Shown: positions 1 through 64,000 of the stretch, one piece after another
Layout: every line of letters begins with the position of its first letter
Numbering within the stretch: position 1 is the first letter of the stretch
Source: Convolutriloba macropyga
Lineage: Eukaryota
DNA length: 64,000 bases
Assembly (NCBI RefSeq): GCF_964194025.1
Contig: NC_134472.1
Location: 48,422,001 to 48,486,000, forward strand
Reading direction: 5' to 3'
The notes under the pieces: generated by a model
What the model was told of the DNA's origin: nothing
What the model saw: only the letters and a program-made list of their open reading frames with translations
Database searches by the model: none
Translations under genes and position numbers: made by a program

Positions 1-998
1 ACTAATCTTCCATATGGTGGTACCATAGGAGTGTCTACTTTGAATTGTATATTTCCTTGTACGTTTTCTAGTCTTTTTTGTAATGGTGGGTTTGATAAGT
101 AATTGAATGATATGTTATGCCGTGTTGGCCTATATTTTGTATTTTTAAGGACGTTAATTCTGGCGAGTTCGTTACGAACTTCGTCTGGGTCCAAGATTTT
201 CGTTCTTCGTGCATCTGATACGTAATAGCTCGGTCTGTTTGCTCTAATGTAATGAGTGTGTTGTGAACACCATTCTACTTTTTCTTTGATCGTTCCTGTA
301 ACAGCATATGCTTTAATCTCTACAGCTTGTGCTTTTGATAATAATTGAACTTCTGTTTTTGTCATTTCTAAGTCTAACGGTTTAAATTTACATGTGCTGA
401 TTTTGTTCAGTTCGTAGTATTTTACGTTTGTTATTTCTTCTGCGTCGCAGTCGTAATGTTCGATAAAAATGTCTTGAGGTCCTACTGCTGATCCATTAAT
501 GTTTTGTCCTTTCAATTCAACGTAATCTTCTTTTGTCTGTCGTTTGTTTCTTTTATTATTTAGTTGGAATTTTTCCAAAATACTGTCTGTTAATTGTTCT
601 CTGTAAAAATTCCAATTTCGTGTCCATTTATCTATGGCTATTTCCCACATTTGTTCGTAATCTGTACTATTCTTGAATTCTTTTAAGTCTGGTGATGTAT
701 ACTTTGATGGTAATTTGTATATTTCCGTTTCAAATTTTGTTTTGTTATTAAATACATGATCCATTAACTTGTTCAAGTTATCTTGGTCGGTTACATTTAT
801 GTTATTTGTTTTTGTTTTGTTTTTCTTTTTGAAACTTTCTATATGTTTTTCCATACGTTCTTGTATGTGTTCTTTAATTTGTTCTCTGATATTTTGTTTT
901 ATTTTATATTTTGATCTTATTTCTGTGTCTATTTTCATATAGATAAATAATGTTATTAGTAATAATATTAGTATTATGGATTTTAATTGAAGCGGCAT
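1..998 (-). CDS. env: Envelope-like fusion glycoprotein, N-terminal 332 aa (truncated by window edge)
   Basis: MPLQLKSIILILLLITLFIY hydrophobic leader; RNKR at aa 150-153; HYDCDAEEITNVKYYELNKISTCKFKP...VQLLSK...EWCSQH; N-x-S/T sequons; no stop before the edge. Confidence 0.85.
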   Translation of the reverse strand, partial: MPLQLKSIILILLLITLFIYMKIDTEIRSKYKIKQNIREQIKEHIQERMEKHIESFKKKNKTKTNNINVTDQDNLNKLMDHVFNNKTKFETEIYKLPSKYTSPDLKEFKNSTDYEQMWEIAIDKWTRNWNFYREQLTDSILEKFQLNNKRNKRQTKEDYVELKGQNINGSAVGPQDIFIEHYDCDAEEITNVKYYELNKISTCKFKPLDLEMTKTEVQLLSKAQAVEIKAYAVTGTIKEKVEWCSQHTHYIRANRPSYYVSDARRTKILDPDEVRNELARINVLKNTKYRPTRHNISFNYLSNPPLQKRLENVQGNIQFKVDTPMVPPYGRL

Positions 999-2479
999 GT
1001 GTATGATAGTCCTGTGTGGGGATTATAGAATGTTGCAAATCCTAAAGTTTGTTTTGTATATCTGTCAAACTTATAAACAAAGTCAATACAAATAAACGGT
1101 GCTGGTGTCGTTGTTGTCACTATAGATGGTGTTGTTGCATGAAATGGATGATTGAATATCGTATCGTATTTAATCGTTGTGTTAAATTTTAGTTCTAGAG
1201 ATGGTGTTGCTAGAACTTCAAGTGCTGAATTTCGTTGGCGATGTGTTAGGTTTAAGGTATTTGTAAGTCTACTTCTTGACCAATTTGTGAGAGTATCTCC
1301 AAGATTAGTTGGTCCGTATAATGGTGGAGGTGGATTCCAGGTTTTATAATCTAGTGTAAAAAGATATGTATGTTCATTAATTCTACTTAAAGTTGGTGGA
1401 TTTGGATTTAGTACTGGTGTTGATCTAGTTCTACCGGGGTGACTTGATGCTAATCTTAATTCGGGTATAAATGATGCTGGTGAGAGTATTGTACTTCGTG
1501 GTGGTTGTAGAGAGTTTGTTACTTCTACTCGTGGTGCGCTGACTGAGGTGTTCGAGGAGGAAGATTGTTGTGATCTATTTGGTGTAGTGTTCGTGCTTAT
1601 CGTATTTTGCGGTGAAGTTGCTGACCAAACTGAACTATGTGGTGAGTGTACTGGTTGTACACGAAAATTGTCTTGTACGAAATTGAAATCTTGTCTTTGT
1701 TGAAATGTAGGTGGTAAAAATGGGTTAGCTCGAAGTTCTGATGCTGTTGGTGTTGGAATAGTATTAACACTTGAATGATCGCTAGGTGAACTGATATTAA
1801 AATTATGTAGTGTTGGTGTTCGGGTTGGTGTTCCGGTTGGTGTTCCGGTTCGACTTGGTGGTTCTGATTGTTCTGCTCCTATAGGTCTTATTATGTTTGA
1901 TTCTATATCAGTTGATCCGTATGATACTAATGTAGATTCTTGTGTAGGAAATGATAGTGATGCTCTACGTCTGCCTCTTAGTAGATGTCGTGTATCTGTT
2001 CTTGCTCGTCTTACTGTATATGGGTTTTCGTTTTCGGGGTTTGTTTCTTCTATTTCTGGTGATGTGGGTATATTTGTTAAATCTGTTACTTCGTTGTGAT
2101 GTGGTCTTTCTGGGTGATTGTTACTATTGTTATTACTATTTGATGAAGCAATTTTTGTTGTTTTGAGATAATTTCAGGCTCCAGAACCTGGTCCGGGTGG
2201 TGGATGTTGTATGAACGGTGGGGCTAGTATAACTACTGGTATTAATTCTTGTTCTGGTTGGTATGTTTGAGCTCCTAGGTTTGTAATCCAAATTTCGTTA
2301 GTTGTTAGTCTAATATTTAGTTGATATATGACAATGTTACCATGTAATGGTGATGTGTTGGGGAATCCAATTTGGAGGTAGAACTTTTGTGTATGTACTG
2401 TATGATATATCGATTCTTCAATGTCTGGGTTGGGATCAATTTTTATGGGTTTACAAAATATTCTATTAGTCCTAAGCAC
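983..2479 (-). CDS. Accessory ORF 4: ~498-codon protein with a central S/T/P/R-rich disordered region and one in-frame TGA (2174-2176)
   Basis: The 101 aa track ORF continues in frame after its TGA for 396 stop-free codons to TAA at 983-985. Confidence 0.75.
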
Positions 2480-2622
2480 ATACGTACGAAGAAGTATATT
2501 ATAATTGCAATTTTTATAAATTTAAATATTTCTAATTCGACAATATCTATGTTTGTTTTACATATGTGGTAAATATCGGAGTGGGTTTCATGCATCGGGT
2601 TACTGTACTGGTGGGCTTGCAT
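2443..2622 (-). CDS. Accessory ORF 3: 59 aa small membrane protein
   Basis: MQAHQYSNPMHETHSDIYHICKTNIDIVELEIFKFIKIAIIIYFFVRMCLGLIEYFVNP*, just under the track cutoff. Overlaps both neighbouring ORFs. Confidence 0.45.
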   Translation of the reverse strand: MQAHQYSNPMHETHSDIYHICKTNIDIVELEIFKFIKIAIIIYFFVRMCLGLIEYFVNP

Positions 2623-2809
2623 ATACGACTCGGCGGTTGCTTATAACTTCGCTTATTGTTACAATAGTTAAATATGTCGATATTATTACAATGCAAGGTA
2701 CTAGGAGTATTGTTAGGAAGAATATTACTTTAGATAGTATAAAGTAGATTGTTATTAAGGATTCGTTGAAATCTATTTTTGAAACTGGTAAATAAAATGT
2801 GTAACTTTG
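2600..2809 (-). CDS. Accessory ORF 2: ATG-less 69-codon frame with a long hydrophobic segment
   Basis: Manual translation ...ESLITIYFILSKVIFFLTILLVPCIVIISTYLTIVTISEVISNRR...; acceptor-like TTTTATTTACCAG at 2785-2797. Confidence 0.35.
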   Translation of the reverse strand, partial: QSYTFYLPVSKIDFNESLITIYFILSKVIFFLTILLVPCIVIISTYLTIVTISEVISNRRVVYASPPVQ

Positions 2810-2993
2810 TTATTAATTATTTAAAGGTGAGGTGTAATGCTGCACTGAAGAGTGACAGTTATTTGCTCAATTGTAACTCTCACTTAACCGTGCCGCACTA
2901 CAGATATTATTATACAGTATTTATCTGTAGAATACTATTACAATTACTGGTATCATATCCTAAAGAATGTGTTACAAAATATTTGTTAGAGTT

Positions 2994-3485
2994 TTACTCT
3001 GTGGTTTTATCGTCAAGAGGTGTTGTATCGTCTATAAGTGTTATAGCGTCTTTTTTACATACAACTATAAAAACTGTTTTTAGTTTGTTAAGGTCAATAC
3101 ATTGATCTGTTTGGATCTGTTGTTTCAGTAAGCTATACTCTGTGATTGTTTCGTTACAAATGGTTATGTGTTTTAGTAATTCAAAATGTTTTTCTCCCCA
3201 AAATAGTTTTGCTTCTTGTCCGCTTTCTGTTTTTCCTTCAATTATAAATAAACAATCTTTATCGGAGAATTTACAAATTGTTGTTCTTATACTATCGTTA
3301 TCAAAATGAATGTGGTTTCCAAATGAGTAATCTAATTTTGCAAAGTTTTCTCTTTGGACTTGGATTTTTATACAAAACTGTTTTCTGTTCAAAGAGTGCA
3401 AAAACTCTGACACTTTTATCATTGGTGGTTTTTCATCACTGTGGTGACTGTAGTGATGGATTAATCTTTCGGAGAAGAAATTCAA
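2994..3485 (-). CDS. Accessory ORF 1 of retroelement, unknown function (163 aa; frame open from ~3560)
   Basis: Same strand as gag-pol, globular-looking composition, TTG start, preceded by a pyrimidine-rich tract on the minus strand. Confidence 0.6.
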   Translation of the reverse strand: MNFFSERLIHHYSHHSDEKPPMIKVSEFLHSLNRKQFCIKIQVQRENFAKLDYSFGNHIHFDNDSIRTTICKFSDKDCLFIIEGKTESGQEAKLFWGEKHFELLKHITICNETITEYSLLKQQIQTDQCIDLNKLKTVFIVVCKKDAITLIDDTTPLDDKTTE

Positions 3486-4546
3486 ATAGTTTAATGCGTT
3501 GTTAAAAGGATTCAGTTTACCTGGTGTTGTTGAATTGTTGAGTGAAAAGGATAAATGAAAGAGTTATGACAAATATGAGAAAAGTTATGAAAGAGGTTAT
3601 GAAGTGATACAAAATGAATTTCTTTTTGAGATAGAATATTTTTAGTCTTAAGACTAAATTTTGTATTTGTGGAGTTTAGAATTTTCATCTTAGCTTAGTT
3701 TTTTCGCAAATTTTTTCAGATTTTTGAACAAGTTTTAACGGTTGTGGTTTGTGCGAGGCAAAATCAGAATTGTGATTTTTACTTTCTTTTCGAAGGCTCT
3801 CTATAATGTTGGTGACATTTTTATATCTTCCGTTTTTCATTTTTTGGATTTTAAGTTGTCAGTTTCAATAATTACTGGGTCCAATTATGGTGTTAGTTTC
3901 CTCGTTTGATGAATTGGTTACTCTTCTGATTTTTACGATACTCTTGGTTCTCGAGATTTTGTTTTCCTTGTAATTTGTATATTGACATGTGTCTGATGGT
4001 TAGATGGTGTGCTTTCATCATGGTATGTTAATTCTTTCTTGGTGCCAACTATATGGTATCAATAAGCTTAGTTTGTTGTTTCTCTGCCAATTATGCTATT
4101 TCTTCTGTTTTGAAGTGTTCTCCCTATCATTAGGATGGTTAGTTAGTGATGGTTGGTGGCATTAGCGGGATGGTTAGTGGTGCCAGTTCTTACCAATTAG
4201 TTTGGTACTTTTTGGTCTAATTAGCTATATGGTATGTCTGTTGTATGCCTTTGATGGTGCAACTCTGCAGATGGTGCAACTCTGCAGATTTTAATTATTG
4301 CCATAAACGAAGTATTGACGTAGTTTAAATGTTTATTTCATCTACTAATGATCTTAGTAAGACCTGTCTTGTTTAATCACCATTGTGTTAGGTGAAAATG
4401 TTGATTGGTATGTTTTTGTTACTAATTGCGTCTGCATAGAGACTGTTTGTCTCTAACGTTCGTTGTTTAAGATATCTTTGTTGATGGTGTCAATTTGGTA
4501 TTTTCTTCCCTTTAATTGGTTTTAGTTTTAGTTTGGATTTTTAAAG

Positions 4547-4727
4547 ATAACGTCCGTTTCTTTACTAATGATGTCTGTGACATTTTAGTTGTTGGCGTTT
4601 GTTAGAATAATAATGTCCGTATTTTCACTAATGAGATATATAACGTCCGTATTTTCACTAATGAGATGGATAACGTCCACATTTTGCACTAATGAGGTGT
4701 ACTAATGAGGTGTATGACGTCCGTTTT
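4547..4727. repeat. ~30 bp degenerate tandem repeat (TAACGTCCGTATTTTCACTAATGAGAT)
   Basis: About five copies visible. A separate 17 bp tandem duplication GATGGTGCAACTCTGCA lies at about 4253-4288. Confidence 0.85.
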
Positions 4728-6009
4728 TAAATGACATATATTAGTGTGACGTATATTCCGGTTTTTGCAAAGTGTATTGCAAAATATGTTAAATGTTCAT
4801 TTCGCCGAATGTGTTGTAAGCCGAATGTTTTGTTACGTTGGCTAAGCTTATAAATGATAATTGGCGGTTTCATTGATCATGTTCATGGAACGTGTGAAAG
4901 ATCTGTATTGGATGTGAAGTGAAACATGTATTCTTGTGTTTTAGATGTTGTTGAATGTGCGATGAAGATATCCTATTGTGTTATGGAAGACGTATTTGCA
5001 ATGATGTATTCGGATCCCTATATTATCTCAATAGCACGTTATGCTAGTCATTACAGACTGTTATTCGTATTTGCTTTCGTCCACTTATTTGTTCTTAATT
5101 TCCGTCCTTCGTTTATACGGTCATTATGCCACGGTGTACATTAATTGTGTTTACATCGTTAGTTTAATTAGTTCTGTTTCCTTATTTTCATCGTTTTCCT
5201 ATGTAGTTAGTCATCACTGTTATTTGTAATATACTTTTCCCTTTCTGTAATCCTCAAATAGGATATGTGAGTAGAATTGTTAACAATTTCGAAGTATCTA
5301 TTCCATTTCGAGAGTGTTTACGTTATTATAACACTCTTGTATCTTTGATTATTTGATCTTTGTTACTACTGTTTGTTTATCGTAGATATCAACTATCTCA
5401 TAACGTCTATTCCAGTTCAAAGCTTTTGAACATTTAAAACATACTTTTTGTTACTTGAATTATTGTGTTACTTGCTTTCTTGTTTACATGAGAATTTACC
5501 CGTGTTAATCTTTAGACGGGGTTTCATGGGCTACTATCAATACCCATTTGTTTTAGTATATCCTGTATGGATATTATCATTTGTTATTTGTATATTTGTT
5601 TATTGTTTTGATGAAAATGTATGGAAGCGATGTGTGATGGGGATGTATGCTGTTGTCAGTTAGTACAGACTCTTCGGTTTTGGACATTGTCAGTACAGAA
5701 ATGTGTCGGTAAACATTAACTGTTACAACTTTTTATGTGTCTTTTCCCTTTTTTGTCTTTTATAAATGTTTATCCATGTTACTAAAAGGTGTTAGTGGTG
5801 TAAGTTAATAATTGTTATAACTCAATTAGTCTTTTCATTAGTTGAAATATAGTGGATACATTTGAGGTGATTTATTTAAGTTCTATGGGTGAGAGGTTAT
5901 GTAGATTGGAGCACCTTTTAGTAATGCTCTTTTTATATTTGTTCTGTTTATTATTTATAATTTTAGTGTAATTCTAATTTATATGTTTTGTTTTATCTTT
6001 TGATAGTGT

Positions 6010-6064
6010 GGGGGGGGGGGTTATGACACACAAGGTTCGGGTTAGGGGGTTTTGTGTGTGTCAT
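6010..6064 (-). other. Hairpin plus C11 tract in post-integrase spacer
   Basis: ATGACACACA (6023-6032) pairs with TGTGTGTCAT (6055-6064); G11 run at 6010-6020 on +. Confidence 0.6.
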
Positions 6065-6355
6065 GTATAAATACTGAACATACTATGTATATTGGTGAAA
6101 TACTGAACATAAACTAAAGATGGAACTAGTGAAATGAATAATTTATAGCAGTTTAACTGTTGTATCGCTGTCTGCAATGATATTACTGTGCCAGCTGAAT
6201 CATTAGTTGTAGAATAAGTATTTGTAGGCTAGTTTAGTCTATTGCACTAGTTATTTAGTATGGATTTACGGTACTATAGCATTATTAGTTGTATTATTAA
6301 TATTATTATTATTATTATTATTATTTATAGTAAAATTTTCTCGAGGGGATTGTTA

Positions 6356-7867
6356 CTAAGGTTTTGGAATTGTTATTTTCTTCTTTCGAAGATTGTAACT
6401 GTGAGATCGTGTGATCTCATCAGGTTGTATATAATTCTTGGATTTTTGTTGAGTATTGGGTTGTTTTAAGATTGGGATTTCATTTGTCAATAAGTAATTT
6501 TGTAATTCTAGTTTAATGTGTTTTTCTTTCGGAAAGTATGGTACAATATGATTTCTATGTATTGTAATGTGTTTATCAGTATTGTCCTTCAGTATGTATG
6601 TTGTTTCTGTGGGTTTATCAACAATTAAATATTGTCCTGTTTTTAGAGGTAATAGTTTCTTTGATACTCCGTCAATCTGTTGTTGATTTGTGATCAAGAC
6701 GAATGTGTTTTTATCAAGTGGTTTCGCTGTTCTGAACCTTGAATTTAATTCATCAGTTAACCTTTTTCTGTTTCGTAATATTTTTGTTATGGTTTGATAT
6801 GTGTCATTATAATGTTTTTCTTTGTCAAGAAACCATTTTGCAAACGTTCCGTTTTGTAGTTTTGCTATTTTTGGGTGACTGAATTGTTTATCTAAGTGAG
6901 TATGTGCGGGTTGTGTTTTGCATGCGCTTGTTCTTGTTGGGTTACAGTTTCCCATCTCGTCTGTAGTTGTTCCAAGTTTAATCTTTGTTGGTTTTCTTGG
7001 TTTTTGGTTGAAAACAACTTCATAAGGTGACATGCCTAATCTTGTCTGGTATTGCGTATTATATGCATACGGAAAGAATTTTGCTTTTCTAGACCAGTTT
7101 TGGTACTTTTCGTTGAGTAATGTTCTGATAAATTGTCCAATTATTTTATTAGTTCCTTCCACTAGTCCGTTTGTCCAGGGTGCATATGTTGTGCTTGGTT
7201 TAAATTTGATTTCAAAGTAATTACAAAGGTGTGTTAATTCTGTATTTATATATTCCGATCCGTTATCGGAACGAATTTCTTCGGGTAGTCCGAATTTCAT
7301 AAACCAATGTTCAAATAATGCTGTAACTGCGTAGTGTGCATTGTTCTGAGGCGCACACATTATTGTTACGTAATGTGAGAATGCGTCTACTATCACAAAG
7401 ATAAAATTATTTCCTTCAGATGTAGGATGTATTGGACCTTTTGTGTCTATCATAATCATTTCATTAAAGTATGTTTTTGTAGGTGCTAATTGTTCTTGCT
7501 TACTTTTTGTTTTTGTGTTAGCGAAAACTTTGTTTGTTTGACATTGTATGCAGTCTGCGATCAGTATCTTGATCCAAGTTGTTAAGTTTGGGAAGTAATA
7601 TTTTTCCATTATGTTTCTTTTTGTTTTTTCAAGTCCCGTGTGACCAACTGTATCTACGCAATGGTTTTCGTAAAAAACACATAATAGTAATGTTAGTGGT
7701 AAACAGATTCTTTCTTTTGTTTGTTTTTTTATTCGAATAATCATTTTCATTATGTTAGTTTTTTCGTCAATTGTAATTGATTTAAACTTTCTGTAATACG
7801 CGAATAGTACTTTATTTCCGCGTATGTCCATTGTTACTGAATGTGGTTTATTGTTATTTTTTTCCAC
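6356..7867 (-). CDS. pol: Integrase (HHCC + DDE), joined to RT-RH by an A-run frameshift near 7860
   Basis: H-x6-H...C-x2-C zinc finger; IDTKG, SDNG and GLVE catalytic residues; GQY-type C-terminal module. Confidence 0.95.
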   Translation of the reverse strand: MEKNNNKPHSVTMDIRGNKVLFAYYRKFKSITIDEKTNIMKMIIRIKKQTKERICLPLTLLLCVFYENHCVDTVGHTGLEKTKRNIMEKYYFPNLTTWIKILIADCIQCQTNKVFANTKTKSKQEQLAPTKTYFNEMIMIDTKGPIHPTSEGNNFIFVIVDAFSHYVTIMCAPQNNAHYAVTALFEHWFMKFGLPEEIRSDNGSEYINTELTHLCNYFEIKFKPSTTYAPWTNGLVEGTNKIIGQFIRTLLNEKYQNWSRKAKFFPYAYNTQYQTRLGMSPYEVVFNQKPRKPTKIKLGTTTDEMGNCNPTRTSACKTQPAHTHLDKQFSHPKIAKLQNGTFAKWFLDKEKHYNDTYQTITKILRNRKRLTDELNSRFRTAKPLDKNTFVLITNQQQIDGVSKKLLPLKTGQYLIVDKPTETTYILKDNTDKHITIHRNHIVPYFPKEKHIKLELQNYLLTNEIPILKQPNTQQKSKNYIQPDEITRSHSYNLRKKKITIPKP

Positions 7868-9618
7868 ATTTTGACTTTATGAAGTACTGGATCTATTATT
7901 TGTGTTTCTTTAATCAACTCTTCTGTTACTTTTGTTTTTTCATCATAGAAAATATTTGTTATTTTTGCATGGTCGAAATTTTGTTCTTGTTTTACATTGT
8001 TGATTAATCTAAGATAGTCATCGTCATGATGAGTTATGTATGGTCCTTTTTGGTTTTTCTCTATGATTAAGTCATCTTTTTCAACAATTGGTGATTGCCA
8101 GTTTTTTGTTTTTGGTTTATATTTCGGTACTAAATTTGTTTTTGTTTCGGTATTATATTTTTCATATGATATCGGATGGTATTCGTTTTTATCAATGTTA
8201 ATTTCAAAGTAGTTGTTGTGTATGTTGGCTAGAACTGGATAATGTGTTGTGTCTTTGTTATCGTTGTTTGTATTGTTGCAAATGCTGTATTTGCATTCTA
8301 GGTTATTTGCAAATGGTGTTTTTGCAAAGAAGAATTTTATGTTTTCAGGTATTTCCACTGTAATATCACGTGTTTTTGTAAAATGTTCTTCATCTATTGT
8401 TCTACTGAGTAGATCTGGTAAAGCTAGGTTTTTCCCTTCAGTCCATATAATATGTAAGTTAGGAAATTTCATTAGTATCAATTGAAATCTGTAAACTCTA
8501 TGGTTTGGTTTATTCTTTTGTGTGAAAAGGTAAATGATTGGCTTATGATCTGTAAATAAAATAATTGGGTGATTTGAACCTGTTAATAAAAATTCGTATT
8601 CTGTGAGTGCGAAAATAATCGCTGAACATTCTCTAATTAGTGTAGATAGTCTCATTTCAATCGGTGTGAAAAGTCTAGAATTTGCTGATATTAATCGCAT
8701 TTTCTTTTCAGTTGGATGTTGTTGCAGTAATGCTGCTCCAATGCCTGTGTTGGACGCATCTGTTATAATGTAAAATGGTTTTGTTGTATCTGGTATTGTT
8801 AATTCTAGGTTATGTGTTATTGTTTTTTTCATTTGTTCAAATATTTTTTGATGTTCTTTAGTCCATTTGAAATCATTTTCTTTGTGTAATAGATTGTATA
8901 ACGGTTGTAATATTGGTTGCATTCCATAGACGTATTTGGCTAAGAAATTTATTGTTCCGAGGTATCGTTGTAAAGCTTTCATACTTGTTGGAGGTTCCAA
9001 TTTTTGGAATCCATCAATTCGTGATGTAAGTGGTTTTACTTTTTTGTCTTCGATAATGTGACCTAAGAATTTTACTTTCTTTAACATGAAGTATGTTTTA
9101 TCGGGTGCTGCTTTGAGATTTTCTTTAAGCAGTACTTTATGATATTCGATTAGTGTTTCAAACATTTGGTCATAAGAATTTGTTTGTATAAAGATATCGT
9201 CTACGTAAGTGATAACTGTTCCTTTTCTGATCAAAGTGTAAAGGAAATGTGTTAGTATTGATGCAAATGCTGCTGGTCCGATTGATATTCCGTAGAATAA
9301 TCTTTTAAAACAATATTGTTCGTTTCCAATTGTGAAATGTGTATATCTCATCGATTCTTCGTCTAATGGTATTTGGTTATATGCACTATTAAGATCTGCT
9401 GTTGTGAATATTGTTCCGTTTATTCTTGTTAAAGCTACATCAACTGGTTCAATTGGCCAGTTGCACTTTGATTCATCTATCATGCTGTTCAAATATCTTG
9501 CGTCTAGTACAATTTTTAAAGATTCTCCTTTTCGCAGTATTATTACCGGGTTTGTGAATGTATTTCCTGTTGATAGTTGTTCTTTATTTACAGGTGCAAT
9601 TATGTCATATTTTTTGAG
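7834..9618 (-). CDS. pol: Reverse transcriptase + RNase H + extra C-terminal domain (frameshifted fragment)
   Basis: KIVLDARYLN, DLNSAYNQ, RLFYG, YVDD, KFLGH, TDAS, RECSA, TDHKP and PDLLSR motifs. Confidence 0.95.
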   Translation of the reverse strand, partial: LKKYDIIAPVNKEQLSTGNTFTNPVIILRKGESLKIVLDARYLNSMIDESKCNWPIEPVDVALTRINGTIFTTADLNSAYNQIPLDEESMRYTHFTIGNEQYCFKRLFYGISIGPAAFASILTHFLYTLIRKGTVITYVDDIFIQTNSYDQMFETLIEYHKVLLKENLKAAPDKTYFMLKKVKFLGHIIEDKKVKPLTSRIDGFQKLEPPTSMKALQRYLGTINFLAKYVYGMQPILQPLYNLLHKENDFKWTKEHQKIFEQMKKTITHNLELTIPDTTKPFYIITDASNTGIGAALLQQHPTEKKMRLISANSRLFTPIEMRLSTLIRECSAIIFALTEYEFLLTGSNHPIILFTDHKPIIYLFTQKNKPNHRVYRFQLILMKFPNLHIIWTEGKNLALPDLLSRTIDEEHFTKTRDITVEIPENIKFFFAKTPFANNLECKYSICNNTNNDNKDTTHYPVLANIHNNYFEINIDKNEYHPISYEKYNTETKTNLVPKYKPKTKNWQSPIVEKDDLIIEKNQKGPYITHHDDDYLRLINNVKQEQNFDHAKITNIFYDEKTKVTEELIKETQIIDPVLHKVKMWKKITINHIQ

Positions 9619-11248
9619 ATAAGTTTTTGTATTCGTTCTCGAAGATGTATAGGTACTTTACTTATTCTTTGTTTTTTGAATATTGCATCTTTTTTTATTG
9701 GTAAGTTCAATTTTACTTTTGTTTTTCCTACGTCAAATTTTGTTGTTGCGTAGACTTGTCTATAATCAAATATGATTTTTACTACTTTTTCAAATTCTTC
9801 TTGTGTTAAGTGTGAATGTTGAAAATCAAACATTGTTATGAATTCTTTTTCTTGTTCTGAATATTTGTTAATATTAAATTTGCATTTGAAGTTTGGTTTT
9901 CTTTCAAATGTTGCGACTTGTTCAATAGTTTCGTTTTCTTGTATGTTTAATATTTCATCGATATCGTTTTCATTTTCGTATGTCAGATGGTATAGTGCTT
10001 GGAATAAGTCGATAGAGTTTGTTTGGTATAGTTCGTTATCTTGTTTTTTGAAGCTAATATTTCTGTTCATGAAACCAATGAGCCCTGTATTTATTGTTAT
10101 TCGGTGTCTATTTTTGTTGATCAATAGTATGTCCATAAAGTATTCTTCGTCTGAGGAAAAATCCTTTATGTCTGTAAATGATACGTTATGATATTTCTTT
10201 ATTGGTTCGAAATAGAATTTCGATTTCTGTATTGTTTTTTCATTTGAGTGTTTCATTTGTTCAAATATTGGTATTGGGAATGTTATGCTTTTCTGTTGAT
10301 TTGGTTCTATATAGATTGTTCCTCTATTAATGATTGTGTATAATCGAGAGTAGTAAAGATAACCTTTAGTACTATTCATGTAGAATATAATATCGTTGTC
10401 TAAATTTGTATTTGTATTTAATGTTAGTTTGTTGGTATTAACATTTATCGTCTCGATATATTCTTTGAAGAATGGTGTACCCAATATATTATGATTGCAT
10501 TGTGTTACATAGAAGTGAATGCAAAAAGTGGTTTGTGGTTTGTTTCTATTGTTAGAAATTCTGTCTGGTGTTAAATTCAGTGTTACTGTTCCGAATGTGT
10601 CTATTTTTGTATTATTTTCAGCTGTTAGTGTTTTGCTTGCTTTGTCCAAGATCATTTCTGGGTTATTGTATTTGATTTCATTCCATGTATCTTCATTTAG
10701 TAAGTTTAATGTTGCTCCTGAATCTAATAGGAAATCTATTTCTAACATAGGTTTTTGTTTTGTAAAGTCCTGTTCAAATTTCTGATATTGATACATTGGT
10801 AATATCCATGTTGGGTTGCTTTCTAATGTATTTATTACAGTATTGCATGTACCTTCATTGGCATTGTAAAATTTATCTAGTATTTCTTGATCTTCGTCTG
10901 AGGACTCTGATGTGTACTCATATTCGTCGAATCCTGGTGGATCGTTATTTGCTTTTTCTTGTCCTACGCTATTTATTCGGTTTTTGCTATTGTTGTTTCC
11001 ATCATTTCTCCGTTCTTTTGAATAATGTCTGTTATTTTGTTCTCGTTGGGATGAGTATCCTCTATTATCTCTGTTATTGTTATTTGAATGATTTCTATTG
11101 TTACTATTAGAACGTTGTCTATAGTTATCGTTTCTATTTGAATCTCTACTGTTGTATCTTTGTCGATTATTATTATTATTGTTTTTGTTACTATTATAAG
11201 GTGATTGTTGTCTTGAATTATTTCTGTCATTGTATCTTGAATTTGATC

Positions 11249-11282
<34 letters not shown>

Positions 11283-11645
11283 GTATTTGTTATAGCTGTT
11301 GCTTCTATGATAACTGTTGCTTCTGTTTCTATTGTAGTTATTCCTGTTATAACTAGTACTTCTGTTATTATAATTATTTGATCTTTGATATCCTTGATTG
11401 TTTCTACTATCTCTGGAATGTCTATTATGGTAGTTATTTCTTGAATGTGATCTGTATGGTGTCCGACTTCTGGAGTTGTTATATATTGGTGATGTCGGTG
11501 GTAGTTGTCTGCCATTGACATTATTTGAGTCAATTCTTCTATTTGGTAAGTTTTGATTGTTTCTCATGTGACTGTAGAATGATCTTTCTTTCGGTCTTGT
11601 AACACTACCTCGACGTGGTCTCTTGAAACATCTTCCCTTTGTGTG
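9600..11645 (-). CDS. pol: Gag-Pol continuation: N/R/S-rich linker, aspartic protease, probable degenerate dUTPase-like domain, start of RT
   Basis: In frame with gag across the TGA. Contains FLLDSGATLNLL and NILGTPFF (protease) and IFKKQRISKVP (RT start). Frameshift near 9615. Confidence 0.88.
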
Positions 11646-14039
11646 TCAATGTGTGCTACAATAGCTACAAAACAGTGCAAACTTTGGTCTTCCTTTAAAA
11701 TTCTTTTTGTCATATGTATTGTTAATTCCGTTTAGAACATTGCATATTGTTCCTTCGAATTGTTCTAAGTCGTTTTGATTAAGTTCATTTATATTATTAC
11801 AGGCTATATTCATTTGTTTTAGATCTTCATTAATATTTGTTGTACTCTGGTTTACTTCATATAATCTTTTGTGATTATTAGTTATTGTTCTTGTTAGATC
11901 CATTTGGTCTATTTTCTCTACTAATGTTTTGAATGGCATTTCTGGTTCTCGTGGAGTTTGTTTGTGGTTTGCATGTTTCTTTAATGCTGCGTTTTTTAAT
12001 TCGTTGTCTAAACATCTTATGAACGTTTGGTTCATAACACTATTTCTGTAATCTTCTGTGTATAGAGAATAAGCAGTTTTGACAAGAGTTTCTATTCTTA
12101 ACGCTAATGATCTGAGTGATTCGTTTGTATGTTTTTGTAATTGTTGTAATATGATTTTTGCTTGTTGTTTTGATTTTTCCGAATCAAACATATCTGAAAA
12201 TTCTTTGCAAAATGTTTCCCAATCTAATTTTGTTTCACTTGGAAGTGTCGAATACCATTTTTGTGCAGGTCCCTGTAAAGTATGTAGTATTAACGCTGCT
12301 CTTTTTACTTTCCATTGGTGATGTCCTGGTTTATTTACCGGTTCAATGCCACTGCTGAATATCATAGCAGCGACAATGCTATTTAAATATTCTTCAACGG
12401 TATATGCTGGGTCTGTTCCATCGAATGGTCTTATTGTTGTTGGTACTGAACCACTGCTAATGTTTTGTTCAATTTGAGGGTCTTCGTTTATGCTCATTGA
12501 TGTTAATTGTTTATAAAATGGTAGAGGTGGTTCTACTACTGTTGTTTCCCTTTCTTCTGTTGTGATTGAATTTGTTCTTCTATTTTGATTTCCTTGTTGT
12601 TGATTACTATGTCTATCAGTATTTTGTATGTTTTCATTTGTTGTATGTTCATGGTTTCTGTTATGAAAAGGATTTTTTTGGTTTCTGTTATGTAATGGAT
12701 GTTCGTATTCCGTTCTATAGTTATTTTGTCCTTGTAGATTGTCAAGAGTTCTATCCAATTTATTGATAACCATTTCTAGTGCTTCTTCTTGTCTTTTTTC
12801 CATATTTTGGCTCATTCGATGATATTTTTCTTCTAGGTTATTTATTAATTTATTAGTATGTTTTGTTACTGTTTGTGTAATTTCGTTTTTTAAGTCTTCA
12901 TAATTATATTGTTGTTGTTGCCAATTTTGTTCTTGGTTTCTATATTTGTTATCTACCGAGTTGATGTACATTCTGTTGCTGTTAATTTCGTCCTTGTTTT
13001 GGTATTTTCGTCTGTTTTGGTTTACCGATGGTGGAAATTGATTGTCAGATCTAATTTCTCTTTCATCTGAATCAGAATTGTCTACATCTTCTATTGTATT
13101 ATTGTTGTTTCCGAATAAATTTGATGTTAATAGTTTATCTGGTTTTATTGTTGATTTTTGTTTTACTTGTGAATTGTTGCTCAGTTGTGTATCTTTTGGT
13201 GTTGACGTTGATGTTGAACTTTTTGTTATATTAAATGATGATGATCCTGATTGTCCTTGATCCAGTATTTTCACGTAATTTTCCAATCCTTCAATGAAAT
13301 TAATACTGTCTGAACTGATCTGTAAAGTACTTTCAAAATTTTCTGAACAATATTCTTTATCCCAAATATTTTTGAGTTCATCACAGAGATATCCTATTTC
13401 GTTAGGATATGTCTCTCCGAACTGTATTCGTTTTTCGTTTATATGTTCAAAATTGTCTAACCAAAAGAGGAAAGTAAATTCAGATACTATTTTTATGATA
13501 TCTATTGAAGCTGTTTTTATTTCTGGTTTTAGTTCTATTATTTTTGTCAACCAATTATTATAGTTTTTGATGTCAAATCTTAATCTGTCATTCACAGACT
13601 GTACCTGTTGACGACTTTCATTGAGATATCCACTTGTGTTTCTTATTATGTTGTATGTTGTGGATGTTATTGCTGTTTGTTTTGTTCTATCCTGTGATTC
13701 TTCATGTCTTTTTAAAAATATTTTTAGCATTTCCGATAATGTTGTTTCATTTTGGAAATTAAAATATGTTCTTCTGTTGTTATTTTCATTTGTTAATACA
13801 AATGTATAGTTTTTGTTGTATCTATCACTATTCAGTAGTATTACTGGTAGATAGTGTGTCAAATGGTTGCGGTTGATTTTGATTTGTTGTATATGATCTG
13901 TTTCTTTGAAGAGGTTTCTCTTCAAATTTATGATTATTCTGTAATTTAATTCTGTATTTTCTTGTGGACAATCATTTGCGATAACAAAAGGTGTTAATTC
14001 GTTATTATGGTTTGATTGTGTATCAAATTTGGAAGCCAT
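11646..14039 (-). CDS. gag: Gag (long N-terminal extension, capsid domain, CCHC knuckle broken by TGA)
   Basis: 797 aa ORF with FDGTDP..VEEYL, LQGPAQKWY, DWETFCKEF and LQKHTNESL. It ends CSYCSTH*HTKGRC and the frame stays open into 11567. Confidence 0.9.
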   Translation of the reverse strand: MASKFDTQSNHNNELTPFVIANDCPQENTELNYRIIINLKRNLFKETDHIQQIKINRNHLTHYLPVILLNSDRYNKNYTFVLTNENNNRRTYFNFQNETTLSEMLKIFLKRHEESQDRTKQTAITSTTYNIIRNTSGYLNESRQQVQSVNDRLRFDIKNYNNWLTKIIELKPEIKTASIDIIKIVSEFTFLFWLDNFEHINEKRIQFGETYPNEIGYLCDELKNIWDKEYCSENFESTLQISSDSINFIEGLENYVKILDQGQSGSSSFNITKSSTSTSTPKDTQLSNNSQVKQKSTIKPDKLLTSNLFGNNNNTIEDVDNSDSDEREIRSDNQFPPSVNQNRRKYQNKDEINSNRMYINSVDNKYRNQEQNWQQQQYNYEDLKNEITQTVTKHTNKLINNLEEKYHRMSQNMEKRQEEALEMVINKLDRTLDNLQGQNNYRTEYEHPLHNRNQKNPFHNRNHEHTTNENIQNTDRHSNQQQGNQNRRTNSITTEERETTVVEPPLPFYKQLTSMSINEDPQIEQNISSGSVPTTIRPFDGTDPAYTVEEYLNSIVAAMIFSSGIEPVNKPGHHQWKVKRAALILHTLQGPAQKWYSTLPSETKLDWETFCKEFSDMFDSEKSKQQAKIILQQLQKHTNESLRSLALRIETLVKTAYSLYTEDYRNSVMNQTFIRCLDNELKNAALKKHANHKQTPREPEMPFKTLVEKIDQMDLTRTITNNHKRLYEVNQSTTNINEDLKQMNIACNNINELNQNDLEQFEGTICNVLNGINNTYDKKNFKGRPKFALFCSYCSTH

Positions 14040-14166
14040 TTGTTATTCTTTGAATTTTAATCCGTTCTGTTTTTCTAACAATAGTTTTTGTTATATCCCT
14101 CAGAAATTATAATTGTTTACCCAATTTAGTTCAGCACTGGTCGCACCAGATAAGACGTGTTCTAGA

Positions 14167-14243
14167 GCTTACCTTTGTTAGGGTACTTTCTGAACTGTCT
14201 TATGGTTGTCTCAAGAATACTAGTTAATCTTAAGGCTTACCTG
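14167..14243 (-). promoter_or_regulatory. Two consensus 5' splice donors in the leader (CAG|GTAAGC at 14240; AAG|GTAAGC at 14172)
   Basis: Near-perfect donor consensus located between PBS and the gag ATG. Confidence 0.5.
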
Positions 14244-14301
14244 ACTAACTAAAGTTCTATTCCTCTAGTCTGTTACTCTTCTATCTGAGCTTCAGTAGAC
14301 G

Positions 14302-14316
14302 GTGCACGGGCCCCAA
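14302..14316 (-). promoter_or_regulatory. Putative primer-binding site (TTGGGGCCCGTGCAC), possibly tRNA-Pro-like
   Basis: Immediately follows the LTR-terminal CA. Matches 10/13 positions of the usual tRNA-Pro PBS TGGGGGCTCGTCC. Confidence 0.45.
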
Positions 14317-14767
14317 TGCTACGGTCTAACGTTTATCTCAATACAAAACAAGAGCGGAGTAGAGAGAGAGAAATATACTCTATTATTAAATCAGGATGGT
14401 AACTGGTACTGACTAAATTACTTTCTCTTCTGCTGAGAGAGGGTAGATGGGTAAACACATAAAGGAAAAGGAGGATAAAATAATATATCATTTTTATCCA
14501 ATCAGGAAAGAGTATTTCAGTCTTTTTCTGAATAAAGTCTTTCAAATATTAAATATTCTTTTTTGGAAGTCATGCCTGACTCCAAGGTCGCGCTGGTTTC
14601 GTTGTTTTTCTTGTTTTTTCATTGTTTTTGTTTTTTGACACTTCTTGTCCTACGTTTTCGGCACTACGTTTTTCTAGTCTATTGCTGTTTTGCGCATGTC
14701 GTGCTCTACGTTTTTTAAATTGTGCAATGTTGACTTTTCCTCTGTTATAGATGGTTTGGATGCAGCA
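14317..14767 (-). repeat. Putative 5' LTR (~450 bp)
   Basis: Minus strand starts TGCTGC (14767) and ends GTAGCA (14317), an imperfect TGCT..AGCA inverted pair. It is followed by a PBS-like motif and the compositional skew ends here. The partner LTR is outside the window, so boundaries are unconfirmed. Confidence 0.55.
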
Positions 14768-15207
14768 ACGATTCAACCCAACTTCAACTCAGCTTCAACC
14801 CATCTGCAAACCAAGAAAATTAAGAGAAAATCAAGAAAAAATGTTGAAAAGTCTTCGAAATGAAAAACAAGAAAGAAGATCGACGATGGCAGAATTTTTC
14901 TGATGCCGTATATTAAAAATTTTCCGATGTTTTTTCTTGCTTTTTTGTCGATGCACAGAATATGTGTACAGCTGGAATTTCGAACCGTCTCGGTTTTTTT
15001 TTCTTGAGTTAGCACGAAATAGGAACATTTTGCGCGTTTTTTTGGCCCTGAAAATACTTGCAAAAGAAGGTTTATCTTTTAGGAATCTGCCAGAAAAAAA
15101 TGGGTATCTTGTAGGAATCTGGCAGAAAAACAGTTATCTTGTAAAATGCGTCCTCTCGTAAGAATCTGCCAGATTCATGCAAGATAACCATCCATTTTGG
15201 ACTAGGG
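14768..15207. mobile_element. Right part of a CCC/GGG-ended (CMC/EnSpm-like) non-autonomous DNA element, probably the retroelement's target
   Basis: Subterminal repeats (GAATCTGCCAGA/ATCTTGTA) and terminus ...GGACTAGGG, similar in layout to the MITE at 21588. No left end in the window. Confidence 0.4.
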
Positions 15208-16574
15208 TATACAATTATATACAAACGGCTTTGACAATTTAATTGTGCAGCCAGATTTTGAATTTAGGATGTATACGGTAATCAAACTTTGTTTACAATG
15301 TTAGCAGACAAAGAATAATCGTGTTTTTAATACTTTTTCGCTATTTTTTCGCAGGAATAGCTTTATGGTACTATTTTTTTTCAACAACAAAAATTCATTC
15401 ATTCGTCTACCGGTACCGGCAATTTATTGTGACTAAAATAATGGATCTCTAAGGACCAAAAAGAAATTTTTGGGGGGTGCAAAAGGACTGGCTATATAAG
15501 GCTGGGGGAATAACAGAAAAGAGCCCTCTTTTGTAACTTTAATATGCTATAGTACTGCACTCAAAGTTAAAAATGATTAACTTGAACGGCTCATTATTTC
15601 ACTTGGAATCGTGTCAAATAATGATCTTTATACTTTTTAAGGATATTTCAAATCAAATAACTAAATGCACCTCCACAAACTTATTACTATTGCTAATCCA
15701 TCGCACAGAGACAGTCAGTCTAAAAGGGATGCGTATGAATACATGCAAGGATAAATGAGTGCGTGCTTGGCAAAAATTTCTCAAATACTTCGGCTCAATG
15801 TGTCCTTACAGACATGTGATTAGACAAGGTACCAACAAATGCAGTCTCGGAAACAATTCTCCCGTAGCATTTAAGCTAATGAAAGTTAACCGAAAGTCGG
15901 CAAAAATTATTTATGAACTTTCTTAATCAAGAAAATTTTTCGAGTACCATTTTTGCATCAAAGTATCATAAAATCAATGAATCCACACATGAAGAGATAT
16001 CAGAAATATCAACCCATCACAATCGGGTGAAAAACTATTATCTACTCCAAAAAATATGACTTCTTTAATCGCCTCATCAACTTAAAAGGAAAATGCTAAA
16101 TGATAACTAACAATCTGTATGCAAAATATGTCACCCAAAGACCTTTCTGCATTTTGACCACACGATTGAGATATATCCTCCACAATATTTGTATCCGGAA
16201 AAAATTCAAACTTGCATTGCGTCAGGGCTTACTTTAATTCTTGTAAGGCCAATTTAGTTTCCGGATTTAGCGCCATCGAAATAGTGGGAATTCTTTCTCT
16301 ATTAAACACAAAGATGGTACATGTACTATCGCAGACATATTTCATCACTGCTTCTCTATCTTAGCCCAATAACTAGGAAGGTTTTAATCCACCTCAAATT
16401 TCCCCTTTTGCTGCACCTCCGACAGCCGAATGCCGAATAGGTTTATAATTTAGAAGGTCAATTTATGCCGTTTTGAATACTTTCAGGAGACTTCTTCATC
16501 GATTCACAAAATAGAATCACAGAATATTTATAGCATTAACAAGTAATAAACAAATCATTGAGTTTCATAACACA

Positions 16575-19500
16575 ATGTCGACAGGAATTACCAGAACCCA
16601 TATTCCGACTGGAATTTCAACACTTATTATACTTTATTCAATAATATTAGGTTGCAGGTGCTGGAATGCTTATGATATTGAATATACGCGCTGGAATTTT
16701 GCCGACGTGGAATTACTCTTGGAACCTGAGTCGGCCATTGACTACAATATTTCGTCAATAGAATTGAAAAGAGTGTGCAAATATTGTCAAAACGGTGAAG
16801 TTAGGCAAGCTCAAGGAAAGTTGTGCATTCCAAAGTATGAGGAACCAACTTCATTTCGAAATGGTTGTGATGCAAACGAGTATAGAGTGTGTGACAAATA
16901 CAAAGGTTCAATTGCAATGGTCGGGAGAGGAGGCTGTCAGATGATTGAGAAGGCAAAAGCTGCTGAAGAACACTCCATCACTGGATTGATCATCATCGAA
17001 ACATCGAAAACCTCAGACCCGTCGGATTTAAAAAGTTAGTTTTAAATGAACGAAAAAAATAAAGATAAAAATAAATCAATATAGCATGCAGATTGCAAGA
17101 AGGTAGCTGCGATAGCTTCAAAGACCTGTAGTCTTAAAATGCAAATGAGAAGAAAGAGAGTTCTTTCTTTTTGTGGAAGATAGAAAATGCTTTTATATCG
17201 AAAACATAAATATCTCTTTTAATGAGAAGAAAGAAAGCTTTTTATCGGTTCTTGTTTTCGGAACGGTGAATACTTAAAAAAACGTATATTTTCTCAATGG
17301 AACAAATTCTGTTGTTCTTTTATTTATCTATTTATCATCTTTTATGAGTTTTTTTTTATTTTTTAAAAATCGAATCATATTTTGGGGGATGAGTTGCTCT
17401 ATAATTGTGAGTTGCTCTGTTTTTTTTTACTTTTTTAAATAGTTTTCCTTATAATCAAAAATAGAATCATATTTTGAGGGAAGAGTTGCTCTAATAATAA
17501 CAAATTATTAAAAGAGAGGAAATAATAAAAAGAGCATTTAAATGTCCAGACTTTTGGCGTTATGGCATTGAAAAACATAGGTCTCTCTAAAAAAGGGGGA
17601 AGTAGGATACAATAAAACGCATAGGATGAATAAATTGCAAAAAAACGGGCTATACAATGAAAAAAAAAGAAAATTCATTTAAAACTGGCCTAGTACTCAT
17701 ATTGCGGGTGCTTGTTTCCCCTCAGAACCAACAACAACCAACCAAGTTGGGTCTCTATGTACGCATAATAATAATTCCAGGCTCGGGAAAAGCCAAACGT
17801 CTAACTGCTTGCTGTAATTTTAACCTTCAAGCGAAAAAAAGTAATTACCAAGAACTAATTTGAAAGGAGCATGATATCATATGGTTAGAATAATTGTAAT
17901 TTTAACGAAAACTACGCTTTTCATTGAATGAAGGTAAGTAACCAATTTAAAGTACATAGAAGCAGACAGATTGCTGGATTTTAGGTTCGATAGAATCAAA
18001 ACCCTGGAGACTCAAAATACAAATGACAGTACCAAGTCCTAAAAATTGGAAAACAGATATGGATTTGTTGGAATAGTTTTTTTCTGTGTAGTGAAATTTG
18101 GCAGTCAAATAAATTAGAATCAAATAATGATCCTCTGAATTGATATTAACTCCTCTTAAAAAAATTCAAAAATGGTTTTCAGAGAGATAAAATGTCATTT
18201 TGATAGTGAAAAGAGCTTCAGGCGAAACAATAATACCATGAGCTGATTTGAAACGAGCGCGTCATCATATGGTCAGAATAAAAATACTGACTAAATAAAA
18301 AAAGGAGTGGTCATGAAATGTAATCTAAAGAATTGCATGAAAAGAAACAAAATCTTCAAACTAAACAGATCAAATGCGAGCGAAACCGATAAATTTACTA
18401 AAAGAGAGGAAATAAAAAAGAGCATTTAAATGTCCATACTTTTGGCGTTAGGGCTTTTAATAAAATGGTTCTCTATAAAAAAAGAAGAACTAGAATACAA
18501 TGAAACGTATATCCAGAAAAAATTGCAAAAACCTGGCTATACCATTAAAAATAGAAAATTTATTTAAAATTTACCAAGGATTCATGTTGCTGGTGCTTAT
18601 GTCCTCTGAGAACCAACAAATTTCAACCAAGTCAGTTTTCTATGTACGCATAAGACTAATTCCAGGTTCGGGAAAAGTCAAACGTCTAACTACCTACTGT
18701 AATTCTAAAAAGCAGAACGGATAAATCTTGTTAAAAAAACTCGACTCTTCGTGACTTCATTATATTTATGACTCTTCCTGAATTCATTATATTATCCAAC
18801 AATTAAGTCTTAAAAAACAAAATTTTGTTGCCATTAACTATACACATTAAATTACAATGTGCAAGAAATCTGATTTGAGCTATACGAGAGAGTCTATGCC
18901 AAAAGCGATTTAAAAAGTTCGAAAGTTTTTTAAAGGTTAGCTCAAATTTTTTTTTAAAAAAAATAGCTAAAGTCATGACAACTAAGGTCCTTAGAAACCC
19001 AATTTGTTATGATAAGATCTAAAAATAACGCACGCATTTACTTTTACCCAAATTATTTGAGGAAAAGAAAAAGGAAAAATTCGGTATTAATTGTTGTAAA
19101 TGGCCCGAGACGAGGAAAATCTTGTTTGAACAAATCGTCCATGGATGGCAGAATGCATGTATCCAGAATGATTATGGACAAATGTTTTTAAAACAGATGG
19201 GCAAACGTTTTAAAATAAATAGCAGCCTAACTTGAGGTGTCTTTTTCTACAAATTTCATTACAAAATCGACACTTTTCACTAAATGAAGAAAAATAATAA
19301 AAATAAAATACAAATAATCTGGCAGATCCCTGGATTTCAGTTTCGTTAGCTTCAAAACCCTGTAGTCTCAAAATAAAAATAAGATTAAAAAGACCCAAAA
19401 ATGGCAAACAGATATTTTGTAAATGTTCTCTTTTATTTACTGAAAATTGGCGGTCAATTAAATTAGAATCAAATTAATATTTTCTCAATTGATATCAACG

Positions 19501-21112
19501 GCTCTTAAATAACGTAAAATTTATTTTGAGAGAGACAAAATGTCATTTTGAGAGTAGGGTCAGTTATATTTGACCGGAGAAGAGCTTCAGGTTAAAAAAA
19601 GTAATTACCAAGAGTTGATTTGGAACGAGGGTGACAATATATGTTGAGAACAAAAACACTTGGCGAATAAATACAGACGTATTAGGACAGCTCATGAAAT
19701 ATAATCCAACAAAATGTATGAAAGAAAAAAATATTCATTCCTTATTCTGACTAAGAGACTAATTGAACATTGCAAGCTACTCAGTATTTTCACAAAAGTA
19801 GAGAAAAATTTTAAAAAACTTCAAAAAATGAAGAAAAAGGGGACTTTTAAAGTAAATGAAGTAATGAAGTAATGAAGAAAAATTTAAAGTAAAAAAGGGA
19901 ACTGAAAAATTGGGTATAACAAAGTTGTGGTCTGACATATAGTGACAAGCAGATATACGCGAAAACACCGAAAACTGTCGACAAATGTAAAATTAGCAAA
20001 AAACGGGAAAAAACTGAAAAATGCGCTACTAAAGGCAACAATGAGTCTCTAAAGCATCTTTTTGAACTGAGCGTGCAGTCTTTTCATCTAGTTTTGAAAG
20101 CTCAAAGTAAACTAAAAAAGTGAGTGAACACATCTTCAAAAAGACAGTGCCATTCATTCCAGACTCTCTGGACTGCAAAATCCTCGAGAGAGACAACAAT
20201 AGATACTCTTCTTTTGCAGCTTACCGAATAACTAATTATTGAAAAACTAATCTGTGTAAATTTATTTTGAGTTTATTTGACAACTTCAACTATTTTAGGG
20301 CTGCCTCAGTCTGATATGGGCTGTATTTAATGCGGAAATCAAAATTATATTTCCAAATTTTAAAAACCAAATTTTAGCTTCTGCGTTTCAACCTCATTGT
20401 TTCTAAGCTAAACAATGGAGCAACATTTTCCGCTTAGATTACGACGGAGATCATGACAATCGATTTGCAAATTACAGATCAACATCTCTAGATCACTCTT
20501 TCATCAAGGACAACGAACGGAGTACTAAAGGTAAAAAACATTTATTAATAGATATTTTACGTCCCCATAAATAGACCACGTCATAAATTTACCACCTTAA
20601 CCTTGTAAATGTTAGTTGTTGTAATACTAGTCTCATCTTTTCATTCATTATTAATACAAAAATAGGCTTTATTTCATGAAATTTTTAGTTATATAAGAAA
20701 AATTGTCATCGACTTTGATGGAAAACCCTAAAAAATAAAATATATATGATTTTTTTCGCTTCAGTGTAGTTAATTCTTGATGCAATTAGTTTTTGAAAAA
20801 TCTTTATTTTCGAAAAACGTCAGTTTAATTAATATTTGAATTTTTCATACATTTTTACCCGAGTTAGAAATGACAACAACTGTTACGTTTTTCACTTTGA
20901 GCTGAATTTTTTCAGTAAAAGTTACGATTCCATTCATTCTCTGTACGAAAAGCACCGGAGAAAGTATCAAATCTTATGTATCCAACGGCACCCACTTCAA
21001 GATTCTCTTCTCCAACGGAGGTGTTTATGGAGCTGAGCTGAGGATTCCCCGGGTTAAGGTCCTCAATGATAGCCACCCTAGATTAGAAAATCTAGATTGT
21101 ATTCAACTATAA
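16575..21112 (+). CDS. Secreted protease-associated (PA) domain protein, 3 exons (16575-17034, 20438-20530, 20916-21112), ~249 aa
   Basis: Signal peptide; KGSIAMVGRGGCQMIEKAKAAE..GLIII in exon 1 and VTIPFILCTKSTGESIK in exon 3; GT-AG phase-1 junctions join into one open frame. Confidence 0.82.
17505..19720 (+). repeat. Diverged intronic direct duplications (17505-17820 ~ 18395-18705; 17970-18340 ~ 19320-19720)
   Basis: Shared blocks such as AGAGCATTTAAATGTCCA.ACTTTTGGCGTTA and GAGAGA.AAAATGTCATTTTGA. Confidence 0.75.
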
Positions 21113-21587
21113 CAAGAACATCTAAAAAATAATTCACCATGACCAGCCATTACCCGTACCATCATTTTTATATCTTTAAACTTGCCTTTTTCGAAAACGG
21201 GTATGGTCAAATTTTGTCATGTTCATTATCCTTTCATTTTTGCTTCCTTCTATCACAATAACCAGTCTTTTACCGCGTCCTATCAGTGTCATCGCTTTTG
21301 CTTCGTTCACAAATGGCCAATATTGTTTTTAAACGTATAAAGTCAGTCAAATGTAATATAACGTATTAATACAAAACTCGAGTTTTCTATTTTGATCCTT
21401 TTTCCTAAATTATTCGTTTAAATTTAAAAAAATCACTCAGAGCTATTTTCCCGCAATTTGATTAATACTACACTAATGCTTGGAAATTGGTCCCTATTTT
21501 TCCACATTATCTAGTAGATTTTCATTTTCTGTTTTTGCTTTCTATTGGAGACTCATTAAAATAAAATTTAGTGTCGTTAAGTTAACG

Positions 21588-22125
21588 CCCGAGTCGAAAA
21601 CAGAAGTTAATCTTGAAAAATCTTGCAAGATTCTTGCATAAAAAGTTAATCTTATAAGTTCTTACAAGACAGAGTTATTCTTGCAAGATCTTGCAAGACA
21701 GAGTTAATCTTGTAAGATTCTTGTAAGAATGTTGCAAGATTAACTTTTTTCGGAAGAATCGTGCCATTACGATAGGAAACAGCCAAAGCAAGCTAAAATG
21801 AGGAACTAATGGCATTTGAAAACACCATCCAGTAGAGAAGAAGTTCAACCCATATTAAAAAAAACATTTGAGACAGCTGCTTTTCATAAATTCAGAATTA
21901 AAATCAACAATTCTGGTCAAAATTAGATACTCCAAAAAGTTTCTCAACAAACAAAAAAACACATTTGTTTGTTCCTACACATGTGATCTCTTTGGTAAGA
22001 TTTGAAAAATGTAAAATTTAATCATTGACGTCAAAACAACGGACTCAATAGAAAGGATATTGAGGCTGGTGGTATATGGCGGTAAGCAGGAGGATTACAA
22101 GATTAACTTCTGTTTTCGACTCGGG
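21588..22125. mobile_element. MITE with 28 bp perfect TIRs and CG 2-bp TSD (CMC/EnSpm-like)
   Basis: CCCGAGTCGAAAACAGAAGTTAATCTTG ... CAAGATTAACTTCTGTTTTCGACTCGGG, flanked by CG on both sides; subterminal TCTTGCAAGA repeats. Confidence 0.88.
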
Positions 22126-22145
22126 CGGGGTCAATAAAAATTATT

Positions 22146-22802
22146 CAGGATAGGGTCCGTGACCCAGGACAAGTATTTGCCAGATCATCTAGGGTCGCGC
22201 GACAAACTCAATGGTCTAGAAAAAGTTAGTTGCCCCTTCCGTCTGCCCAAAACCCAAAATTCGGTTAGCTAGGTCTAGCCAAAACCCACATTTTGGTCTG
22301 GAGCAAGGCGAGCAGACCTAAATATGGGAATTGGCCGGAGTAAATAGGGCTAAATGTTGGAATGGCCAGCCCGTACGGCAGAACACTGCCCCGAACAAGC
22401 ATGCCCAAGGTTTGCTCGGTCTTACACGTACCCATATGTTGGTCTGTTTAGTCTGGACGAGGGTCTGGCCTACGGTATGCCTGTTCTGTTCACACTGGAC
22501 AATACCCACTTCTTGCCCTGTTTGGTCTGGCCAATGCCCTTATTTCGGTCTGTTTGATTTAGCCAATAACCACATTTTGGTCTGATTCATCTGGCGAATG
22601 GTCTGGCTTAGGATCTGTTTGATCTGCCAATGATTTGGGCAAGAGTCTGTTCAGTCTGGCCCATGTCCACCAAAATCTCTTTGGTTTGCCAAGGCTGGCC
22701 TGAGTTTGTTCTGCTTGGCCAATATCTATATTTGGATCTGGTCGGTCTGGAACCCCTAATCCGCGACCCAAGTTAGTGTCATGGGTTGCGCACCTCATCC
22801 TG
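22146..22802. mobile_element. Degenerate GC-rich MITE with imperfect CAGG.. TIRs
   Basis: About 20/26 inverted match between the ends; internal GGTCTGGCC repeats; no clear TSD. Confidence 0.5.
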
Positions 22803-25446
22803 GGAATGATCGGAAACTGGTTCAAATTTGATTGCATTATCTAACACGTTTTCATTTGTTCTGTGTTGTCCTTCACTTTCAAAGTAACCTCCAAAATTGC
22901 TTAAGTTTTGATAGCCAGGGTTGGCCTCATACTTCAAAAAGTTTTAAAATTACAACTTCCTAATACGCTTTTTATCAAGTTGTAGTCATAAAACTTAGGC
23001 ATAATGAAAGAGGACCTCAGCCTGATAAGGAAACACACGTGACTGTTTTGGGCGTTGTACTTGTGAGTCTGTAGGTAGTGTTCTTTCTGGTAACGGCTCT
23101 TATTATCATTGTCGGATTCATGCACACCTCCAATTACAGACAGAGGAAACGAAGAGAAGCAAGCGAACTTCAAGTGTCGTCTGTTACAAATATTGAATTC
23201 CCTAATCAGAGCACAAAAGAATCAAACAATTAGCACTGAAACAAACAAAACAATAAATTTCCATTCCTTGGTTACTATTGCAATATTTTGATAATTTCTC
23301 ATTAATCCTTAACTCACTCACCCGGGTCGAGGTGTCAACGCTAAAAATCGGTAAATAATGTAAGAATTACGGTGAATGCGGTGAGTGGCTGTAAGAATTG
23401 CTGTTTTTAGCGCTGAATGCGTCGAAAGCTGAGATATTAAAGCTTCCACGCTAGAAACAGCACATTTTACTTTAATTCACCGGTAAAAAAGCAATGCAAA
23501 TCTTTTTGCGGTGAATTTTGGTAAGATTTGTTGTTTTTACAGAAGAAGTTTTTATTTTCAACGCTTTGTGTTGGCAGCAGTGAATTAGTTTTTTCACCTT
23601 TCAGCGCAAAAAATTTGTCAATCTTGCAAAAAATTACAGCTAAGACCACAATTCTGAGAAAATGTCAACTCAAATGTCTTCCACAAATTGGAGCGAAATT
23701 GATTTGAAATCCAAATATTTATTATAGAATTACGTGACAGGTGGCGCAGTTGAGAAAGAAGTGGTAGACATGCATAAGGTCAGGGTTTCGAACCCGCTTT
23801 CGGGAATTTCTCTTCCAGTGAATGCAGTGAATGCGGCGAAAATACAATTTTACCGCTAAAAACCGCAAGTCTCGTAAAAATTCACCGCTAAAGACCGCAT
23901 TTTATTCAAAAATTCGTCGCTTTGAACGCTTTCATTGCTAAAAGATGCGGCCGTTTTGAGCTGAAAAAAAATTACGCGGTAAAATGAAACATTTGACCGC
24001 CACAAATTGCGTTTCGTATAAAAATTCACCGCTAAAAACCGCAAAAATTTAACGCATATTTTTTAAAAAGGAGTGAATCTGAATCAAATTCACATGAATG
24101 ATCCTGGAAGTAAGTGACAGCTGGCGCATTGGTGCATGCGGTGAAACTCAAAATGCACCAAATAGATCCGGTAAAATTATTGAAAACAATTTTACAAATA
24201 ACAGCCGGAAATCTTTCAGTGCTAAAAAAGTTCTGACATAAACTCATCTTTTTGGTCGCATTTATTGCTAAAAGCAGGAAAAATTTAGCCCTCAACTTTT
24301 CAAAGTTGAATGACCTAATTCCCATAAACCTGAAGTCAGTGCCAACCTCGGAATTCAATTCCTTTTAAACAATTTTTAAAATTTATCATTTATTCAGTAA
24401 CAGAAATTTAATGGAACTTTTTTCATCCACCTCTATCCCCAAATGCCTTTAGCATTTGTTAAGGGTTGTTCTCTGAGAGAGCTTCAAGGAGTTGAACTAC
24501 TCTTAGAATTGTTCCCTTCAGGTAGTTGACTATTTCAATTGTATCTGGTAAATGATTTCAAGTTCGAGCAATTCTTACATCTTTTTTTCGACACTGCTAG
24601 AGCACTGTTCCCATTAACTTATTTGACCTAAATTAAAAGTTTTAGCACTCCCAAAATACAAAGTTTGTGTGTTGTTAAATTTGAATAGCATAGGACGGGG
24701 TGTTTACGGAAAAGATCCTTTTGCCAACAAAACCAATAATTTCATCTTTCATTTATGGAAGCATGCTTGTACTTTAATATAATCTGCTACAAGAGTTTAG
24801 AGAAAAACGGAAAATCAAGATGCATTTATAATTGCTCTTATGTAGACCATGGTACAAAGAAATATAAGGCCATACATAACCTCTGCTGCATACTGTCGTC
24901 GAAATAAGAAAGACTGCCAAAACTAGCCTGATTGTTCAGATTAAATTAAACACCTGCGACGGTTATTTCAATTTCCTACACTTGTCCTGACTTTATTTTT
25001 TAAGGACCTTGAAGCAAAATGAAGCCATGCTTTAAAAAAATTGATATGGAAAATTGATGCTACTCTTGTACGTCCACAAAAGTTTTTCAGACTAGAAGAG
25101 GGATATTGGTACTGTGATACCTCTGCACATTTAACAGTTCCTTTATTTATTTGATGCAGTAAAATTTCATATGATGTATTTATTTAGCTCAGTTTAATTG
25201 CCCTTCATTTACATTTCACTTTTATTCATACTTTGTGTCTCAATTTATTTCATTTCATCCGTTCTTGGTTTCCCGCTTCTTGATCAGACATGTCTGATCA
25301 CACGTTCATACTTGCTTACAAGTACTTGAGTTATAGTTTCACTTTTCGTAAAAGATTTAAGCTTGGATTTTGCTCAGCGAATCAAATTTTAAAGCTGTAA
25401 GCTAACCAGCGTCGCAAGTGACTATCGAATTCTAGTAGTGTAAGAC

Positions 25447-28400
25447 ATGGCGCAGTCAGCTAACAAACGCGCACCGCTCAAGAGAGATGCATTTTGGGAC
25501 AAGCCAACACCCGACCCACCCCTTCGTTGAGAAAAATGGAGAGTACAATAGAAAATGGCACTACTCGCAAAGGAGAATATCATTTTCGACACTCTACTTG
25601 GACGAAAACCTGAAATGGTGGAACTCCCGTTGGAATCCATTTATGAACAGAAAATAGTTGGTTCATCGGCACAATCGGAGAGAGAAAAAATGCCCGCTAA
25701 AAATGAATTGGCAGAATAAGTGTCAACGATTGATTGATATCGGTTTCATGTGCGGAGACAAACCATGGCTACTCGCGGATCGTAAAACGGTCTCATTTCT
25801 CTAATTGAGCATCGGTCTGGAAGTAGTACAACGAATCCTGAACTGCAAAAACCCGCACACAAAGATCGACATATTGTCCACTGCGGAATTTTTGAAGACT
25901 GTCGAAGCTATATTCATACGAGCCCGGAATATCATATTCGACCATCATGTCTTCTTGATAACGAAACAACTTCGAGGTGAAACTGTCGAGCATTTCTGTG
26001 TTGGGCTGAAAGAATTAGCTGAAAATTGCAATTTTGAAAATAAGGAGGGAACTCTGATACGTGATGTATTCATGGCCAATTTTATTGACCATGAGATTCA
26101 AAAAGAACTCCTCAAACAAACAATAGAGCCGGGTCAGGCGCTGGAATTGGTCATTAATATGGTACTTGGTATGCGAAATCATCATAAAATTCAACATTAT
26201 AACATGACCCTCATCCCGGCCTTTGTGAATGCAATTCCATTTCCGAACAACTCACGATCATCAAATTTGTCATTATCAATCAATTTCCAAAGACAGGACG
26301 GCCAATCGTCCACCACTATATTGTTCAAACTGCGGCAGGAATTTGCTACCAAATCATCGCAAAAAATCCATCGCTAAAAGTAAAACTTGCAAAAATTGCG
26401 GTTTAATGAAACATTTCTGCCAAAGTCTGCCGAAAACAAAAATAGTTGAAACCTCAAAATCCCAAGCAAAGAACCGTGAATACAGTGTATGAAGAAGCGC
26501 ATCCTGAAGATTCGGTGAATTTCTTTCAGTCGGCGAAACTATATGAATCTGACTGCAGGAGCGGGGAGGACAGTACGGTTGCCCTCATCCAAAACGATAT
26601 TGCAAAAGTAGGACCTCTATAAATGCCCATCAAAATGGGTAACATTTCAACTACACTCTTTGTGGACTCCGGGAGCGCGTGTAGTATTCTCAAGCGGTCC
26701 ATCGCGTCGCAAGTAGTAAAAAGCAGCCCACACGCTTTCTGGACTCACGAGAATGTCAGCCCACAACTCTGGACACTCTAGTACAAACCGCTTCGCATTG
26801 AAGGAAAAGTAAAGGCACCAATTACAAGCAATGATTGGATTTCAAATTCGGTCACATTCACTGTCGTCGATGATGGCCTAAAATCGCTAATCGGTAGAGA
26901 TCTGTTTTAGCAATTAGGCCTAGCTGTAACACAATTCTCTTCATCTCAAGGTAATCACGTCAAGACCATTTCGTCATCGGCAGAATTCAAAGAACATATG
27001 GCAAAAAACTTTCCTAATGTAATCTCGCGATTGGAAGATCAAAACTCACGTGGCCAAATTTAATTTTCACAAAGATTTCCAGCCTAGACATCAAAAGGGT
27101 AGACGCATACCTATTAACCTTCAAGATAAATCCAATATTGAATTTAAAAAGTTATTAAATGAAAAACACATAATAAAACACTCTAGTTGCCCTGATAAGC
27201 ACTTTAATTCCCCCATTATAGTCACTCTAAAGATAGACCAATCAATCAGACTTGCAATGGATTCAAAATTTCCAAAAAAGCCTTTCATAAAAACAAATAT
27301 CAAATGCCTAATATTGATACGCTTATCGAGTCTATTTCTCAACAAATTAGTGCTCCCGCATCGCAAAACACAACTTATTTCTCTACATTAGACTTGAAGT
27401 ACGGGTACAGTCAATTAAACTTTGATTCCAACACAGCAAATCACTGTAACTTTAACATAGTTAGCGGCGACATGACAGGGACTTACAGATTTTAAACTGG
27501 ATTTTATGGTTCACCAGATATGCCGGCAGAATTTCAAAAAGCAATGGATTATACTCTCTTTGGTTTAAAAAATACCTATTGTTTTCTTGATGACATCTTT
27601 ATTGTAGAAAAGGGATTGGAGGAGGATTATAAGCATTGCCTTCTAAATTGTCTCAAACGGTTGGATGACAAAATTTTTAGACAAATCTTGCCAAATGCCA
27701 TTTTTCTAAATTAAAAAATGATTGGCTTGGATACCACATTTCACATTCGGGTAATTCGCCTATCGATAGTTTTTTGCTCTTGAAGCACCAAAGACATTAA
27801 AAAACACTATATTAGTAAGTTTTTTCCAATTCTAGCTCAAGTTAGCCATCCACTCCACCCTTTTTTGAAAAAGTCTGTTAATTTATCTGTAATGATGTAC
27901 ATGAAAAATTTTTTATTGAAATAAAAAACTGCATCGCCAACGCTACTGAAAATAGTCACTACAACCCGCAGCTCGAAACGCGTGTAAAATGCGACCACTC
28001 TTGCTCCGGTCTTTGAGCAGCGCCTGAACAATTAACAGTGGATGGGTGGGAACCGATTGTTTTTACATCTGGAGTTTTAAATCCGATGGAAAAACGATAT
28101 AGCGTCAATGAACGCGAACTTCTCGGGGTAGTTTGGTCTGTTGAATATTTTAAAAATTATCTGTATGGCAAACATTTAACAGTAATTACAGATCACAGAG
28201 CTCTTCTTTCCATATTGAAGGAAAATTGTTCTAATAGATGGTATAACGGTCATTTAACTCGCTGGATTGATAGACTACTTCTATTTAAATTTGACATTGA
28301 ACTTTCGTCAGGGGCATTAATGGGATTGGTGGGCTATCTTTCACGACACTCAAATCGAAAAGCTGAAAAAGTGTCTGCACATGATGAAGAAACGAAGCAC

Positions 28401-29950
28401 CCGCGCCGCAAAACCAAGTAACAAATACAAGCTGTAATTTGAACAATTTAAAATATGCATACTCCGCGTTGCAAATACCAATTAACACTTCACTCGCTAA
28501 GCGAAATGCAACTCAATGTAAACAATCCTTCCAAAAACGGAATGAAAAGCATCTCGCGAGGCGCGAAACTCTGTTCATTAAGCTTAATTTCCCTCCAATT
28601 AGGAGAAATTCCAAAAAAATATCTAAAAGTCACTACCCAAAAATAGCATCAGTGCTTTTTGCGTTAAATCACTCTCAAATTTCCTTGCATAAATCTGCTC
28701 AAGTTAATACTTCACATTTTAAACCATACTCAGATAATAATCATATCAACTCAAATAAACACAACATGCCTTCTTAAAGCAAATTTACAAGAGTCCGCTT
28801 CTTCACCGACTCCCCATTCACCGCTAACCCACATTCTACGCTTCCAAATTCATCTGGCACCGCAAATCATCCCTTAAGTTCCCCAAGCGCTACTCTCACC
28901 AATAATCCTACCCCTATTACCACTCGAACGTCCCAAGCTCTGTCATCAAATGTCAGCACTCACCTAACACCTAGCCCCCAAAACCCTACATCGTTAACAA
29001 GATTTTTAGTAAGTTGTTGATTGCATCTCTTACTAGCAAGGACGCTGTCTTAAAAGAGGTTCAAGATTGTATCCTCGCAAATAATGAAAGCAGATTAAAA
29101 ACACTTAATCCATATATCTACTCCTATTGCAGAAATCTCCACGTCCGTTCCGGCTGTGTGCATCGACGAGAAAGTTGCCATACCAAACGTCATTCGCGAA
29201 GTCCTGATCGATGATAACCACGCGAGCCAACCAGGTATTTGGGGGATGATTTGCATGGCCATGCATTGCTGGTGGCTCTACATGAATCGGAAACCTTGCA
29301 CTGCAATCCGTAAGTATCTAAAATCTGTAATTCCCGCTAAACAATTTCGACCTCATGTACCGTGCGTTGAACCGAATTAGGAAATCCAAGTTGATTTTGG
29401 AGGCCCTTTTTGACGAAAAAAGCAAGGCAGTTTATTTCTTAGCCGCAATAGATCGTATCTCTAAATACCCCACTGCATGTATATATGAGAAAGCTAATGG
29501 ATCAATTGTTTTAAGATGTTTGGTTATGTACATAGAGTTTCATGCAATTCCTCGTTCTATTCGACCTGATCAAGCAATTTGTTGGGTTGGAAATCAAGTA
29601 AAGATTTTCTGTACTAAGAATAATATTCAAATAATTGAAGCCCCTGTTAATTCTTCGTGATATTGGTTTAGTAAAAAGACTAATTTAGACGATTCAGAAT
29701 CAATTGGCAAGTATCAAAGATAAAAAAAAATTGGCTAATAACGAATTTCATGTATAGTATGCATTAAAGGTTATCATCATCAATTGCGAATCAGTGAACA
29801 GGAGACAACAAAGATCTCGCCATTCGAAGCACACTTTGGCCGAAAACTTAATACCCCGCTGAACATAATCTTCACTAAACCTAAACTGTCTAACTCTGGT
29901 ATGAGAATATTGTAAACCACTATTAAGATGAAGACATTGTCAACAAAGAT
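25447..29950 (+). pseudogene. gag-pol pseudogene of the Mag-like element
   Basis: Fragments CSNCG..H, CKNCG..KH, VDSGS, DLKYGYSQL, FLDD, YSVNERELLG, TDHRAL and AIDR, interrupted by many stops and frameshifts. Confidence 0.92.
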
Positions 29951-30404
29951 ACCGGATTTCCCCGCAATCAGAAATCAACGCAATGACAAACAGGCCGCTT
30001 CGACAAGCAAATCAATCCTTCCATCACAAACAACATCGCCATCGGCCCTACAACAAGTTGCACCAGCAGCTTTGTCGCAGGGCAAGCGTACTTTAGAGAG
30101 GAACCGCCGTAGCACCTCATACTACGGTTTTGACAACTCATCTTCGTACTCGACCATCGCAGCCCCACCAAAACGCCCACGCCGAGCTGTAGATGTTGAA
30201 AACTTCCAGCCTCCACCCGCACGGGTTGTAGAGACAGTGCAAAATATCGGTGTTCAATAACCCGAGGAAACCGACACTTCTCCAATTATCGGTGGAGTAT
30301 CGCCACCCGACCCTCGCGTACGACCATTAATTGATCAGCAGGGCCCCACGTTGGAGGACGATGTGAGATCAATGACAGTTCTTGAAGCTGAAAATCAAGA
30401 AATG

Positions 30405-30770
30405 AATGAGTGATTACTTCTAAAACATGAAACAACATAAAACCCATGAATTCAAATTTTAATATTTTTTTCAAGATAAGAAACCAGTACATATGTTGTT
30501 ATTATTTATTTAACCGGGGACCAAGTACTAATTTGTAAATATTGTTACTATTACTATCTGCGTAGAAAAATTATTCATTATACAAATGATTGAGTGATTA
30601 CTTCTAAAGCATGAAACAACATAAAACCCATGAATTCATATTTTAATTTTTTTTTTCAAGATAAGAAACCAGTACATATGTTGTTATTTTTTATTTAACC
30701 GGGGAACAAGTACTAATTTGTAAATATTGTTACTATTACTATCTGCGTAGAAAAATCATTCATTATACAA
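30405..30770 (+). repeat. Near-identical ~183 bp tandem duplication in the 3' UTR of the Mag-like element
   Basis: TGAGTGATTACTTCTAAA.CATGAAACAAC...TTCATTATACAA occurs twice. Confidence 0.92.
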
Positions 30771-31519
30771 TTTTTCTTTTGTCACAACAAGGAGTATGTG
30801 ATACATGTGTATATTTAACGATTCCTTTATCTATTTGATGCAGTAAAGTTTCATATGATGTGTTATTTAGTTCAGTTTATTTGCCCTTCATTTACATTTT
30901 ACTTTTTTTTATTCTTTGTGTCTCACGTTATTTCATTTCATTTTTTCTTGGCTTTCCGCTTCGTGATCAGACATGTCTGATCACACGTTCATACTTGCTT
31001 ACAAGTACTTGAGTTATAGTTTCACCTTTGCATTTCAATATCAGTTGCGCTTATCTCTTTGCAAACTCGCTCCACAAGTCAGCGTAAAATATTGACGCTT
31101 GGATTTTGCTCCACGAGTCAGAATTCTAAAGTAGTAAGCCAACCCGCATCGCAATTGACTATCGTTTTCTAAATTGTACGGCAGGTACTCTACCGCTTTT
31201 TTTAGGAGCTGAAATACTGGTTTTTTGCTGGTCTTTTTACTATTCGAAGATGAGTATTGGTAATCTACAGGTTTTTTACTATTCGATTGGGTCTTTATCT
31301 GTTTAATACAATCCGAGATTTGGATTATATTGGTGCTCTGTCTTTTTTAAGACTCGAACAGGAGATTTGTGCTGAGTTTTTTGAACGGTTACTTTGTTAG
31401 AGTGCTTTTAAAACAGGAAACAGGAAGTGAAATGCTTGAAAACAAAGCGATTAGGTCTAAATACTGAAGAGCAGAGAAAAGAGAGGTGTTTTCGGTTCCT
31501 GCCATCAATTTGAGAGAGA

Positions 31520-33050
31520 GCGAGAAAAAGTGTAAAAAAATTTTTGCTTAACGATCAATTTTTTTTCACTACGTGAGGCATCTCCGAAGCAGATTTTTTA
31601 AACACAATTTTATTTGGGTACATATGGTTTTAATTTGCTAGGTTGGTAAAAATATGTTCAATTTTTGAAGCAAATACTACACTTTTAGAATTAGTTTTGA
31701 AGTATTTTTCTAATCCTTTTGCCAAGTTGCCAGAATTTTTAACAGTGTTTGTTTTTCTCCTGAAATCCTACTGAAATTGGAGTGTTTTCTGTGGTTTAAA
31801 TTAGTTGCTCTAGATGTTTTGGCTGCCTGCTGACGTAATTGATTTTAATTTTGAGTTGTTTAACTTAGATGTAATGAGGTAAATTTAAACAAAACTTTGC
31901 CGGATCCTCCTAATTTTGCTTTGGACTGTTTTTCTTGTCATTTAATGATTTTGAGCTGCCATATTTTTGTTGCCCCTAAAGGATGCCACTGAACCCTAAG
32001 CACTACTATATTTTATCCGAACAACATAAAACAATCAATTCAATATTTCTCGTTTTCTTCCCGTTTTTTTGCATTTTTATTGTCTGTTTCTAGGATGTGT
32101 TTGGTAGACGAATGCTGGCGCAGAAGGAAAAATAAATGTTTTTCTTTCAAAATGACGGCCAGGAAGTATTATTTTTGGTTATTTTGTTCCAGAATTTTGG
32201 TTAAAACATACTCTGATTTGTCCTTAATTTCTTTTTGTGGTCCTTGGTATTTTACCTCTTTTAGTTGTCTCATCGCTCATTTGATGGAAGTTTGATGAAT
32301 AAGGTGTATAAGGTTTTTGGCCAGTAACTGTTTTTGTGTCCAACATGTAAAGAATTGTCCAAAGTGTTTTTCTGATATCTTTATCAGATACTTCTTCCTT
32401 GTTATTTTCCTTTGTTGTTGTTTCAAAATGATGTAAATCATTAAATATAAATTTCTTATGTCAATTAGGGGGTAAATTTTTTAACACGAGTCGTTTCCAT
32501 AATTCTTTTGGCTATGTTTGTTTGAGATATTCAAACACATTTTTCCTTAACGTACCCGGTCTTTCAAAACGAGATAAACAGGTATCGCCAAATTGACATT
32601 AAGTTTCATTAGAAGACCATAGCTGGTTTTAGTGGTCTTTTTAAAAAGATTAGAGTGGTGCAGCTGCTTAGAATGCCGCAATTCATGGTTAAAAGGTCAT
32701 TTTAAGGAGTTTTTGAGCTAAAAATGTTGCAAAATGTCGCCTTGATTTCCTCATTTTTCGTGTTGTTCGGACCATTTTCGAATCGAGGTTTGTATGAAGT
32801 TGTTGAGGTTCTTTTGAAGGACATAATTTTTTTATGACCATTTCAGAAGCTATATGTTTTGATACTGCAAACATAAACAAGAAAATTGATACTAACTTTT
32901 GCATTTTCTTGATCAATTTCTTTAAAAACTTTTTTTTTCATTTTTCGAGTTTTTTTCAGCCCCAGAGGCCAAGGGTTTGATAATATATAACTGCTTAAAT
33001 TCTAATGGTAATGGATTGCTTTTCAAAAATAGAAGTCACAAACTTTAGCA
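31520..33050 (-). pseudogene. Possible highly decayed LINE relic (endonuclease-like start)
   Basis: A-rich minus strand with an LLTMNCGIL-like segment near 32690; no intact motifs. Confidence 0.25.
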
Positions 33051-36000
33051 CATCTTTGATTTAACTTGCTTTTTTTGACGTTTTTATTTAGAAGTTCGTC
33101 ATTTAGTAAAATTATCAAGAACCAGGGCCCAGTAAACCTCCTTTAGGGTTTGCAAATAAGTTTGTGCAAAGTTGACATAGTCCACAGAGAGTTATTCAAC
33201 GTTTTATTATCACACATTTTTTGCAAATTTTTTGATGAAATCTAAAAATTTTTTTAAAATGAACTGAAAATTATCATGTCACGGCTAGATCAATTTTCGT
33301 GAGTCAATTGAAATTTTGAGCTTGAATTTGGATCATTTGATAATTTTAAGAACAATATGAAGATGTTAAAAATACGAATTTTAGCGAAATTTTAGTAAAA
33401 GGTGAATTTTTCAAAATTTTTGGAAAAATTTGTCATTTTCTGAATTTATCGCTTGTTAAGGGCTAAATTAAGTTTTGAAAGCTTGCAAATAGGTCGCTTA
33501 ACAGAGTCAAGAGTCATGCAACCAAATATACTCTGACCATATTTATGTTGTAGAATTTTCAATCTTTGAAAATTGTTTTCAATTTTTAGTCTTTTTTAAT
33601 GTTTTTCTATACTTAGTCTTTCCATCTTTAGTTGCCAATTAACTTCTTATGCGCAGATTTTTAGGAAATCAATTGTCGTCTGATCCAAATATTGAATTTT
33701 TGGATCGGATTAAAAAAAATAGCACTGAACCAAACAATTAATTTTCATTCCGTGGTATTTCATCTCGACCATTGCAATATTTTGATAATTTCTCATTAAT
33801 CCTTAATTCAATCACCCGGGTCAAGTTGTCAACGCTAAGAATTGCTAAATAATGTAAGAATGGCAAGTTTTAGCGCTGAAAGCGTCGAAAGCTGGGAAAT
33901 TAAAACTTCAGAGCTGAAACCGCACATCTTCCGTTATTTCACCGGTAAAAAAAACAATGCAAATCTTCTTGAGGTAAACTATTGTGAGATTGTTGTTTTT
34001 ACTGGAGAAGTTTTCATTATCAACGCTCTTTGTTGGCAGCGGGGAACTAGTTTTTTCACCTTTCATCGCACAAAAATTTTCACAATCTTGCAGAAAATCA
34101 ATCTTCCAGCTAAAACCTCAAAACAATTTCAACTCATATGTCTTCTATGTATTGGAACGAATTTGATTTGAATTCAAAAGAATTAATATAGACTACGTGA
34201 CAGGTGGTGAAGTTGAAGAAGAAGTGGTGGGCATGCATGAGGTCAGAGGCTTGAACCCGCGTTCGGGAGTTTCGTTTCCAGTGAATGCGTTGATTGCAGT
34301 GAAAATAACAATTTTACATCAAAAACCACAAGTTATACAAATTCACCGCTAAAAACCGCATATTTTTCAAAAATTCATCAATTTGCACGCATTAATTGCT
34401 AAAAATAGCTGCCGCTTTGAGGTGAAAAAACAATTTTGCCACTTTTCACGCAATTCTTACGTTATTTATTCGACAAAATCTCGACCCATGTTCAGCACAT
34501 CTCACGAAAATTCTCCTAAAATCCTTTTGCATTGATTTTTTGTAAGATTTACGATTTTTAGCAGCAATATTTTTATTTTGACCGTTTGTTGTTGGTAATA
34601 TATTTTTTACTGCTTACGCGGTCAAAAGAAACATTTGACAGCTAAAATTTGCATTTCTTAAAAACATTTACCGTTAAAAACCACCAAAATTTAACGCATA
34701 TATTAAAAGATGTGATTCTAATTGAAATTCACAGAAATGATCCTGGAAGTAAGTGACAGCTGGCGCAGTGGTGAATGCGGTGAAATTGCGGCGAACAAAT
34801 CCTGTGAACGCGTTGAAGAAATAAAATTTTTACAACTAACAGCTGAAAGTTTTTCAGTGTTAAAAAATTCTGAAATAAACTCATCTTTTTTGTCGCATTT
34901 ATTGCTAAAAGAAGGAAAAATATAGCCCTCAACGTTGCAACGTTGAATGGCTTAATTCCCATGAACCAGAAGTCAGTGCAAACCTCGGAATTCAATTCCT
35001 TTTAAACTAACTTTAAAATCAATCATGTAATCATGAACAGAAATTTAATGGAAACTTTTTTCATCCACCTCTATCCCCAAATGCCTTTAGCAATTATTAA
35101 GGATTGTTCTCTGAGGGAGCTTGGAGAAGTTTAACTACTCTTAGAATTAATCCCTTCAGGTAGTTGACTATTTTCAAATACAATGTTATCTGGTAAATGA
35201 TTTCAAGTTCAAGCAATTCTTAAATTATTTTTTGGACACTGCTAGAGCACTGTTCCTAATATTTTATTTGAGCGAAATTTAAAGTTAAGCACTCTCAGAA
35301 TATAAAGTTTGGGTGCTGTTAAATTTGATTTGCAATTGACGGGGTGTTAACCAAAAAGATCTTTTTGCCTACAGAATCAATAATTTCATCTTTCATTAAT
35401 AGAAGCAAGCTTGTACATTAATGCAATCTGCTACAAGAAATTAGAAAAAACGAAAAATCAAGATGCATTTAGAATTGCTCATATGTAGACCTTGGCAAAA
35501 AGAAATATAATGCCATTCATGGCTGGAGATCTGCTGCAGAATGCCGTCGAATTAAAAAAGACTGCCAAAACTAGCCCAATTGTTCAGATCAAATTAAACA
35601 CCTGCGACTGTTATTTCAGTTTCCTATACTTGTTCTGCCTTTAATTTTTAAGGACCTTAAAGCAAAATGGAGCCATGCCTTTATTGGAAATTTGATGCTA
35701 GTCTTGTTCGTTAACAAAAATAATTTATTTTTTTACACTCGAAGAGGAGTATTGGTACCCTAGCGGTTTTTACGAGCTGGAAGTAAACACTGGTTTTCTG
35801 ATGGTCTTTTCATTAGCCGAAGATGAGTATTGGTATTCTACAGGTTTGTTACGAATCGATTGGGGCTTTATCTATTTATTACAATACAAAATTTGGATTA
35901 TTTTGGTGCTCTGTCTTTTTTACGACTCGAAGACGAGTGTTGTGCTGAGTTTGTTTTTGAACCATTACTTTGTTAGAGTGAATATAAAACAGGAAGTGAA

Positions 36001-39000
36001 ATGCGTGAAAATAAAGCAATTAGGTCTAATTACTGAAGAGCAGAGAAAAGAGAGGGGTTTTCTGTTCCTGTCATATTTTTGAGAGATGGAATTTTTACGG
36101 AAATTTGATGCTAGTCTTGTTTGTCAACAAAAGTGTTTTACACTCGAAGTGGAGTATTAGTACCCTACCGGTTCTTACGAGCTGAAACTAAATACTGATT
36201 TTCTGATGGTCTTTTTACTATTCGAAGATGAGTATTGGTGTTCTACAGGTTTTTCACGACTTGAAGGGGGAGTATTGGTATTCTACAGGTTTCTACAATC
36301 CTAAAATAGTATTGTATTGGTGCTGTCTTTCTACAATCCAAAAATCGGCTGTATTGGGGCTCTGTCTATTTATTACAATCCGAGATTTGGATTATATTGG
36401 TGCTGTCTTTTTTACGAAGAGGAGTATTGTGCTGAGGTTTTTTGAACGGTTACTTTGTTAGAGTGTATTTAAAACAGGAAAAGAAATGCGTGAAAATAAA
36501 GCAATTACGTCTAATTACTGAAGGGGTTTTCTTTTACTGCCATAATTTTGAGAGATGGAGTTTTGATGGAAATTTGATGCCAGTCTTGTTCGTGAACAAA
36601 AGTATTTTACACTCAAAGAGGAGTATTGGTGCCCAACCGGTTTTTAAGAGCGGAAACTAAATACTGGTTTTCTGATGGACTTTTTACTATTCGAAGAAGA
36701 GTATAGGTATTCTACAGGTTTTTTACGACTCGGGGCTTTATCTTTTCATTGCATTCCGGTATTTGGATTATATTGGTGCTGTTTTTTTACAACTCATAAA
36801 ATTCTATGTAAAAGCATTCAGCGCTAAGTTAACAAAGCTCGTTAAAATTCATTGCGCAGAAACCTTTTCATTAGGGACCTTTATTACATATATGAGTTAG
36901 GTTGACCGTAATCTATTTCAAATTAAATCAAAGTTTTAAAGTACAAAAGTCATTTTATTGGGTAAGGTAGGTCAGGTGTGATCAAAATCCCATCACTTAA
37001 AAATTTTTGCTTGAGACAATGAGAAATGTCACGTGTATAAAGCCAATAGTGAGAGGAAGGAGTCATTCAGAAAAATTGACTTTTCAACTTTGTTGTGCGA
37101 GCAAATGTAAAACGAAAAAGAGCGTCAGACGACGAAAAAACATAGCATTACAATTCAAGAAATACAAATCAAAGAACTGAATGAAAATCTTAAAACTCCT
37201 GTACCTGAACAGCGGATCAATTGAACAATGCCAGCCAAAAAGAAATACAATCTAAAAAATAGAGAAGCTAAAATAAGCAAACTAAACAAAGAAATAATCA
37301 TTGCTAAAACTCTTAAAGCTTTTACCCGAAAGCAACATTGGTCAAATATACCAATCAACCGACGCACAAGCCTTGAAAGGGGTTATTTTTATTGGCCGAT
37401 AACGATAAAACTCGAGAAATATGACATACTCTACAGAATTCGGACGAACCGCTCTTCAACAAAAGGTGGGGCTTGATTTTATTGTTACCTGTTTCAGCCA
37501 GGAGGAGGGGTGAAAGCTTGATTGTACTTTGCGTTAATGGGGGAAAGCAATAGCTTTATTAAAGAGCTTCAAACTATTATAGACGTCTAAAACGATTTGA
37601 GTTCAATTAATAAAACCATTTCTGGCGCACTATAGCTGTTTGGTTTTGAACAGTAATCTGACTCCAATTAATTTTGGCTGCTTAAAATTACAAATGGGAG
37701 CAAATAAAATCACTTGCAGAATTTTTTTGATTAAACTTAAAAAACTTGACCCAGATTGGATTATGAATGGGTTGGGAAACCGATTTATAAAACAATCAAA
37801 TGAAAAAATTGTAAAAATCAACGTCAAACTGCCGCATATGAACCAAAAAACCACTAGCGAGAAAGTGAATTTTTGTTCAAACATTTTTTTTTACTCCATT
37901 TTAAAACTAAATCCAGAAAGTTTCATGCTGCAAAACCAGCCGCTCTTTCATCGTTTTTTTTTCAAATGGTGACCAAAATCACGATTCCAATTTGACTTCA
38001 AAATTCATGAAATTGTGTTAACAGATCTTAAAAAAGGCAGCGCCCCAATACAATTCAAATTCTTTGAATTAAAAAAACCAAGAGCACCGCAATATAGCTC
38101 CACTCAGCTTACAGCTTTGCAGCAATAACTATTAAGCATATTATAAACTCCCATTCGATCGCCCATAATCTGTCGCCCCATCAGCCGCACAAAGCGCAAT
38201 TGTTTTTCCAATCGTTCTTCTAGATCAAGAGGAGTATTCAGATACGTTCTATGGTACATAAAACAAAAAATAAGGTACTCTTTAGTTTTAAAAACTTAAT
38301 TAAAAGTAAAAACAGGAAGAAGTTGAGTTTCTTCAATATCTAAAATTTTTATGTCTTCGATTGAGATTTATATTTTTTCCATTTCTGTCCAATCGAAAAT
38401 TTCATAAATTACAAAAAAAATCCATTTTTGATTTCAAACATTATTAAGCTCCAATACAAGATAATTCATTCAGTTTAAAGGTAATTTGGAACAATTGTAT
38501 TATTATAATTTAATACAACCCTTCTCTCAACCCCCTAAATTTGACTTTTCTTTTTTAAACAGCAACACTTTATCAACCTGTGGTTCACAAAATCGTCTTT
38601 CTCCACTACGATGCATAAAAAGGTAAAGACTGACTGAAGAAAAAAGGCCAGCCTCGCGTATATATATTCCCCCATTTTGAAAAAAGGAACACGTGAGAAC
38701 CACCACTTTGGCGAACTTACAATTGCAAACGAAACTGCATAAAAAATCATCAAATTAAACACCTGCGACGGTTATTTCAGTTTCCTATACTTGTCCTGAC
38801 TTTAGTTTTTAAGGACCTTGAAGCAAAATGGAGCCATGCCTTCAATGGAAATTTGATGCTAGTCTTGCTCGTTAACAAAAATAACTTACTTTTTTACACT
38901 CGAAGAGGAGTATTGGTACCCTACCGTTTTTTACGAGCTGAAAGTGAACACTGGTTTTCTGATGGTCTTTTCTTTATTCGAAGATGAGATTTGGTATTCT

Positions 39001-40959
39001 ACAGGTTTATTAAGAATCGATTGGAGCTTTATCTCTTTTTTACAATCTGAGATTTAGATTATATTGGTACTCTGTCTTTTTTTAGGACTCGAAGAGCAGT
39101 GTTGTGCTGAGTTTTTTTGAACGGTTACTTCGTTAGAGTTATTTAAAAAAGGAGATGAAATGAGTGAAAACAAAGCAATTACGTCTAATTACTGAAGAGC
39201 AGAGAAAAGAGGGGTTTTCTGTTCCTGCCATATTTTTGAGAGAGAGTTGGATTTTTGATGGAAATTTGATGCTAGCCTTGTTCGTCAACAAAATTTTTCA
39301 CGCTCGAAGAGAATATTGGTACCCTACCCTACCGGTTTTTACGAGCTGAAACTAAACACTGGTTTTCTGATGGTCTTTTTTTACTGGAAGATGAGTATTG
39401 GTATTCTACACGTTTTTTACGACTCGATGGGGGCTTTATCTTTTTATTGCAATCCGACATTTGGATTATATTGGTGCTCTGTCTTTTTCACAACTCATAA
39501 AACTCTATGTAAAAGCATTCAGCGTTAAATTAACAAGGCTCGTTAAAATTCATTGCGCAGAAGCCTGAGCATATTGAGTTCTGTTGACCTTAATTTAATT
39601 CAAAATAAATCTAAATTTTAGAGTACTAAAGTCATTTCATTGAGTAAGGTAGGTCAGCTATGATCAAAATCTCATCACTTAAAAACTTTTGCTTGAGACA
39701 ATGAGAAATGTCACGTGCGCAAAGCCAATAGTGAGAGGGAGAAGTCATTCGGAAAATTTGACTTTTCAACTTTGGTGTTCGAAAAAATGTAAAACGAAAA
39801 AGAGCGTCAGACAACGAAAAAAACATAGCAGTGCAATTCGTGAAAAACAAATCGAAGAATTGAATGCAAATCTTAAAACTCTTGTATCTGAACAGCAGAT
39901 CAATTGAACAATGCCAGCCAAAAAAAATACAATCTAAAAAGTAGAGAAGCTAATATAATCAAATAAACTTAACAAAGAGATAATCATTGCTAAAATTCTT
40001 AAAGCTTTCACCCGAAGGCAAAATTGGTCAAATTAATTATACAAATCAACCCACGCACAAGCCTTGAAAAAGGTTTTTTTTATTGGCCGATAACGATAAA
40101 AATCGAGAAATATGACAAATAAAAGGTAGAACATAGAAGGAGGCAAAGTTTAATAATTTCGCATTAAGAAGTTCAAAACCACTTTTTAGATGGTTAGGTA
40201 AAATCAAATATCTTGATGTTTACCCCAAACAAAGAGTTAACTTATATTTAACAGACTTAAGTTTTTTCATTCAGTCAATGACACGGAAACTTTTAAAAAA
40301 GGACACCGTTGTCAAAATGATCAACTAACATCGGACAAATTAATCTTCAACAACAGGTGGGGCTTATTGTTACCTGTTTCAGCCAGGAGGGGGTGAACGC
40401 TTGATTGTACTTTGCGTTAGCGGGGGAAAGCAATAGCTTTATTAAAGAGCTTCAAACTATTATAGACGTCTAAAACAATTTGAGTTCAATTAATAAAAAC
40501 ATTTCTGGCGCAATATAGCTGTTTGGTTTTGAACACTAATATGACTCCAATTGAGTTTGGCTGCTTAAAATTACGAATGGGAGCAAAAAAAACCACTTCC
40601 AAAAAATTTTTTTGAAAACCTAAAAAACTTGACCCAGATTGGATTATGAATGGGTTGAGAAACCGATTTAGAAAACAATCAAATGAAAAAATTTGTAAAA
40701 ATCAATGTCAAACTGCCGCATGTGAACAAAAAAAACACTAGCGAGAAAGCGAATTTTTGTTCGAACATTTTTTCTTACTCCATTTTAAAACTAAATCCAG
40801 AAAGTTTCACGCTACTAGACCAGCCGCTCCTTCATCGCTTTTTCAAATAGTGACCAAAATCACTACTCCATATTGACTTCAAAATTCATGAAATTGTGTT
40901 AACAGATCTTAAAAAAGACAGCGCCCCAAATACAATTCAAATTCTTTGAATTGTAAAAA

Positions 40960-42570
40960 CATAGCCCTAAGAATTCCGGAAGCGACTCGAAGCATCAAAA
41001 CTTCACTAACAAAACCGTTATTGCAGCGGAAGCAACTACTTTTTGTATTAAACCATTAACTCACAACCTTTCCAGGTCAGCTCTAAAAAATTGATGAAAC
41101 TTAAATCACTGTCACCAAGAGAAACAAAATGCAGCAAAATTTTATATCATTGACAACATTTGGTAACGTTAAAAACCCGAATTAATTAAAGAGGTCAAAA
41201 AAGTGATAGACTGAAAAAGCTGACAAGGTTATCAATTGCCCTCAAATAATTCATGATTTTAATCTGAAAAAGATCGCGAAAGCAAACGGCAGATAATAAT
41301 CTTAGAAACTAAGTTAAATCTTTTCAATATAGAAAGCTCAAATTTAAGAATCAGAAAACACCTATAATTAAATTTCTTATAACTGCAATTAAGACAAAAA
41401 AACAACAGACACTTGTTCCTTGCTCTAGATATGCTGGACAACATGATTTCATACTATATCAAAAATTAAATTGATCGTAGAAAATACATAAGCAGCAGAA
41501 GATTATTCAAAGGCAAAAAATCGTTTAATTTAATACCAAGGCCGCAAGAAAGTTGCAGTAAAAAGTCTTAAGTGGAAATTGCGGAAAAAGCTTGCTATCA
41601 AACTCTCAGTACTGCCTTATGTTGAATGCAATCAAATGCAAACCAAAGAAATGACGAAAATCAAAGAAAAAGCTGAAATCATTCATTTTTAAAAACTGAA
41701 AAAATCAATATACCGAAAATAGATGTAGGTGCCAGGACAAAGATAGAAAGATACAAACTAGAATGTGAAGAAAATGGGCACAATGTAAGGAACACCGTAA
41801 CAAGAACACATTCTTCATTTTTGAAAGTTAAAAATCAATTAAAATTCAAGAAAAACGAATACATTTCATTGTTCAGCTTTCAAGACATATAAAAGATAAC
41901 TAATCATCCGATACAAAGATCTATTCTCCTGAAGAGAACAAAAAATAGAAAAAGCAGAATTCGTAAATACGAAAAATTGAAAAACTTTTAAGACAGCATT
42001 TATGAAAAATTTTTAACTGTTTTTCAAAAACCTAACGCCAAAAAATGATTGAATTTTTATTGAAACGAAAATAAAAGTACCTCACGTTGCTCAAAAAGAC
42101 TATTTCTAGCAATTACAACCAAAAAAAAACAAACAAAAAACTGAAGAAAATCAGAAAAAAAACTACCAAAATCGGATTAGCATATGTAAATTTTAAACAA
42201 AATTACATCGAGGTAGAAAGAGGCGTTATCAAAGAGAAGTTACCATATTAACTGATTTTTGACAAAAAGACGGTTAAAAGATCCAAAAATGAAGAAATTA
42301 ATAGAAAAATAGCCAAGAATTAACTAAAAACTTAAGAAGTTTGTGCCAATTTTCAACTTGAAACGCAATTTATGGCCTCTGCAAAACACTGTGGAATCAA
42401 TTTCCGAAGTTGACATTTCAATATAGCATCGAATAAACTTCATTTCTATAAGAAACCAAATTAAAAGCAAAAACAATTGGGCCACTTAGTCCAAAAAACG
42501 GCTAAAAACGGTTATCTGTATGTGCCATTCAGTCAGAAACTACTTTTCAAAGTCAAAAATTCATTCACTA
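40960..42570 (+). pseudogene. Possible highly decayed LINE RT relic
   Basis: Remnants FLALDM (~41415), ENYISSRR (~41480) and AYV(E) (~41615) occur in RT motif order. Confidence 0.3.
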
Positions 42571-44129
42571 AACGAAGCGCATGATCAAAAAACTTCTCTC
42601 GCTTAGCGAAAATCTGTTGACCGAGACAGCTTTTCTCACTTTCGCTTTTAGGTCAAATGCCGCGTGAACAAATCTACTTCCTGTAAAAAAAAAGACCGAG
42701 AGAAAACCAACACTCCTCTTCGAGTCGTCAAAAAACCAAGAGCATTGCAATATAGCTCCACTCAGCTTACAGCTATAATTATTAAACTTTTTATAAACTC
42801 CCATTCGATCGCACATAATCTGTCGCCCCATCAGCCGCACAAAGCGCAATTGTTTTTCCAATCGTTCTTCTAGATCAAGAGGAGTATTCAGATACGTTCT
42901 ATGGTACATAAAACAAAAAAATAAGGTACTCTTTAGTTTTAAAAACTTAATTAAAAGTAAAAACAGGAAGAAGTTGAGTTTCTTCGATATCTAAAATTTT
43001 TATGTCTTCGATTGAGATTTATATTTTTTCCATTTCTGTCCAATCGAAAATTTCATAAATTACAATAAAAATCCATTTTTGATTTCAAACATTATTAAGC
43101 TCCAATACAAGATAATTCATACAGTTTAAAGGTAATTTGGAACAATTGTATTATTATAATTTAATACAACCCTTCTCTCAACCCCCTAAATTTGTCTTTT
43201 CTTTTTTAAACAGCAACACTTTATCAACCTGTGGTTCACAAAATCGTCTTTCTCCACTACGATGCATAAAAAGTTAAAAACTGACTGAAGAAAAAAGGCC
43301 AGCCTCGTGTATATATATTCCCCCATTTTGAAAAAAGGAACACGTGAGAACCACCACTTTGGCGAATTTACAATTGCAACCAAAACTGCATAAAAAATCA
43401 TCATGTGAAATTCTGCTCGCTAAGCAAGTGTTTTGATACTTTTTATCGCTCTTTCAAAAATTGGCATGTACAAAACATTGCTCTTGTCTGCACTCTTTGT
43501 TCAACAAATTATCATTTACTTACGTTCAGTACTGACTTGTAAAAAGTTTTAGAACAGCTTGACAGGTAGAACAAAACTCCGAGTCGTTAAAATCAGCAGC
43601 TCGCCATAACTACTTTCGGCACGTAAACTCATCTTGGTTAGTAAAGACACTCCTCTAAAAATCCTCTCCGAGTCGTATAAAGACTTTCTGTACTCAAATT
43701 GTTCATAAAAGCATTTTGTACAACCTATTTACATACCCTTTTTCAACTGCGTCTCAATGATCTCTGCTCTGATTAAAAAGTACGCCACCATACTTTCAGT
43801 ACTCGAAACCAAAATACAGCGATTTATCTACTTTTAGCTTACAGCTACACAAGATATGTTAAAGCAACCACTTTGGAAAATGTAGCTTTCTTTGTAGCAT
43901 GAACTGCTGTGTCTGAGAACTTAGAATAGACATGAAGACTTAGAATATTCACCAATCAGAAGGTCTAACGTCCTCAAGCAGAAATTCACAGAAACTTAAA
44001 TTTGGTACTACATAATTTGGTAACTACTTTTTCACTTGAAACAAAATGTTTATTGATCTTAGCTAAAGGATTGCATCTCAACTTAAGGTAGCGTCTTAAT
44101 ATATTAGCAAAAAGATTGTCATGTCAACT

Positions 44130-46950
44130 TTAGTTTGAAGTGTTGGCGCACATGCAGGTCGCAGGTAGTACACCTGCTGATTGACAATTTCTCTCACTGC
44201 TGATCATTTCGTTCAAAATATCAAATACTTTTCTCTTTCGCCTCCTCTCCAACCAACCACCGTCATCATCAGCCTCATGTGTTATCGGATCTGAGCTTCC
44301 AGTTAGAGACAAAATTGTCTTCCGAACATCGTACATGGTCACCAATTGGTACTGATTATGTGCGATAGTATTTACATTGCCCACTCCACTTGGAGTAATA
44401 GAGATGAGAAGAGGATCGTGCATTTCTTCTTGCGACCAGCCAGCATCCGGGAAGAGACGTAGAACCGGATGCATGTGATTTCCGTGATCAGATAGAAGAA
44501 AGAAAGCAGTGTTGTTTAAAGCTCCACTCGATATGAACTTCGATAAAAAGGACACTAAACAACCATTGCCAGAATACAAAATCCGCATCGATCAATTCTG
44601 AGATCAAATTCATGTTCTTATTATTTATCTGAGTGACTATTATTATGATCGACTAAACTGATCAAATTTTCGCTCAATTATTCCAATGATTGAGTTGCTG
44701 TTTTGTGAAATATACAAACTAACGCTACCAACAAAAGTTTGACTATTGTGCTATAGCTTGAATAATGAAAGCTCTTGAATAATGAAAGCTCTTGCGCAGC
44801 GAAATCCTATTGACCTGATTTTTTGCAATTGATAGTGGATCAATATGAAGTTTTTACCGCACCAAGAAAATTTAGGTTACCTAAATCACGATCTATGTTG
44901 GCAATCACTTCGCCAGTGCTCTCATGCGCTTCTGAAAAGTGGGCAGAGAACACTTTGGGCATATCCCTGTAGACTTCCCAGAAGGAAGTGATGTACTCAA
45001 GCACATACTCGTGAACTTGGCGTCCGTACATACACCTCTTCAACACTGAAAATGGCCCTAAAACAAATTTGGTATATCTTCTTCGGCTATAGCTTGTCCT
45101 TTGTTCTCAATCAGAGGCAGATACGTATATTTTGGTTCTTCTAATCATGATTGTTTCCACAATTCAACGTTCAATTAGTTCATTACGTGACCCAATTGAA
45201 AAAAAATTGCTGGTACACTGCCAGAAGATGCATGTGATAGATTCGCAGAGCTGTAGCTTCAATACAAAAAAATGCATTTTCTATTAATTGCCGAGATGTT
45301 ACATTAATCTTAGGAATCTATATAACTTATTACTGCCTATAATTACCTCCAATTAGAGGAGTAACATAAACACAGTTGAACTTATCTTGAGTCAAAGTAA
45401 AAATTATTTTGATAGGAAAGCCATTTTTATGAGGTAAATCAAGTGTGGCCGAAAACTAAATCACGCGAAAGAACAAGAACATAGCAGGACAAGTCCTGAC
45501 ACAGTTCAAAGGATTTTCAATGACTAATCAAAATATTAGACCTCGAAGGGACAATAAAATAATAGGGAAAAGAACTTAAAAACCGATCAAAACATTTTTA
45601 AATTAGCAAAAATCTAAGTCAAATGGCCGCATGTGAACTAAAGATTTTGTTCCAATGCCGTCTTCGCACTCTTCTTTAAAATTTGCGTTAAAAATCACGC
45701 CGCTAAAACACTCGCTTTTTCGCTCTACTTCCTGTTTCGGCGCGACCAAAATCACTATTCCAATTTGACTTCAAAAATATAGAAAATGTGCGAACAAATC
45801 TTTAAAAGACAGCGTCCTAATGCAATTTAAATTTTGAAATGTAAAAACTCGCTCCACTAAGAGCTTTCAGTCAAAATTGCATGGATGACTGAACGCAAAG
45901 GGATTTGACGTGATCGTGACGTAAAAATCAAAGTCAGTCTCGCATGTGAACAAAAACCACAATTGAGAAAGCAAATTCTTTAATCAAATTCTGTTATCTC
46001 ACAGTACTTCAAAATTTTGTTTGAAAGATTTCATGCCGCAAAACCACTCGCATTTTCGCTTCTCAAAGTGGACTTAAAAAATCACGAAAATGTGCAAACA
46101 GATCACTTTAAAAAAATGTGAAAATGTGGGAACATTTCCTAAAAAACTGCGTCCCAATACAATTCAAATTATTTCGCAGAAGAAAAACGTCCAAAAGTGA
46201 TCATAGTATAAACCAAACAAACACCAGTATTTAAAAAAATCTTTAAAAAAATGGTTTGCATCTTTTTAAACAGTTAAAGAGTGTTGACAAAGTCATTAAA
46301 ACATTATTAAGATAATATTTAATCATTTCCAAAACAGAAAAACCACATTTGTAGAAAACAAAAAGTAAAAGGACTAGAGATGAGAAAGAAAAAGACAACC
46401 GAATTGCACCAAAGTCGAGGAACATGATCGACGTCGGGCGGATTGCTCTCAAATGACCGGCGAGCGGTTGGCTTCATCAGTAGCTAGCAACGGTTTAGTG
46501 AGGCTAGCCTTAGCTTAAATAAATTCGCGAGGTTAGCGCAGGCGGGCGACGGTGGGAGGGGGATCTTTGTCTGTATGGGCCCTTACGACCTGAACGACGT
46601 GCAGGGGTGGGTTAAGTGGGGGGATCAATTTCTAAGAACCGCAGTTCACACTATAAGTATAGGTCTCCAAAACAGTTTCTGCGAATCGCATATTTTGAGA
46701 CTAGGGAGCAGAAAGACTCTAAGAGAACTTAATGTAATGCCCACTGGGTGCTATTTCTTCATCCTGTTTATGAGGACAAAAAGTCAAATGGTTCAGACGA
46801 AAAATCGGTCAAGCGAAAAGCAAAAGACGTGCTAGTTCAGTCATTTATAAAATATGTTCAAACATTCCACTATATTTCAGCGTTAACGAGGTAATAGATG
46901 ATAACATCACGCCATATAACAGCAGCTGAAGTCCGACATCAATAAGAGTT

Positions 46951-47012
<62 letters not shown>

Positions 47013-50000
47013 CTAGAGTGTGAGAGAGGAAACGTTAAAGAGAAGTAAAGAAACCCCAACCGACAGAGAGAGAGAGAGCTAGGAATGTTTCCAGGAAGAG
47101 ATTCGACTCTGCAACTTCTAGTTTTCCAGCCTTGTAAAAAATGAAATAGATAACTGAAAGGTGAAAATTTTTTAAGAGAAGTTACCAGATTCCCCAGTAA
47201 ACTCCCCAGTAAAAATATTGTTTCAAGACATTTTTTGTCTGTGGAGTTCTGTCATATAACCCATCTGCAAGAATTATAATTTCGTTGAAGAGTAAAGATC
47301 GTTAAACTCAAAAGAACAAAAATATACATTAAAATTTAAAAAATTTGCCAATTTAAACAAAATCTTGCTTATATTTGTGATATTATTATAATCAAAATCG
47401 TTTCACTGGCTCATAAAGATCCATAAACTTCGAACATATGAATTTCCGAAAATTTGCAAAAAACATGTTATTTATCAAACAATTGCCAAAACTCGAGTTA
47501 TCAAAATATTGATAACCATTCCATTAACTCTAGAAACTAGGCAGCAGCTTATTATCAAACCCCGTGCACCTAAAGTCAGAAAAATCAAAACCATTCAAAA
47601 AGGTTGAAAAAACTTGAACATATTGCAACAAATTTTAAAAAATTGCTTTAATTCGTGATATTAAAATCTTAGAAAACAATCCATTACATTTAGAAACTAT
47701 GCAGTAACCTATTATCAAACCGTGAAGGAGGCTTTCTGGCTCTTGAGGGTGGAGAAACCTACAAATGACAAATTTTAAAAACTTGAAAAATGCAAGTATC
47801 AAAAATTGCTTACTATTCCATGGCCAATGAAAATCTTCCAGTAACTTATTATCAAACCCTAAAGGAGGTTTTCTGGCCCCTGTGGCTCCAAAAACCTGAA
47901 TAATGAAAATAAAGGGCAAAAAAGATGAAAGTATTGTCAAAAGAATGCTAAAATTCAAGATGTTGAAAACCATTCCTATACAGTAACCTATTATCAAACC
48001 CTCGAGGAGGTTCCTTGATACCCATGGCTGAAAAACTCAAAAAAATGACGAAAATTTTTCACAAAAAAACTTTAAAAGTGCGAAAATTAGTAAAAAAAAA
48101 TTGCGTGTTTTTGTCTGGATTACCAAAAATTATAGCTTGAAGGACTACTAAACGCGGCTAAGGGCCTCTAATGAAACTCAATGCCCACTGTTCGCTGCCT
48201 GCTTATCCCGTTTTTAAGGAGGGAAAGTCAAATGGGAGAGACACAAAATCGGTCAAGCGAAAAATCGCAATAAAAAAGACCAACAGGATTAATATAAAGG
48301 CCACAAAAAGATCGTTTGAGAGCAATTAAAAATAAGTAATAATATTCACTAAAATACATAACCAAAACAGCCAGTCTTTTGACTAACAACAGCAAATAAA
48401 CCACATACATAATCTCAATAATCTCACAAATCTAAGCGTCAAAAAACGCCATCTGCTTTTTAAAACGAATGCTCCTAGTCAAAACTTCAGCAACTAACTG
48501 GAATCATTAAACAAATTCAATCTTCTCTCGTGAGGAAGAAACAATGAGATCTGTCAATACTGAGAATAAAAGACTAGAAACCAAAAAAGGAAGCACGGTC
48601 AAATCCAAAACATAACAGTCAGATTGCCAGGAAATAGCCGCAATAACTTTGCAGATCTACAGTCTCATGAAACATAAAAAAGTGACAGATCAAAAATCAA
48701 TATTGGATTAAACGATGAGATGATATATGTTATTATTATTATTTTAGGTTTAAGCACCATTTACAAACTCAAAAGTGCTCAAAAATCAAAGAAAAAAAAG
48801 TTTTCACTTTTTTCCGATAATCAAACACACGGAGAGTTAGTTTCATTTCAAAAGGCAACTTATTCCATTGAAAAGGAGCAACAAAACTGATTGATCTTTG
48901 CCTAAAAGCAGTCTTGACATTAGGAACTTTCAAATTGTACGCATATTGGCATCTAGCTACCTTATCATTTCGCAAAACTAACGCGCCAAGATACATCGGA
49001 ATTTTCCACGGATGGTGAAGCAAACGGTGACCAAAAGGTAGAACTTTATAGCGGACACGCTGTTTTAAAAAGCTAAGCACTTTATCTTTGAAACCCAAAC
49101 TTGTTTCAAGAATTGGAAGAAGTAATTCATACAGCCCGTTCTAATAGTTTAGATGTTACTTAGGTTTGAGATAGGTCGATATGAAAAATCTTCACAATCA
49201 GAATTTGCTTTCCTCAAGTGGGGCTTTAAAATGGCCATTTTAAAGGACTGGTGAAAACATCCCGCCTTCTGTGAAAGATTAAGAAGTTTCAAGAGGTCGA
49301 GAAAATAATTATCTGGAAAATGATTTTACAAGATGTGTCGGTATGATGTCCAGTGGAGATGTACTGTTTGACGACGCCGAAATCAAATCTCTAAACTGAC
49401 TTATCGACAACTCTGTGAACGAAATCATTGAGTTAACTTCAGCTTTCAGAAATTCAAAACCTATCGCAGTGGAAATCGATGCAAAAATAGGTTCCACTTT
49501 AATTACAAAGAACTCGTTGAAGTCGTTTGCAAGCTGTTTTTTGTTTTCATATTTCGGGAGCTGTTCTACATCTTGACCAAAAAAGCAGTTTTAAGGTGGC
49601 TAACATTTTATGGCTACAATTTTCCATCAACGCATTCTCAATGTATAATCAACGCTTCTCTAAGAATTTTTCAAAACACATATGGGTATTACTTTCATAT
49701 TCAGATTTTACTACAGATGTTTTCTACTTTCTATATTTACGCTCTGCTTTTCTCTTATTTAGTTTCAAACTCAAAAGCTCGTCGTCAAAAATGGGCATTG
49801 ATGTTCAGTAAATGTTTCTATTTTGGGTGGTAGAACAGAATCCAAAATACTCTCCTCAAACCTTACTTATCCCATGCTTCAATTCTTGATCAATACTTGA
49901 GGCACCATCAAACTTTAAGCAAGGCTTCAATAACTTAATAAAACCTTCAAAATCAAACTTATTCCAATTTCTATACATCAAATTTTGTTGAGATTTGTGT

Positions 50001-53000
50001 TGTTTCACATTGCTGAGCGAGAAGCGAATAAACGAAGAAGTCCGATAAAGTAATGATGCGATTCGATTTAACATTAATTGAAACATTGTTTGACGCTATA
50101 ACATGGTCACGAATCCAACCACTTCTATGCGTTTTCTCGCAGACGTACTGAGTCAGCCGAAATCTTCAAAAAATGAGTTCCACATTTTCGATGCATCGTT
50201 ATTTACATTCAGTGAAATGTTGAAATGAGCCAGAATGTTAAATGAACAATTCTGTCGAATTGTGGCTTTTTTCTTCAAAACAATAGTAATGTGATTAATA
50301 GAAGATTTAACATTTAATCCAGGTGGTCGATAAACAGCGAATACTAAATAACTGTAGCCCCAACAGTTAAAGAGGCATAACAGCATTCAAAAAATTCAGA
50401 GGAAAATTTTTCAAAATTTTCCAAATGGAGATCATGTAAAAGAGGCAAATTCCACTTCCTCTTTTTACAACCCTTGGTGCACTATGGAAGAAATCCAGGT
50501 GACGAAACTGCTTTAGAATAAAATCGTCATCTCAGTTGTTCGTAATCCACTATTCCATAAACACTCCCGAACTGATTTCATTTTCTTCCAAGAGGGCATT
50601 TACATCATTCGTTTGGTTCCTGACAGAGCGTACATATTGTAGACAAATGTTTAGTTCTGTAGATCTTCGTTTCGTCCTTTGTTTTAATGGAGGACAGGCT
50701 AGTAGTCAATTTTGGACCATTTTTTGCCAATCACGGTCGGCTTCATTCAGGTAAAATCTTGACATCGTAACGTTTTCAGGCCAGCAATCAGGTAACTCAA
50801 CTTTCTACTCATCAAAATTAAATACACAATGGAAAGCTTTCAGGTGAGCTTCTGACTTCAAAAATTGGAAAATATGAGTAGCTTAACGCTATTTTCTACA
50901 GAGTACTCCTCCATTTCTGATGCTGTTATGTTCTGACTCAATCGACCTACATATAATTGACGACGCTTTGAGGGTTTTTTCTGACACCCTTGATGACGGC
51001 TGGATTGGTTTTCGTTCCCGTTTTTACCTCCTTAGTTGATCTTACTTTACTTTGTACAGTTTCAAAATCAAATTCATCCTTCTGTCTCTTTTTGTTTACT
51101 GTCGCACTGTGATAACTGGATAAGCTGTCGTTTAGATTCCTGTCGGGTCCACTTTTCGGTTTCTTTATCAACGCTATCTCATTGCGTAGCATTATCACCT
51201 CGCGGATCAGAGAATCAACACAATCGGTTTTTCCTCAACGGCCGTAATTCAGTCCAGCGCATATGGTTCTGCAGTAAAGATAGGAGTACAACCAGCACAT
51301 GACCACTAGATCGTGCCTTTGATATTTGCGGTACTTGAAATTCCCAAACAACCAAAGTGAACAAATATTTTCTTACATTTGACACAAAATGCATCAACTT
51401 GTATATTCCAAGGCTCGTTACAAATATTGCAGAGAGGTTCGGGCGGTGGGGGCACCATTGTAACTTGGGATAAAAGGGGGACTAAGGGAAGTGGCCGCTA
51501 GGGGCTTAAACTAATTAGTCAAACAAAGGTGGATATCACTCCCACCAAATGTTTGAAAAGAAAAAATATTTAGTATGGGCAAAATGTAGGAAACAATCAA
51601 GCAGATGCTGAGATCCCTCTCGCCAAATTTTGATACCAAATATGGAATCGTAGACAATTCTCGTATAAATTCTTCCGCCGGAATCTGACATCCCCCTTTA
51701 ACTGGGGCTACCCAAACAAAGTCCGGCCTCCGATACCACAGTAAATAACCTACTGCTCCTCCTATTAGGGGATCTCAAATAACCTTCAATTAGAGTGTCG
51801 CACATTTACCTCACCTTATCTCTTTGACTCGAAGTTAAGAAAAGTCAACTTCAGAGTGAGATAAGTCAAGTGTGACCATTTTTGAGAGTGAGGTAAGTCA
51901 CGTGTGACCAAAAACTTCACCATGCAAATGAAGAAAAACTAGCTCCAGTAAAAGTGAAAAATGACGTCACGCACGCAATTCGGTCGAAAATTCATGATCA
52001 AATGAACAAAAAGATTTGAAGTGGTTGTGAAGTCATTGTCGTAACAAAAAAACCGACGAAATAAAATAAACCAACGCCCATAATAGCCCCAGCTATCGCT
52101 GTGCGGCTATCAAAAAAATTACCGCTAATTTTAAAAAAATAGGTCTCGAGGGAAGTAAGATTATTTTCTACTAGCTTAAACCCTGAACCCTTGACCGTTT
52201 GGTTTGATGCTATTCGGAAAGTGTATTACACCTGTCATTACTGAGACTAAGGAACAACACAACAACAAGCATGCAGAAAGAAGACATCACTAAATGTCAA
52301 CCCACAAACCCAGCAACATTATTGTAAATACAATGCTTACAATTAACTATGCCTTTTTAGACAACCAAAGACTTATCGTAGACGAGACTAAATCAGCGCA
52401 CAGCAAAAAACAATATACGGACAAAACGATTCCATTTGTTAAAAATAAATAGTGATAAAATTTGTTAACGTCGTTATAAATGAAGGAAAGACATTCACCA
52501 AAAATAATTATACCTAACTAGAGAGCATAGGACCTGCCATTAATGAGACTAAGTGAGAGGACAAAAAAAACTACAAAACTGGGTAATACTAAAAAAATCC
52601 TTGATATTTTTGAAAACGCGTAGTGTCGAAATAGTTAACATCTTTACATATCTTTTAAAACTATTATAAGCCAGCTTCATTGGAAAACCAAGGACAACAA
52701 AAAGAGCAGCAAAAAAGGGGAGAACTCCAAAAAACATACAAATTTTCAATTTTTTGAGGGTCATATTTGTACCAACGTTTGATATTAATTACACCGAAAA
52801 ACGCCTCTGATACTCCTAACTAAAAAGCCAGTGAGGTCAGCCATTAATGAGACAGAAAACAGAATGAACTATAAAAAGCGCAAAACTAAAAAAACGCCAG
52901 TATTTTATTGGAACATGCAATGTCCAAGTCAAAAATCAATCACGGCGCTTTGATGAATTTAGAAAAATATACACTATTAGAACACATGTATGACCTGCTA

Positions 53001-55981
53001 AAAACCTTCCTTTAAAAATCGGAAGAAAAACGTCAAACACGAAGTTAAATTACCACACATGAAAAAAGTTAGCTTTAAACAACTACGCGTTTGCAAATTC
53101 GTAGTAATTTTCACGGAAATAATGATTACAATAACTAAGCCTTACACGCATTTCTCTCAGAGATCTGGCGTGCGCTGGCTTTGGTTTTAGTCTGCGTAAG
53201 ATCAGGGAGGCTAAACTGAGAGGCCAATGTCAACATAAAAGAGGGTCCAAAACAACTAATATTAGCTTTTACATTGAGATACTGCTGTCGAACATAATAT
53301 TTTTTACGAAAACACCACTACAACTGCACGGCGACAATGCCCTGGCGTAATACAATTTCATCCCGTTTCTGAAGACGAAAGTCAAATTGGGCAGAAAAAA
53401 CTGTTTGAGAACACTGAATCGCAAGAATTAATCGCTTGTTTAACTAAATTCTCTTAAATGCTACCTTTGAGCGGACTAAAGGGATCATGGACGTTGATGA
53501 AATTCGGGTCACAAAATATGAGACTGTGATCAGGTCTCGGCATCTCCAGAGGCAGATAACTCGTCCATTCGAAGTCAGCAGGTTGACAAGATGTATGTGC
53601 AAAGCCATTTATGTACCCAGATTGCAGAGAGATAGTTTCCAGTAGTCCTTCCAGACGCATATAGCTGTTCGCTCGTTGGCTCCTGTGCCTAACAAAAACA
53701 TCACATTTGAGCGCTGCCGAAGCTAAATGCGCAAACATTACAGCTTTTCTCCAGGAAACCTGTAAATTAAAAAGTATAACCGCTGAATAAAATACATAGT
53801 AATCAACATTCCATTACAATAATCATATATATCAATATTAATGATTCCCAGAGAGCTCCTCGTGTACGCTTTCATATATAAACATAAACCGACTAGACTA
53901 ACGTCGGACGAATTGCTCGGAGAGGTAGGTGGGCGGCGAGGTGATAGATAGTTGGGGTGTGGGTATTGAGGTGGTATGTGTGGGACTGTTTGGTGGGGTC
54001 TTTCCCATTACAACCCAACGAAAATATGGTCCCCATTATGGTAGAATTACCATGATTTTGGACTATAGGTTATATGACCCCTAAGATGGGAGATATAATG
54101 GGAAGACCGGATGTTTGTAGTAATTTAATTTTATATTTATTTAAATTTTAATCTAATTTAATTTTTATTTGTTCTGCTTTCTCGAACCAAAACATCAGTT
54201 TCCAATCTACCTCTGGGTATTGCTCAGCTTTCTAGTCAATAGTTGTTTATTTCAGTGATTTTTACTGCTAAAATGTCTCAAAATACAAGTTTTAACGTGT
54301 ACAAACCATTCAGCTGCCCATTCGGGGGTACATTAAGCTGTTTTCATGCACTCTTAATGAACATTCGTCCGGGTTTTGAATTAGCAGAAATTAAAACCTA
54401 GAAATAGACACACTTTGAGGAGTTTCTCGATGAAAAAAATGAAATCTAAAAATCCCTCCTAATGTACCCTAGTCCCCCTGCTTCCCACCACCGTCCTCAA
54501 AAGAGCCCATTTTTTTCAAATTTTCCCATTCTAAATGTTCCCTTTCTAAAATGCTACTTCCTTTATATTAATTTAAAATAGATTTTTGGAGTTTCAAGAT
54601 AGTGTTTCTGAACAATGGGTGAAAAAACAAGGAAAAATTGACAAAAAGAGCTTTCCTCGCATATATAATTCCACTTTTTTATTTTGGGAAATAATGAAAG
54701 TATTCGAATTCAAGCCAGATAGCCCACTTACGCAGCTGTTTCCCGATCTATTCCAAACATCAGCGGGAACAAATTCGGCTCCGTGAAAGCAGCAAAGGAC
54801 GATAACTTCACAAATGATGCAACATTGAAACTATGATCGCGTCCCCATTTTCTGAGCAAAGCAAAAGTTTTAGGAAGCTGACGCCGAAATGCTGGTCGTG
54901 ATAATGCGTCGACAAACAGAATCAAAACGTTAGGCCGTTTCAAATCTCTTCTTTTTGAGGCTGCTGAGATAGCAAGTCTCGTTTGGACTTTAGTCTCATT
55001 TCTCACAACACGTACAGCAAACTTTGGATTCTCGCTGATGTGCAGTAACTGTTCTACATTTGTACAATTCTTTAAATCAGAACAGCTTCTAACATGATCA
55101 CGAATATATTTCCACAATGCTGGCATATTCGCAAGAAGGCGCGAGGACAAACCGGACAGCCTGTGAAATCCGATCACGTCCGCGCTCTTCACAGCTTCTG
55201 GAATCCATTCTGTTACGTAAGAGTTCCTGCATGAGCTTAAAGACGCAAAATTGAAAACACCCCTGAGTCTATCCAATATGTAATACCGAGGGTTTATCCA
55301 TTTGCAGATGCTATTGAAATTGCCATTATTCACTCCAACATTTATCCCAGCAGAACCACTGAAGTATTTGACACCAGTGTTTTGCCACAGTGTTACATTA
55401 TATAACACTAAAAAGGCAATAGCTAAAACTATTAGAAGTTTTATTTTGTTCACGGGAATCTTGTATCTTATAGAACATCTTTTGGATAAGTTATCAAAAA
55501 CTTTCCAAAGAAAGCATAGAACCAATGCTAACAATTGGATTGCAACTAATGCTAATCTGTTTAGGCCCCCGTGCTCTTTCCAAGACGTTCTCCAACCAAA
55601 GTTATAAACAACGATTAACGACGGTAGTATTACAACCAAATAAAATAACTTGGGTATAATTCCCAAGATTGTAGCGACGTGAAGATACGCAAAAAGTCCA
55701 CTAGACAGTAAGAGGACAAAACTAATGTACCTTAAACCATTTTCTTCAAATAACCACGCTATGCACTTATCATCAGCACTTCGCGGACATGGTGCAAGCG
55801 ATAGTTGATAAAGATATATAGCAACCAAAACTAGTACAACATGCAAAGTCAAATGATTTGCAGAAAATTTTACAGCAGCTCTAAAACAGCGAGAGAACCA
55901 TAACAGTAAAACAAAGCTCAATTTTGAGGGTTGAACCATTCGATTGGTACGACAGTCGATGTCATTGCATTTCTGAAACAT
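44130..55981 (-). CDS. DUF229-family (alkaline phosphatase/sulfatase-superfamily) protein with multi-TM N-terminus; exons 55981-54732, ~53759-53465, 45057-44881, 44554-44130
   Basis: NVLILFVDALSR..F.RQLPKT, T.PN, FCDPNF, GPFS.LKRCMYG, AHESTGEV..IDRDL, FFLLSDHG, E..DP and LVTMYDVRKT. Exon 2/3 and 3/4 junctions are in phase; the exon 1/2 junction is unresolved. Confidence 0.88.
46953..47080. repeat. (GA)n microsatellite
   Basis: Long GAGAGA runs. Confidence 0.95.
47470..48050. repeat. Diverged ~150 bp minisatellite
   Basis: CAGTAAC(C/T)TATTATCAAACC-like motif recurs near 47545, 47700, 47840 and 47980. Confidence 0.65.
48730..51450 (-). mobile_element. Dead CR1/L2-type LINE (PHD-finger ORF1, AP endonuclease, deleted RT, (TAA)n tail) in DUF229 intron
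   Basis: CVKCKKIFVHFGC...WSCAGC; NVRSVRNQ...ME.W, YRPP, THRSG; C-terminal RSISFVAPFQWNKLP; TTA repeats at 48730-48744. Confidence 0.85.
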
Positions 55982-57714
55982 GTTAAAAGCTGCACCAACA
56001 TTAAAGTTTCTTCTTTCGTCGGTTACCTTCCCATGCAGAGGGCACCTATTCCATCGAACTAATTTTCAGGGGTGTTGCCTTTAACGTAAATACAGCAACT
56101 GTTTGTATAATCAGTATAAAACATGACGAAAAGTATTCCTAATTCGCAGGTCTTTAGTAGTACATTCGTTAACAAATATATAAACGTTCAAATAACAAAC
56201 ATGAGACTGACATGGGGCGAATTCCTCTCAAACTAGTGTCGAGCTGTTGGCTTTGTCTGTAAATCGATCGGCCTTAGGAAACCAGCAGCTCAAGCTTAAC
56301 TGACATATGTCTTCTAAGCAGCTTCGTTCATTTGGATCTTTTAGAGACTAGCAAGGCTCAGAACTGCTCAGCAAACTAATTCCCTCCAGACTTCATTAAT
56401 TTATTCCGTTGTTGATGACAAAAAGTCAAGTAGTAGGTAACCCAAAAAAAAAAAAAAACAAACAAAAGTTGGCAGTACAAAAAATCTAAGTGCGAAAAAC
56501 GACCAACTGGCCTAATAACTGATACTAGCTTAATTTGAGAGCAGCAAAATGCCTGTTTTTGAAGCCCTTTTTCAAAAATATGGTTGAACTAATGTCAACC
56601 AAGTTTTAGTTCAAATTTTCAAAATTCGGCTTTTCATGTATTTTTGCACATGACAAAAACAAAGTTTGACAACACAATGCTCCAAAAAATATTATAGGGA
56701 AACGCAAAGCTCTAGATAAGGAGAGGGAAATATCTCATCAATAGAGTGAAAATCAGTGACCTCTAGATTTTTTATGTGATCAGTTTAATTTGTCAATAAC
56801 AAGTTTTCGAAACGAGATGCAATATGTAATAATCAGAAAAATTTTCGATTTTATATTGAATCAAATTGTACAATTACATGTATTGTGTCTAAATAGATTT
56901 TAGATCTTTTTATTTTATTGTACATCTATTTAAACACAAAATCACAATGACCGCTTAGCTCGAAAATGTTTGATTTTTTTAAATTCTACGGTTAATGGTG
57001 CAGAGCGTTGTTAATCAGACCAAGATAAACTATCTGCCCAACTTAACAACAGGTCCTGTATTTCAAACGGAACACTAGAAATTGGCTCCAAACCGCGCAG
57101 AACTTTTTGATCAATAAGCTGTTGGGTAAGAGAAAGGACACGAGCGAGTGGCATGAACGTAAAACATAAGCATTTTGAGCCACAAATCGATTGCTTACTA
57201 ATCCTGTGCTGTGAAAAATTGAGAGTAACTAATCTAAACCCAGAGTACACCTAGAGCGATAATAGACTCCTGACGCACGTGTACAACTGACATCTTCCAA
57301 GCGTAATTCAGCAAAGGAAATCGCGTTCCATGGGTGGCCAGGTTCTATGGGGCAAAGCCAAAAACGCAGTTGGAGAGCTACCGTGCGCTGCGCCAGCAGG
57401 CAACAACGGAGATCTGGCGCCTGGACGTTCTGCTCCACCATCAAGAGGACACCAAGACATTTCTGAGGAAACAATGAGGTACGAATCTGTGCAACAGAGA
57501 GCGAAAGTCTTGTGGGAGAGCAAAGTTGGGGGAAAACAGAACAAGCTTTTAGTTTCCAAAAATCCGCTATAGAAACGTAGTAATGCGTATGATTTTTCCT
57601 CAACAATGCTTCCGTTATAACTAAACGCAAAGAATTGCTTTAAAATACATTTCAAAAATAAAATGATAATCTGTAAGTTGTAATTGATAATGAAGACTTT
57701 TCGGGGAAATACAT

Positions 57715-59520
57715 TTGTTTTTGTTGTGGTTTCGCGACTTCCGTCGCAGGGTTATTAGACTCAGTCATCAAAATAATGTCCACTTAATTCTACAGAGATG
57801 GCAATCACAGAACAATTGCCATCTGCAGACCTTTTTTTGCAGAGTAAACTTTGAAAAAAAGGCCACAATTTCACTATTATTCTATGTTTCAGCCCGGCTT
57901 CCTTCTCAAATTCAACGTATTCTTCCACTCTATTCACAAGTCGACAATTTGGAAGACAAACTATCTTCGAGCATTCTCGGTACGTTTGTTGTCGAGTATA
58001 AAGATGTCATTTTTCCATCCTTTTTCTTGCACAGCTTGCGGCAGTTTGATGCAGTTCGAATCTTCGTTCATCATCTTTGACAGAAACAACAGATGATTTT
58101 GATGCAGGATATTTAGCCGTCCAAGTTGGTCTTCATAACTGACATCTCTGAGTCCAGTGATCCACTTGAAAGATTCCTTATGGGAACTCTCAAGCTGTTT
58201 TATTTCAGTTCTTGATGCCGTTATGCAAATGAAACCATACAACTTAACTGGAACAACCAAAGAATTGTGGAGTCCAAACTTGATCATAGTTTTTACACCC
58301 ATTAAAGCAGTCATGCTAAGTAAATTGAGCACTTTGTTCGCTTTCATTAAACTTTCTTCGACGTGAGGCTTCCGAGCAGGGAACTAGACACATTTATCTT
58401 TTCCCTGAAGGTGGCCTTCGTGAATTTTGCACGGCAAGATCCATTTCCTTCATTCCCAATCAGTTTTGGATTGTATTCAAGTCTTCGTGTGCCTACCATT
58501 AATTTGGATTACCAGCAAAATTGAATTAATCTGGGAACATGAGGAATTCGGCGTGTCATTACTAAATTTTAAGAAAAGCGGGCCCAAGAGAGATCCTAGG
58601 TACACCACTTGTCATAGTTAGTGTTTGTGATCTAGTGTTGTCGACGCATGCAAATTGTTTCCTTCCGTTTACGTAGCAGAACAAGATCTCCAGTACACAC
58701 CCTCCTACTTCTATGTCTAAAAATTTCTCTAAGAGCTTATAATGAGGTACTTTGGAGAATGACTTTAACTTGGAGAAGTCTGTGTAGAAGGACACAATCT
58801 CAGAGTTGAGGTCTTCATCAAGGGTTTCATATGTCTTTTTTCAAAAGGATAGCATATTGATTGTCGTCGATCGATTCATTCCAAAACCGTGTTGGTGCAT
58901 TGTCAGGAGGCAGGAGAAGTGGCTGTTAAATGCAACGTTGGAGCATATTTGGAAAGTTTTGCTCTCTATATCCAAAGTGAGACAAGACAGGTCTGTTTTT
59001 CTTTACACAACTTCTGCAACACTTCTTGATAATTGGTGAAACTGCTACCATCTGGGATCTTGCGCAAACGTTCCATATTCTTGAAAACTTTGTTCAAGAT
59101 TTTGCTCATGCTTTGAACTGTTTTTTTAGGAAGAATGAGGGAGGCAGTTCATTCGGTCACAGCGACTTTGGTATGTCCAGGGATGAAACTATGGAGTTGG
59201 TCGCTCAGTTTTGATGTGAGTCACACTTTTAGGCGAAAAAACGAAATTAAAGAACTAGATTAGCATATTAACTTGCTCTTCAATCTTTGTTGACTAATTG
59301 CTGTCATATATCATGAAATTGGGTAAACTTTAAGACTTGTTTAAGATTTTTGGATGTTTGACATTTAAATCCGCGTTTCGTGAGCCCAGCAGTTCTTCGT
59401 GACACTTTAGGGGTCTCTTTCTGAGGACAATTACAACGTTATCAGACGTTGTAGTTTAAGTACAATTTTTTCCCGGAAATAGTTCTTCTGACAGTCAGAT
59501 TTTCTACGCAGAAAATAATT
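57715..59520 (-). mobile_element. Dead CR1-like LINE, 3' part (RT C-terminal region, 3' stem-loop, CAA-rich tail)
   Basis: YTDFSK..F.KVPH, TSGVP..SLGP, KANKVL, DVSYEDQL.RLN; hairpin GCGAC-GGAA-GTCGC at 57734-57747 just before the tail. Confidence 0.85.
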
Positions 59521-62500
59521 TGATCATCAAGCAGGATCCATCTCATTCATTCCCAATCAGTTTTGGATTGTATTCAGGTCTTCGTGTGTCTGCCACTAAT
59601 TTGGATCACCAACAAAATTGAATTAATCTGGAAACATGAGAAATTCGGCGGGTCACTAATAAATATTTAGGAAAGCGGGCCCAAGAGAGATCCTAGGTAC
59701 ACCACTTGTCATAGTTAGTGTTTGTGATCTAGTGTTGTCGACGCATGCAAATTGTTTCTTTCCGTTTATGGAGAAGAACAAGATCTCCAGTACACAACCT
59801 CCTAGTTCCATGACTACAATTTTCTCTAAGAGCTCATAATGAGGTACTTTGGCGAATGACTTTAACTTAGATAAGTCTGTTTAGAAGCACACAATCTCAG
59901 GGTTGAGATCTTCATCAAGGGCTTCATATGTCTTTTTTCAAAAGGATAGCATATTGATCGTGGTCCATCGATTCCCTGCAAAACCGCATTGGTGCATTGT
60001 CAGGAGGCAGGAGAAGTGGTTGTTAAATGTAACGTTTGAGCATATTCTGAAAATTTTGCTCTCTATATCCAAAATGAGACAGGTCTCTTTTTCTTCACAC
60101 ATCATCCGCAACACTTCTTGTTAATTGGAGAAAATGCAACCATCTGGGATCTTGCGCAAACGTTTTACATTCTTGAAAACTTTGTTCATGGTTTTGCTCA
60201 TGCTTTGAACTGTTTTTTTTTTAGGAAGAATGAGGGAGGCAGTTCATTCGGTCACAGCGACTTTGGTATGTCCAGGGATGAAACTATGGAGTTGGTTGCT
60301 CAGTATTGCTGGCAGTCACAATTTTAGGCGAAAAAAGGAATTAAGGAACTAGACTCGCATATTCAATTGCTCTTCAATCTTTGTTGACTAATTAGTGTCA
60401 TATATCATGAAATTGGGTAAACTTTCAGACTTGTTTAATTTTTTCAGTTGTTTGAAATTTAAAACCGTGTTTTTTGAGCCCAGCAGTTCTTCGTGACACT
60501 TTAGGCGGTCTCTTTTTGAGGACAATGACAACGTTATCAGACTTTGTAGTTTAAGTACAATTTTTTCCCGGAAATAGTTTTCCTGTCCGTCAGATTTTCT
60601 ACGCAGAAAATAATTTGATCATCAAGCAGGATCCATCTCATTCATTCCCAATCAGTTTTGGATTGTATTCAGGTCTTCGTGCGTCTACCATTAATTTGGA
60701 TCACCAACAAAATTGAATTAATCTGGAAACATGAGGAATTCGGCGAGTCACTAATAAATATTTAGGAAAGCGGGCCCAAGAGAGATCCTAGGTACACCAC
60801 TTGTCATAGTTAGTGTTTGTGATCTAGTGTTGTCGACGCATGCAAATTGTTTCTTTCCGTTTATGCAGAAGAACAAGATCTCCAGTACACAACCTCCTAC
60901 TTCCATGACTACAATTTTCTCTAAGAGCTCATAATGAGGTACTTTGGCGAATGACTTTAACTTAGATAAGTCTGTTTAGAAGCACACAATCTCAGGGTTG
61001 AGATCTTCATCAAGGGCTTCATATGTCTTTTTTCAAAAGGATAGCATATTGATCGTGGTCCATCGATTCCCTGCAAAACCGTATTGGTGCATTGTCAGGA
61101 GGCAGGAGAAGTGGTTGTTAAATGTAACATTTGAGCATATTTTGAAAATTTTGCTCTCTATATCCAAAATGAGACAGGTCTCTTTTTCTTCACACATCAT
61201 CCGCAACACTTCTTGTTAATTGGAGAAAATGCAACCATCTGGGATCTTGCGCAAACGTTTCACATTCTTGAAAACTTTGTTCATGATTTTGCGCATGCTT
61301 TGAACTGTTTTTTTTAGGAAGGATGAGGGAGGCAGTTCATTCGGTCACAGCGACTTTGGTATGTCCAGGGATGAAACTATGGAGTTGGTTGCTCAGTATT
61401 GCTGTCAGTCACAATTTTAGCCGAAAAAACGGAATTAAAGAACTAGACTCGCATATTCAATTGCTCTTGAATCTTTGTTGACTAATTAGTGTCATATATC
61501 ATGAAATTGGGTAAACTTTCAGACTTGTTTAATTTTTTCAGTTGTTTGAAATTTAAAACCGTGTTTTTTGAGCCCAGCAGTTCTTCGTGACACTTTAGGC
61601 GGTCTCTTTTTGAGGACAATGACAACGTTATCAGACTTTGTAGTTTAAGTACAATTCTTTCCCGGAAATAGTTCTCCTGTCCGTCAGATTTTCTACGCAG
61701 AAAATAATTTGATCATCAAGCAGGATCCATCTCATTCATTCCCAATCAGTTTTGGATTGCATTCAGGTCTTCGTGTGTCTACCATTAATTTGGATCACCA
61801 ACAAAATTGAATTAATCTGGAAACATGAGGAATTCGGCGAGTCACTAATAAATATTTAGGAAAGCGGGGCCAAGAGAGATCCTAGGTACACCACTTGTCA
61901 TAGTTAGTGTTTGTGATCTAGTGTTGTCGACGCATGCAAATTGTTTCTTTCCGTTTATGCAGAAGAACAAGATCTCCAGTACACAACCTCCTACTTCCAT
62001 GACTACAATTTTCTCTAAGAGCTCATAATGAGGTACTTTGGCGAATGACTTTAACTTAGATAAGTCTGTTTAGAAGCACACAATCTCAGGGTTGAGATCT
62101 TCATCAAGGGCTTCATATGTCTTTTTTCAAAAGGATAGCATATTGATCGTGGTCGAACAATTCCCTGCAAAACCGTATTGGTGCATTGTCAGGAGGCAGG
62201 AGAAGTGGTTGTTAAATATAACGTTTGAGCATATTTTGAAATTTTTGCTCTCTATATCCAAAATGAGACAGGTCTCTTTTTCTTCACACATCATCCGCAA
62301 CACTTCTTGTTAATTGGAGAAAATGCAACCATCTGGGATCTTGCGCAAATGTTTCACATTCTTGAAAACTTTGTTCATGATTTTGCTCATGCTTTGAACT
62401 GTTTTTTTAGGAAGAATGAGGGAGGCAGTTCATTCGGCCACAGCGACTTTGGTATGTCCAGGGATGAAACTATGGAGTTGGTGGCTCAGTATTGCTGTCA

Positions 62501-63893
62501 GTCACAATTTTAGGCGAAAGAACGGAATTAAATAACTAGACTCGCATATTCAATTGCTCTTGAATCTTTGTTGACTAATTAGTGTCATATATCATGAAAT
62601 TGGGTAAACTTTCAGACTTGTTTAATTCTTTCAGTTGTTTGAAATTTAAAACCGTGTTTTTTGAGCCCAGCAGTTCTTCGTGACACTTTAGGCGGTCTCT
62701 TTTGAGGACAATGACAACGTTATCAGACTTTGTAGTTTAAGTACAATTTTTTCCCGGAAATAGTTCTCCTGTCCGTCAGATTTTCTACGCAGAAAATAAT
62801 TTGGTCATCAAGCAGGATCCATCTCATTCATTCCCAATCAGGTTTGGATTGTATTCAGGTCTTCGTGTGTCTACCATTATTTTGGATCACCAACAAAATT
62901 GAATTAATCTGGAAACATGAGGAATCCGGCGAGTCACTAATAAATATTTAGGAAAACGGGCCCAAGAGAGATCCTAGGTACACCACTTGTCATAGTTAGT
63001 GTTTGTGATCTAGTGTTGTCAACGCATGCAAATTGCTTCCTTCCGTTTATGTAGTAGAACAAGATCTCCAGTACACAACCTCCTACTTCCTTGACTACAA
63101 TTTTCTCTAAGAGCTCACAATGAGGTACTTTGGCGAATGACTTTAACTTAGATAAGTCTGTTTAGAAGCACACAATCTCAGGGTTGAGATCTTCATCAAG
63201 GGCTTTATATGTCTTTTTTCAAAAGGATAGCATATTGATCGTGGTCGAACGATTCCCTGCAAAACCGTATTGGTGCATTGTCAGGAGGCAGGAGAAGTGG
63301 TTGTTAAATGTAACGTTTGAGCATGTTTTGAAAATTTTGCTCTCTTTATCCAAAATGAGACAGGTTTCTTTTTCTTCACACATCATCCGCAACACTTCTT
63401 GTTAATTGGAGAAAATTCAACCATCTGGGATCTTGCGCAAACGTTTCACATTCTTGAAAACTTTGTTCAAGATTTTGCTCATGCTTCGAACTGTTTTTTT
63501 AGGAAGAATGAGGGAGGCAGTTCATTCGGTCACAGCGACTTTGGTATGTCCAGGGATGAAACTATGGAGTTGGTTGCTCAGTATTGCTGTCAGTCACAAT
63601 TTTAGGCGAAAAAACGGAATTAAAGAACTAGACTAGCATATTCAATTGCTCTTCAATCTTTGTTGACTAATTAGTGTCATATATCATGAAATTGGGTAAA
63701 CTTTCAGACTTGTTTAATTTTTTCAGATATTTGAAATTTAAAACCGTGTTTTTTGAGCCCAGCAGTTCTTCGTGACACTTTAGGCGGTCTCTTTTTGAGG
63801 ACAATGACAACGTTTTCAGACTTTGTAGTTTAAGTACATTTTTTCCCGAAACTAGTTCGCCTGTCAGTCATATTTTCTACGCAGATCATCAAG
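58425..63893 (-). repeat. Five-unit ~1.09 kb tandem array derived from the LINE RT region
   Basis: Homologous antisense ORFs start at 58806, 59903, 60998, 62092 and 63184 (spacing 1097/1095/1094/1092); recurring junction GATCATCAAGCAGGATCCATCTC. Confidence 0.97.
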
Positions 63894-64000
63894 TTGGACA
63901 TTTGAAAAAAATATTCCTCAATTTGTAACCTTTTTAATCAAAGTATTCAAGTTCTTGTTGAACAAGCGTGGCACAGTTTTCAAGTTATACTACTGCGAAA

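What the first reader, a model, noticed from the sequence alone, without database searches (positions are those of the whole stretch)
983..3560. Chain of overlapping accessory ORFs between pol and env: complex-retrovirus-like organisation
Seen: four co-oriented frames of 163 aa, 69 codons (hydrophobic), 59 aa (membrane-like) and ~498 codons (S/T/P-rich). The last three are chained by short overlaps (2622/2600, 2479/2443) and the last overlaps the env ATG (998/983). Established: most gypsy elements have no more than gag, pol and env. Inference: a polycistronic accessory cassette of unknown proteins expressed by splicing or termination-reinitiation.
Basis: partly seen in the sequence, partly recalled or inferred. 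Interest (0 to 1): 0.85.

Follow-up and report, generated by a model that had tools for sequence, protein, structure and literature searches.

The report
Retrovirus-like element's genes lacking AUG starts
A virus-like jumping gene in an animal genome carries five extra genes kept by selection between its polymerase and envelope genes, and four of them lack a usable AUG, so they likely start at AUU- or CUG-type codons while most ribosomes would scan on to the next gene, a strategy known from plant pararetroviruses.

Summary
The cassette is real but misread. It lies in a young 21-kb Ty3/gypsy element with a class III-type env. The '498-codon' frame holds a stop (2174-2176) that is present in 64 of 69 copies, so it is two genes. 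There are five genes (A-E) plus an 11-codon ORF, all under purifying selection (dN/dS 0.06-0.18; other frames 0.5-3). Conserved coding begins at CUG/GUG (A, 70 of 70 copies), AUU/AUA/AUC (B, 67/70), AUU (D, 66/69; E, 63/67), with purine at -3, and G at +4 for B, D and E. D-E are stripped of AUG (2.5 per kb against 14.8 in env). A distant second family starts its E homologue at the same AUU-GCG and is also AUG-poor. Changing spacer frames argue against read-through, and no invariant acceptor precedes D or E. [quoted passage not shown] No protein has a known family or fold. The scan noted another gene-rich element in this genome and a fungal AUG-less retrotransposon gene elsewhere; I found no paper on this arrangement.

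The parts
14151..14584 (-). 5' LTR, 434 nt; holds two donor-like AG|GTAAG sites (GT at 14240 and 14172); no ATG from 14459 to the gag ATG
   Evidence: 99.5% identical to the 3' LTR in L031; 4-nt target duplication; the 14240 site is unchanged in all 20 LTR rows shown
6356..14039 (-). gag-pol (gag, PR, RT, RNase H, IN); broken in this copy by a stop at 11646-11648 and frame breaks near 9600-9657 and 7834-7876
   Evidence: one frame of about 2,560-2,590 codons in many other copies
3524..6355 (-). 2.8-kb non-coding spacer with conserved islands, 30-nt repeats at 4547-4728 and an acceptor-like site at 5783; possible internal promoter or non-coding exons
   Evidence: islands conserved without frame bias; role inferred
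3517..3523 (-). Donor-like site (C/A/T)AG|GTA, 5 nt before the start of A
   Evidence: 70 of 70 copies; A/C-rich upstream, unlike the element's T-rich acceptors; CAG|GT also precedes the first accessory ORF of family 2 in 16 of 20 copies
2994..3515 (-). Gene A, 173 codons from CTG, soluble alpha/beta protein; first in-frame ATG only at 3422
   Evidence: CTG 63, GTG 7 of 70; dN/dS 0.18, and purifying also upstream of the ATG (0.32 among divergent copies)
2921..2956 (-). Short ORF of 11 hydrophobic codons
   Evidence: 11 codons in 60 of 70 copies; dN/dS 0.06
2835..2900 (-). Hairpin whose 3' arm holds a candidate splice acceptor (AG at 2846-2845)
   Evidence: no compensatory pair; AG in 69 of 69 arms found, YAG in 68
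2600..2776 (-). Gene B, 58 codons from ATA (ATT in divergent copies); small membrane protein
   Evidence: ATT 37, ATA 28, ATC 2 of 70; dN/dS 0.16; hydropathy 2.7
2443..2595 (-). Gene C, 50 codons from an ATG with pyrimidine at -3; one predicted membrane helix
   Evidence: ATG 67 of 69; dN/dS 0.06; hydropathy 2.3
2174..2440 (-). Gene D, 88 codons from ATT, 2 nt after the C stop (GTG 2479 is an alternative start)
   Evidence: ATT 66 of 69; dN/dS 0.16; no Met in 45 of 54 unbroken copies, a late one in 8
983..2152 (-). Gene E, 389 codons from ATT; S/T/P-rich N-terminal part and a conserved C-terminal domain of about 110 aa
   Evidence: ATT 63 of 67; dN/dS 0.16, C-terminal 0.11; no Met in 29 of 32 unbroken copies; model pLDDT 72.5
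1..998 (-). env, 5' part (signal peptide, basic cleavage-like site); runs out of the window; broken further on in this copy
   Evidence: Pfam Monjiviricetes_fusion E 1e-7 in both pieces; ATG 63 of 65

Best explanation
This is a selected five-gene accessory cassette of an envelope-bearing Ty3/gypsy element, likely read from spliced or subgenomic RNAs on which four genes would start at non-AUG codons (A at CUG/GUG; B, D and E at AUU-type codons) while most ribosomes would scan past them to later genes and env. Shown by sequence: the genes are under purifying selection; D and E have no usable AUG; their conserved coding begins at near-cognate codons in optimal context; AUGs are scarce and in pyrimidine context from the hairpin to env; spacers change frame. 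Inferred: an RNA that keeps the 3520 donor unspliced makes A; splicing to the acceptor in the hairpin gives an RNA that opens with B (AUU), then C (weak AUG), D and E (AUU) and env (AUG), with reinitiation after the 50-codon C and after tiny uORFs; splicing to a T-rich acceptor behind env makes a sixth gene, G. The leader comes either from the AUG-free LTR exon or from a promoter in the spacer (not resolved). Weakest inference (about 0.25): the products serve particle egress and entry with env (B and C as small membrane helpers, E as a matrix-like adaptor always placed just before env).
For: dN/dS 30 close x 19 divergent copies: A 0.18, short ORF 0.06, B 0.16, C 0.06, D 0.16, E 0.16; off-frames of A-E 0.86-3.2. 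Start codons and context in 70 copies: -3 purine in B 69/70, D 69/69, E 67/67; +4 G in 69/70, 67/69, 65/67; C and env AUGs have pyrimidine at -3 in 67/69 and 63/64. The pattern A-N-N ATH G occurs at 26 of 3,219 gag-pol/env codons. First codons of D and E are ATT only (52 of 52, 32 of 32 Ile codons), whereas most other Ile sites vary or prefer ATA. AUG density D-to-env 2.5/kb vs 14.8/kb in env, 64 of 70 copies; E has 3 out-of-frame AUGs vs 10.7 (codon shuffle, P 0.002) or 6.5 (synonymous resampling, P 0.027). All 8 AUGs in 2910-999 have pyrimidine at -3, vs purine in 93 of 181 in gag-pol and env. Family 2 (integrase about 45% identical, E about 27%): E homologue starts ACA/AAA/ATA-ATT-G in 18 of 20 copies, begins I-A-S-S like E, has no Met in 3 of 3 unbroken copies, 1-5 AUGs per about 1,250 nt in all 20, and the same env overlap. 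Positive control: G's acceptor TTTTAG|CA is invariant in 29 of 29 copies, whereas AG before E is in 45 of 67 and before B (-9) in 55 of 70. Precedent: RTBV (PMC5902531, PMC3542737; passages).
Against: No RNA, ribosome or protein data; no splice junction was seen. The element's own gag AUG also has C at -3, so pyrimidine at -3 need not be weak in this host. Five AUGs cluster in the B/C region and C must be passed or reinitiated after; two or three more lie in D-E. The env AUG itself is in the same 'weak' context, unlike RTBV ORF III. AUG depletion is significant only for E (and marginally A); B and D are too short, gene G is depleted too (P 0.001-0.05), and one of three family-2 copies is not significant (P 0.13). 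In family 2 the AUU lies inside another selected frame, which could conserve it. D could start at GUG 2479 in 59 of 69 copies. The start positions were chosen after seeing the alignments. The hairpin has no compensatory pair. The PPxY-like motif of E lacks Tyr in distant homologues. Copies are related, so counts are not independent events.
Confidence: 0.55

Rival explanations
1. Stop-restart chain: the same non-AUG and weak starts are reached mainly by ribosomes that finish the gene before (B to C, C to D, D to E, E to env), not by scanning from the cap.
For: Each start sits 2-24 nt from the previous stop or 16 nt before it; non-AUG codons can serve in termination-reinitiation (PMC3542737 passage); B and C are short enough for ordinary reinitiation.
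Against: No UGGGA within 100 nt before any of the five stops; spacers vary freely; AUG depletion along 1.2 kb of E in two families is needed for scanning, not for restart.
Confidence: 0.2
2. Each gene gets its own RNA (several starts of transcription, extra cis-splices or trans-splicing), and is the first ORF on it, still from a near-cognate codon.
For: Conserved donor-like sites in the LTR and at 3520, acceptor-like sites at 5783, 2845 and before G; Tor elements use spliced or internally promoted env RNAs (PMC4402516 passages).
Against: No invariant AG with a T-run before D, E or env; such RNAs could simply use AUG, and would not explain AUG loss in E.
Confidence: 0.12
3. B, D and E are downstream exons that are joined to an AUG-bearing exon (gag start or A), so no non-AUG start is needed.
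For: AG stands 5-8 nt before A, B and E starts in the same phase in the close copies; ATT-G could be plain Ile-Asp/Ala.
Against: That AG is missing in whole lineages (E 45/67, B 55/70), while G's real acceptor is invariant; an acceptor further up in D would include D's stop; the leader before 3520 and the LTR exon are non-coding.
Confidence: 0.08
4. D and E (or C, D, E) form one protein by read-through or frameshifting, as the 498-codon reading implies.
For: D and E are in one frame in the 30 close copies; one divergent copy has a deletion that fuses them.
Against: The stop is TGA, TAA or TAG; the spacer is 14-21 nt and out of frame in 12 of 28 divergent copies scored; C-D spacing is 2, 3 or 24 nt.
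Confidence: 0.03

Closest known systems
HSV/gB-type 'ancient errantiviruses' (Chary and Hayashi, eLife 2026, PMC13524379; abstract, sections 5 part 1 and 14, word search; supplements not seen)
   Same: Ty3/gypsy gag-pol, separate env of the chuvirus/gB-like group, many near-identical copies.
   Different: 21 kb with 5.4 kb between pol and env; that survey's prefilter allowed 1,000 nt and 10 kb, and its main text has no hit for 'accessory', 'splic', 'internal promoter' or 'non-AUG'.
Rice tungro bacilliform virus and badnaviruses (PMC5902531, PMC3542737; passages)
   Same: AUU start, then a weak AUG, AUG-free ORFs allowing scanning over about 900 nt, a short ORF before a hairpin before the AUU.
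   Different: Plant pararetrovirus, not an integrating LTR element; one AUU gene rather than four non-AUG genes; uORF ends 7-8 nt before the stem, here 17-24 nt in most copies and about 40 in one lineage; the stem here is weaker and holds an acceptor-like site.
Tor elements of Oikopleura (PMC4402516; passages)
   Same: Invertebrate env-bearing gypsy-like elements with spliced or internally promoted env RNA.
   Different: No accessory cassette or non-AUG starts in the passages seen.
LTR retrotransposons with extra ORFs: bdelloid Vesta/Juno, Ogre, Burro (PMC5408684, PMC6431247; passages)
   Same: Extra ORFs after pol or between pol and env; large size.
   Different: One or two extra ORFs or one polyprotein, often captured enzymes; here six extra genes of no known family with their own translation signals.
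Complex retroviruses (HIV vpu-env, SIV rev-env; SIV and HIV case from PMC5902531 passage, rest recalled)
   Same: Accessory genes between pol and env, leaky scanning to env, a gene behind env reached by splicing.
   Different: Retroviridae have class I env and AUG-started accessory genes; no sequence relation was found.

Membership tests
Ty3/gypsy LTR retrotransposon (Metaviridae) | LTR pair with target-site duplication | tested here: met
   434-nt LTRs 99.5% identical; 4-nt duplication; ends TG...TA rather than TG...CA
Ty3/gypsy LTR retrotransposon (Metaviridae) | gag then PR-RT-RNase H-IN order with gypsy-type domains | tested here: met
   Retrotrans_gag, RVT_1, RT_RNaseH, Integrase_H2C2, rve in that order; protease only weak, E 0.097
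Ty3/gypsy LTR retrotransposon (Metaviridae) | RT phylogeny within Ty3/gypsy | not tested
   no tree with reference elements was built
HSV/gB-type errantivirus | env ORF after pol related to class III fusogens | tested here: met
   Pfam Monjiviricetes_fusion just at or above cut-off in both pieces; N-terminal and C-terminal hydrophobic segments
HSV/gB-type errantivirus | gB-like fold of env; RNase H bridge type; clade A1-A11 | not tested
   env was not folded; PDB sequence search gave nothing under E 0.4
RTBV-type leaky-scanning polycistron | upstream genes start at near-cognate codons in strong context | tested here: met
   sequence conservation only
RTBV-type leaky-scanning polycistron | scanned ORFs free of AUG | tested here: inconclusive
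   strongly depleted, not free: 8 AUGs in 1,915 nt, all pyrimidine at -3
RTBV-type leaky-scanning polycistron | one RNA shown to yield all proteins | not testable with these tools
   needs RNA and ribosome data
Caulimoviridae-type ribosome shunt | short ORF ending 7-8 nt (RTBV, RTSV) before a strong stem, AU-rich landing site with non-AUG codon | tested here: inconclusive
   order matches, spacing 17-40 nt does not; stem -16 to -24 kcal/mol in most copies, z -2.2 for the wider region, no covariation
TURBS termination-reinitiation (calicivirus, influenza B) | UGGGA motif 40-90 nt before the upstream stop | tested here: not met
   absent before all five stops in this copy
Stop-codon read-through polyprotein (D-E) | conserved frame across a conserved leaky stop | tested here: not met
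   three stop types; out of frame in 12 of 28 divergent copies

The most novel reading that the evidence does not exclude
An animal lineage of 'complex' errantiviruses runs a six-cistron programme from one or two RNAs by a ladder of CUG, AUU and weak AUG starts, gated by a peptide-coding short ORF and a hairpin that also hides a splice acceptor, to dose a kit of new-fold proteins that work with a class III envelope; the AUU-started E gene before env is an old, shared module of these elements.
Probability: 0.35. Interest if true: 0.85.

Novelty: new variant of a known kind. Interest (0 to 1): 0.7.

Why it matters
Env-bearing gypsy elements are described as gag-pol-env. This one shows that they can reach the gene content of complex retroviruses, and that ATG-based annotation misses or mis-starts four of five accessory genes. 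Several conserved non-AUG starts in one cassette, with natural variation over 70 copies and a second family, give a ready evolutionary test bed for start-codon selection in animals and name exact positions for profiling. Surveys that cap the pol-env gap would miss such elements. The E domain and protein A have no known family or clear fold match and are candidates for new viral egress or entry factors.

Tried and rejected
RNA evidence: no RNA holder listed; the four runs laid look like DNA contigs and showed no joint at the predicted splice sites; this says nothing on expression. Spliced genomic copies: the 18-nt leader end is followed by G in 57 places and by another base in 0; this would miss a joint to an exon that starts with G. 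P0001 joins A to D, but the joint does not fit GT-AG; read as a deletion copy. Families and folds: no Pfam hit for A-E; PDB sequence profiles of D and E-C gave nothing significant; A model pLDDT 60, best Z 4.2, weak SAS-6/XRCC4-like rows not trusted; E-C model, best Z 5.7 on a helix pair only, no Foldseek hit; Atlas best 0.83, lead only; Atlas for D and A did not complete; D, B and C were not folded. A dUTPase-like look of D (recalled) got no support. Homologues of A and D were only unnamed ENA records (the weakest 51 of 171 D hits were not listed). No relative of E-C in metagenome or viral contigs by pattern scan. A vs family-2 ORF1: no detectable homology, probability 0.35%. Rfam: nothing. 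One search used wrong coordinates, a query fused to RT, an irrelevant pair, and the acceptor count a faulty pattern (redone); none is used. A spliced-leader AUG cannot supply A, B or E because the nearby AGs are out of frame (the flatworm leader AUG is recalled). A candidate ORF at 3685-3858 shows no frame bias. The host species was not determined.
Full report
Setting. The finding lies on the - strand of one LTR element. Its 5' LTR is at 14151-14584 and its 3' LTR about 6.1-6.5 kb left of the window, 99.5% identical over 434 nt, with a 4-nt target duplication: about 21 kb in all. Domain order is gag, weak protease, RT, RNase H, integrase; env matches Pfam Monjiviricetes_fusion in both of its pieces. 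This copy is broken in gag-pol and env, but many copies have one gag-pol frame of about 2,560-2,590 codons and 6 of 10 close copies examined have one env frame of 1,136-1,138 codons. The 1.18-Gb genome holds about 100 close copies of D and further lineages at about 70% identity (150 of 773 candidates scored). I worked with 30 close copies (the window and L002-L030) and 40 divergent ones (L062-L081, L120-L139), picked from the hit lists, not at random.

The observation. A stop follows D's residue 88 in 64 of 69 copies scored, as TGA, TAA or TAG, and the gap to the start of E is 21 nt in the 30 close copies and 14-20 nt in 28 divergent ones, 12 of them out of frame. D and E are therefore two genes. 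Likewise the gap from the B stop to ATG 2595 is 2-14 nt in most copies and the gap from the C stop to D is 2, 3 or 24 nt, which removes ATG 2622 as C's start and argues against frameshift fusions.

Selection. Pairwise dN/dS between 30 close and 19 divergent copies (L081 was left out of this alignment; codon bootstrap) is 0.18 for A, 0.16 for B, 0.06 for C, 0.16 for D, 0.16 for E and 0.06 for an 11-codon ORF at 2956-2921; the other frames of A-E give 0.86-3.2. The stretch of A upstream of its first ATG is also purifying; the D frame inside C is not (5.4), though C's own constraint biases that figure. A sliding scan against 38 divergent loci shows coding signal from 3500 to env, none in the conserved islands of the pol-A spacer, and a further selected gene, G (542 aa), behind env.

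Start codons. In 70 copies A's conserved coding opens with CTG (63) or GTG (7); B with ATT (37), ATA (28) or ATC (2) of 70; D with ATT in 66 of 69; E with ATT in 63 of 67 (one copy has ATG). B, D and E have a purine at -3 in 69/70, 69/69 and 67/67 and G at +4 in 69/70, 67/69 and 65/67. The AUGs of C and env show the reverse: pyrimidine at -3 in 67/69 and 63/64. The in-frame pattern A-N-N ATH G occurs at 26 of 3,219 gag-pol and env codons. Unbroken B, D and E carry no Met in 57 of 58, 45 of 54 and 29 of 32 copies. These codons and this context are the ones listed for non-AUG initiation (PMC3542737, passage). Caveats: I fixed the positions after seeing alignments; D could start at GTG 2479 in 59 of 69 copies, though a 22-nt insertion puts it out of frame in three copies of one lineage; the gag AUG itself has C at -3.

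AUG depletion. From D's start to the env ATG there are 2.5 AUGs per kb against 14.8 in the env body (64 of 70 copies). E has none in frame and 3 out of frame, against 10.7 by codon shuffling (P 0.002) and 6.5 by synonymous resampling (P 0.027); B and D alone are not significant, and G is depleted too. All 8 AUGs between 2910 and 999 have a pyrimidine at -3, against a purine in 93 of 181 in gag-pol and env (about 0.003 by my arithmetic); those after C's start open frames of 1-14 codons.

A second family. A profile of E's C-terminal part found 51 proteins in the 50% library, down to about 25% identity, all ten looked up being unnamed ENA records. Some have no close match in this genome (best 35-45%), so the domain likely occurs in other hosts. 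One group marks a second family in this genome (integrase about 45%, E about 27% identical; 20 loci). Its E homologue starts at A-N-A ATT G in 18 of 20 copies, begins I-A-S-S as E does, holds 1-5 AUGs per about 1,250 nt, and overlaps the env ATG in the same way; shuffles give P 0.008, 0.027 and 0.13 for the three unbroken copies. There the ATT lies inside another selected frame, which weakens it as independent evidence. Its first accessory ORF starts with ATG right after CAG|GT (16 of 20) and shows no detectable homology to A.

Splice signals. (C/A/T)AG|GTA stands 5 nt before A's CTG in 70 of 70 copies; its upstream side is A/C-rich, like the two donor-like sites in the LTR and unlike the T-rich acceptor TTTTAG|CA that precedes G's ATG in 29 of 29 copies. 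A hairpin at 2900-2835 follows the short ORF by about 20 nt; it has three one-sided changes and no compensatory pair, and its 3' arm holds an AG after a pyrimidine run that is invariant in 69 of 69 arms although the A is unpaired. No comparable invariant, T-rich AG precedes D, E or env. All of this is sequence inference.

Mechanism. Most likely an RNA left unspliced at 3520 yields A from CUG; splicing to 2844 removes A and the short ORF and yields an RNA read B (AUU), C (weak AUG), D (AUU), E (AUU), env (AUG) by leaky scanning with some reinitiation after short frames; splicing behind env yields G. The AUG-poor stretch begins just where that acceptor lies. This parallels rice tungro bacilliform virus, where about 10% of ribosomes start at AUU and the rest scan 900 AUG-free nt (PMC5902531, passages). 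I put 0.97 on the genes being real, about 0.85 on non-AUG starts and 0.55 on the whole route. A pure stop-restart chain is the main rival; no UGGGA motif was found.

The proteins. B and C are small membrane proteins, A and D soluble, E 38% S/T/P with a folded C-terminal domain. None has a Pfam family. E's place before env in both families and the membrane segments of B and C suggest a role in egress or entry; this is weak, and E's PPxY-like motif (motif class recalled) loses its Tyr in distant homologues.

Comparison and novelty. The chassis fits the HSV/gB-type errantiviruses (PMC13524379), whose prefilter (gap up to 1,000 nt, 10 kb) would not take this layout and whose main text does not mention accessory ORFs or non-AUG starts; its supplements were not seen and may list related elements. 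Extra ORFs in LTR elements are known (PMC5408684, PMC6431247; passages). Seven literature searches (listings only, open-access library) showed no paper on a multi-gene non-AUG cassette in an LTR retrotransposon. The scan's notes describe another gene-rich env element in this genome and a fungal gypsy gene without ATG; I did not check them. Verdict: a real, selected cassette; a new variant of a known kind; interest 0.7.

Noticed in passing
L031 3705-5333 (- strand, left of the window): Gene G behind env: 542 aa, no Pfam family, purifying selection, invariant splice acceptor 3-10 nt before its ATG in 29 of 29 copies.
   Followed up: partly
window 5783 and 5500 (- strand): Acceptor-like TAAC...TTTTAG conserved in 16 of 16 rows and a donor-like GG|GTAA about 280 nt on, inside the non-coding spacer: possible non-coding exon.
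   Followed up: partly
window 4547-4728 and 4300-4450: 30-nt repeats and scattered TCATTAG and ACGTCA words conserved across lineages; look like transcription-factor sites (labels recalled).
   Followed up: partly
window 3680-3870: Conserved block with a 5-7-codon ORF ending in TAG (3818-3801) and a short TTCAG...CTGAA palindrome; a similar palindrome precedes CAG|GT in family 2.
   Followed up: no
L031 1926-3700: 1.8 kb between G and the 3' LTR with conserved islands and only short frames.
   Followed up: no
L140-L159: Family 2 has its own cassette: 128-aa ORF1, an ORF2 overlapping the start of its E gene, then env; pol-env gap about 2.8 kb.
   Followed up: partly
window 14151-14584: LTR ends TG...TA, not TG...CA; primer site begins after a 2-nt gap; tRNA not identified.
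   Followed up: no
window 44130-44591 and 54728-56065 (- strand): Two DUF229 host-type coding stretches.
   Followed up: no
window 16515-17039 (+): Exon-like frame with a PA domain.
   Followed up: no
window 58434-63900: Tandem array with a period of about 1.1 kb, 90-95% identical units.
   Followed up: no
window 25805-26377 and 28017-28421 (+): Fragments of another, older gypsy-like element (gag- and RNase H-like by eye).
   Followed up: no
L065, L128, L134, L147: Copies with internal tandem duplications of cassette parts.
   Followed up: no

What the first reader, a model, noticed from the sequence alone, without database searches (positions are those of the whole stretch)
1..998. Gypsy-type retroelement carries an env resembling chuvirus/Monjiviricetes class III fusion glycoproteins
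Seen: a stop-free 332-codon minus-strand frame from ATG 998 to the window edge, absent from the ORF track. It has a hydrophobic leader, N-glycosylation sequons, RNKR (aa 150-153) and then HYDC-x15-C...VQLL...WC. Established: the best-known errantivirus env is baculovirus-F-like, whereas YDC...C...QLL...C N-terminal motifs typify chuvirus-like glycoproteins, some captured by BEL/Pao elements. Inference: this is an independent capture of a class III-type fusogen by a PR-RT-RH-IN (Metaviridae-type) element, making it a potentially infectious endogenous virus.
Basis: partly seen in the sequence, partly recalled or inferred. Interest (0 to 1): 0.92.

Follow-up and report, generated by a model that had tools for sequence, protein, structure and literature searches.

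The report
Envelope gene of giant gypsy retroelement
The stretch is the first third of the envelope gene of a young, 21-kb retrovirus-like mobile element in an unidentified animal genome. The envelope is a distant relative of chuvirus/rhabdovirus-type fusion proteins, a combination already published for other animals, but this element is unusually large and carries extra conserved genes.

Summary
Window 1-998 (minus strand) holds codons 1-332 of an env gene: hydrophobic leader, six sequons, RNKR at aa 150-153, HYDC at aa 181. This fragment passes Pfam's own threshold for PF24664 Monjiviricetes_fusion (30.2 bits against 27).

The same locus lies on a public ENA contig that is 99.4-99.8% identical. 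There the ORF runs 1137 aa and scores 52.9 bits in two colinear stretches. It has one furin-type site, a C-terminal membrane anchor and a tail of about 250 aa. It sits inside a 21,107-bp element with 434-bp LTRs (2 mismatches), a 4-bp target duplication and a PBS-like site. The RT is closest to Ty3.

The fold evidence is weak because both AlphaFold models were poor, but all the best Foldseek matches are class III glycoproteins and none is F-like.

This kind of element is already published: Ty3/gypsy elements with gB-type or chuvirus-like env occur widely in metazoans (eLife 2026). "Independent capture" is untested and looks unlikely. This copy's pol carries two frameshifts, so "infectious" does not hold for it. 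Sister copies have a continuous pol and intact env.

New here are the size, the 5.3-kb pol-env interval and three further ORFs, two of them shown to be under purifying selection.

The parts
1..998 (-). 5' part of env: codons 1-332 of a 1137-codon ORF, cut by the window edge
   Evidence: No stop in the window. On the allelic ENA contig the ORF is 1137 aa from the same ATG, 326/332 identical to the window part. PF24664 30.2 bits. dN/dS against sister copies 0.05-0.31.
939..998 (-). Hydrophobic leader of env (aa 1-20): signal peptide or signal anchor
   Evidence: Highest hydropathy of the fragment. Identical in L005 and conserved at residue level in L002.
552..938 (-). Pro-region of env (aa 21-149), rich in K, N and E, predicted helical, less constrained than the rest
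   Evidence: Composition; helices in the model; dN/dS 0.34-0.90. It is absent from the distant family, where a signal peptide directly precedes the HYDC region.
540..551 (-). RNKR, a furin-type R-x-K/R-R site (aa 150-153)
   Evidence: It is the only such site in the 1137-aa ORF. R150, K152 and R153 are at least 90% conserved in the alignment of long relatives.
1..539 (-). Start of the mature ectodomain (aa 154-332)
   Evidence: dN/dS 0.07-0.09 against L005 and L002. Many invariant columns including C184 and C244.
243..458 (-). Stretch aa 181-252 that aligns to positions 24-95 of Pfam PF24664 Monjiviricetes_fusion
   Evidence: E 1.6e-7, 30.2 bits, gathering score 27.
986..2173 (-). Pre-env ORF: 396 open codons, rich in S, T and P. 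No ORF of 60 aa or more with an ATG/GTG/TTG start is listed in it. It ends 12 nt after the env ATG, in another frame
   Evidence: 90% aa identity to L003 where the DNA is 79% identical. dN/dS 0.13-0.30. The C-terminal 120 aa are still 39% identical in the distant family L004, again ending at the env start.
2177..2521 (-). 115 open codons upstream of the pre-env ORF, in the same frame here but in other frames in relatives; relation to it unresolved
   Evidence: dN/dS 0.21-0.31.
2997..3563 (-). ORFx: 189 open codons, a conserved gene of unknown function between pol and env
   Evidence: dN/dS 0.13-0.16 against L001, L002 and L003. No Pfam or PDB match.
3564..6355 (-). Interval after integrase with no long open frame, poorly conserved between families
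6356..11645 (-). pol region (candidate protease, RT, RNase H, integrase). Broken: two frame changes relative to copies with a continuous ORF
   Evidence: Pfam RVT_1, RT_RNaseH, RT_RNaseH_2, Integrase_H2C2 and rve. Best PDB match is Ty3 RT, 4ol8, E 8e-35. Weak Asp_protease_2 hit with a D-S/T-G motif inside it. The continuous ORFs of L005 and L010 map to the window in three frames.
11646..14039 (-). gag, an open 797-aa ORF
   Evidence: Pfam Retrotrans_gag 34.8 bits. The identical product is on the ENA contig. No CCHC knuckle found.
14135..14148 (-). PBS-like sequence starting TGG, 2 nt after the 5' LTR
   Evidence: No tRNA in the window to match it to.
14151..14584 (-). 5' LTR, 434 bp, termini TG...TA
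   Evidence: 99.5% identical (2 mismatches) to the 3' LTR on the allelic contig, L009 17014-17447. 98-99% identical to the LTRs of L005 and L010.
14585..14588 (-). Target-site duplication ACCT (5' copy)
   Evidence: The same 4 bases follow the 3' LTR on the allelic contig.

Best explanation
Window 1-998 is the first 332 codons of the env gene of a young, 21.1-kb Ty3/gypsy-type LTR retroelement (an endogenous retrovirus-like element) in an unidentified metazoan. The order is LTR, PBS, gag, pol, ORFx, pre-env ORF, env, post-env ORF, LTR. Env is a distant member of the glycoprotein family of Monjiviricetes (chuvirus/rhabdovirus type, class III fusogens). Shown: the sequence features, the family membership, the position inside the LTRs, purifying selection, and many intact copies. 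Inferred mechanism: the hydrophobic leader takes the protein into the ER. A furin-type protease cuts after RNKR and removes an N-terminal pro-region of about 150 aa. The glycosylated ectodomain of about 680 aa is held by a C-terminal membrane anchor with a long cytoplasmic tail. On budding particles it would mediate membrane fusion and so cell-to-cell spread, as in other env-carrying gypsy elements. This particular copy is not autonomous as assembled, because its pol carries two frame changes. The association of env with the element looks old rather than a recent capture.
For: Pfam PF24664 is above its gathering score for the window fragment (30.2 against 27). For the full ORF of the same locus it scores 52.9 bits, E 2e-14, with two colinear stretches. 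Longer relatives also match profile positions 311-493, and 6 of 44 fragments match independently. No other Pfam family appears at E <= 0.05, so no Baculo_F, herpes gB or Rhabdo_glycop family. Foldseek with the model of a 74%-identical relative gave 7 BFVD hits at E <= 1e-3, of which the five that carry a name are glycoproteins of negative-strand RNA viruses (xinmo-, rhabdo-, chu-like). The top 24 PDB hits are all class III fusogens. A membrane anchor lies at about aa 833-860 and there is a single R-x-K/R-R site; the anchor is also seen in L001 and L004. LTR pair, TSD and PBS. Ty3-like RT. Env is colinear with pol in six further loci. dN/dS is 0.07-0.09 in the ectodomain part. The 90%-identity cluster of this env has 531 members, many of 1116-1124 aa. 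L010 has RT-RH-IN in one 1304-aa ORF plus an env of 1118 aa.
Against: There is no confident 3D model: pLDDT was 58 and 47, and the G-like part was below 50. Foldseek TM-scores are only 0.10-0.16 and no PDB hit is significant. The model of the window fragment itself found nothing. The Pfam alignment covers only about 240 of 653 profile positions. No fusion loops were identified. Fusion activity, cleavage and particle formation are inferred, not shown. Everything beyond window base 1 comes from an allelic contig that differs from the window by 0.2-0.6%, not from the window itself.
Confidence: 0.85

Rival explanations
1. The env was captured recently and independently by this gypsy lineage from an exogenous chuvirus-like virus.
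For: The env falls in a Pfam family built on Monjiviricetes glycoproteins. Captures of this kind are documented for mosquito BEL/Pao 'Anakin' (PMC7642597).
Against: phmmer against 1.84 billion representatives found only copies of this element family. The top 120 of 455 profile hits all come from ENA and none has a name. No relative was found in IMG/VR or JGI metagenomes by pattern scan. A sister family in the same sample (L004) has the same pre-env-ORF, env, post-env-ORF order at about 30% env identity. The literature argues for long co-divergence of env and pol. No phylogeny was built here.
Confidence: 0.12
2. The two frame changes in pol are assembly errors in A-rich homopolymers, and the copy is in fact fully open.
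For: The coding strand is 44% A. The window and the ENA contig differ by 4 gap openings in 10.9 kb. The insertion is young (LTRs 99.5% identical), and gag and env are open.
Against: The window and the ENA contig show the same split of pol into separate ORFs.
Confidence: 0.2
3. The env-like protein is kept for something other than membrane fusion, for example receptor interference, trafficking or host use.
For: Fusion was not tested. The tail of about 250 aa and the N-terminal pro-region are atypical for rhabdovirus-type G. Several copies carry in-frame internal deletions that remove the central ectodomain.
Against: Purifying selection acts on the ectodomain between transposing lineages. The full set of leader, ectodomain and anchor is kept in many copies. 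The gene always lies inside the element.
Confidence: 0.08
4. The ORF is a free-standing endogenous viral element or a host gene that merely lies next to a retrotransposon.
For: Many chuvirus-like glycoprotein EVEs in arthropods are flanked by fragments of LTR elements without being part of them (PMC10084718).
Against: It lies between pol and the 3' LTR of one insertion with a TSD. It shares the element's strand bias. The same order recurs in six further loci of diverged families.
Confidence: 0.02

Closest known systems
Env-carrying Ty3/gypsy 'errantiviruses' with HSV-gB-type (class III) ENV (Chary & Hayashi, eLife 2026, PMC13524379)
   Same: Ty3/gypsy pol. Env lies inside the LTRs. The ectodomain is flanked by a leader or TM segment and a C-terminal TM. 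A furin site is present in some. The elements are multi-copy and young. The order is gag-pol-env, as in their arthropod, cnidarian and tunicate elements.
   Different: That survey accepted only regions up to 10 kb with a POL-ENV gap of 1 kb or less. Here the gap is 5.3 kb, holds two conserved ORFs, and the element is 21.1 kb with a further ORF after env. Whether pol falls in one of their clades was not tested.
Gypsy elements next to the Chuviridae-like glycoprotein gene (Coleoptera, Hymenoptera, Polyneoptera, Hexanauplia; same paper), and mosquito BEL/Pao 'Anakin' (Dezordi 2020, PMC7642597)
   Same: The env is of the chuvirus-like glycoprotein family and is carried by an LTR retroelement.
   Different: Anakin is BEL/Pao, whereas this element's pol is Ty3-like. 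No direct sequence comparison with those env genes could be made here, and the host is unknown.
Nematode metavirus-derived ERVs with a captured RNA-virus glycoprotein gene (Sacco et al. 2022, J Gen Virol; paper not held, known here only through citations)
   Same: A Metaviridae backbone with an RNA-virus-type glycoprotein.
   Different: Those have the order gag-env-pol; here it is gag-pol-env.
Drosophila gypsy, ZAM and Idefix (Errantivirus in the strict sense)
   Same: Ty3/gypsy elements with an env downstream of pol.
   Different: Their env is F-type (baculovirus or paramyxovirus F-like, class I). Here there is no F-family match in Pfam, and no F protein ranks among the leading Foldseek hits: none at E <= 1e-3 in BFVD and none in the PDB top 24.
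Glycoproteins of exogenous Monjiviricetes (Pfam PF24664; chu-, xinmo- and rhabdo-like viruses)
   Same: Membership by Pfam threshold; the conserved N-terminal HYDC region and the central region are colinear with the profile.
   Different: Only about 10-13% identity in Foldseek alignments. This env has an extra N-terminal pro-region with a furin site, about 90 extra residues between the matched stretches, and a very long tail. It is encoded by a reverse-transcribing element.
LTR retrotransposons with extra ORFs (e.g. bdelloid rotifer elements, Rodriguez et al. 2017, PMC5408684, abstract seen)
   Same: Additional conserved ORFs beside gag and pol.
   Different: No similarity of ORFx, the pre-env ORF or the post-env ORF to any described family was found.

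Membership tests
Ty3/gypsy (Metaviridae) LTR retroelement | Two near-identical LTRs flanked by a short target-site duplication | tested here: met
   434-bp LTRs with 2 mismatches and a 4-bp TSD ACCT. The 3' LTR was read on the allelic ENA contig.
Ty3/gypsy (Metaviridae) LTR retroelement | pol domain order PR-RT-RH-IN, with RT closest to Ty3/gypsy | tested here: met
   RT, RH and IN lie in this order; best PDB hits are Ty3 RT and Ty3 Gag-Pol, E about 8e-35. PR rests only on a weak hit (E 0.097) with a D-S/T-G motif. No phylogeny was built.
Ty3/gypsy (Metaviridae) LTR retroelement | gag with a retrotransposon capsid domain; PBS after the 5' LTR | tested here: met
   Retrotrans_gag 34.8 bits. A TGG-starting PBS-like site lies 2 nt after the LTR; the matching tRNA was not identified.
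Ty3/gypsy (Metaviridae) LTR retroelement | Canonical LTR termini TG...CA | tested here: not met
   The termini are TG...TA in the window, L005, L003 and L001. This is a common signature rather than a strict criterion.
Env-carrying gypsy with class III (gB-type) ENV, as in Chary & Hayashi | env ORF within the element, with leader/TM, ectodomain and C-terminal TM | tested here: met
Env-carrying gypsy with class III (gB-type) ENV, as in Chary & Hayashi | Class III fusogen fold of the ectodomain | tested here: inconclusive
   The AlphaFold models are of low confidence. The leading Foldseek hits are class III-type glycoproteins (all named BFVD hits at E <= 1e-3; PDB top 24), but with TM 0.10-0.16 and non-significant PDB E-values.
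Env-carrying gypsy with class III (gB-type) ENV, as in Chary & Hayashi | Compact gag-pol-env unit (POL-ENV gap <= 1 kb, region <= 10 kb), their operational criterion | tested here: not met
   The gap is 5.3 kb and the element is 21.1 kb.
Pfam PF24664 Monjiviricetes_fusion | Whole-protein score at or above the curated gathering score (27 bits) | tested here: met
   Window fragment 30.2 bits. Full ORF of the same locus 52.9 bits. Distant sister P0165 56.8 bits.
Baculovirus F / class I env (Drosophila errantivirus type) | Sequence or fold match to F proteins | tested here: not met
   No F family in Pfam at E <= 0.05. No F protein among the BFVD hits at E <= 1e-3 or in the PDB top 24.
BEL/Pao (Belpaoviridae), e.g. 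Anakin | BEL/Pao-type pol | tested here: not met
   Only Ty3/gypsy-typical Pfam families (RT_RNaseH_2, Integrase_H2C2) were found, and the best PDB hit is Ty3.
Troyka | CG...CG termini, 3-bp TSD, no env (PMC12440569) | tested here: not met
   TG...TA termini, 4-bp TSD, env present.
Non-retroviral EVE of a chuvirus | A glycoprotein gene integrated on its own, not part of a retroelement unit | tested here: not met
   It lies inside the LTR pair and is colinear with pol in all loci.

The most novel reading that the evidence does not exclude
The window samples a recently active lineage of giant (about 21 kb), genetically complex endogenous retrovirus-like Metaviridae. Besides gag, pol and a class III env, its members keep at least three further ORFs: ORFx, an S/T/P-rich pre-env ORF whose stop overlaps the env start, and a 542-aa post-env ORF. 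Purifying selection was measured for the first two; the third is conserved across families but dN/dS was not computed. Published surveys would have missed this architecture because of their size and gap filters, and it would be an invertebrate counterpart of 'complex' retroviruses.
Probability: 0.4. Interest if true: 0.6.

Novelty: new variant of a known kind. Interest (0 to 1): 0.45.

Why it matters
The kind of element (gypsy backbone plus class III, chuvirus-like env) is established, so this is not a new principle. It adds a well-preserved, young example outside the compact form that current surveys are built to find. The interval between pol and env is not junk: it holds conserved genes of unknown function. 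That matters for how env-carrying retroelements are searched for and counted. It also raises the question of what accessory genes an invertebrate retrovirus-like element needs. The large family of near-identical env copies in one genome is also good material for a better structural model of this poorly known branch of class III fusogens.

Tried and rejected
1. Sequence searches of the PDB with the fragment and with a family profile found nothing.

2. AlphaFold of the window fragment left the G-like part unfolded. Foldseek on that model gave only noise, which serves as a negative control.

3. AlphaFold of the 674-aa relative P0116 with 138 sequences was also poor, pLDDT 47.

4. The first phmmer scan returned only fragments of 282 aa or less, and the first loci showed broken or internally deleted env genes. 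That suggested a dead family. The reading was overturned by the allelic contig and the cluster look-up.

P0227 (836 aa) turned out to be the env N-terminus fused by deletion to the post-env ORF, with no membrane anchor.

6. Pattern scans of IMG/VR and JGI metagenomes found no relative.

7. The host was not identified. There is no rRNA, tRNA or other Rfam hit in the window. A host ORF search returned one unnamed ENA protein. The sample accession appears in no paper. DUF229 and PA domains say only 'metazoan'.

8. An exact look-up with the GTG-start integrase ORF failed; the ATG-start version worked.

9. I considered that the pre-env ORF is joined to the upstream 115-codon stretch by stop read-through. 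I rejected this because the two lie in different frames in all relatives.

10. I considered that the pre-env ORF and env form one ORF, since they are fused in frame in P0236 and P0059. This is unlikely because they lie in different frames in the window and in five loci.

11. BEL/Pao, Troyka and a free-standing EVE were each considered and rejected (see Membership tests).
Full report
OBSERVATION. On the minus strand, ATG 998 opens a frame that stays free of stops for 332 codons to the window edge. The ORF tool leaves it out only because it runs off the end. It has a hydrophobic first 20 residues, six N-x-S/T sequons, RNKR at aa 150-153 and HYDC at aa 181-184. With the strongly A-rich coding strand a stop is expected in 7.5% of codons. 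The chance of 332 open codons is therefore about 7e-12, and 200 shuffles of the element never exceeded 184 open codons.

WHAT THE FRAGMENT IS. Against Pfam the 332 residues give one hit: PF24664 Monjiviricetes_fusion ('viral fusion glycoprotein'), E 1.6e-7, 30.2 bits against a curated cut-off of 27. Residues 181-252 align to profile positions 24-95 of 653. On its own this is a short N-terminal match. It is strengthened by relatives:
- 6 of 44 independent fragments hit the same family.
- Longer relatives also match the central part of the profile, colinearly. P0165 aligns at 448-637 to profile 311-493 with 56.8 bits. P0167 aligns at 475-649 to 320-490. P0116 and P0099 each match in two stretches.
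- No PDB chain is similar by sequence.

THE REST OF THE GENE. The window is the same locus as contig ctg36423_56x_l (239 kb) of the ENA assembly ERZ25071359. Gag and integrase products are identical, and the DNA is 99.4-99.8% identical across 22 kb including the neighbouring host PA-domain ORF. On that contig the env frame continues without a stop to 1137 aa, counted from the window's ATG; the gene caller starts at Met21, giving 1117 aa. It is 326/332 identical to the window part.
- The full ORF scores 52.9 bits (E 2e-14) against PF24664 in two stretches, and matches no other Pfam family at E <= 0.05.
- It has a single R-x-K/R-R site (the RNKR), 12 Cys and 12 sequons.
- A hydrophobic anchor lies at about aa 833-860, followed by a tail of about 250 aa.
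- Homologous anchors preceded by an aromatic-rich stretch are seen in sister loci L001 and L004.

FOLD. Both AlphaFold runs failed to give a confident model. For the window fragment the mean pLDDT was 58, with the G-like part below 50. For the 674-aa relative P0116 (74% identical to the window part) the pLDDT was 47. The fold is therefore not established.
- The second model, searched with Foldseek (3Di plus residues), gave seven BFVD hits at E <= 1e-3. The five that carry a name are glycoproteins of negative-strand RNA viruses (a xinmovirus, a rhabdovirus, chu-like and chu-related viruses); two have no name in the tables at hand. Tacheng tick virus 4, gB and further rhabdovirus G proteins rank lower.
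- In the PDB the first 24 hits are all class III fusogens (EBV, HCMV and VZV gB; Chandipura, VSV, rabies and Mokola G; GP64), but none is significant and TM-scores are 0.10-0.16.
- No class I or F protein ranks among these leading hits.
- The unfolded fragment model gave only noise, so the enrichment is not a property of bad models as such.
I read this as consistent with class III and against F-type, not as proof.

THE ELEMENT. Upstream on the same strand lie gag (797 aa, Retrotrans_gag) and a pol region with RVT_1, RT_RNaseH(_2), Integrase_H2C2 and rve. A weak aspartic-protease hit contains a D-S/T-G motif. The RT-RNase H part is closest to Ty3 among solved structures (4ol8 and 7q5b, E about 8e-35). 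I found no sign of BEL/Pao.
- Window 14151-14584 is the 5' LTR: 434 bp, termini TG...TA.
- It differs at 2 positions from the 3' LTR on the allelic contig.
- Both ends are flanked by ACCT, and a TGG-starting PBS-like site follows the 5' LTR after 2 nt.
- The insertion is 21,107 bp long. Env lies well inside it, followed by a 542-aa ORF and about 1.8 kb before the 3' LTR.
- The coding-strand bias (A 44%, T 24%) runs through the whole element and stops at its ends.
The free-standing EVE and 'outside the LTR' alternatives are thus excluded.

STATE OF THIS COPY AND OF THE FAMILY. Gag is open, and so is the window part of env (0 breaks in 332 codons; 0 in 1137 on the allele).
- Pol is broken. Two sister copies at 97-98% residue identity, L005 and L010, carry continuous ORFs across regions that the window reads in three frames. 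That makes two frame changes.
- The same split is present on the ENA contig.
- One in-frame stop separates gag from the pol frame. Whether that is the natural read-through arrangement or a mutation is unresolved; the corresponding point is open in L010, which has a different in-frame stop (and its frame arithmetic).
- As assembled, this copy cannot be autonomous. Homopolymer errors remain possible (rival 2).

The family, by contrast, looks recently active.
- The 90%-identity cluster of this env has 531 members, many of 1116-1124 aa on different contigs.
- L010 combines RT-RH-IN in one 1304-aa ORF with an 1118-aa env.
- LTRs of different copies are 98-99% identical.
- Other copies carry large internal env deletions (L005, L003, P0227).
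- Between family lineages the ectodomain part in the window has dN/dS 0.07-0.09 and the pro-region 0.34-0.90. Env has therefore been under selection while these elements multiplied.

HOW IT MOST LIKELY WORKS. Shown: leader, pro-region, conserved RNKR (R150, K152 and R153 at least 90% conserved), a conserved ectodomain, an anchor and a tail. Inferred: the protein enters the ER through the leader. A furin-type protease cuts after RNKR and frees the ectodomain's N-terminus from the leader-bearing pro-region. The mature, glycosylated, membrane-anchored trimer then acts as a class III fusogen on particles made by gag-pol. In the about 30%-identical sister family (L004, P0165) a signal peptide directly precedes the HYDC region, so the pro-region is a lineage-specific addition. 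Chary & Hayashi describe both layouts for gB-type ENV: signal peptide plus TM, or two TM segments, with a furin site that is not always conserved.

COMPARISON WITH WHAT IS KNOWN.
[quoted passage not shown] - Sacco et al. 2022 reported metavirus-based nematode ERVs with a captured RNA-virus glycoprotein (cited; paper not held).
- Dezordi et al. 2023 had seen gypsy fragments around such glycoproteins without proving capture.
The present element is therefore a member of a known kind. It differs in architecture. That survey kept only regions of 10 kb or less with POL-ENV gaps of 1 kb or less, or looked 3 kb downstream. This element has a 5.3-kb pol-env interval and is 21 kb long.

EXTRA GENES. The interval is not empty.
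- ORFx (189 open codons) has dN/dS 0.13-0.16 against three sister families.
- The S/T/P-rich pre-env ORF (396 open codons) is 90% identical in residues to L003 where the DNA is 79% identical, with dN/dS 0.13-0.30. No ORF of 60 aa or more with an ATG, GTG or TTG start is listed in it. It ends 12 nt after the env ATG in another frame. The same 'stop at the env start' layout recurs in all five comparison loci, including the distant L004.
- A third ORF of 542 aa follows env and is conserved in L001, L003 and L004; dN/dS was not computed for it.
None of the three matches Pfam or the PDB.

CAPTURE OR OLD ASSOCIATION. No tree was built. Three things speak against a recent capture. No exogenous relative appeared in a scan of 1.84 billion representatives, in the listed top of a profile search, or in IMG/VR and JGI scans. 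The same genome holds families at about 30% env identity with the same gene order. Foldseek identities to viral G proteins are only 10-13%.

LIMITS. The host is not identified: metazoan by DUF229 and PA domains; all relatives come from one ENA sample. Everything left of window base 1 comes from the allelic contig. The fold is not established.

SLIP TO REPORT. The ORF and open-stretch listings, and my first notebook entry, hold ORF bounds inside pol. They were written before I knew that pol is broken, and those bounds bracket the frame changes. I have deleted nothing. The consensus lines printed by the alignment tool were not used.

Noticed in passing
window 986-2521 (-): S/T/P-rich pre-env ORF of 396 open codons in which no ORF of 60 aa or more with an ATG/GTG/TTG start is listed. 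It is under purifying selection and its stop lies 12 nt after the env ATG in another frame. The same overlap layout occurs in L001-L005. In two other copies (P0236, P0059) it is fused in frame to env. How it is translated (splicing, re-initiation, frameshift) is unknown.
   Followed up: partly
window 2997-3563 (-): ORFx, 189 open codons between integrase and env. It is conserved in three sister families (dN/dS 0.13-0.16) and has no Pfam or PDB match.
   Followed up: partly
L009 13606-15234 (outside the window, 3' of env): Post-env ORF of 542 aa, conserved in L001, L003, L004 and L010, with no family match. In deleted copies (L005, P0227) the env N-terminus is fused to it.
   Followed up: partly
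L003 14385-17703; L001 16427-18957: In sister copies the 3' end is a tandem array of units of about 1.1 kb, each made of the LTR plus about 670 bp of the internal sequence upstream of it. There are three units in L003 (spacing 1104 bp) and two in L001.
   Followed up: no
window 14151-14584 (-): The LTR termini are TG...TA rather than TG...CA, and this is shared by four copies of three families.
   Followed up: partly
window 1-14584 against ENA contig ctg36423_56x_l: The window is not identical to the public contig of the same locus: 99.79% over 22.4 kb including flank, but 99.43% with 4 gap openings over the 10.9 kb 3' part of the window's stretch of the element. This could be haplotypes, or assembly error in A-rich sequence.
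   Followed up: no
window 16575-17039 (+), 44130-44588 (-), 54728-55981 (-): Host ORFs or exons with a PA domain and two with DUF229/sulfatase-like domains. The DUF229 ORF has a 97%-identical copy on another contig of the same sample (L006).
   Followed up: partly
window 17512-19653: Several families of direct repeats 46-162 nt long, 65-81% identical, spaced 885-1372 bp apart, just outside the element's 5' end: a degraded tandem or dispersed repeat.
   Followed up: no
window 6281-6329 and 11228-11301: Runs of a three-base repeat (ATT/TTA on the + strand) inside the element. One lies just 3' of integrase and one inside the pol frame, where it encodes an Asn-rich stretch.
   Followed up: no
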